From the NCBI GenBank assembly GCA_976226885.1, contig OZ320313.1:165726001-165790000 (forward strand): a stretch of DNA of 64,000 nucleotides. Direction: 5' to 3'. The stretch is from Iphione sp. A-MEVVRFRX5 (Eukaryota). The notes under the pieces were generated by a model, which was not told the DNA's origin, ran no database searches, and worked only from the letters and a program-made list of their open reading frames with translations. How positions within the stretch are numbered: position 1 is the first letter of the stretch; each line of letters begins with the position of its first letter. The position numbers were made by a program, and so were the translations under genes. Positions 1-64,000 of the stretch are shown piece by piece.

Positions 1-13967: not shown

Positions 13968-14510
13968 TGTCAATGTTCCTGAATCTGAGGGAAGTGGACA
14001 ATCTTCTAATCCCCAGGACATGGACATTGCTCCTAACTCAGGAATGCAAGCAATGTTCCTTATTCAGGGACAAAGGCAATGTTCTTAACCCAAGACTGTG
14101 GGCAATGCTCCGTACCCAGGCAGGTGGACAATATTATTTACTCAGAGACATGTGCAATGTTTCTAACTCAAGACTGTGGGTAATGTTCCTTACTCAGGGA
14201 TGCAAGCAATGTTCCCTATTCAGGGACAAAGGCAACGTTCCTAACTCAAGGATGTGGACAATGTTACTAACCCGGGAACAAAGGCAGTGTTCCTAACTCA
14301 AGGGATGTATACAATGTTCCTTACTCATGGAGGGCGCCAATGTTACTTATTCAAGAAAGTGTACAATGTTCCTAAATCAGGGACAAAGGCAATGTTCCTA
14401 ACTCAGGGAAGTGGGCACTGTTCCTTAATCAGGGACAAAGGAAATGTTCCTAACTCAGGGAAGTAGGCACTGTTCCTTAATCAGGCAGGTGGGCAACATT
14501 CCTTATTCGG
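13968..14510. repeat. Degenerate ~21-22-bp minisatellite (CAGGGACAAAGGCAATGTTCCTAACT-like)
   Basis: CAATGTTCCT and ACTCAGGGA recur throughout ~540 bp. Confidence 0.9.
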
Positions 14511-14580
14511 GGGGATGGGGAAAAATACCTTACTTGGGGGTGGGGACTACCAAGTTGACCACAAGATATGGTAAATAGGA

Positions 14581-14667
14581 CTTGGTCACCTGGCACCACC
14601 AGGCGGCTCCTGGCTCCGGCCTTACCTGGAGGGGGCATCTCGATGCCTGAAAGTGGTCGCCGTCAAT
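14581..14667 (-). pseudogene. Decayed copy of proprotein convertase (PC1/3-like) prodomain exon 2
   Basis: Minus strand reads cag|ATT GAC GGC GAC CAC T TTC AGG CAT CGA GAT GCC CCC TCC AGG TAA GGC CGG AGC = I-D-G-D-H-(frameshift)-F-R-H-R-D-A-P-S-R-*-G-R-S. Compare human PC1/3 [22 protein letters not shown]. Strand, order and phase 0 are correct relative to exon 1. Confidence 0.55.
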
Positions 14668-17073
14668 CTGTGATGGACCACAGGCTGCATAATAGAGACC
14701 ACCTAGCAGGCATGCATCAAACAAATGGACTAAGGAGGCCCTATGGCTTCTGTACACACACCTGTCCGTGAATGGGAGGCTGGTCTGTGTCATCATGAAA
14801 AAAAATTGGAAGCCCTGTCACATATGTATACATGTACATATATCGAAGCTGTGAATTGATGGCAGGTAAGTCTGAGTTCATCATAACTGAAATTAACTCT
14901 GTGTAGGAAAGGCTGTACACTGATGGAAAATCAAGTCCGTGCAAAACAAAAAACTGATCCTTGATGGAGAATACACCTGTGCCGTACTTTGTGAGACTGC
15001 GGACCTGTTTATTCTGGTACAATTCAGAAATCAGAGAACTCTGTCCATAATTAGACCACCCTCACAGTTCTATGTCTAATTGACCTATCGCCGAGACGCG
15101 GATCTAGAAATACGCAGACTAAAGTCGGAAACGTTGTGAATGTTTCCCGTATCTGTAAATCGCCTATTGGCTGTTATTTTCATAAGGCAGAAAGATTCAT
15201 TTTATACGCGGTTCCGTTGAATTATCTTTAGAAAGAGGGATATTTTCATTTCCATGGCCGTTTTGCTTTCTCTCTGTGTGCAGAAAGAATAGCTGAATGG
15301 CAGGGGGATAGCTTTTAAAAGGATTGCATTAATACATACGAGAAAGAAAGAGTATGCCACTTCTAATTTCTGAAAACCAATATATCTTTCCACAAAGGTC
15401 ACTTAAAAAACGCTACGTCGGTTGTAGTAGTGACAAAACGTCTGCAATATAGAAGGAATTACGATGATACGAGTCGCATTTAAAATAGTTCTATCAGGTA
15501 AAAGGCCCAGACATCCTTTCCCTCTTTGAATAAAGCAGGTCTGAGAAGGCGACATTTGAAGTATGTCTTTCTCAGATCGCAATATCGGATGATATCCACA
15601 ACGCCCTCCCTTTGATTCAATGAACAAAACTTCGTCAAGTCTCGCGCTTTCTCGCTGCCCGTCCTTCAGTCGACCCATTCATCACGTCAAGTTGCTACAG
15701 CGTCCTGTCCGCGTCCGTCAGGGGGTAGTCTGGTCACGTGCCAGTCTCCTTTTGGCGGCGACCGGAAGCGGCGGGCAAACACGTAGGGTGTTGATCTTTC
15801 ATTTGGTTCGCCTTCCTCCCGTCAGGAGTCGCATGGCGGGGAGCGGGCGATAATAGGGGGAGGGCAGGCCATTCCACACCTCCCGGGTGACCGCTGATCA
15901 TCACATCAAGGTGTGTTAGGTCCGCAATGGAGGCATATGTACATGCTCCCTGCGTTCGTATGAATAATACACAGGAGAAAAGCTTCCAATATGGACACTT
16001 GAGGGACAGCCGTGCTGAGACTGTCCAGAATGAAAAAAAGGTCGAGCTTCAAAGATGAATGGGTTGATAACCATTATATGTCATTACGATGTAAAATTAC
16101 GCTTACATTTGTGGTAAAATTTGTCATTTACATCGCAAGTTCATGGAAAAACTTTACAGGGCTGTAACTTCTCTGTAAATTAAGCTAGAAAGACAAGCTC
16201 ATATTCTTCTTTAGAACCTCAGTTTTCATTTGGTAGAGATTTTATCGAAATCTAACTAATAGAAGTTAGTCATTTGGGCTTGGAAAGATACCTCCTGTCT
16301 TCATTTTTGTACAGGCAGCATGTGGGCTGTCATAGCCTGATCTGTGGCAGTCCTAGGTTATCCAGCCATTAAAATGATTGTTGTGGCATTATTCCAGGCT
16401 GTATAAGGCAAAAAGGCCATCGGCTTATTGAATGAACACAGATTAGAGAGGTAGCTATAGAAAGCTTACCTTATAGGAGAGGTATCCTCCTTAGAAACGT
16501 AGTTCAGATAGAGGGAAGAAATTATATACACTATAAGATGATGATGATAATGAGACCGATCTCGACGTGACATTCTATTTGGTTTGTTATAACATATTAC
16601 ATATTAATATGTATATGTACTTGCGTTATAATATATCACACGAAAAAAGACTATTTGGTAGCAGATATTGAGGAATAAGTCCTAAATGACAAATAAAGCA
16701 TGTTTGCATGGATATGACTTACCCTATGTATTCCATTGTCTTCATTTCGTACTCAACCAACTCCGTAGATATAGGTTCCAATTTGTTTCGTACTGACATA
16801 TTTCTATAACGTTTACATAGTTGCTAGCATTTGAAAGGATTTCCCATAGTATTTCTCTGAAAGATCTTATTATAATTTCAAAAATCACAAGACAACATAC
16901 TTTCTAGCTGATATTTATTCATCATTTTATTTTATAATAGTTGTACATTCCTTATTTATTGGATAATCTGTAAACATTCACGAAACACACCGCAAGACGT
17001 TGTTGTGCGGACAACGCGCCGTCTCCAACATACGCATACGTCACAATGACATAGGCCTGCTACGCGCGCAATA

Positions 17074-17088
17074 CACCAGATGGCGTCC
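17074..17088 (+). promoter_or_regulatory. CTCF-like motif
   Basis: CACCAGATGGCGTCC resembles the CCACCAGRKGGCGC consensus; motif match only. Confidence 0.3.
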
Positions 17089-19669
17089 CAATAGGGTTAC
17101 ATGTACTTCAGCACTGAACCAGTGAGCAGCAAATAAAGGTTGTAGCATTCTTTAATGCCTGTGTCACACGTTATTTTTTGTGAAATGTGACAGGTTGGCC
17201 AACCCTGCCCACATGTCCTTGTTCCATTCTGTGGCATGTTTATAACGAATATATTTTGATCTCACAGACCTGCTAGAACTGTGTAATAGCCAAACATCAA
17301 CCCAGTTCCACGGCCAGTTCCAAAGCTGTAGATAGTGTGTTGAGAGTGTATTCACGATGTATGCATCTGATATCACAAAGCATTCGCAGCCGCGCCTCAG
17401 GTCTGATATCAAAGAAGACTCTCCTCGACGGGTAAGCTGAGGTATACCATGTTCGTGCAATAGTTCTAGAGATTGGCATGGAGAAACAACGCTAGCCTTA
17501 TGACTATCTGACAGGCCAATATCTTGCCTTGTGTGAGTACATAAATTAGTCAAGTACATGTACAGCAGTAGAGCCATACTCTCTAGGGTGTTGACACACT
17601 TCAAGCATACAATGTATGGTATATTTGGTCTCTTCTGTGAAGCAATATGGCTCAAGTCAGACAGAAAAACTTGGTCTCTTGCCTGAAATGGTCTCCCCTG
17701 CAAGGTGGTCTCCCCTGACCAATGTTGGTCCCTCCCCTGGTTTGGTCTCCCCTGGTTTGGTCTGTGAAATGGTCATTAACCAAGTCTCCACTGTACAATC
17801 AACACTCGTGGAGGTGACCACTTGGGCGACTTGAGGACTTTGGTGAGGGGATGATCATAGCGACTATACATCCTTTCTCCCTCTCTCTCTCACCTAAGTC
17901 AAAGGAATTATTATTCCTTAGATACATGGCTGTTTTTCAGCTGAATTTGCATGAATTTTGCCATTGTTTTGCTGAATATGCATGCATTTGGCGGCAGCAT
18001 TTGCATGAATTTCACTGGGTTTTTAGCCAACTTTCACACCGAAAGTGTGAGACATAATAGTCACAACTCTGGTCACGCCTTATACAATGAATGTCCCTTG
18101 AAAACTGCCCAATGGTCAATCCCCGAGGGTGATAAGTGATAGCTTGGTACTAAATATTGTGGTCGCCCCAAAGAGTTGGTTGTCCCCGATGGTTGGTTGC
18201 TGCCTGTGAGTGTGCAGCATATGATAAAAGTACTAGCAAAAGTCCCATTCTGACTAAAATTGGTCTCTCCTGTGAGTTCGTCCCCCCTGGAAGTTGGTCA
18301 CTATCTGAGGTTCAGATGTCTTCTGCACGATGTTTGCAAATGAAACCATGTAGTAGGGGACCTTATGCATGCACATGAGTGCGGTTTCGTTTTTACAATG
18401 GACATCCAGGATCTACACAACCAATAAAATCTACTCCAAGTCTCTGACAGAACGAGTGCACAAAGCCTTCGCTCCACCTCTGCGTGCGGAGTATACTCTC
18501 AGGAGATTCCAAGTTTTGTATGGTAAGAATAATGCGAGTTTTATTATTAATCCACTCCTTGTGCTTCCATTTGTATGAAACAACAAACAGACAATTGTAT
18601 CGTAGAAACAGAACTACTTTATAGATAATCTCGTATGCTCTGCAGTCCTGTTTTTGTTAGTAAGTACCGGTTGCGTAGCAACGAAGGTGTGGTCTCCTTA
18701 ACAGTTAAAAAAGTTCAAAGTACGGGCGGGTTTTAATGGTCCATATCATTATAGTGAAAATCTAGGCATGCACTTCCATTACATAATCACCAACAAGTAG
18801 AAATAGTTGCAGCTGTGTCATTAATTAGATTATATATGCTGGGGTAACCTATAGAAAAATCTCCGACATTCAAAATTGTTTCTAAAGATATTTTTATTCC
18901 TTTTTTTAGAGAGAGAACCATCTACTAAATGAATGTGTGGCAGATGCGTGTCCACGTACATCTTGTCTTTGGACAGCGGTTTAACATTGAAGCTTTAAAA
19001 CCTTCGCATTATTTTCAAAATCTAAATATTCTTAGTAGCAAATGTCCTCCATAGTATCAGGCTAAACATGTCGTAGCTAGCTCCTGACACAGCTGTCAAG
19101 CTTAATTTGGAGCTTCAGCTGTGAGGGGTTGTGTAAAATAATGACCGTTTTCTCGGAGCTAGCAGTGCTTTTTCTTCTGTAATAACATATTGCGTTGTCT
19201 TGCTCAACTTTCACTTCACAGTTTTCGACGAATGACTCGCACGTTGACATATTCCTTGCGTTCCTTTCGTGTACATCCTGCCACGAAAGTTGACCTTTAA
19301 ATACCCTGTCTCTCTATAAGATTACATGTATATGTAACTTGCCTTGCCAGTCAACCAGTGATGTTTCCTTACTAACATTATGGTAGAATACGGTGGACTA
19401 GCTTCTGTGAGGTCCTTCAAAACCTCCTCTGATTCATGTCCGTGCGAAATGTAAATTTTTGACAAATCCATAATGCTGACAATGGATTCTGGGCAAATTC
19501 TGGATAAATTCTGGTCAGAGCTGAATATTTATCTGACATGTATAGAGCCAAAAAGAAATAGGCGTGTTTCTGTTTACGACCATCCAAAAAAAATGAGGTA
19601 CGGAGGGGGTACTGTTTTTTGTTTGTAAATTTTTCCACTTTCTTCCTTCAATAATAAAGACAATGTAAA

Positions 19670-19890
19670 GAATTTTGACCAATTTACATGAGTTTACACC
19701 AGTTGTTTTTGCTGAATTTCCATGAATTTTCTTGTTTTTCTACTGAATTTTCCAAAGCATGTGCTGTGAAAACATATATCTAAGGAAATTCAGCCTTGGA
19801 AACTCTTTGGGGCCAAAAAAACTTTTAGGTAGGGTGAGGTTTTACTAGGGAGGGATGGATAACCAGAAACACATCTATTTTTGTGGGGCC
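19670..19890. mobile_element. Fragment of a dispersed repeat; inverted homologue at 30985-31215
   Basis: ATATCTAAGGAAATTCAGCCTTGGAAACTC...TAGGTAGGGTGAGGTTTTACTAGG matches the reverse complement of CCTAGTAAAACCCCACCCTACCTA...GAGTTTCCAAGTCTGAATTTCCTTAGATAT at ~31023-31098. Confidence 0.75.
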
Positions 19891-20733
19891 TTGCCTAATG
19901 CAATCTAGATAATCCAAATCCTCAGATAATTCGGACACTCGCCTGTTAACACCACCTTTCATTCTACACCTATTTTAAAATCATCACTACGGAATGTCTC
20001 AAAATCAATGCGAAGTAGGTTTTTTTTCGGACCCACATCTTCTTCATTTCACGAATGTACCGTTTACTTCAGAAAGGCAGTAAGTGCAACCATCAGGTCA
20101 TAAGATGACGCATAGAATACACTGCCACTGGGCAGTTCTCCCTTGGATCCCTCTCGTGCAGAGAGACAAGGGAGGGCTGGGCGAGAGGGATTTTGATTCC
20201 ACACTTGCCCGCTGCAGCAGCTAGGGCAGCACCTGAGGCCCGACACCGAGATCCTTCATGTGGTTATTACCGACGTGAAGGTCACCTTGGGGTGATAGAG
20301 GCCGAACGTAAATAATATCGAACAGTATATGTTCTAGAAATATCCCCCTCGGACTTTCCAAAGAGTCTCCGGGTGCTTTTCTTCGTAAGCTTGCCGGTGT
20401 GGCGTCATTGGGAAAGGTGCTCGTATATATATATATATATATATATTTAGACTATTCCGGACAGGGTGTTAGCCTGAATTCCCATGTATGACGGGGTCTT
20501 ACCTGTGCTCCTGCTCTTATACTAAAAAGGCTTTTATTTCATTGATTTGATTTTTACCCCCCAACAAAGAAATAGCGAAATCTGCTGATTTTTTTGTTTT
20601 TTTTTCAGGAGAAACATAGGCATGGAACATGGACACGTGAATATTAGGGCTTGGATGTTAATGACACTTTTATTGTATGCATATTCATGTACAAACATAG
20701 CTTGGAGGAACATCATTGGTGATGACGTTGATT

Positions 20734-21090
20734 GCGGAGTTTGCTCAGGTGGGTAGAGTGCTGACTAGCAGGAGTTCAAGAGTTCAAGACCACTGGTCTA
20801 TTGACTGAGAGGTTGCAGGTTCAATCCTAGACCCAATACTCTTGATCATGCCCAGATGGATTAATTTACTGTTGCCCCAACCCAGAGTGGCCTACAACTT
20901 GTAGAAAAGCGCATGGTTAGACAGGATTCTGTTCCCTGCGTACAAAAGGACCCCAGAAACCTATTCAAAATATGAGAAGGGGACAATTAGTTCTCAGTAA
21001 TGGCTGGTAGTATGCTCCTCCGGGAGGATATGGAAGAACAGCATAAATGTAGCTGAACATCGAGTTCCTGGTTAAATATACAATAAAATG
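20734..21090 (+). mobile_element. tRNA-derived SINE, copy B (extra/chimeric head)
   Basis: Body collinear with copies A and C; A-box-like TTGCTCAGGTGGGTAGAGTG and two B-box-like motifs. Confidence 0.85.
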
Positions 21091-23115
21091 AGCAATAACT
21101 AGTAATCAGACAAACGACTATCAAATTCATCTACTATTTTTGTTTGCATACATATAATATAGTAAAAATGAATGGAATCTCGGCAAAGTTTAAAGATAAT
21201 AATGTGCCTGCCAGAAAAAAGTTTCTCTTTTGGAATATTTACCTGGAATCATGTTGATTATGCCACAGTTGCTCGGGAGGAGAAACACTGCACGTATCAT
21301 AAGAGAGTTAATGCGTGTTGCGCTGTCATATAAGATACATATTCTTATTATGGCGCCGCACCACGCATTACGACCACTGCACTGACTACCTCGCCCCTCT
21401 CTGCCCACGTTCTCCCTCAGGTGTATATCGTCCATTCCTAACACTTACTCCGCTGCACCCTACTCCTCATACCTTTGGCCCTCTCGTAAACTGTAGTATC
21501 CAAGTCAAATGTTTTCAGCATATCCTTCTGTTTCCACCTGAAGCGCAGAATATGTGGCGAAAGTTGTGTTGTTGTTTACAAAAGCGAGATTCATTCAATG
21601 AACACAAAAATACAACTTTTTCCTCATATCCTAGCATCCAAACAAATGCATGCTATGGTTTTAAAAGAAGTGAATTCACTTTTGGCTACTAAAATTTCTA
21701 CAGTTAGCACATTTCAGAAACCGAGCCGAATATAACAAGTACTCTGAAGCTTTTCAAATCAGTTTTGTTTCTACCTGTACCTGTACATATCAAATATGAT
21801 ATCATATGCCTTTAGTCATATGTATGTTTCACGTTCTAGCCTTTCCTTGTTAATTTCTTCCTCCCGTATACCTCCCATTGAATAGTCTTGTTTAAAAAAG
21901 TCTGTTTCAGGCAACCCGATCGACTTAATTTTTTGGTCTTAATGGCACCTTTTAATTGTTTATTGTTTTCTGAATATCTTGGTTCTAAATAAAGCCACAG
22001 ATTCCTACAATACGTCATCTTCTTTCTGAGATCCTTAGCATTCACATGATATAAGTTCCATTAAGATCCAAGTGCTACTTTTAAGCATAGAAACATACAA
22101 TGATTGTTTTCAGGTTCCATTCACAATGATACCAAAAAAAACAAACAAGGTGCAAATAAAACAAACCCACGTACTTACACTATATTTTTCTGTATGTTAC
22201 TATAAAAACAGATGTTTTTAGGCCTTATCTTCCTTTTTTCTTTATAATCAGCTAGTTTCTATATATATATATATATCCAATAATCTACGTTAGTCCTTAA
22301 CAGGTTGTCTCTGTTCGACAACCGCGTGTTTTTTGCCCCGAGCAACTTTCTTCTGCTTCTCCATTCTCACGACATTGTCCATTCTATCACGTTGATGTGA
22401 CCCTCCCCCCCTCCGCTAGAGGCCAAGTCATGAATGAGTGCGTATACAGATGATACGGCGTGTGTATACACGTATTGTTGCCGAATACCAGCCTCGGTAG
22501 TCCATGCATGAGGCGTGTTACGTTCAACGGTCCGTGGGGAATTAAATTTATCGTCAACTGATCAAATATTAATGATGTACTCTAAGTATGTTGATAAACT
22601 CCAAGTATGTTGTGAAATTGCTATATGCGGGTATAACGGTATCCTGTGAGCCGTGAAAAAGTTAAATAATTTTAAATCATAGTCATTAGTTCAGAATATA
22701 TACGTTATAGGGCGTATGGATTGCATCCTCGACTAGCATCTTTAGTCCTCTAACATACAAACCTGCTGAGTTGTAAGACGTGCAGGGAAAGTAGGCATTT
22801 CCTCAGGTAGACAGGTCAAACGGCGGGGGGCCACGCGTGAAGTGGCCTGGGGCCTTCTGCACCTGTGCAAAAGGAGGGGGTTCGCGATACGGTGCTCGAG
22901 GCGGAACGATCTGCCGCCTGAGCCAATACCGAACTGTCACTCGAGCTTGTAGAAGTCCGCCTGTACAAATGTGTTCCTTAAATGGAGCCAGCAGGGGAGG
23001 TCCATCAACGTGTCATGTGGCATTAAACCTGACGTGAAGAGATTGTATTGTAGGCATATTCTACATTCATCAATCGGTTATATATGTGCTGTTGGTACAG
23101 CGGGCTACAGCTAGC

Positions 23116-23415
23116 TGCCACTGGCATTGGAATCCACGTAAAACGCATCAACTAACGTGGTAATTTTAGTCTTTGAAAGGCGCATTATTTCCAATATTAT
23201 GGATTAAAAAATATACCAGATTTATCTAACAGATGCCAGTAGAGGTACCTCCATTTCACTTAGCTGTTGGGACAGTGGCTTTGGCTACCACTGGCATTGC
23301 AATCCATACTATAATGTATTAACTGCCGGGTGCTTTAGTCTTTGAGTATCACATTTCTGATTTTATGTTTGAAAAAAAAATCGACATAATTATCTTACAG
23401 ATGCCAGTTACAGTC
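23116..23415. repeat. Diverged ~170-bp direct duplication
   Basis: CCACTGGCATTG(G/C)AATCCA at 23118 and 23288, with TTTAGTCTTTGA and ACAGATGCCAGT in both copies. Confidence 0.75.
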
Positions 23416-25702
23416 TACCTCCAGTAACATTTCTTTTCCTGGAAAAAATCTTTATTAATTAGATGGCGCGTCAACTTTTATTTAATTAAAGGTGTAGGAT
23501 GATCCGAGAAAGGTGAATATTTTTTGTAAAAAAAAAACTGAGGGCGGGAATGGCTGGTTAAAAGTTCCATCGGGTGTAGAGTAAGATTTTTTTAGAACGG
23601 ATGCCTGTGTCGCGCGACGGATATCCGGGATTCAGCGGATGAGAGACGCCCAAGCGCACCTGATATGTACCCTGATCGGAATATCAAGGTTTAGGGAGAC
23701 TATTTATCGGGACGTCAGTGAGGGGATATTGGCATAGAGACGAGGTAAAATGAACCCTAATGGCTGCACGAGGAGTAGCGGCAGAACCTGTTCCGACTAT
23801 TAATCATCTCCCGAAACAGTTCAATATTCTATCATTTCTCTTTCTGTATTCGATGTCGGTCCCATTAGGGTACTTATGAAAGTGTCTCTTACTCCGCTTG
23901 GGTCAATTAAATTCTCTCTTACCGTTTTATACCATTCAGAAATGTGTGCACCTTTTTTTCTGTGCTCCAGTAGTTTACTTTTACTAATACGTTTTATTTG
24001 TTCATTAGGACAGAATAAAACACTCTTGGGAGTCGTCGAGGTTGTTTTTGATCTGAACTGCAATCTATGCGAATGAATACAGACAGCGATATGGTCCGTG
24101 CTGTTTTTTTAAAATTCGAAATGATTTATATTAGCCTTCTGTTTTTTAGTTGTTTCTTTTGGATCCATGCAAGGTATGTTGGTCATTTCAAACTCCATGT
24201 GTTATTACAACAACACGTAGGGGTGTCCCTTGGCAGACCAGGCAGCCTACCACTGCCGCTTGGCATCCATTTTTAATAGCTACTGCCTTTCAGCTTATGA
24301 CAACATGTTACCACTACATCACGGAAAGGTACACATGCAAATTGTAGTTTTTAAACTACGTTCTTCATACTGTAATCATAAATATTAATACAAAAAATCA
24401 TGCCCCTTTTGTACTGAAATGGTTCTTTTCCTTTCTTTTATAGAATTAATAATTTTGAAATTATGCCTTTGATACAATCTATTCGTCTCTGTGTCATGAT
24501 CTGGTGAATATTTCATAACCCAGCGGCGACTTAAACACTGTAGCATATTGATTAAAGGTAAAATTATCTGACAGAGACTCTCCTTTTTTATGCATGAAGT
24601 ATGTATCGTACAGACCAAATACGTCTGACATTCAATAACACACGCTGTGGCCGCGCCTGACACATGAGGAGAAGGCCGGTAAAACGATGCCGACACTGTG
24701 CTGATTGCGAGCTGCCGTGGAACACGCAAACTGTCGGCCTCAAGTTACGTTACACCGGCCCTGATCCCAGGGCCAGCGCATACTTCTGTGTCAGTATGTA
24801 AAGTCACATACTCACACCAGCGAGGGGGTGGGGGGGGTGCGGTTGGGGAGGGGGAGGGGAGAATAAACTCTTTGAGAGTGGTGTATGGAGATATTTGATA
24901 AACAGTATCAATTAGCATGACAACAACGTTGTCACCGGTCTAGAGTCAGACCACACTTCTGTGTATGTATCTACAGAGGCACAACCTTTTCATGGTGAAT
25001 AAAATCTCGTGTTGTAGATGATTTGATAAACGGGGGCCCACTACATTGCATGGTTCTTCGTTGTTTAATCCCAGGCTGTCCCCGACTTGATATCAGTGTA
25101 TATAATATTCATGTTTCTCTGAGAATGGAGGCGAATAAAAAGTCTGATCGTTTGATAAGCACGTCTATAATTCCTTGGTGAATAACATATAGATAACAAA
25201 TGGAACCAGACCACACGATGTGCATGCATGTATTCCGAGCATAAAACTGCATTGTAAAACAAACTTTCAGCTTTGCCACTGACTTATCCGTAGACGAGAA
25301 ACTATTGTTGTGCTATTGTATGTTTTCATACATTTATTCCGGGGGGGCATTCACATTTCCGGTTCAGTTATTTTCGTTTTGATAAAGAGGGACGTTTTAC
25401 TTGAGAGATTCTTTATTGTTTTTGAAACGCTGGCTCAGTCATACAGACAAAATTAAATCATCCTTGGGCAAATAATTAAAACCCCACATTAGCAAGATAA
25501 ATAGCACAATAGAAGAGCAATACCAATCTCCGTATTCTTTAAAAGGTTTCAGAACTCTTTTATTTTTATTGCAGGGGACATCTCTTGGTATTTTGATTAA
25601 TAAATTCAACTTCAGTAACCCCACTGAAGATCGGTAGCTGTTAACGATGGACAAGAAAGAGCAATGTTGGCCTGCAGCCACAGCACACATGAGTGGGGTG
25701 TT

Positions 25703-26030
25703 GAGCCCCTACCTTGTATGGCTTGGGCCCCGGCCGTCGGTAAGTGCATCTTCCTGTCAGTCACAGTGGTATGGGGAGCAACCCCCATGGCGGTACACTG
25801 CTAGGCCCAGCAAGTTGTCCCAGATGTCCTTCACCAACAGCTACCTGCCCTCTCTTCAGAGAGAAGCAAGGTAGGCCAACAGCCATGGCACACATAAGTA
25901 GGGCGTGGAGCCCAAACCTTGTGTGCCTTGGGTTCCAGCCTTTGGTAAACACACCTAACTGTTAGCGGCAGTGGCATGGGATGCAAAGCCCATGGCGGCA
26001 CACTGCCCGGCCCCGACAAATTGCTGTCTT
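25703..26030. repeat. Diverged ~205-bp direct duplication, GC-rich
   Basis: GAGCCC..ACCTTGT.TG.CTTGGG...CAGTGG.ATGGG...CCCATGGCGG.ACACTGC occurs from 25703 and again from 25908. Confidence 0.7.
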
Positions 26031-26635
26031 GTTGTCAAATGCCTTGCAAGAGTTAATGTCATGCATAACTGGGGCACACAACCCCTAGTCTGTGTGGTTT
26101 GGAACCCATCCCATGTTAGCACACCTATCCCATCTGGGCCCAGTGTCATGTGGAACCCTTCATTCCTCAAGCACTGGCAGACCCAAACTGGCCAAAGCTT
26201 GGACGGTAGTTGGTGTCCGAACCCCCCCTCATAGCCTTGAGGCTGCCCAAAACAGGGGAGACAGCATGCATAGTCGGTGGTGGAGTCCCTAACTTGCGTG
26301 GCTTAGGGATACCCCCATGGCAGCACACCACCTCGGCTGCAGACACTTGGGGCAAAGACCCCATGGCAACACCCTGTAGTGACTGCACCCAATACCCTCC
26401 ACCCAAGACAACAGCTATCCTCACCGCAGCTCTGCAGCATCTGATGAATGAGTGACACACTACAATTACACATGTAGACTGAAGAAACTCCAACTCATAA
26501 TTGGGCTGCCTCACCAGGGAAGCCCCAGCCACAAATTGGCTTAATAGAACCGAAACCAAACCGAACGCCACTGAATTAATTTCTAAAAATGTAGTCCTGG
26601 TCTATCACTCCCCTGCTCTCCGCTGTCAAAATGAT

Positions 26636-26799
26636 TACTGTAGAATCCCTATTTCTGACTGCCTCTTTTTCCGCCCAAATTCAATTTCAGACCGTTTTAT
26701 CTGGGAATAGAAGTGGGACCTCAATTTCTGACTAAATTTACCAATGTAACAATTTTTGGTCAGACCCAAGTGATGGTCAAAAATAAAGGTTCCACTGCA
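26636..26799. mobile_element. TA-type MITE; inverted homologue of 56863-57045
   Basis: TACTGTAGAATCCCTATTTCTGAC ... AAAGGTTCCACTGCA; the TTTTCCG.CCAAAT.CAATTTC core is shared with the reverse complement of 56990-57045. Confidence 0.7.
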
Positions 26800-27679
26800 T
26801 TTGTGTTTGTGTGTAGCATTGTACGTCCTTCGTCTGCTTCCTTCTCTCCCTTTCTGCCTGTCGTACTTGTGCTCATTGTGCAAACTAACCATTAGGTCAA
26901 TAAATAACAGCTAATCATGTGCAAGGTTAACATGAATAAATAAATATATATGGCCCCTTTAAATTGATTAAGAAATTCATCATGCACATGATAATTAAGC
27001 ACGTTTCCACTATCAAACTCAGTTAATTATATGACCTTTCCCATCTGAATATACTGGACCAGCTAGGCTGCCCCGGTCAATACCAATTCACCCGGTGTAC
27101 TAATAACATCACCAGCACCACCTGGTGCTCCTGAGTAATTTTGCTGAAATGACGTATACTCATTCGCATCCCCCCACCCGCGCCCCCCCCCCCCCTCCAC
27201 ACACCTCGCTCTCATTTGGCTCATATGGCACCTAGTTCGGCTGACTTCTTCCCCTCTCTGTCACATTGACTCTTTTTGCTTTCTGATACTGTTTTCACGA
27301 GCGTAACTATGCACAAGTATATATATATAAAGATAAATATTATACATATATTATATGTGTGCTCTTAACACCGCTTATTTGGGCCTTGCCCTACTAGCCT
27401 TTGTATACGAACCCGGTGCATAACAGCCATAATGGACATGGATATAATGTCATGTCGAGGCAATACGGACACGTCCCCGCACGCCTCGGTGGGTCATCCG
27501 GGACTTCCAGCAGTATGCGCGAGGCCGGCCTCGAGGACGCCGTGGTACGTGGAAGTGTGTATCATTGCCCTCGTGTCTGTACCTCACGCTCGCCATGGTT
27601 GATGTCTGGTTTGCCTCAGTTTTATCATGATGACCCACCAGTATAAATTGAGAGGAGTTCAACCCCCTAGCGCTCATTT

Positions 27680-27950
27680 TGTCTCTCTCGCCCTATTCCC
27701 CTCTCTCTCCTCTCTTTCTCCCCCTTTTTTCCTCTCTCTTTCCCTCTCTTTCTCTCTCTCTTTCACTTTCTTTCTCTCTCTCTTTCACTTTCTTTCTCTC
27801 TCTCTTTCCCTCTCTCTCTGGACTCTCTCTCCCCTTCTTTCTTCCTCTATCTTTTCCTCTCTCTTTCCCTCTTTTCTCTCACTCTCTCTCATTCCCTCTC
27901 TTCGTCTCTCTCATTCCCTCCCTTTTTCTCCCTCTCTCTTTCCCCCCCCC
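27680..27950. repeat. CT-rich polypyrimidine microsatellite
   Basis: Directly visible. Confidence 0.9.
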
Positions 27951-29549
27951 CTTCTCTATCGGAAGTCCCGACAGGTTCCTATAACTAAATTTTCACTCCT
28001 AAAACCGAAGAGCCGATTTCTATTAGATTGCTGACTAATTTATACAAACGTGAAAAGCTTACACTAATTCTACCTCGTCACTATAGCATATACAATAAAT
28101 GGGAGTTGGAATCCGTCTCTCAAATAACGGTAGTCAAACAACTAACTCCCTGTAGCCATCCTGTACAATGCATCGACTTTCCGCCGACATTTTATTCACA
28201 AACTTTTATACATGACCTCATACCGCGTTCCGAGACGAAACTGGATCGACAAGTGACACCAAGGCTGAACATAAACGTGCGCATCGTATGACTACAAAGG
28301 GAGATTTGCTTCGAAACCCATCCCAAATGACACCGCTTTTTACATTAGAACATATCTTTTTTTATGGATGATAGATTGCCCCTTGTAATGAACGTGATAA
28401 TAATATGAGGTTGGCCAATGAAATGCATTGATACAGATATTGAATATAAACTGAATGAACATGAAACTACTACTGCTGCTTCCACAGTTCACATTGAAAA
28501 GAAGTCAGCTGTCTACTGTAAACCGACATCCCTTGACATACTTAGAAACAGCGACGTAGCCCCTTGTTTAAATACATGTACGTATAGGACATCAAATAAC
28601 ATATTTCCAAATGTTCATAACATCGTATTCTTAGGGACAGCGGCTTAGCCCCACATCACCAGCTTGAATGATATACATGTATTTCACATTAAGTAAAATT
28701 TGACCTTTTTGTGCTCACTTTTGGGACAGCAGCCAGGCCCCTCAGTTGTACAATTATTCATGGTGTTTTTTTAAAGACATACATTATTATAATCTATAAC
28801 ATACTGTTTAACAAAATTAGTAAACCTTGCATAATTATCTGTAATGAGTTTCACTAGCATGTAATGTATTCCATAATCTATGACATAGTTCACAGCTCTT
28901 TTATAAGTTTCTTTTATAGGCTTCATTATCACCATATGTTTCCTTTTTGTTAGCTTTGTTTCCCTGTCCTCTTCTAGAATTTCGGGATGTTCACGCCCTG
29001 AGATCATTGTACTAGTATTCCTTTTGCTAAACAAGTTCCTTTCTACTTGTTGAAGACCAGATCTTACATCCAGATGCTATGTTGATCATACCGTTTCTGG
29101 CTTTTAAAAACCTTCCTGGTTACTTAGCTCTTTCTCTGGTACTGACTAAAATGACATGCAGTTATGTGCATCAGTATTACTTTCATCAAGTCTACAGCAT
29201 CTCCCTGGGACATGAAGTTCCTTACCTTCCTCAAATAATTGACGTTACACATGCATTTACGAATTGTAGCTAGATACCTCTGAGTCATGGTGAAATGTCT
29301 ATCCAACGCAACTCCTAAATATTGAACTGAGCTTCAGTTTGAACCCATCTAACTCTTTGCCCCCTGCTACACTTGCTTTGTTTTACAGTCGTATGTAAAA
29401 CGTATACATTGGCTTCGTAGTATGTGAACATTTAATAGAACACAGACGTTATTAAGGTTAATGTTTTGCACAAATAAGGCAATGGACCAATAGAAAGATT
29501 CATCGAACTGTACGTCCTATAGGCCAGAGAAAACCCACCTCAAACCATC

Positions 29550-30050
29550 CCCTGTTCTCTTACTCTCATTTTCTCAGAGCTTCATTCCATATACATCATA
29601 TACATGTTATCTAACCTTGGAAATGCTCAGTTTTCTGCCCTTTAACCTGCATCAGACTACCCCTTGTCCTCTCGCTCTTCTCTCTCTCAGTGCTTCATTC
29701 CATGTATATCGTATACATGTTATCAAGCCTTGGGAATGCTCTGTCTTCTGCCTATCTACTAATGCCAAACCACTCCTTGTTCTCTTACTCTTCCTCACTT
29801 TCTTAGTGCTTCATTCCATGTATATCGTATACATGTTATCAAGCCTTGGGAATGCTCTGTCTTCTGCCTATCTACTAATGCCAAACCACTCCTTGTTCTC
29901 TTACTCTTCCTCACTTTCTTAGTGCTTCATTCCATGTATATCGTATACATGTTATCAAGCCTTGGGAATGCTCTGTCTTCCACCCATCTACCAACCACTT
30001 CTTCTTCTCTTATACTCTTCCTGACTTTCTTAGTACTTCATTCCATATGT
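29550..30050. repeat. 116-bp tandem repeat, ~4.5 copies
   Basis: CTTCATTCCAT starts at 29580, 29693, 29809, 29925 and 30036. Confidence 0.95.
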
Positions 30051-30984
30051 ACGCCATATACATACGAGTTACCTAGGAGTGGGCATGCTGTTTTCTGCTT
30101 GTCTATTACACATAGCCCAGTCCATCGTTTGCTGTACTATGTTAGTCTCACTACCAGAGCCGTCCTGTAGGCAATAAAGCTTCAGGAGGGACGAGCAACA
30201 GAAACAGTACGTGTTGAAGAAAGTGCCGGGGAACACTTTAAACAGCTGGAGATGTCGTTTAAGCCCATAAGAAACGACCAGACGACAGTGAAGCCCAACA
30301 GGCGCTGCATTTGTAATAGCACGGGATATATTGGTTTCTGCGGATGCTGAGCTGGTTTTCTTGTGTACCCCCCCCCCCCTGGTGCTCGTCTTTATATCTT
30401 TTTAAGCCAATGTCTAAGGCTATTTGTGCTAATGTGTTCTACAACGTTGGCCTTTCCTTCATGGCATTTTTTTTTCTCTTTGCAGGCCTGGATTGTCTCT
30501 GTCTCACTGCCTTTCCTTTTTTTCTGGCAGGTGTACTTTTCGTCTTCCTGTGTCTCGTTTCCTGGGTAGGTCTTCTCCCTGTTTCCCTCTTTTTCTTTTT
30601 CTTCTACCGTCTCCCCGGCCCTCTCTGTTGCTGTACTAAACTCCTTAGCTCTCTCTTGACTGCTCTGCACTCTCTCTGTCTCTCTCTGTCTCTCTCTTTT
30701 TGTCTCCATCTTGCTCTCTTGGTATGTATGCTGCACCTTTCCGTTTCTCTGCCTCATGGCTTATATACGGTATTTCGCTTCCCAATCTGTCTTTTTCTTG
30801 GCATTTCTGCTGCTTTTAAATATGCCTTCCTCTATTTCTCTTGGTAGCTTTGTCTTCTTGCTTTGTCCCTATCTGTCTGTGTCTGGACAGGTCTGCAACT
30901 TGCTGTCTACGTTTGTCTCTTTTTTCTCGTCACAGTTGCTCTTTATCACTGTTTCCTTCTCTGTCTCTTTCTCTTGGGCAAAAA

Positions 30985-31215
30985 GATAGGTACATGCATG
31001 TGTTTCTAGTTACCCACCCGTACCTAGTAAAACCCCACCCTACCTAAACATTTTTTGGGAGTTTCAAGGAGTTTCCAAGTCTGAATTTCCTTAGATATGC
31101 ATTTTTAGAGCACATGTTTTTTGGTGAATTTAGTAGAAAAACAACAAAATACATAGAAATTCAGTAAATAACTGTAAAACTAATGCAAATTAATCAAAAT
31201 TCTTCACATTTTCTC
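30985..31215. mobile_element. Dispersed repeat fragment; inverted homologue of 19670-19890
   Basis: See 19670-19890. Confidence 0.75.
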
Positions 31216-32052
31216 TATGGCTATTGAAAACCAGAGAAAGAAAGTGGAATTTTTTTTAAATGATACCCCACCTCCCTATTTTGGGGGCCTTGGCAGTTTT
31301 GCCTTTGCTGCATCCCTGCCACTCACCTCTTTGCGTGCCTGCCTTCTGTGTGTCTCTGTCTCGGTCCTTCTTTTCATTCTAATCAGGGACGTTCGCACAA
31401 ATATGCGGAATGTCTTTTGACTGGGTCATCACATGATCTTTAGAGAGCAGTTGGTTTGTGGGATCATCCGAATCTCCATGATGCACAACCATTTAATATA
31501 AAAAAATATCAAATGTTTTTTGTAAATGTGGTGAAATGTATCCAGCTGATTAAATTACTCATATCCATGTAATTTGAAATATTTTTAGAATGCTTGAAGT
31601 GCCCTATACCTTTGCTTTTACACATATTTTCATTTTTTCTTTAAAGATAGAAATTCCATTGGCATCACCTTTCAGTCGATGCTCATCGATGCTAATTAAA
31701 ACATTTCGGTCGCTCTGTGGCTTTATGCTAATATTTTAAACATCTTAATGAAATTAATCATTTATATTCATACGCGCGCAGGTTCTCAAAGGTCACGCAT
31801 CTCACAGGTAAAACGCATGCACTACGGAGTCCAATTTTCACCAAAAACCCTCCTAAAATATCTTTTTCACCAGGTTTTGGAGCTGCACCGTGTAATGAGA
31901 TCACTCGTGTAATAACACCATTTTGGGTCCAAACCGCCGGGGGTGGGGTGGGGGTGGAGGGTCATTGCCATAATGGCTGACATTTACCAGATGCGGATGT
32001 TCCGTAAATTATAAGCCAACTACTGGACCGCCCATAAAGTGTGACCATCCGA

Positions 32053-32061
<9 letters not shown>

Positions 32062-32105
<44 letters not shown>
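32062..32105. repeat. (CA)n microsatellite
   Basis: Directly visible. Confidence 0.95.
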
Positions 32106-32106
<1 letters not shown>

Positions 32107-34399
32107 CGGTGATCTCGTATTTTCACTGTCACAACGTCAGCCAACGTTCAGGAAACGTTGGCGAAAAGGGTTATTGTTATTATCAAGGGTTAATAGGCCG
32201 AATATATCACTCGGCCCTGCCTTCGAGAAGCAACACGTTTTGCCGAACTGACGGCTCCTGTTTCCGGGTCCAAAAAAACGAACCGAAAGCCAAATAAAGG
32301 CAAGACAAAAATGTCGTCTGCTCCACCACCAGAACCTGTTACGTCACACACGTGCGTCCAAAAAGCGAGCGGCCTTGTTTGCCAATGAGTGCGAACAGCT
32401 TGTCTTTCATGTCAGTGTTGATTCAGATGTCCAAGGCGCTTCCTCTCTCGGATTTTTTAACACCCGCAATTACAAACTAACTTCTCCATTTTGATAATTG
32501 GGACGTTTCATCACCGTTGTACTTGCTCTTTTTTTTATGGGGGGGGGGGGGCAAGGCGGCGGGGGGCAGGAGGGAGGTGATGACAGCGGACGCTGCTGGT
32601 CATTTCTGTCAATGCGGGATGGATAATGGGGTGACCCTGAAGATGTGTAAATCGCACATGCTGCTCGGATATGCTATAACGTATACGTCGCCCTGGGAAG
32701 CCAAGCAGTGAGTTGCTCAATACGACTCGAGTGATCCCTTGGGTGGGGATGACTCCAGCCATTAAGTCACCTCGTGAGCTCCTCTTCTTTGAGCTCAGAA
32801 GAGAGTTTATGTCCTCCGTATGCATTTATATACACTCGGAACGCCATAATATGGACAACCCAAGGGGAGTGAACAGAAAGCGTCACACGGACGGTCACGT
32901 ACACATAAAATCCATTATGAATATAGAGAAGAAGCAGTTGATTCTAAGTTAGATGTGTATCCACAAGCTGCTCATATTATCAACTCTATATATACGTGCA
33001 ATCCTATGACTGTCAAAGATATTCCTTTTATAGGGCTCTTTTGTTCCCGTATTCCAAGTAATTTATCGTTTGTACAGTAAACTCATACTACTGTGTCCTT
33101 CAGTGGCTTTGTACGTATAAAAGGCTTTTGTGCTGGAGGAATGCGGTTTGATAAGAATCTAAACGCTCTCTGGACTCGCGGTTAAATGAAATGGAAATAC
33201 ATGTTACCAAAAAAATACTGGACGAAGGTAAATTTCTGTCGACTGCTCGAATATATATCTCTTAAGCAATACAGATCGGGGAGCTACACGGATAAGGTCA
33301 GTGTCATGATGAAAATCGATCAAAGAAGTCCCTTGATGTAAAGTTGTTGAAATTATGAGGAAAATCTATGCAGTAGATGGAAATATAATGTGTGATGTTG
33401 CCTGCGTGGGTAGTCAAGTGCGAAACCCGGTGCCACTGCACAAAGTGCACGTGGTGCATGGGCTGATTTTCTGAAGTTCAATATATGCATTTCTCCGTAG
33501 CGCTGTGTGGGCGTCTGTTTGTTCACGCAGCACTTGTTCAGAGATGAGCCGATGAAATGGAGAATACATGAGCTACAGCACATTTGTTTTATTATAGCAT
33601 GTTTTAAAAAAATATCTAGAGATGCCCCCATTCATCGAGTTCGTCCTTTACCACTCCGCGGGTCTTGATCGATGTTGGAAAAGAAGCGGGAAAATAATGC
33701 AAATTGGTTTTGAATTCATTCAATGATTGACACATGAGTACAGAGGGAGTTAAATAAGGCAGAAACCCCCACATGATGTTGAGAACCTGACCCCAAAAAT
33801 AAGAATTTAAGTCATTTATCAAAAGGCAAGACAAGTCAAAATAGAATGTAACCTACTACGCAAGCTAATCAAGATGTTCCACTCAGGCGTCGTCTGGTGG
33901 AACTTTTTGAAACATATTCTTTATCAAGGTCACTGAAATATTCATTTTCTCATCCAATTTGTATTTACCCATCACAGTAGGCCTACATTTCACAGCGCTG
34001 ATCACGTGGTACTGACGAACCTATGTACTCCCGAAGATAAATAATTCAATATATATATATACCTTTCAGGTAATGTAAAACTAAAAAAAAAACAAGAAAA
34101 AAAACATGGTATGAATTGGATCAAATGTGAGGCGGCCGGCAACTGGCCGAGGTTAGCACTCCTCGTTGAGAAGTTACAGGACGGGCGGTCGAGGGTAATA
34201 ATCATTGGGTTGGCTCATCATAGGATTGCGTTATAGATTAACTATGTATGGGAAGGCACGGAGCCCTTTATGAATGGTCTGAATTCATCATTCCCATGCT
34301 AGACTCCACCTGAATGGACCCCTTGGTTCACCGCTCTCTCCCGATAGACTCTATGGAGCGAGTTCCTCTACTGCCATGCACCAAAGGCTCCCTCCCCTC

Positions 34400-35830
34400 C
34401 TGCATGTACACATGGACCGTGTTAATTACTTCTCAAGATAAACTCTGTGTTAATAGAGCAAGTTCATTATTCTCGTGATCAACTTAATATATGAACAAAC
34501 TGAGCTTGGTACTCTCATGATAGACTCTGTGTAATATGAGATAAATTTACAAATATCATAATTAACTTAAGATAATTTAACTGAGTCATGACAAACTCTG
34601 TGTAATGAGGTGGGTTATAGCTCACTACACCACTCTCATAACTTAATATGATTAAACTGAAAACCCTACTTTCATGATAGACTCAATACAAATGGACTGA
34701 GTCGACTACTCTCGTGATATGTAACATGGGCCAAATTCACTATTCTAATGACCAACTTAATATGAATTAGCTAAATTCAGTACAAACGCTGTGTAACATG
34801 GGCTAAATTCGCTATTATAATAAACTTTATATAAATATACTAAGTTCAGTACTCTCATGACAAACTCTGTGTAACATGGATCAAATTCACCATTCTCATG
34901 ATCGACTTATTATGAATTAATTAAGTTTAGTACTGTCGTGACAGACTCTGTGTAATAAGGTGGGCTATAGTTCACTATGCTATAGAACTCATTACTTAAT
35001 GAGTAAACTGAATACCCTACTTTCACAATAGACTTAGTACAAGTGGACTTCGTGGACTACTCTCGTGATATACTTTATATGAATGGACCAAAGTTGCCTA
35101 CTATATCATGCCAGACTCTTCGCAAATGGATTGATTTCGTTCTCTTACGATAAACTGTATGTGAGTGGACCAAGTTCAAAAATGACATGAACGACTGATT
35201 ACAAATGGACCAAGTTAACTGCAATTATGAAAAGACTCTCATGAAGGGACTGAATTCACTACTCTGTATGAATGACCTGTGGACACCACTTCCATGGTAG
35301 ACTCTGTCTTAAACAGAGTATAACAAAGCATGTGATCTTATTCTACTATCTTCATGACAGACTCAATATGAATGAAATGAGTTCACTGCTCTCATGATAG
35401 ACTCTGTAGAAAGGGCTGAGTTGACTGAGTAGACTCTGTCTTAAACAGAGTTTAACCATGCATATGATGTGATTGCACTACTTTCATGACAGATGCAATA
35501 CAAATGAAATGAGTTCACTGCTCTCATAATAGACTCTGTAGGAAAGGTGAGCTGAGTTGACTTCTCTTTGTATGAATGAACTGTGGACACCACTCCCCTG
35601 ATAGACCCTGTCTTGAACAGTGTTTAACCATACATATGATGTGATTGCACTACTTTCATGACAGACACAATATAAATGAACTGAGTTCACCAAGCATGTG
35701 ATAGTCTCTATATTAATTAATTATTGCAGTACTTTAATGGCAGATTCAATATGAATGAAATGACTTCACCACTCATATAATAGACCCTGTAGGAGAGGAC
35801 TGAGTTCACCACTCTCAGAGACGAGCAGCT
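34400..35830. repeat. Old hierarchical satellite-like array (~33-40-bp motifs with larger duplicated blocks)
   Basis: TACTCTCATGATAGACTCTGT and GAGTTCACT variants recur; 34615-34725 resembles 34965-35072, and 35281-35426 resembles blocks in 35475-35690. Confidence 0.85.
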
Positions 35831-35914
35831 CACGTCATGTTTGTTGTACTACTTGAAGTTTTAACCTGTGCGGGATATAGAAAGGAAAAAAGTGAGTTTT
35901 TTTTGTTTTTTTAC

Positions 35915-36220
35915 CTGCCCTGAGAAGTCGTAACCGAGTTCGCTGGCGACGGCGCGGGCCACCGGCTCGCCGCCTGGGACGTGCACTGCCCACTCATTCG
36001 TGAAGCCGCCGCCGCCGCCGCCGCGGTGGTGGTGAGAGAAGCCGGTCCGCTCCCCGCCGACGAGAGAACAGCACGCCGCCAGGCAGAAGACGACGACGAC
36101 AACGACGTGGAGCGACGACGACGCCGACGACGAGGAGGAGTAGAGGGAAGCGCACCTAGTCCAGCCCGCGGTAATACCGCCGCCGCCGCCGTCGTCATCG
36201 CGCATACTCTCATCACCCAT
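35915..36220 (-). CDS. PCSK1: First coding exon (signal peptide + start of prodomain, 102 codons) of a subtilisin/kexin-type proprotein convertase, best resembling PC1/3
   Basis: ATG at 36220. Hydrophobic LHVVVVVVFCLAACCSLVGG is followed by FTNEWAVHVPGGEPVARAVASELGYDFSGQ: 18/30 identical to human PC1/3 [30 protein letters not shown], 16/30 to furin. It ends CAG|GTAAAA, a phase-0 donor at the same position (after GQ) as vertebrate PCSK1/furin. The PC1/3 versus furin call is only moderately certain. Confidence 0.85.
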
Positions 36221-36613
36221 GCCAGGCCGGGTTTACCCAGCCAGCACAGGAGGCGCACCCCACCACCACCAACCAACAACAACAACTATAGTTAATACCC
36301 AAGCTCCGATGGGGGGGGGATCCTTCTTCACTCCTCCCTGTGGCGATGAGAACGATCCGGACGCGAGGCAACTTTTTTCTGGGATGGGGGGGGGGGGGGG
36401 AGGAGGCTGCGCGCTCTAGTATTGCTCTGTTGACGGTCTCGTCAGATCAAGTTCTGGGCGTTTAATTGGAAGTCGGCGCCGCTTGGTAGGATATAACCCC
36501 TGGAAGCCGCTGGGGCTCCTCCCCTAGTGTGAGTCGCTCGCTCTCTCGCTCACTCACTGAGTCACTCGGAGACCAACTTTCTGGCGTTTGGTCGCGCGTC
36601 ACTCGATCAGTTC
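36221..36613 (-). other. Putative 5' UTR of the convertase gene
   Basis: No minus-strand ATG (no CAT on +) for ~390 nt upstream of the start codon; GC-rich; lies between the CDS and the promoter motifs. TSS inferred, not seen. Confidence 0.4.
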
Positions 36614-36873
36614 ACATGTAGTGTAGTAGGTCTTGTGTGGCATCGGCGCTGATGAGTGTGAGGCGGCCAGAGTGGTACCTACCAGGGGGGTGGGTTGGTC
36701 GTATCGGCGGCAGCTAGTTTTGTGTCACAGTTATTGCCGTCCCCCCCGTTAATAATGTTTGTCCATCGCGGGCTGCCGATCGAGGGTAGACGGGGGCGGG
36801 AGGGACGGTGGGAGGGCGGGAAGGAGGGAGGAAGGGAGGTCAGTTGGATGGGAGAAGGAGTACAACAAACAGG

Positions 36874-36888
36874 CCACCAGATGGCACT
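36874..36888 (+). promoter_or_regulatory. CTCF-type motif in the promoter
   Basis: CCACCAGATGGCACT matches the CCACYAGRKGGCRCT consensus. Confidence 0.5.
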
Positions 36889-36897
36889 GCCTATCGA

Positions 36898-36905
36898 TGA
36901 CGTCA
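36898..36905. promoter_or_regulatory. cAMP response element (CRE) 1
   Basis: Perfect TGACGTCA ~680 bp upstream of the ATG, near GC boxes at 36793-36800 and 36917-36924. Confidence 0.6.
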
Positions 36906-37091
36906 CACCGAAGTGGCCCGCCCCTCAGTGCCATGCGTCCCGCGTCCGATGATGGGGTTGGGCGTTTTAGACGTGGGCGAGCGTTCGTTGGTTCGCTGGT
37001 ATCCGCGTTTCTTCCTCAACCTGCCTTCGCACTTGAGGCACCAACCAACCGACTTAACGCTGTTCATGACGCGGCCACGGGAAGTCGTATG

Positions 37092-37103
37092 CGTGACGTC
37101 ACG
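37092..37103. promoter_or_regulatory. cAMP response element (CRE) 2
   Basis: 12-bp perfect palindrome CGTGACGTCACG. Confidence 0.6.
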
Positions 37104-37372
37104 ACAATATGAGATGCATTCATTTACGTCGCCCGTATGCGTGAATGACATTAGAATAATCGATCTTCACGCCGGCATACTGTGCACATATATTTACGTG
37201 GGACGTTGACTCCTACTGACACTTCATGTCTCTCTCACATAGATCATATATATAGCATTGCACAGCTGTATGTTGTCGGACACTGAAGCAATAAAAAAAA
37301 CAAGAGCATTCGCATCCACTATAACTTTAATATCGGCTCATGTGTTCATTGGGGGGGACATAGATTTGAATG

Positions 37373-37556
37373 TACAGTTAAAGGCCTAGTTGTGATCACC
37401 CCTCCGACCCACGCTCAAGTGGTCAGATTAGCGATATATTGGTCACAAATTAGCTATGGTTGTTAAAGAAATTGACACTTTTGTACTGCTCTGAGGTAGT
37501 TGCATTAGAATGGATGGTCTCACTTTGGTATGGTCGCAAATAGGGATTCAACTGTA
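37373..37556. mobile_element. TA-flanked MITE (TACAGTy family)
   Basis: TACAGTTAAAGGCCTAGTTGTGATCA ... TGGTCGCAAATAGGGATTCAACTGTA; right end near-identical to that of 42561-42706. Confidence 0.75.
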
Positions 37557-37860
37557 TATATAAATGCATGTACGTGCATGACACTTCATTATAGTTGTTC
37601 TTTCCTCTTCAACACACTGTTAACTTCATTGATACTAAGCCCACATGCCCAGCATCTATGATATTCTATGGGGCCACCTAATTAATTTTGTCCATAAGAG
37701 GTTCAGTAATCCACTGAGATGAATTCCCTAAATACCTAGGCCTTACAGTCAGAACAAGGCATTTTCCACTAAAACATGGCAACATGGTTCTTGTACACGT
37801 TCATGTTATATACTATGTATTCGAGTCTGAGTACAACAGCGTGTTAACCAACAATACTTG

Positions 37861-38212
37861 TATATCCAACAACTCAGTGGTAGAGCACTGGTTTACTGAC
37901 TGAGAGGTTGCAGGTTCAATCCTGGGCTTGGGACATTTGATTATGATAAGACAGATTTACTGTAGCCCCAACCCAGAGTTGTCCACAACTCATAAAAAAG
38001 CCATGGGCGTATAGGATTCTGTCCCCTATGCACAAAGAGACCCAAGAAACCTATTAAAAATAAGAATAGGGGACAACCCTGGGTACTCTGGTCTCTCAGT
38101 TCTCAATAATAGATGGTAGTATGCTACCCCAGGAGAATAGGGAAGAGCACTGTCCTGATGATAGGTGAATATATTCCTGGTTAAAGATTCAATGAAATGA
38201 ATTGAATGAAAT
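37861..38212 (+). mobile_element. tRNA-derived SINE, copy C (near full length, short ATGAA-like tail)
   Basis: AACTCAGTGGTAGAGC A-box and GGTTCAATCC B-box; body collinear with A and B; ends CCTGGTTAAA plus AATGAAATGAATTGAATGAA. The central AAAGAGACCCAAGAAACCTATT...GAATAGGGG resembles, from memory, the Deu/Nin/Meta-type SINE cores. Confidence 0.85.
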
Positions 38213-52256: not shown

Positions 52257-53188
52257 TGATTCTACCAATTTTTGTACCAGTCTCGGAAATTACAAATTAC
52301 TTGTTTAAGTAGAAGTAACAGGTGATTTCTGTTATTTAGATTAAAATTGTCAGTGCCATGAGAAAGAATAACTAAAATGCTATCTATTGATATATGATTT
52401 ATATGTGTGCATGTAGTGTTTTGGAAGAAATTGAAGGGGCAGTGCTTAATTTTTTAGTTCTGTTAACAATTTTTTAAACTGTTTCTTAAATTTAAAGGTA
52501 ATTTTTATGTAATTTGCAATAAGTGCATTGATGGTGAAATGAGAATGAATACTCAAAATATTTAGATCAAAAGTCAGTAAATAAAAGATGATTTTTCATT
52601 ATCTAAGAACCAGTGCTAAGTTGATAGAGATTTAATTGTAATCTCCGATACCATCTTTTAATGCCTATGGAATTGAGTAATGTAAATGATAATTAACACA
52701 GTTTTTGTACTATTCTAGTGAGGACACTTTCATTATTAATAGACTGATATGAAAGAATGTGACAATGAAGTTATGTTTGTGCTATGAAAAATTCAAATAT
52801 GAAAAAGAGACAGTAGACAAATGCTTATGTAATCTCTGAGATGATATATTTTTAATGTTTTCAGTATTTGGAAGTGAGTTAATGGTGTATTATCCATAAG
52901 ATCCAGTGCAAGTAACATTGATTTTTATTCTATAACATATAAGACAATTCACTTTTCACTATTTTTCCAATAGGTTAAAATTCAAACATTTGTATTTTGG
53001 TCTCAGAGATTACATACTTTTTCATATAATTCAGGAGGAGGGCAATAATAATAGGGCAAGAAATATTTATTTTCCAGATTTATTACTGGTATGACATTGG
53101 CTTTTCATCTTTGTATACAACACTATCACAAGTATATATTTCTTTTCTTGTGTAATCTCCGAGAGTGGTACAAAAATTGGTAGAATCA
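52257..53188. mobile_element. AT-rich foldback-like non-autonomous element
   Basis: 38-bp inverted repeats (52257-52294 / 53151-53188, 36/38 match). A TGTAATCTCYGAGA-like motif occurs five times in both orientations. Confidence 0.7.
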
Positions 53189-53880
53189 GTCATTTGTATT
53201 TTGTATAATTATTTTCATGAAAAAATGAATAAATGATTTATCATATTTCTAAGATATGTCTTTGGTGTGGCTTTATTTATATAATGACTATTCTTATAGA
53301 ATGATTTCCAATAGTATACATGTGTTAATAGAGAGAGAGGGAGGAAGGGATATTCTTTCAGTCCTGACTCCCTGCTCAATCGATTTTCGACCAAACTGGC
53401 TATTACGAGCATTTGAGCTCCCACCCAACCGCTGTTCGGAAATAGAGACTCTACTTTATATACATGCAAGTGGCAAAGAGTTTGGTGTGTCGGTTTGCGG
53501 CATTGCGTTTAGTAGCAGATTTTAGACGCTAATTTTGTCAACCAGTGAATCTTCAAATCCCTTAGTGCATTATCATCTCATTGACGCCAGCCTCAGTGGA
53601 GACATCTGGTGGAGTGTAGGGTGCCACATGGCCACCTGCTGCTCTCAAGAGTGCCTCTCCCGAGTTTCTCTTCCTTGATTGCCATCTCTGAAGTCTGCAG
53701 TTGTGATATATGTGGTCCCACATAACCGGTTACTTTATTATTACTTGGGCTCAATCGGATGGTTTCCTGCCTGGTTCCGGTCGAACCTTATCACTAAATT
53801 CCTTAGAATCGTTGTTATCACGTGTATACATGTAATTCCTGGGTAAAACCCGTCTGAAACCATTGCCCTCTCCCTTTCTG

Positions 53881-54026
53881 NNNNNNNNNNNNNNNNNNNN
53901 NNNNNNNNNNNNNNNNNNNNNNNNNNNNNNNNNNNNNNNNNNNNNNNNNNNNNNNNNNNNNNNNNNNNNNNNNNNNNNNNNNNNNNNNNNNNNNNNNNNN
54001 NNNNNNNNNNNNNNNNNNNNNNNNNG
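53881..54026. other. Assembly gap (146 N)
   Basis: Run of N. Confidence 1.
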
Positions 54027-55075
54027 GTGGAGGGGGGGGGGGGTTCCTAGTTGGAACAGCGCAGCCAGAAGAGCAGGCACGGTAATCACCCTTATATTTC
54101 CCGAACGTCCACATACACACAGAGAGAAAATTGCTCCACTGAGAGAGGCAGCGGGATATGAAGGCAACCATAACAAGCCAGCGAGGACCCCAGCCAATCG
54201 GGCCTGAATCTAGTCTGATGATGATAACCACTGTTGCTGAGATCGATTAATTCTGTTAGAACAAGAGGTAAGCTACCCATGGCTGAAGCATTTACGTGTA
54301 CACATCACCATTTCGGACGATGCCAGTGTGTTCAAGAGGGAGACCAGTTTATGACCTTTTTACTCATATAAAGGTTTATTTCCCTGTGAAGAGTACCTTT
54401 CCTGTTTCTGTTTACACGAAGGCAATATTCAAGGTTCAGCAAATTCCATAGATAGGATGTACAAGTCACGCAAATCTTCAAGAATCTTTTCTAGGAAGGT
54501 GGAACAAATCAACCCCAAATTTCCCAAATCTGTGTTGGGAACGCAAAAAGTATCTACAGCCAAAAGACATTAGGCCTAGTAAAATAAGTTTTGTCTTTCT
54601 GGTATCCAGAATATCTTGTGAATATCTTAAGTATATATAACGATAGAAACATCTGCTATACATCCAATGTTTTCTTAGGTCACTAGATTTCATTTGATGT
54701 AAGTTTTATTTTTCAAGATTTAAGTTGGACGAGTGGCATCAATGTATACATTTGTAGGTGTCTGTATGAATTAACACTGGTAAAAAAATAAAAATAAAAA
54801 ATGTGACCTACTGACCGATCCTCAATTTTTTTTTAGCCTGTTACCAGAAACTTGTTTACACCTTAAGAACAAAACATGTACACCCAGGAGGTTAAGTAGC
54901 AGCACCTGAAGGTCCAACAGCTGTCTTTCTATTGAGGATTCCTCAGAGAAGCAAACTCCTTGATAGCAACTATGTGTATTCTGAACAGACTTGGGGGACT
55001 AAGGCCACTTTCTATCGCTCTGATTAAGGGTAATGGGGGCAAACCAGACCTACAGATCCACCATCACAAATGATT

Positions 55076-55257
55076 TAGAGTGCAACCTCTCTACTATGGA
55101 AAGCAAAGGGACTGACCAAAAAGTGTCCATAAAGAGGGTTGTCCTTTATAGCAGGGGTATTTAAACATGCTTATACAGATTTGGTTCTGTTGCCATCCTG
55201 TACATAAAGTGAGGTGTTCTTTATAGAGAGTGTCTTTAGTAGAGGGGTTCCACTGTA
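55076..55257. mobile_element. MITE, inverted copy of 46801-46980
   Basis: Ends AGTAGAGGGGTTCCACTGTA; interior AAAGGGACTGACCAAAAAGTGTCCATAAAGAG is the reverse complement of 46921-46951. Confidence 0.85.
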
Positions 55258-55550
55258 TTAATATATCATGTCAAAGCTCCAAAAACATGTTCTGGAATGA
55301 TGTGCTTTTCACGTAAAGAATCTCACAAAGCAGTGATATTATCCCACATAACATGCAAACAGGTGGGCTTTGCCATGGGTTGCAGCTGGGCCCCAGCTGG
55401 GCTAGCCCAGAAACTCTCCTGTACAGAAAGTAATAAAACTGCTTCCTGTTTCACCACTAAAATGGAGCCATTATTCTGCCTTCACTTTTTCCATCGGGAT
55501 CTGTGCGATGTGGTGGATGGCGTCACTGACTAAGGAACAACCGCCACAGA

Positions 55551-55567
55551 GTGCTGCCCCCTAGCAG
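55551..55567 (-). promoter_or_regulatory. CTCF-type motif
   Basis: Reverse complement CTGCTAGGGGGCAGCAC. Confidence 0.45.
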
Positions 55568-56100
55568 TCACACACCGAAGCTCCTTATTGCTATAGCCGC
55601 CATCTGACTGAATGCCGTCCAACTAATGATGCACATCCCCAAAGCAGTCCAGACAAACCGGTATGCATTTGTCAGCGGTACTAACTGATCAAGCTGAAGA
55701 AACTATTACTAAACAGATTTCAAACATTTGAGGGTACAGTAAGATTTGTGTCCGTGCACTTCAGTACACTATCTACATAGTCCATTACTATAACTTTGCC
55801 GAATAATTTCAATTGTTCTGTAACACATGAAAGTTGTACTACTTATGTGTATGTTATAAATAGTTTACATAGTCTGTATATATCGGTATATATTGTGTAT
55901 AGATTGTACATAGACTTAAAAACCTGCACTGATGATTGTAGAAAAATCCTGGTACCAGTAGGAATACCAGGTAAAATATTGGAATAAAAAAAGTTTATTC
56001 CTGGATCAGATTTATAACTCGCCTTGGGACATTACGTTCGGAGGTTTCTTTGTAGAATTTAACGTCATCATAGAAATTTGTTAAATATATACACGAATAC

Positions 56101-56116
56101 TGCTGCCCTCTGGTGG
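56101..56116 (-). promoter_or_regulatory. CTCF-type motif
   Basis: Reverse complement CCACCAGAGGGCAGCA. Confidence 0.5.
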
Positions 56117-56862
56117 GTCTTTCTCACACCAATGTCCTGTACACATTCAAGATTAGGTGCATAAAAATGTATTTTACCTATGCCGTTAAACAGCTGTTGA
56201 GTTATCGATAAAATCATACATTACCGGTCATGGTTGTACTCCTTTTATCGACGTACCATATACCCTGACTATAACGCTTAAAGCTAACCCTAACCTAACC
56301 CTAACCGTTTAAGCAATGTGGGGAGAGACAGCATGCTTTGAGTTGGTAAGTGCATACCGATTATCTGTGTGTAATAGATGCAGTGTAATAATCTAATGTA
56401 AGGCATGGTAAATTAGAATGGAACCGAGTCATCTGTTCAACACAAGCAGATGGCTGCAATACCATCCACGAAGGTAAATTCTGTGGACAAATCACTCAAA
56501 CCTTCATCGTGGTTCTAATCCAGGTTTGACCTTAGTTTTCATGCTGACGATCTGGGTTAATTACCGCAGAATTCTTTTAGAAATAACATTTTCTTGGTGA
56601 CTTTGACAAAAAAAACTAGCGGAGGGATAGGCGCAAAGTGAAAATGAAAGGAGGAAATATCAATGAGGAAGAGAGAGGGATAAAGGTCCAATATGTACAC
56701 ATGATGTTTTAATCGTAATGATTGAATGGAACTTGTTTATATCTCGGGTAAACATTCAAAACAATAAACGCAGTTTTAAAAATGTTTTCTGATGCATAAA
56801 CGGTATACCTGTAAAGAGAGTGGGATATAAATGCACACAGAGTATAAATCCATACATACACG

Positions 56863-57045
56863 TACAGTGGAACTCCTATTTATGACCACCCCTTGGGTCT
56901 AGCCAGAAGTAGTAGCATTAGTGAGTTTGGTCAGAGATAGATAATTGTCAATATAAAAAAATCAAGCCTTCTGTTCCAAGCTTAAATGGTTGGAAATTGG
57001 ATTTGGTCGGAAAAGGATTCAGTCAGAAATGGAGTTTCAACTGTA
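56863..57045. mobile_element. TA-flanked MITE
   Basis: TACAGTGGAACTCCTATTTATGACC ... GTCAGAAATGGAGTTTCAACTGTA. Confidence 0.8.
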
Positions 57046-57916
57046 CATTTATCTATATTTTAAATTTGAATTGGAAAATAGTTTACTGAGCATCCACATA
57101 ATCTATATTAGATGTATCTATAATACGTAATAGTGCTAGATATTGGATATAATATTAGGTTTGATGCAATGGTTAATTATATGCACATAAAATGGAGGTT
57201 TTTGAAAAAATAACTGTAGTTGAGTATATAATGTTTTGCTACAGGGTTTAATACAAGAGATGATTGATAATGTCACATATCATCTGAAAGCCCTTGAATT
57301 GCATGTTATTTTGAAACTTTGCCATTTTATATTTTGAGTTGCCATAGCAACAGGACAAGATTGAATATATGATATGACTTAAAAAAAGTGCATTTGATTT
57401 CCCCTAATTTCTATCAGTGGCATGCAAATTTGAAAAATATTGCCTCTAGAAGAAAATGTTCACCCTAAAAGCAGGTGATTTCTTCTGTTCTGATACCTAA
57501 TTTGTCTCTGTATGTGATCTGAAACACATTTTATCATGACCTGTAAGTATACTTGTCTCATGCAAAATAGTGCATCACCAAATGCATCAGCATCACTGAT
57601 GTATCATGGGATATATCAAAAATAGACATAATCACAATTGATTAAAAAAATTGAGTCAGCTATGAATCCCAACAAAACATACTATGAATTTCCTCATCAC
57701 TTTCATGGCAGTAATTTTTAAAAAGTCTCTGAATTGCATAAAATATGTATATAATAATCACAGAATATCATTTAATAATTATATGTAATTTTACATCTCA
57801 ATAAAGAAGGTTATAGGACATCATAATTTATACTTTTAGTATTGTTCCCACTTATGATTCACTGAAAACCTGAGTTTAGCTATAAGGGTAGTCCCTCTAG
57901 TATTTCTCATTTTGCA

Positions 57917-58215
57917 GTGAGTTGTGGTGTCCTACAGGGGAGCCTATTCGGCCCCCCACTATTCCTCATTTGCGTTAATGATTTATCACAGATAGGGTTA
58001 CAGTGAAGAATGATACAGTATGCTAATGGTACTGTACTGCTCATAAGATCATTAACGTTGGCACGGGTAGTGAACATTATGCAGCAGGACTTAGACAAGG
58101 TAGCAACATGGTGTAGAACAAACAGAATCCTACTGAATGCATCTAAAACCAAATATATAATGTTTAGTTATACTGGGGGGGCTGTAGGAGACTCACAAAG
58201 GGGTGGGGAGACTTA
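57917..58215 (+). mobile_element. Decayed non-LTR retrotransposon (CR1/L2-group) RT fragment, part 1
   Basis: VSCGVLQGSLFGPPLFLICVNDL..*..QYANGTVL...MQQDLDKVATWCRTNRILLNASKTKYIMF matches the GVPQGSxLGP, YADD and LNxxKT motifs; TGA at 58004-58006. Confidence 0.9.
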
Positions 58216-59086
58216 GGCCCGGTTTCCATACATGCAGCAATGTCTGTCAGCATTTCCATGTGGTAAATTATGTCATTATTGGTATATTGGATATCAGTGG
58301 AGGGTGTTCCATACCTGCGGCAGTGTCTGTGTGCATTGACATGCGTTGATGTGCATTGCTCATTATCGGTCCCTTCCCGTAAATTTATGTATAAGACGTA
58401 TGCAAAAGTCCTTACTCTTGGAGTGCTACCGAGTGAGTGGCCAGCATTCTGTCTGTGCCTCCCTTTTAAACCTGTGTACACTGTTGTCATTGGTGACAGG
58501 TCTCACAGTGCTAATTCTTCAGGTAAGGTTAACTTATTTAGGGGCGGTTTTGGTTTTCCACTATATATCACACAGTCTCGACAATGTCACATCAGGCACA
58601 TGATAGTTGAATTTAGGTAATGTAATATTATTTTATTGGATGATTTTACACAGTAGGAAAGATGTCCTCCCTTTCTAGGGGTTCAGTTACTTAAAGAGCC
58701 TGTTGTGTGGGTACAGTTTGTTTTTTTCCCCGTAAATTTGCCACAAACACATGACAACACACAGCAATGCACTGGTATTTCCTCATTTTGACTCACTTTG
58801 ACTCACTTTTGAATGTGACTACTACACATTTCCGCACATTTCTGCAGGTGTGTGTCCTTTTCCGCACTTTTTCCCATCATTTTTGCCACTTTTCATGGCT
58901 TTTAGCAGCATATTTGTCCTTTTTCATCATTTTCCCCATCATTTCCTGCACTCTCCCACACACTCAATGAGGACACCCCTGTGCATTGCTATGCGGTGAA
59001 AGTACAACACAGACCAATGCACTGGAAACACACACAGACCTCTGCTGCATGTCAAAGCACAATGACACATGCAAGGAAACCAGGCC
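58216..59086. mobile_element. Non-autonomous PIF/Harbinger-like DNA transposon inserted in the LINE
   Basis: GGCCCGGTTTCCATACATG ... CATGCAAGGAAACCAGGCC inverted termini, flanked by TTA (58213-15) and TAA (59087-89). Superfamily inferred from TIR and TWA flanks. Confidence 0.7.
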
Positions 59087-59259
59087 TAACACAGACAAGA
59101 AGCTACAAGTACCTAGGATTCATCTTGGACGGGCGTTTAAAATTTAACGTCCATTGCGAGGTACTTAAGAAAAAGGTTGGATATAAGATGTATATGATAA
59201 AGCGTATGAGAAGGTACATAAACGAGAAAGGCACTTTTCAAATATGTAAATCAATGATC
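59087..59259 (+). mobile_element. Decayed LINE RT fragment, part 2
   Basis: TQTRSYKYLGFILDGRLKFNVHCEVLKKKVGYKMYMIKRMRRYINEKGTFQICKSMI is the typical post-RT KYLGxxLDxxLxF region. Confidence 0.9.
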
Positions 59260-62200
59260 GAATCAGGTAATAGGGTGTAACTGCTTTATGATGTACGGAT
59301 CGAGAAGTAAGGGATGCCCGGGGGGGCTGAAGTAGACGATCGGAGGGGTATACAAACTGTCATCAGGTAGAAACAGGAGTGAGACAGAGGTACAGTTACA
59401 TAGGAGGAGGTGGTTACCTCTACATTTAGAATGTAAGAAACGGTGATTAACCATAACATGCGGGAAGGTATCTACGGAGAATGATAATTATGTGCAGCTG
59501 CAGGGTGACAGAAATAGAAGGAACGTTAGAATGAGAGTAATAAGGCCAAAGAGGGAAGCTTCCAAGGGGAGTTGCATTTATGAGGGACTGGTAATGGATC
59601 CTTCGCCAGCGGTTGAAGTAAGGGGTAGTGCTGACGTCATTTTTACATAATTGTGACATTGTCCAAATTTCGAGCAATCTGATTGGTTGATACCCATGAT
59701 GACGTCGCAAATGTAATTTCTATCATGGTTAAGCGCTGATCGGCTCATTTGGAATGAGCAGGATGGAAAAATAAAAGGGAACGGGATCTTTGAGAATTTA
59801 AAAGGGCGGTTAAAGTTGTTACATGGGACCTGTACGATCGACACGTACAGGAAAGTTCAAGGGTCCATATTGGGTAGGTGTTGAGCCACGTAAAATGTTA
59901 ATAGTTATTAGTCCAATAGTATTAAAGAGTGGATAGGTAATGTGTTATGCGGCAAAGGCTACAAGAATGGAATGTTCGTTAAACTTTGGAAAATCATCAT
60001 AATTTTTTTTTCAACTTCACATACTACCATTGTCATAATCACCCAGTACTAACAGTCGTCATAATTCATACTAATAACTGTAAATGAGTTGCAATCCAAA
60101 TAGTATGATAAGTTTTCCGTACTTGAGGAAATGAGTTAGACTTTGGTGTTAACCAACAAGTTAAATAACTGGGCTGAGCGGTCCAATATTGTTATTTTCA
60201 ACTGAGAAATAGAAAAAAATAAGTTGCTTTAAGCCCAGAGGCAGAGTTTTTACTTTCTATCATGTAACAAAGTGACAAGGAAAGATGCGACAAATAATCC
60301 TAAGGACCTAGCTCTTGTTTCCTATATGAGGTTTATATCATTCTGTATGTTTAAAATCCGTAGCGTCATGAGAAACAGGGCATGATTTTTTCGATTTCTG
60401 GTATTTAGTTGTGGGAGCTAAGAGTTAGCCAAAAAATGTACCTTTTTAAATGCTACAGAAATGATCTTAGGGATTGTAAGCAGAATTAGTTTCATGGAAT
60501 TGATGGTATACATGTGTATCATTTCTGGTAAGATGAGATGCATTACCTGTTTATTTCACCACGATGTATCGTCTTCATGTTCAGTAAACCAATAATCTTA
60601 TAATAAAGGAAGATATCTCTGTCTAGTCTGGCCACTTGCTGCTTTGCTAAAAGCGGTATCTTCAGGGGCGATTATATCCGTTATTGTTAGGAAATCCAAT
60701 CAACGGAAGGAATTTTGTGTTTGTTCTTCGTATGATCAAGTCAAGTAAAAATTGTGATTGAACTGTGAGAAAAGGCTTGCCAAGAATCCTCACTATCTCT
60801 TGCTTATAGGATGTTAGAGTATCTGGTATTCCAAAATGCATTCTAGAATATATATGGAATATACACACTGTATATGTATATAACTGTCAGAGCATCTATT
60901 GGCTATATCCAAGGTGACATGTATTGTAAGATGCTGTTGTTATGTAAAGATGTTCGATATGACGCACTGCATGTACAACGTCACTCGCTTTGAATTTTTT
61001 TATTTTACATATATATAGTAAAGAGAGTTTGTGCTCCACCAACTTGTGTTTGTTTATCATTTCAATTGTGCGATGTTATATGATATATATAAAGTTCTCT
61101 GCATATATCCAATGTAGTTGGATTTTAATAGCTTCTAGTCATTGCCAAGGTTAATAGAGTGATATAAATAGGTTTATTGAAGAATGTTTCTCGTTAATTA
61201 TTTTCATTCACTGCTATACTATACTTCTACGTAGAAAACAGCAATAAATATCCCAAGGACGATGAGAGTAAAAAAAAGTTTGCATTGTGCCAGGAGTAAT
61301 GATATATCGTTGCACATGTCTCCATATTAGATTTTTAAAAAATAAGCCGTATGCCAAATTTTGGAGGCATGAAGCTCGTGCGTAGTGATTGCGAGGAGAA
61401 GTGGCACAACAACTGTTTGCATCACTGCCTTCTACCTCCTTCTAAGAAAAAAGTCCCACACTACACTACTTGCAATACTCAACTCCTTGTCCATGTTTCT
61501 GTTGACCGCCTCACCCTCCCGCTCTCTTAAATTATGTGTTTCTTATTTCCCGATAAGGGCGATGTAGAAAGATCGATAATTTCCTACATTTAGTGCGTGT
61601 TATTCCCATTATTTTACTGTATCTACTATATATATACTATACTCGCTATTTTATCATTAACAAAGTATAATAAAGTGAATTTGCTGTCCCCCTCAGCTTC
61701 TTATGGCATGTGCTAAAGGATCGGGTAATGGGGAAATACTGCAGCCCTTTTATCTATGCTTACATTAATTAGTTCTTTCCAATGCAAGATTCTTGGCGGC
61801 CTAAATTTGTATTAATGTTATCACAGCCAAACTGGATGCTGCACTGCCAAACTTTCAGTTAATTGAAACGGGGATCCGAGTCGACTTGCACCGTAATGAA
61901 CATATGCCATAAACCATCGCACACAATGATAAACTTGTGTCTCGACCAAATGAAAGAGTCCTACCAGAAGATCTGTCATCTTCAAACGGTAATCGTTTCT
62001 GAAGTTATCATAGAGAGAAAAGACCTTATATTGATAATTGTCAATATAATATTGCATCCAGTAGAGTCCAGAAGAGTTACGTTAGTTTAATGTTTGACTT
62101 CTGGTGAAAGTCGGTCATAGGGAGTACGTTAATACACCGTATCAGTTGGTGAGAGCTTAAGTATTAATGAACCTTATATTTACTAACCGTATCATGAGAG

Positions 62201-62746
62201 AGGCGATGGGACGGGATCGGGATGGCTGGATGGTGGATGGGGGGGGGGTTTCTTAGTGGGAGGGTCGGTTTGGAGCTTTAATTCATAGTATAATGACACC
62301 AGGACCCATCGAGGTAGAACGCATCTACGCCCAACTGCAACACTGAAGGACGTTTACCGGCCGTGGCTGAGAAGCAACCATGGCAACGATACAGATGTAA
62401 GTATTAACACTTCACAATTTGTGATCACCGTTTCTTTATTCGGTGGAGAGCCATCTTAGGGAGATATCTCCAATAGGGACATCCCTCTAATAGGGACACC
62501 CTTTTTTGAAGAACAGAATCATCTCTGTAGTATTAATATTGTTAGTGGAGGGAAGGCGAAAGGATTTCTCACATTTCATTGGGAGGTGTATATATATGTT
62601 CGTAGAGAGGTGGAAGATTTCTAAAGTTTCTACTCAAGGGGGTTCTGCAGAGGGAATCACCAGTTGCCTGAGGTACCTTTCTCACTAATAAACATCAAGT
62701 TCATTATTTGACCTGGTCTGCAGTTCTTCATGGCAAAGGCTAACAA

Positions 62747-62849
62747 GACCCCTGATGAAGGCAGTTTTTCGCCGAAACGTTGGGAATTGTAATAAAGCCG
62801 TCCTAAACCTGACCTCCTGTGTGGCGTTGGTGTGTTTTCTACACTTAGA
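62747..62849 (+). mobile_element. 103-bp Penelope-like pseudo-LTR / retrozyme-like insertion with 14-bp TSD
   Basis: Exact direct repeat GCAAAGGCTAACAA at 62733-62746 and 62850-62863; contains a hammerhead core followed by AATAAA (62791-62796); no poly(A) tail. Confidence 0.75.
62749..62784 (+). ncRNA. Minimal type I hammerhead ribozyme
   Basis: CCC-CTGATGA-A-GGC(AGTTTTTC)GCC-GAAA-C-GT-T-GGG. Stem I is CCC/GGG, stem II GGC/GCC, stem III a loopless palindrome (AACGTT). NUH site GUU; predicted cut 3' of 62781. Confidence 0.75.
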
Positions 62850-64000
62850 GCAAAGGCTAACAATATCGAAAACTATGCCCCGTAATGGTCCTCCTTTAAC
62901 CGACGACCTCATAACTGACAACACACCCTATCTGACACAGGAACTAAACACGAAAAATCAATTGAAAATATTTCCAAATCCAACAAATCTCATATATCTG
63001 ATGAGATCTTAAGGAAGCAAAATGTCCAAAAAGGGTGGACCACTGTATTAAAGTAAGTGTAAATATGTGCATCATGACAGAAGTTTCTTTATGGAATATG
63101 AGAAGTCCTTTCATATTTACGAGAGCCTCCTGTTAGAGTGGGTCTGGGCCATACATGGTAAGGGCAGCTTTCCTAAACGGTGTCAGCGAAGATTTCTGCA
63201 GGGGAGGGGTTAGATATAACCAGACTGACAATCTGTGTTTCTTTTTGAGCCAAAAAGAAAACTTCAATAGAGGCCGGCACAAAGACTATGATCGCAAGCA
63301 CCTATTAGTCTAGGTGATAGTTTTACTCACAAAATAAGCACAAAATATGTGTGTTCAAGTAGACATTCAAGCATAATATGCCACCATATTAGTAGGCCGT
63401 CCTGGAGATGCAGATCCACAGAAAATAGACACGCAGATCTCAGAGATAAGGATTATGGTATAGATATGTCATTTTTGCCTAACATTTATTGTTATTCTAT
63501 ATTTATTGTTATTCAATATTCGTGAGAAATGTGATAATCTTCTGTAGTTTGGTCGGTGTCACTTGCAAACTCATAAGTCGAAGCAACCAGTGCGAAAAGT
63601 GTTGATGGTTATAGCAAGTAGCCGTTCAAAAAAATATATCAATATCAAACTGAATTTACATTGATGATAAACGCAAACTTGTAGTTACATGACCTCTCAG
63701 GTGGTCTGAAAATATGCTGTATTAAAAGGTTGTAGACTGAAACCTCTTTACTACGAACAGCAAAGCGACTAACCCAAACCTATAAATAAAGAGGGGCATC
63801 CTTAATAACAGTATTTAAGTGGCATTTAAACATTATTATGAAGATTTGGTTCTATTTCCAGCCTGTACTTAATGTGGCATGTCCTTAATAGAGGGCAGAA
63901 GGTACCCTTAACCCTTTCATGGCATGTAGTGCATTGACGCATTCCCGTGGTCTGGGCAGGTAGTGTGTAATGCTTTAATGCATTATATTTAACGCATATA

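What the first reader, a model, noticed from the sequence alone, without database searches (positions are those of the whole stretch)
14581..14667. Broken second prodomain exon: is this convertase gene dead, or does it carry a discarded duplicate exon?
Seen: 21 kb downstream of intact exon 1, on the same strand and behind a CAG, lies I-D-G-D-H / F-R-H-R-D-A-P-S-R-*-G-R-S. It has a frameshift (restorable by 5 nt or 2 nt), an in-frame TAA and a shortened 3' part. I found no intact exon 2 or catalytic exon in 1-35914. Established: this segment holds the PC1/3 internal RSRR cleavage site, and the prodomain is required as intramolecular chaperone. Inference: a pseudogenising paralogue/allele with an intact promoter, or a decayed exon duplicate with the real exon beyond the window (intron 1 >35.9 kb).
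Basis: partly seen in the sequence, partly recalled or inferred. Interest (0 to 1): 0.7.

Follow-up and report, generated by a model that had tools for sequence, protein, structure and literature searches.

The report
Chance look-alike, not a broken exon
The supposed broken second exon of this prohormone-convertase gene is ordinary intron DNA that resembles the exon by chance; the real, intact exon 2 lies 18.7 kb beyond the window and no break was seen in the rest of the gene that was mapped.

Summary

- **Real exon 2.** It lies outside the window at G000:C1:165707148-165707252. It is 105 nt, runs cag|...|gtaagc in phase 0, and carries the R-S-R-R/S secondary site.
- **Colinearity.** Exon 2 follows exon 1 directly on the PC1 prodomain structure 1KN6: residues 11-40, then 41-75.
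- **Gene layout.** Intron 1 is 54,662 nt. Exon 3 (R-V-K-R primary site), exons carrying the catalytic Asp, His, Asn and Ser, and P-domain exons all follow downstream and are open. No sign of a pseudogene was seen.
- **Protein test.** Against the real exon 2 the candidate gives a tblastn E-value of 57 in this window alone, rank 209 of 1845.
- **Frameshift-tolerant test.** It scores 22. 85 equal or better peaks lie on the same strand of the same intron, and the real exon scores 181.
- **DNA test.** There is no DNA similarity, and the shared Ser and Arg residues use different codon families.
- **The TAA.** It is simply part of a GTAAG.

Real discarded partial exon copies do exist in this gene, but elsewhere. 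Exon 2's last ~39 nt plus its donor seed a 69-bp minisatellite of 11.7 copies. No sequencing runs were listed, so nothing could be tested with reads.

The parts
35915..36220 (-). Coding part of exon 1 of a PC1/3-like proprotein convertase gene. It holds the start codon, a low-complexity N-terminus, a hydrophobic signal-like stretch and the first 30 residues of the prodomain. It ends ...GGG CAG|gtaaaa in phase 0.
   Evidence: Translation. Pfam S8_pro-domain profile positions 1-28, E 2.6e-4. PDB 1KN6 PC1 prodomain residues 11-40, E 8.7e-8. Genome-wide Pfam hit L006. Junction letters.
1..35914 (-). The part of intron 1 that lies inside the window. The whole intron is 54,662 nt and continues 18,748 nt beyond window position 1 to the acceptor of the real exon 2 at G000:C1:165707252.
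   Evidence: No prodomain, S8 or P-domain hit in this span. Real exon 2 located.
14581..14667 (-). It is single-copy intronic DNA whose Arg/Ser/Pro-rich out-of-frame translation resembles the exon 2 cleavage-site region by chance.
   Evidence: letters; single copy in the genome; protein similarity within noise; no DNA similarity; no convertase hit in PDB.
14626..14667 (-). A 42-nt open stretch flanked by cag| and |gtaagg. It is a frame-preserving pseudo-exon by sequence only.
   Evidence: letters; it is one of 31 such CAG|open 3n|GTRAG-like segments of 30-150 nt in the 35.9 kb of intron 1 inside the window.
14031..14512 (.). A 26-bp-period minisatellite (18.5 copies, with 52- and 78-bp higher-order periods) lying 69 bp downstream, in the gene's direction, of the candidate. 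It is ordinary intronic repeat.
16056..16200 (.). A copy of a short dispersed repeat, 79-89% identical to many sites on other contigs. It shows that the neighbourhood is ordinary repeat-bearing intron. It does not cover the candidate.
   Evidence: 1073 first-look candidates; the 40 scored include the query's own place, and the other 39 match only query positions 1-145.

Best explanation
The segment at 14581-14667 is non-coding, single-copy DNA deep inside the 54.7-kb first intron of an apparently intact PC1/3-like proprotein convertase gene. Its likeness to prodomain exon 2 is a chance match, built from an out-of-frame reading of GC-rich sequence that yields Pro, Ser and Arg codons. The 'stop' is the TAA of a GTAAG, and the 'acceptor' is one of many CAGs. 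The gene itself is organised as follows. Exon 1 (window 35915-36220) encodes the signal region and prodomain residues matching 1KN6 11-40. Exon 2 (G000:C1:165707148-165707252, outside the window) encodes residues matching 41-75, including the secondary cleavage site R-S-R-R/S. Exon 3 (about 165691861-165691989) encodes V-H-W-A-E-Q-Q...R-V-K-R, the primary cleavage site. All three junctions are canonical and in phase 0. Exons carrying the catalytic Asp, His, oxyanion Asn and Ser, and then the P domain, follow down to about 165671100. What is shown: the sequence, the splice-site letters, the homology statistics and the open frames. What is inferred: that exon 1 is spliced to the distant exon 2 and that the gene is expressed and functional, because no RNA data could be obtained.
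For: - The real exon 2 was found by the Pfam prodomain profile at 165707133-165707255 (28.2 bits, over the cut-off).
- Its letters read cag|ATT GGT...CGG|gtaagc.
- It aligns to 1KN6 residues 41-75, directly following exon 1's 11-40.
- Exon 3 and its junctions were read.
- Catalytic and P-domain exons are open, with D, H, N and S in their usual motifs.
- The candidate gives tblastn E = 57, rank 209 of 1845.
- Its frameshift-tolerant score is 22, against 181 for the real exon and 45 for the nearest paralogue's exon 2. 85 equal or better peaks lie on the same strand of the same intron stretch.
- In DNA alignment to exon 2, 24% of random windows score as well, and 88% do when 300-nt flanks are included.
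- A genome-wide DNA search finds only the candidate itself.
- Read directly, the five residues shared in the best stretch use unrelated codons: Ser AGC against TCC, Arg CGC against AGG, Ser TCC against AGC. That is 8 differences in 15 nt. A neutrally decaying copy cannot keep residues while losing their nucleotides.
- True partial exon copies in this same gene lie next to their parents and stay alike: about 71-80% without gaps to the exon 2 unit (88% matches within that array), up to 96% for the exon 9 copy.
Against: - No RNA or raw-read evidence could be obtained; no run was listed. The exon 1 to exon 2 junction and the silence of the candidate are therefore inferred.
- A duplicate old enough to have lost all detectable similarity cannot be excluded by any sequence test.
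- The alignment test has limited reach: distant paralogues' exon 2 also fall into its noise.
Confidence: 0.92

Rival explanations
1. The segment is a very old duplicate of exon 2 that has decayed almost to background.
For: It has the same strand, sits behind a CAG, starts with Ile like the real exon, and has P-S-R-x-x-R-S opposite P-S-R-S-R-R-S. This gene does generate partial exon copies.
Against: The similarity is within noise in protein and DNA. The shared residues use different codon families. The known partial copies in this gene are tandem, lie within about 1 kb of their parent, and stay recognisably alike (about 71-96%), whereas this segment is 33.3 kb from exon 2. No flank similarity was found.
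Confidence: 0.04
2. The 42-nt open stretch 14626-14667 (cag|...|gtaagg) is a real alternative or poison cassette exon. It would insert 14 residues between prodomain residues Q and I.
For: Acceptor-like and donor-like sites surround a frame-preserving length.
Against: 31 such segments occur by chance in the same 35.9 kb. The insertion would fall inside the folded prodomain, between the parts that match 1KN6 residues 40 and 41. There is no homology to anything and no expression data.
Confidence: 0.02
3. The gene is a pseudogene, or a pseudogenising allele, with an intact exon 1.
For: In addition, several introns carry partial exon copies with splice sites that could disturb splicing.
Against: All 14 exon segments found are open. 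Both prodomain cleavage sites, the catalytic D/H/N/S motifs and the P domain are present. Exons 1-3 have canonical phase-0 junctions.
Confidence: 0.02

Closest known systems
Vertebrate PC1/3 (PCSK1, neuroendocrine convertase 1), prodomain structures 1KN6 and 9FIC
   Same: Exons 1 and 2 align colinearly to PC1 prodomain residues 11-40 and 41-75. The secondary site (H-P-S-R-S-R-R-S against H-P-R-R-S-R-R-S) and the W-A-E-Q-Q...R-x-K-R primary site are in place. The roles of the secondary site and of the prodomain as chaperone and inhibitor are described in PMC3557230.
   Different: This is an invertebrate-looking gene with a 54.7-kb first intron and a long low-complexity N-terminus. Orthology to PC1/3, as against the other convertase paralogues in this genome (at least five other loci), was not tested with a tree.
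Intronic pseudo-exons (chance AG...GT open segments in long introns)
   Same: The candidate has an acceptor-like CAG, a donor-like GTAAG, a short open frame and no conservation signal. It is one of 31 in this intron stretch.
   Different: Nothing sets it apart. It caught the eye only because an out-of-frame reading is rich in Arg and Ser, like the convertase cleavage site.
Human F7 intron 7 minisatellite, whose first 37-bp unit spans the exon 7 donor (PMC1557585)
   Same: The real exon 2 of this gene is followed by a 69-bp minisatellite. Its first unit is the last ~39 nt of the exon plus the donor and 29 nt of intron. Each of the 11 further copies keeps a GTAAGC.
   Different: It lies outside the window and is unrelated to the segment at 14581-14667. 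Whether the pseudo-donors are silent here is untested.

Membership tests
Decayed exon duplicate or pseudo-exon of convertase exon 2 (the finding itself) | Significant protein similarity to the parent exon | tested here: not met
   tblastn E = 57, 13.1 bits, rank 209 of 1845. Frameshift-tolerant score 22, against noise up to 39 and 181 for the real exon. No Pfam hit at E <= 10.
Decayed exon duplicate or pseudo-exon of convertase exon 2 (the finding itself) | Nucleotide similarity to the parent exon and its flanks | tested here: not met
   Local DNA score 9; 24% of random windows score as well, and 88% with flanks. A genome DNA search returns only the segment itself. Shared residues use different codon families.
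Decayed exon duplicate or pseudo-exon of convertase exon 2 (the finding itself) | The breaks (indel, TAA) are real and not assembly errors | not testable with these tools
   No sequencing run was listed, so no reads could be laid. The question is moot if the match is chance.
Proprotein convertase, kexin/furin-type subtilase (the gene) | S8 pro-domain with primary R-x-K-R and a secondary basic site | tested here: met
   Pfam PF16470 on exons 1, 2 and 3. 1KN6 alignments. R-S-R-R in exon 2 and R-V-K-R in exon 3.
Proprotein convertase, kexin/furin-type subtilase (the gene) | Subtilase catalytic Asp, His and Ser with oxyanion Asn, in open exons | tested here: met
   The D-D-G, H-G-T-R-C-A-G-E, A-S-G-N-G-G and G-T-S-A-S-A-P motifs lie in open frames at 165691104-165680065.
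Proprotein convertase, kexin/furin-type subtilase (the gene) | P (homo-B) domain after the catalytic domain | tested here: met
   PF01483, 54.6 bits, at 165671098-165671265. Further P-domain exon segments are at 165675459-165675611 and near 165672069.
PC1/3 (PCSK1) orthologue specifically | Groups with PC1/3 rather than furin, PC2 or PC5-7 in a tree of full-length proteins | not tested
   The only evidence is that the PDB hits for both prodomain exons are PC1.
Exon-junction minisatellite (F7 IVS7 type), for the array next to the real exon 2 | The first repeat unit spans the exon-intron boundary, so the donor is reiterated | tested here: met
   TRF: period 69, 11.7 copies, 88% matches, L005 750-1552. 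Units in register show unit 0 as exon 2's end plus GTAAGC, and 11 further units each with GTAAGC.
Exon-junction minisatellite (F7 IVS7 type), for the array next to the real exon 2 | Downstream pseudo-donors stay silent | not testable with these tools
   No RNA runs were listed.

The most novel reading that the evidence does not exclude
The segment at 14581-14667 is nothing, but the gene around it may be unusual. At least 5 of its 14 mapped exons have an edge copied into an adjacent tandem array, four at donors and one at an acceptor. Arrays fill 12% of the gene, against 2.3% in the flanks of 30 kinase loci. First-stage notes report similar donor-reiterating minisatellites elsewhere in this genome. 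If exon-junction minisatellites form preferentially at donors genome-wide, or if the pseudo-donors tune splicing of this convertase, that would be a real phenomenon. My within-gene count (5 boundaries covered, about 3.4 expected from the array density) does not show enrichment.
Probability: 0.1. Interest if true: 0.5.

Novelty: not a real feature. Interest (0 to 1): 0.1.

Why it matters
It matters mainly as a correction. The convertase gene is not shown to be dead, and the window simply cuts through its 54.7-kb first intron. Annotators should join exon 1 (window 35915-36220) to an exon 18.7 kb beyond the window. The case also shows how an Arg/Ser-rich cleavage motif is easily mimicked by out-of-frame GC-rich intron sequence. 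It gives a simple check: a decayed copy must resemble its parent in nucleotides, not only in residues. The exon-edge minisatellites found on the way are a known kind of structure (F7 intron 7), but they are unusually frequent in this gene.

Tried and rejected
- **Sequencing runs.** The search with exon 1 listed none. The raw-read check of the indel and TAA and the RNA junction check could therefore not be done, and read laying was not used.
- **Earlier notes.** A search by place near the window returned nothing.
- **Rfam.** A scan of 13000-16500 at E <= 1 returned nothing.
- **PDB.** A search of the candidate's frame-1 translation gave only weak unrelated hits with E > 0.7.
- **Short pieces.** The candidate's other pieces between the breaks (5, 9 and a few residues) are below the 20-residue minimum and were not searched separately. 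The alignment covers them.
- **Transposon origin.** I considered that the candidate might be part of a transposon copy. This is rejected, because it is single copy and the nearby dispersed repeat ends about 1.4 kb away.
- **Enrichment of arrays at exon edges.** I asked whether the exon-edge arrays are enriched at exon boundaries within the gene. With 12% array coverage, about 3.4 of 28 boundaries are expected to be covered and 5 are, so there is no clear enrichment.
- The large protein searches were not used, because the family was settled by Pfam and PDB. dN/dS of exon 1 was not possible without orthologues.

Full report
**What is at the coordinates**

On the minus strand the window reads ...cacag|ATT GAC GGC GAC CAC TTT CAG GCA TCG AGA TGC CCC CTC CAG|gtaagg....

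- Frame 1 gives I-D-G-D-H-F-Q-A-S-R-C-P-L-Q and stays open.
- The frame shifted by one base gives ...F-R-H-R-D-A-P-S-R-*-G-R-S.
- The TAA is the TAA inside GTAAG.
- The segment is 21,248 nt downstream of the exon 1 donor.

**Exon 1 is a real convertase exon**

- Window 35915-36220 (minus) translates from an ATG through a low-complexity N-terminus and a hydrophobic stretch. It ends in [30 protein letters not shown], followed by gtaaaa.
- Pfam places its last 27 residues on positions 1-28 of S8_pro-domain (E 2.6e-4).
- The PDB search aligns it to residues 11-40 of the PC1 prodomain 1KN6 (E 8.7e-8).

**Where the real exon 2 is**

The window is G000:C1:165726001-165790000. Running the prodomain profile over the whole assembly found exon 1 itself, then a hit to profile positions 28-69 at 165707133-165707255. 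A third hit, to positions 56-79, lies at 165691945-165692016. All three are on the same strand.

- **Exon 2.** The letters read ctttgcag|ATT GGT ACT ... AAC CGG|gtaagc, 105 nt, at 165707148-165707252.
- **Its protein.** The 35 residues include H-P-S-R-S-R-R-S and align end to end with 1KN6 residues 41-75, exactly where exon 1 stops (E 2.2e-4).
- **Exon 3.** At about 165691861-165691989 it reads ttcag|V-H-W-A-E-Q-Q-I-S-K-V-R-V-K-R-D...|gtaaga.
- **Introns.** Intron 1 is 54,662 nt and intron 2 is 15,158 nt. Exon 2 ends 18.7 kb before window position 1.

**The rest of the gene**

I used Pfam S8 and P-domain profiles and, as separate tblastn queries, the open frames of a paralogue with few introns. 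These mapped exon segments from 165691178 down to 165671098.

- The segments carry D-D-G, H-G-T-R-C-A-G-E, A-S-G-N-G-G and G-T-S-A-S-A-P, followed by the P domain.
- Motif scans filled in three more short exons.
- All 14 segments are open, and I saw no disabling lesion.
Every search was made exon by exon by reference. Junctions beyond exon 3 were not all verified.

**Is the candidate related to exon 2?**

1. **tblastn.** I ran the real exon 2 against the window with very permissive settings. It gave 1845 HSPs. The candidate's best one, R-D-A-P-S-R-*-G-R-S against R-S-H-P-S-R-S-R-R-S, has E = 57 and 13.1 bits at rank 209.
2. **Frameshift-tolerant alignment.**
   - That is rank 255 of 591 peaks in the window, and chance peaks reach 39.
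   - 85 peaks of 22 or more lie on the sense strand of the in-window intron alone.
   - The real exon scores 181 and the closest paralogue's exon 2 scores 45.
3. **DNA alignment.** The best local alignment to exon 2 scores 9. Of random 87-nt windows, 24% do as well. With 300-nt flanks, 88% do as well.
4. **Genome-wide DNA search.** A search with 14450-14800 returns only the query itself.
5. **Codon usage.** The residues shared in the best stretch use unrelated codons: Ser AGC against TCC, Arg CGC against AGG, Ser TCC against AGC. That is 8 differences in 15 nt (letters). A neutrally decaying copy keeps residues only by keeping nucleotides, so this pattern fits chance and not descent.
6. **PDB and Pfam.** Neither gives a convertase hit for the candidate.

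**Context of the candidate**

- It is single-copy sequence.
- A 26-bp minisatellite lies 69 bp away at 14031-14512.
- A dispersed short repeat lies at 16056-16200.
- There is no Rfam match.
- The 42-nt cag|...|gtaagg open stretch is one of 31 frame-preserving acceptor-to-donor segments of 30-150 nt in this 35.9 kb. It is not remarkable as a potential cassette exon.

**What could not be tested**

The run search with exon 1 listed no runs; none was listed, which does not mean none exists. I therefore have no raw-read check of the assembly and no splice-junction evidence. The exon 1 to exon 2 join rests on three things: canonical sites, matching phase, and exact colinearity with the PC1 prodomain.

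**Real discarded exon pieces, elsewhere in the gene**

Following the gene downstream showed what true partial exon copies look like here.

- **Exon 2.** Its last ~39 nt, its GTAAGC donor and 29 nt of intron form the first unit of a 69-bp minisatellite. The array has 11.7 copies at 88% matches (L005 750-1552, G000:C1:165706382-165707184). All 11 further units keep GTAAGC.
- **Four other exons.** Similar arrays include the edges of four other exons:

| Array (G000:C1) | Period | What is copied |
|---|---|---|
| 165686220-165687218 | 415 | Exon end ...S-E-A-F-E-E-G-I-K-K |
| 165682007-165682372 | 181 | Acceptor and first 108 nt of the oxyanion-Asn exon, 96% identical |
| 165674742-165675535 | 176-179 | Five copies of a P-domain exon end |
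| 165670822-165671154 | 151 | Exon end with G-T-W-Q-L-I-V |

- **Density within the gene.** Arrays of period 10 or more cover 12% of the gene span. About 3.4 of 28 boundaries would then be covered by chance, and 5 are. This is not a demonstrated enrichment.
- **Density compared with other loci.** The flanks of 30 kinase-domain loci have only 2.3% array coverage and no exon-edge array. None of seven paralogous prodomain exons has an exon-edge array either.
- **Known analogue.** The structure is of a known kind. The human F7 intron 7 minisatellite spans the exon 7 donor, and its pseudo-donors stay silent because the most upstream site is chosen (PMC1557585).
- **Earlier notes.** Two first-stage notes report donor-reiterating minisatellites elsewhere in this genome. 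I treat these as leads only.

PC1/3 has a secondary prodomain cleavage site, RRSRR 77-81. The prodomain acts as intramolecular chaperone and inhibitor. Both points are stated in PMC3557230. The real exon 2 carries the equivalent site intact.

**Verdict**

- The pseudogene reading is not supported.
- The guess that the real exon lies beyond the window is right.
- The 'decayed duplicate' label for this segment is not supported.
- Interest is low.

Noticed in passing
L005:750-1552 (G000:C1:165706382-165707184), outside the window: A 69-bp minisatellite of 11.7 copies at 88% matches. Its first unit is the last ~39 nt of the real exon 2 plus the GTAAGC donor and 29 nt of intron 2. All 11 downstream units keep GTAAGC, so the authentic donor is followed by 11 pseudo-donors, as in human F7 intron 7.
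   Followed up: yes
L016:6033-6140 and L016:6214-6321 (G000:C1:165682007-165682372): A 181-bp tandem duplication copies the acceptor region and the first 108 nt of the exon encoding the oxyanion-Asn motif, at 96% identity. The upstream copy has its own ...ttttatag acceptor and a 4-nt deletion further on. If that acceptor were used it would disrupt the frame.
   Followed up: partly
L017:8674-9552, L017:4822-5185, L015:145-1230: Three further tandem arrays (periods 176-179, about 151, and 53 within 415) include the 3' ends and donors of two P-domain exons and of the exon ending ...S-E-A-F-E-E-G-I-K-K. In all, 5 of 14 mapped exons have an edge copied into an array, four of them on the donor side.
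   Followed up: partly
G000:C1:165660001-165765000 against L021-L050: Tandem arrays of period 10 or more cover 12% of this convertase gene but only 2.3% of the 1.5-kb flanks of 30 kinase-domain loci, none of which has an exon-edge array. The gene looks unusually rich in minisatellites. The comparison is rough, because many of the kinase loci are intronless.
   Followed up: partly
window 46795-46842 (+), window 55205-55258 (-), G000:C1:165669663-165669707 (+): A short conserved peptide (I-Q-W-N-P-S-T-K-D-T-L-Y-K...) recurs in three places around the gene and in an open frame next to another convertase gene (L020). It is probably a dispersed repeat or transposon fragment.
   Followed up: no
window 53881-54025: A run of 145 N (assembly gap or masked stretch).
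   Followed up: no
window 36000-36220 (-): The N-terminus encoded by exon 1 is very low in complexity, with Gly, Ser, Val and His/Gly runs from GGC/GTC/TCG repeats before the prodomain. The true start codon and signal-peptide boundaries are uncertain.
   Followed up: no
G000:C1 at 29.01, 46.80, 92.4-92.8 and 139.09-139.19 Mb; G000:C4 at 76.38-76.42 Mb: At least five other convertase-like loci have prodomain, S8 and P-domain hits. The paralogues share the exon 1/exon 2 boundary (...G-Q|I-G...). One of them (C1, 92.4-92.8 Mb) appears to span about 400 kb.
   Followed up: no

What the first reader, a model, noticed from the sequence alone, without database searches (positions are those of the whole stretch)
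62733..62863. Solo 103-bp mobile unit consisting essentially of a hammerhead ribozyme, with a perfect 14-bp TSD
Seen: exact GCAAAGGCTAACAA repeats flank an insert that starts 5 nt before CTGATGA and keeps all core nucleotides, then AATAAA, with no poly(A). Host TSD bases ACAA could extend stem I by pairing with TTGT (62787-62790). Established: Penelope-like elements carry minimal type I hammerheads with palindromic stem III that need dimerisation, and retrozymes are non-coding hammerhead retroelements. Inference: a recent insertion of a truncated pLTR, or a very small non-autonomous ribozyme retroelement family that may be undescribed. A lone copy should cleave only in trans.
Basis: partly seen in the sequence, partly recalled or inferred. 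Interest (0 to 1): 0.8.

Follow-up and report, generated by a model that had tools for sequence, protein, structure and literature searches.

The report
Truncated Penelope retrotransposon tail with hammerhead
The 103-base insert is a dead, very short copy of the tail of a Penelope-type jumping gene that carries that family's usual small hammerhead ribozyme motif; this kind of remnant is already known, although here many such copies stop at the same base.

Summary
An exact 14-bp direct repeat (62733-62746, 62850-62863) flanks a 103-bp insert that carries every conserved core base of a minimal type I hammerhead, then AATAAA, and no poly(A).

The insert is not a separate element. It is the last ~105 nt of the ~293-bp terminal repeat (pLTR) of a ~4.9-kb Penelope-like element (PLE) of this genome. 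The parent encodes reverse transcriptase and a GIY-YIG endonuclease in one frame. The 3' domain of the tail occurs about 100 times in the genome, never in short tandem arrays, so the insert is not a retrozyme.

One feature goes beyond ordinary 5' truncation. Of 40 sequenced copies, 20 start within 9 nt of the 5' edge of the hammerhead, most with their own target-site duplication (TSD). Four start within 0-3 nt of the predicted ribozyme cut site. None starts in the next ~65 nt upstream. These short copies come from several PLE subfamilies, which fits repeated by-products better than one self-propagating mini-family.

My best reading is that reverse transcription began at the element's normal internal start site and ran to an RNA 5' end at the hammerhead edge. 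That last step is inferred. An untemplated G gives only weak support. No RNA data could be obtained.

The scan reached the same reading earlier for another PLE family (s1-334836). Interest is low to moderate.

The parts
62733..62746 (.). Upstream copy of the target-site duplication (GCAAAGGCTAACAA)
   Evidence: exact 14-mer, found only twice in the window, 0.04 expected by chance.
62747..62747 (+). Extra G at the 5' junction, found neither in the parent element (T there) nor in the TSD
   Evidence: G precedes ACCCC in 8 of 12 copies that start at this base (p=8e-4). Only 5 of these cannot be explained by the TSD (p=0.09).
62748..62785 (+). Minimal type I hammerhead motif. Helix I is CCC 62749-51 with GGG 62782-84. 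The core CUGAUGA is 62752-58, followed by an extra A at 62759. Helix II is GGC 62760-62 with GCC 62771-73. GAAA is 62774-77 and the palindromic C-G is 62778-79. U16.1 is 62780 and U17 is 62781.
   Evidence: One search gives the sequence. Searches show the core invariant or nearly so in 31 copies, with 92.7% of pair cells standard. The motif fits the PLE min-HHR features listed in PMC4209133. No Rfam hit.
62781..62782 (+). Predicted ribozyme cleavage site (after U17)
   Evidence: Inferred from hammerhead numbering. Four related copies (L048, L050, L058, L059) begin within 0-3 nt of the homologous site, each with its own TSD.
62791..62835 (+). Most conserved part of the unit: AATAAA (62791-96) followed by a GU-rich stretch. 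It may be a poly(A) signal with its downstream element, or the RT recognition region.
   Evidence: this stretch is nearly invariant across subfamilies that differ elsewhere. The assigned function is inferred.
62832..62844 (+). Terminal hairpin: GTGT 62832-35 with ACAC 62841-44
   Evidence: helix 4 is 86.7% paired, and one search places it in the MFE structure. Other subfamilies keep a hairpin here in a different register. A stem-loop stands at the RT start site of the Anolis PLE (PMC11167929).
62845..62852 (+). 3' end of the element (TTAGAGCA), the site where the cDNA started. The last 3 nt overlap the TSD.
   Evidence: most copies end ...AGCA. In full-length elements the pLTR-body boundary lies directly after GCA.
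62850..62863 (.). Downstream copy of the target-site duplication

Best explanation
The insert is a dead retrocopy of only the last ~105 nt of a Penelope-like retrotransposon (PLE) of this genome. The element's endonuclease nicked an AT-rich target. Its reverse transcriptase started cDNA synthesis at the element's normal start site, directly after a terminal hairpin at ...AGCA, with 2-3 nt of microhomology to the nicked DNA. Synthesis ended about 105 nt later at the 5' edge of the hammerhead motif. Joining to the other target end left a 14-bp (11+3) duplication.

Shown: the homology to the PLE tail, the RT+GIY-YIG parent, the TSDs, and the pile-up of 5' ends at this boundary.

Inferred, at about even odds: the boundary is the 5' end of a PLE transcript (a start site or processed end at A 62748). 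On this reading the unit is a 'leader-only' product comparable to an integrated strong-stop cDNA, and the extra G comes from copying a cap.

The hammerhead is the family's ordinary minimal type. It cannot form helix III alone, so this lone copy is most likely inert.
For: The genome holds at least 387 candidate copies of the unit, and the scored ones are 87-100% identical. The conserved 18-mer of the 3' domain occurs 104 times at up to 1 mismatch, against 3 for the control pattern.

Some unit copies form direct pairs 4.9 kb apart. They bound a 294-nt direct repeat and an ORF with RVT_1 (6e-9) and GIY-YIG (9.5e-5).

The window unit aligns to the last 105 nt of that element.

Individual TSDs of 8-16 bp, and one of 73 bp, flank most short copies.

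The 5' ends are as follows. Of 40 sequenced copies, 20 begin at positions 1-9 of the unit, 4 at the predicted cut site, and 1 at -61. None begins between -115 and -180. P is about 1e-12. Four more short copies known only by coordinates show the same boundary.

Short units occur in several subfamilies, next to long relatives of the same subfamily.

Published support: minimal hammerheads lie in PLE pLTRs and most occur singly as truncated PLEs (PMC4209133). In an Anolis PLE, reverse transcription starts internally at a stem-loop some 90 nt 3' of the hammerhead cut site (PMC11167929). In Drosophila virilis Penelope, the transcription start and an internal promoter lie inside the pLTR (PMC2377424).
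Against: No RNA data were available. No sequencing run was listed, so the RNA 5' end is inferred from DNA copies only.

The extra-G signal is weak once cases explainable by the TSD are removed (p=0.09).

All 11 pLTR-body junctions found carry at least 50 nt upstream of the boundary. No copy starts at the boundary and continues into the element body. The RNA that gives full-length copies therefore starts further upstream, and a second RNA 5' end has to be assumed.

No long element with a tail more than 96% identical to the window unit was among the scored hits.

Confidence: 0.82

Rival explanations
1. The unit belongs to a self-propagating, SINE-like mini-family. In this reading a ~105-bp unit carries its own internal promoter, starting at or next to A 62748, together with the RT recognition region, and it is copied in trans by PLE enzymes.
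For: The size class and 5' end are discrete. The window copy and L001 are 100% identical, and no equally similar long parent was among the scored hits. L001-L004 all start GAC, so the G could be inherited. Drosophila virilis Penelope has an internal, downstream promoter in its pLTR (PMC2377424). A 2026 preprint (10.64898/2026.07.22.740005) argues that pLTR tails can found non-autonomous families.
Against: Short units occur in at least four PLE subfamilies, and each resembles the long copies of its own subfamily. L005 is 99% identical to the L062 tail, L013 resembles L010, and L029/L030 resemble L056. That pattern points to repeated birth rather than one lineage. The whole unit is PLE sequence and has no head of its own. 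In the Anolis PLE the RNA template needs about 55 nt beyond the RT start site (PMC11167929), which a solo unit lacks. No expression data exist.
Confidence: 0.1
2. The unit is an ordinary 5' truncation. The reverse transcriptase fell off or was blocked at the folded, protein-bound hammerhead on a longer RNA, and no RNA end lies at this position.
For: PLE insertions are mostly 5'-truncated (PMC8557442). The start points scatter over positions 1-9, and several junctions show A/T microhomology with the TSD. The four copies that start at TTGGGA fit a stall at the 3' side of helix I as well as they fit ribozyme cleavage. The PLE protein assists hammerhead folding in vitro (PMC11167929).
Against: A block should act before the hammerhead is copied, not after it. 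No strong structure is predicted just upstream of the boundary. There are no 5' ends in the AT-rich ~65 nt upstream, where microhomology would be easy. G is enriched at -1.
Confidence: 0.2
3. The unit is a monomer of an animal non-LTR retrozyme, which would spread through self-cleaved circular RNA.
For: It has a type I hammerhead, no coding capacity and a TSD longer than 4 bp. Retrozymes and PLE pLTRs are related (10.64898/2026.07.22.740005; PMC7229834).
Against: No tandem arrays exist. The smallest spacing among the 100 listed copies is 4.2 kb, and no tandem repeat was found in L004. The hammerhead is the minimal PLE type, without loop 1 and without a helix III hairpin. The ends are not permuted: all copies share the PLE 3' end. 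At 103 nt the unit is shorter than the 170-400-nt retrozyme circles (PMC7229834).
Confidence: 0.02

Closest known systems
Minimal hammerheads in the pseudo-LTRs of Penelope-like elements (Cervera & De la Pena 2014, PMC4209133)
   Same: It has the type I topology and a full core. There is one extra nucleotide between A9 and G10.1, and the G10.1-C11.1 pair is present. Positions 15.2-16.2 are palindromic, with no helix III hairpin. It lies in the pLTR near the 3' end. Most genomic copies are single and belong to truncated PLEs.
   Different: Helix II is very short here (3-4 bp, against 6-8 bp in the Schistosoma and Drosophila examples), and helix I is only 3 bp. The paper does not report a fixed 5' boundary for the solo copies.
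Poseidon PLE of Anolis carolinensis (PAc): internal initiation of reverse transcription (Frangieh et al. 2024, PMC11167929)
   Same: Inserted copies end a fixed distance 3' of the hammerhead cut site, just after a stem-loop (about 70 nt here, about 85-92 nt in PAc). The 3' end lies at the pLTR-body junction and carries no poly(A). Targets are AT-rich.
   Different: Many TSDs here begin with CA or GCA, the same bases that end the element. [quoted passage not shown] The PAc ORF starts inside the hammerhead, while here the frame opened by the AUG in CUGAUGA stops after 30 codons.
Animal non-LTR retrozymes (Cervera & de la Pena 2020, PMC7229834; Li et al. 2026 preprint 10.64898/2026.07.22.740005)
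   Same: Both are non-coding, hammerhead-bearing sequences related to PLE pLTRs and probably mobilised by PLE enzymes.
   Different: Retrozymes are tandem repeats of 150-450 bp with canonical hammerheads and are expressed as circular RNA. This unit is solitary, 103-106 bp, carries a minimal hammerhead and has fixed, non-permuted ends.
Cap-derived extra G at the 5' end of full-length LINE-1 retrocopies, and retroviral minus-strand strong-stop DNA (from my own knowledge, not checked in a paper here)
   Same: A cDNA runs from a fixed internal start site to the 5' end of the RNA, is about 100 nt long, and sometimes carries an untemplated G at the junction.
   Different: This is an analogy of mechanism only. 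Priming here is by nicked target DNA rather than by a tRNA, and the product is integrated as it stands.

Membership tests
Hammerhead ribozyme, minimal type I variant of PLEs | Conserved core: C3 U4 G5 A6 N7 G8 A9, G12 A13 A14, the A15.1-U16.1 pair, and H17 not G | tested here: met
   CUGAUGA at 62752-58, GAAA at 62774-77, U at 62780 and U17 at 62781. The core columns are invariant or at least 90% conserved in 31 copies.
Hammerhead ribozyme, minimal type I variant of PLEs | Features listed in PMC4209133: an extra nucleotide between 9 and 10.1, the G10.1-C11.1 pair, and palindromic positions 15.2-16.2 | tested here: met
   The extra A is at 62759. G-C is present in 30 of 30 distinct rows. C-G is at 62778-79, and this CpG has changed to TG or CA in 10 of 31 copies.
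Hammerhead ribozyme, minimal type I variant of PLEs | Helices I and II supported by compensatory base changes | tested here: inconclusive
   helix I is 94% paired and helix II 98% paired, but no pair changed on both sides, and the shuffles reach the observed values. The family is too uniform for this test.
Hammerhead ribozyme (Rfam covariance models) | Match to a curated hammerhead model | tested here: not met
   there is no hammerhead hit at the gathering score or at E<=10. The probable reason, which is my inference, is that these models expect a helix III hairpin, which minimal PLE motifs lack.
Hammerhead ribozyme | Self-cleavage after H17 | not testable with these tools
   The only indirect hint is that four related copies start within 0-3 nt of the site. 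PLE minimal motifs cleave poorly in vitro, and only as dimers (PMC4209133).
Penelope-like element (fragment of one) | Parent with reverse transcriptase and GIY-YIG endonuclease in one ORF | tested here: met
   L062:4146-5834 (563 aa) has RVT_1 at 6.1e-9 and GIY-YIG at 9.5e-5, both above the Pfam cut-offs. The window insert itself encodes nothing.
Penelope-like element (fragment of one) | Pseudo-LTRs from partial tandem structure, with the hammerhead inside them | tested here: met
   a 294-nt direct repeat with 4913-bp spacing. The unit forms the last ~105 nt of each repeat.
Penelope-like element (fragment of one) | The insert is collinear with the parent's 3' end and flanked by a TSD | tested here: met
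   the window unit aligns to the last 105 nt of the reference element at 90-93% identity. Searches show the TSD.
Animal non-LTR retrozyme | Head-to-tail arrays (dimers to multimers) of 150-450-bp units | tested here: not met
   the closest pair among 100 listed copies is 4.2 kb apart; no tandem repeat in L004.
Animal non-LTR retrozyme | Expression as self-cleaved circular RNA | not testable with these tools
   no sequencing run was listed.
Independent non-autonomous (SINE-like) family | Own lineage of short masters, distinct from the autonomous partner except at the 3' end | tested here: not met
   The whole unit is PLE tail sequence. Short copies occur in several subfamilies next to long copies of the same subfamily. 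A small residue of doubt remains because L001 and L002 have no equally similar long parent.

The most novel reading that the evidence does not exclude
The short copies may be a genomic record of PLE RNA ends. One class of about 105 nt would mark a capped or processed 5' end exactly at the 5' edge of hammerhead helix I. On that reading they are 'leader-only', strong-stop-like cDNAs made when the RT starts at the pLTR-body junction nearest the RNA's 5' end. A smaller class of about 70 nt, starting at the predicted cut site, would show that hammerhead-cleaved RNA is used as template in vivo. RNA-seq did not show this for the Anolis PLE (PMC11167929).
Probability: 0.35. Interest if true: 0.5.

Novelty: new member of a known kind. 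Interest (0 to 1): 0.28.

Why it matters
As an object, the insert is ordinary. Solo hammerhead-bearing remnants of truncated Penelope-like elements have been described since 2014.

What could interest specialists is the pattern across copies. The function of the hammerhead in PLEs and the RNA species used for retrotransposition are still open questions. Fixed 5' ends at the ribozyme's edge and at its cut site, each with its own TSD, would give indirect in vivo evidence on both. They can be checked cheaply by 5' RACE or CAGE in this species.

Tried and rejected
- Rfam covariance models were run on the whole window at gathering score, on 62600-63000 at E<=10, and on the parent pLTR at E<=10. None gave a hammerhead or any other ribozyme hit.
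- The covariation test on 31 copies was uninformative, with no compensatory changes.
- Thermodynamic folding of the monomer gave z=+1.08. Folding of a dimer of the ribozyme part favoured an alternative pairing of CUGAUG with CGUUGG, not the active fold. This says nothing either way.
- The sequencing-run search returned none listed, so read laying was not used and there is no evidence on expression, RNA ends or circles.
I did not try to read flanks by other means. I used coordinate-only searches instead.
- An empty-site paralogue could not be established. The flanks are themselves repeats, but no hit spanned both sides.
- I tested whether the AUG inside CUGAUGA opens the PLE ORF, as in the Anolis element. 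It does not: in the long copies the frame stops after 12-30 codons.
- I considered an intron acceptor at the boundary, as in D. virilis, and rejected it because no AG precedes the boundary in any subfamily.
- I considered a Pol III origin unlikely, because loop II holds a run of five T.
- L001 has no recognisable TSD. This remains unexplained.

Full report
**Observation.** GCAAAGGCTAACAA stands at 62733-62746 and again at 62850-62863. These are the only two copies in the window even at one mismatch, against 0.04 expected by chance. Between them lie 103 bp that begin GACCC, followed by:
- CTGATGA at 62752-58 and one extra A at 62759;
- a small hairpin, GGC 62760-62 with GCC 62771-73;
- GAAA at 62774-77, CGTT at 62778-81 and GGGA at 62782-85;
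- AATAAA at 62791-96.

There is no A-run at the end. The only CTGATGA...CGAAA motif in the window is this one.

**Is it a hammerhead?** No Rfam model reports one, at the gathering score or at E<=10. Read by hand, every core position of a type I hammerhead is present. The motif also has the features that Cervera and De la Pena list for the minimal hammerheads of Penelope-like elements (PMC4209133):
- one nucleotide between A9 and G10.1;
- a G10.1-C11.1 pair;
- a palindromic C-G at positions 15.2-16.2 instead of a helix III hairpin.

In 31 aligned copies the core columns are invariant or nearly so, and 92.7% of the pair cells are standard pairs. No pair shows a compensatory change, so covariation neither supports nor contradicts the fold. 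In a monomer, helix III would be one A-U pair closing two bases, which cannot form. The motif therefore needs a second copy, as published for this class. Nearest-neighbour folding prefers an inactive pairing and is not informative.

**What the insert belongs to.** The window's own genome holds at least 387 candidate copies of the 103-mer, and the scored ones are 87-100% identical. A conserved 18-mer from its 3' part occurs 104 times at up to one mismatch, against 3 for the control.

Many copies are preceded by a shared upstream sequence. Several pairs lie 4.9 kb apart on the same strand. In L061 these pairs bound a 294-nt direct repeat with 4913-bp spacing. Between the repeats of L062, one 563-aa frame carries RVT_1 (6.1e-9) and GIY-YIG (9.5e-5) (weaker pieces).

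This is the defining layout of an endonuclease-bearing Penelope-like element with pseudo-LTRs. The window unit is the last ~105 nt of that pLTR. The pLTR-body boundary in the full-length copies falls directly after ...AGCA. Most solo copies end on the same bases.

**Insertion signatures.** Nearly all short copies have their own TSD of 8-16 bp, in AT-rich targets. L004 has one of 73 bp. Many TSDs begin with CA or GCA, the bases that also end the element. In the window, the GCA of the 14-mer can be assigned either to the element or to the target. I read this as 2-3 nt of microhomology between the nicked target and the RNA at the start of reverse transcription.

The absence of poly(A) fits what was shown for the Anolis PLE. 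There, reverse transcription starts inside the RNA, at a stem-loop about 90 nt 3' of the hammerhead cut site, at the pLTR-ORF junction (PMC11167929). Here a hairpin (62832-35 with 62841-44) precedes the end. Other subfamilies keep a hairpin at this place in another register.

AATAAA followed by a GU-rich stretch looks like a poly(A) signal with its downstream element. If it is used, cleavage would fall upstream of the observed 3' end. In that case the template was not the polyadenylated mRNA. This is an inference.

**The 5' ends.** This part goes beyond a simple 'truncated PLE' verdict. I had 40 different copies in sequence.

| 5' end | Copies |
|---|---|
| Positions 1-9 of the unit (12 of them at the A of ACCCC) | 20 |
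| Within 0-3 nt of the predicted cut site GTT/GGGA (L048, L050, L058, L059, each with a 13-16-bp TSD) | 4 |
| 61 nt from the end | 1 |
| Between 115 and 180 nt from the end | 0 |
| Long copies | 15 |

In the sample drawn with a query from the 3' part only, which does not favour copies that keep the hammerhead, 16 of 23 copies shorter than 300 nt start in one 20-nt window. P is about 1e-12 under a uniform model.

Three further searches read by coordinates only gave four more short copies with the same boundary and none in between. The short copies belong to several subfamilies with different 3'-terminal sequences. Each resembles long copies of its own subfamily. For example, L005 is 99% identical to the L062 tail.

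The base before ACCCC is G in 8 of 12 copies that start there, while long copies have T (p=8e-4). In three of them the G can be read as part of the TSD, and the strict count is not significant (p=0.09).

**Mechanism.** The part I consider settled is this: target-primed reverse transcription by PLE enzymes, from the normal 3' start site, gave a dead ~105-nt copy.

For the fixed 5' boundary I favour an RNA 5' end at or just before A 62748, at roughly even odds. It could be a transcription start or a processed end. The reasons are:
- the boundary is sharp;
- it lies after the folded ribozyme has been copied, not before it;
- no ends lie in the AT-rich sequence upstream, where microhomology would be easy;
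- an untemplated G sometimes appears at the junction;
- in Drosophila virilis Penelope the transcription start and an internal promoter lie inside the pLTR (PMC2377424), and the 5' edge of helix I coincides with an RNA landmark, the end of the intron (PMC4209133).

On this model the unit is a leader-only product. The RT starts at the pLTR-body junction nearest the 5' end of the RNA and runs off after ~105 nt.

One result counts against a simple version of the model. All 11 pLTR-body junctions found carry at least 50 nt upstream of the boundary. Three that I could read start about 272-295 nt from the pLTR end. No copy starts at the boundary and continues into the body. The RNA that yields full-length copies therefore starts further upstream, and a second, separate 5' end has to be assumed.

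The four copies that start at the cut site fit either use of ribozyme-cleaved RNA or a stall of the RT at helix I. Their scatter of 0-3 nt does not decide between the two.

**Rivals.**
- A self-propagating mini-family is not excluded. The window copy and L001 are identical, and no equally similar long element was among the scored hits. The spread over subfamilies speaks against it. So does the lack of any sequence of its own, and the published need for template sequence beyond the RT start site.
- A retrozyme reading fails on layout. There are no tandem arrays (smallest spacing 4.2 kb). The hammerhead is minimal rather than canonical, and the ends are fixed rather than permuted (PMC7229834).

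**Comparison with what is known, and novelty.** Solo minimal hammerheads that are truncated PLEs were described in 2014 (PMC4209133). A 2026 preprint derives animal retrozymes from PLE pLTRs and notes that most PLE insertions keep a single terminal repeat (10.64898/2026.07.22.740005). The object is therefore a new member of a known kind.

In the papers I could read, I did not find a description of a fixed 5' boundary of solo copies at the edge of the hammerhead, or of copies that start at the cut site. It is an unchecked AI note and I do not count it as evidence.

**Limits.**
- No RNA data were available.
- The organism is not known to me.
- The 145 N in the window were left untouched.

Noticed in passing
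L061:5760-6401 and L062:5824-6570 (between the GIY-YIG domain and the downstream pLTR): The parent PLE carries a further ORF after the RT-endonuclease frame, with weak C2H2 zinc-finger matches below the Pfam cut-offs. It makes the element about 4.9 kb long. Earlier scan notes (s1-351968, s1-364262) describe such a second zinc-finger gene in PLEs of this genome.
   Followed up: partly
L004:1430-1680 (minus strand): One solo unit is flanked by a 73-bp duplication with three mismatches, far longer than the usual 8-16 bp. Like the window's TSD, it begins with GCA.
   Followed up: partly
L048, L050, L058, L059 (5' junctions near locus position 1490): Four copies from different subfamilies begin within 0-3 nt of the predicted hammerhead cleavage site, each with a 13-16-bp TSD. 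This may be a trace of ribozyme-cleaved RNA used as template.
   Followed up: partly
window 62886-63049 and 62536-62746: The insert landed among other repeats. The stretch 62886-63049 belongs to an abundant ~165-bp repeat family, with many hits at 79-81% identity and 1679 candidates for the whole 701-bp query. The stretch 62536-62746 matches a copy on another contig at 78%, and that match ends exactly at the 5' junction.
   Followed up: no
L014 and L018, about 293 nt before the pLTR end; L062:7618: The upstream pLTRs of two independent full-length elements begin at the same run of T (TTTTTTTATAGA) with different host flanks. This is a second fixed 5' boundary. An earlier scan note (s1-320278) calls a leading T run a junction scar in this lineage.
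   Followed up: partly
G000:C4:23670322-23679848 and C4:22745922-22750648: These are complex PLE loci with direct and inverted tail copies about 4.4-4.8 kb apart, seen by coordinates only. The layout is the tandem/inverted arrangement described for PLEs.
   Followed up: no
alignment A1, columns 41-42 (window 62778-62779): The CpG that forms the palindromic centre of the minimal helix III has changed to TG or CA in 10 of 31 copies. The window's CpG observed/expected ratio is 0.62. Old copies therefore lose the dimerisation palindrome first.
   Followed up: partly
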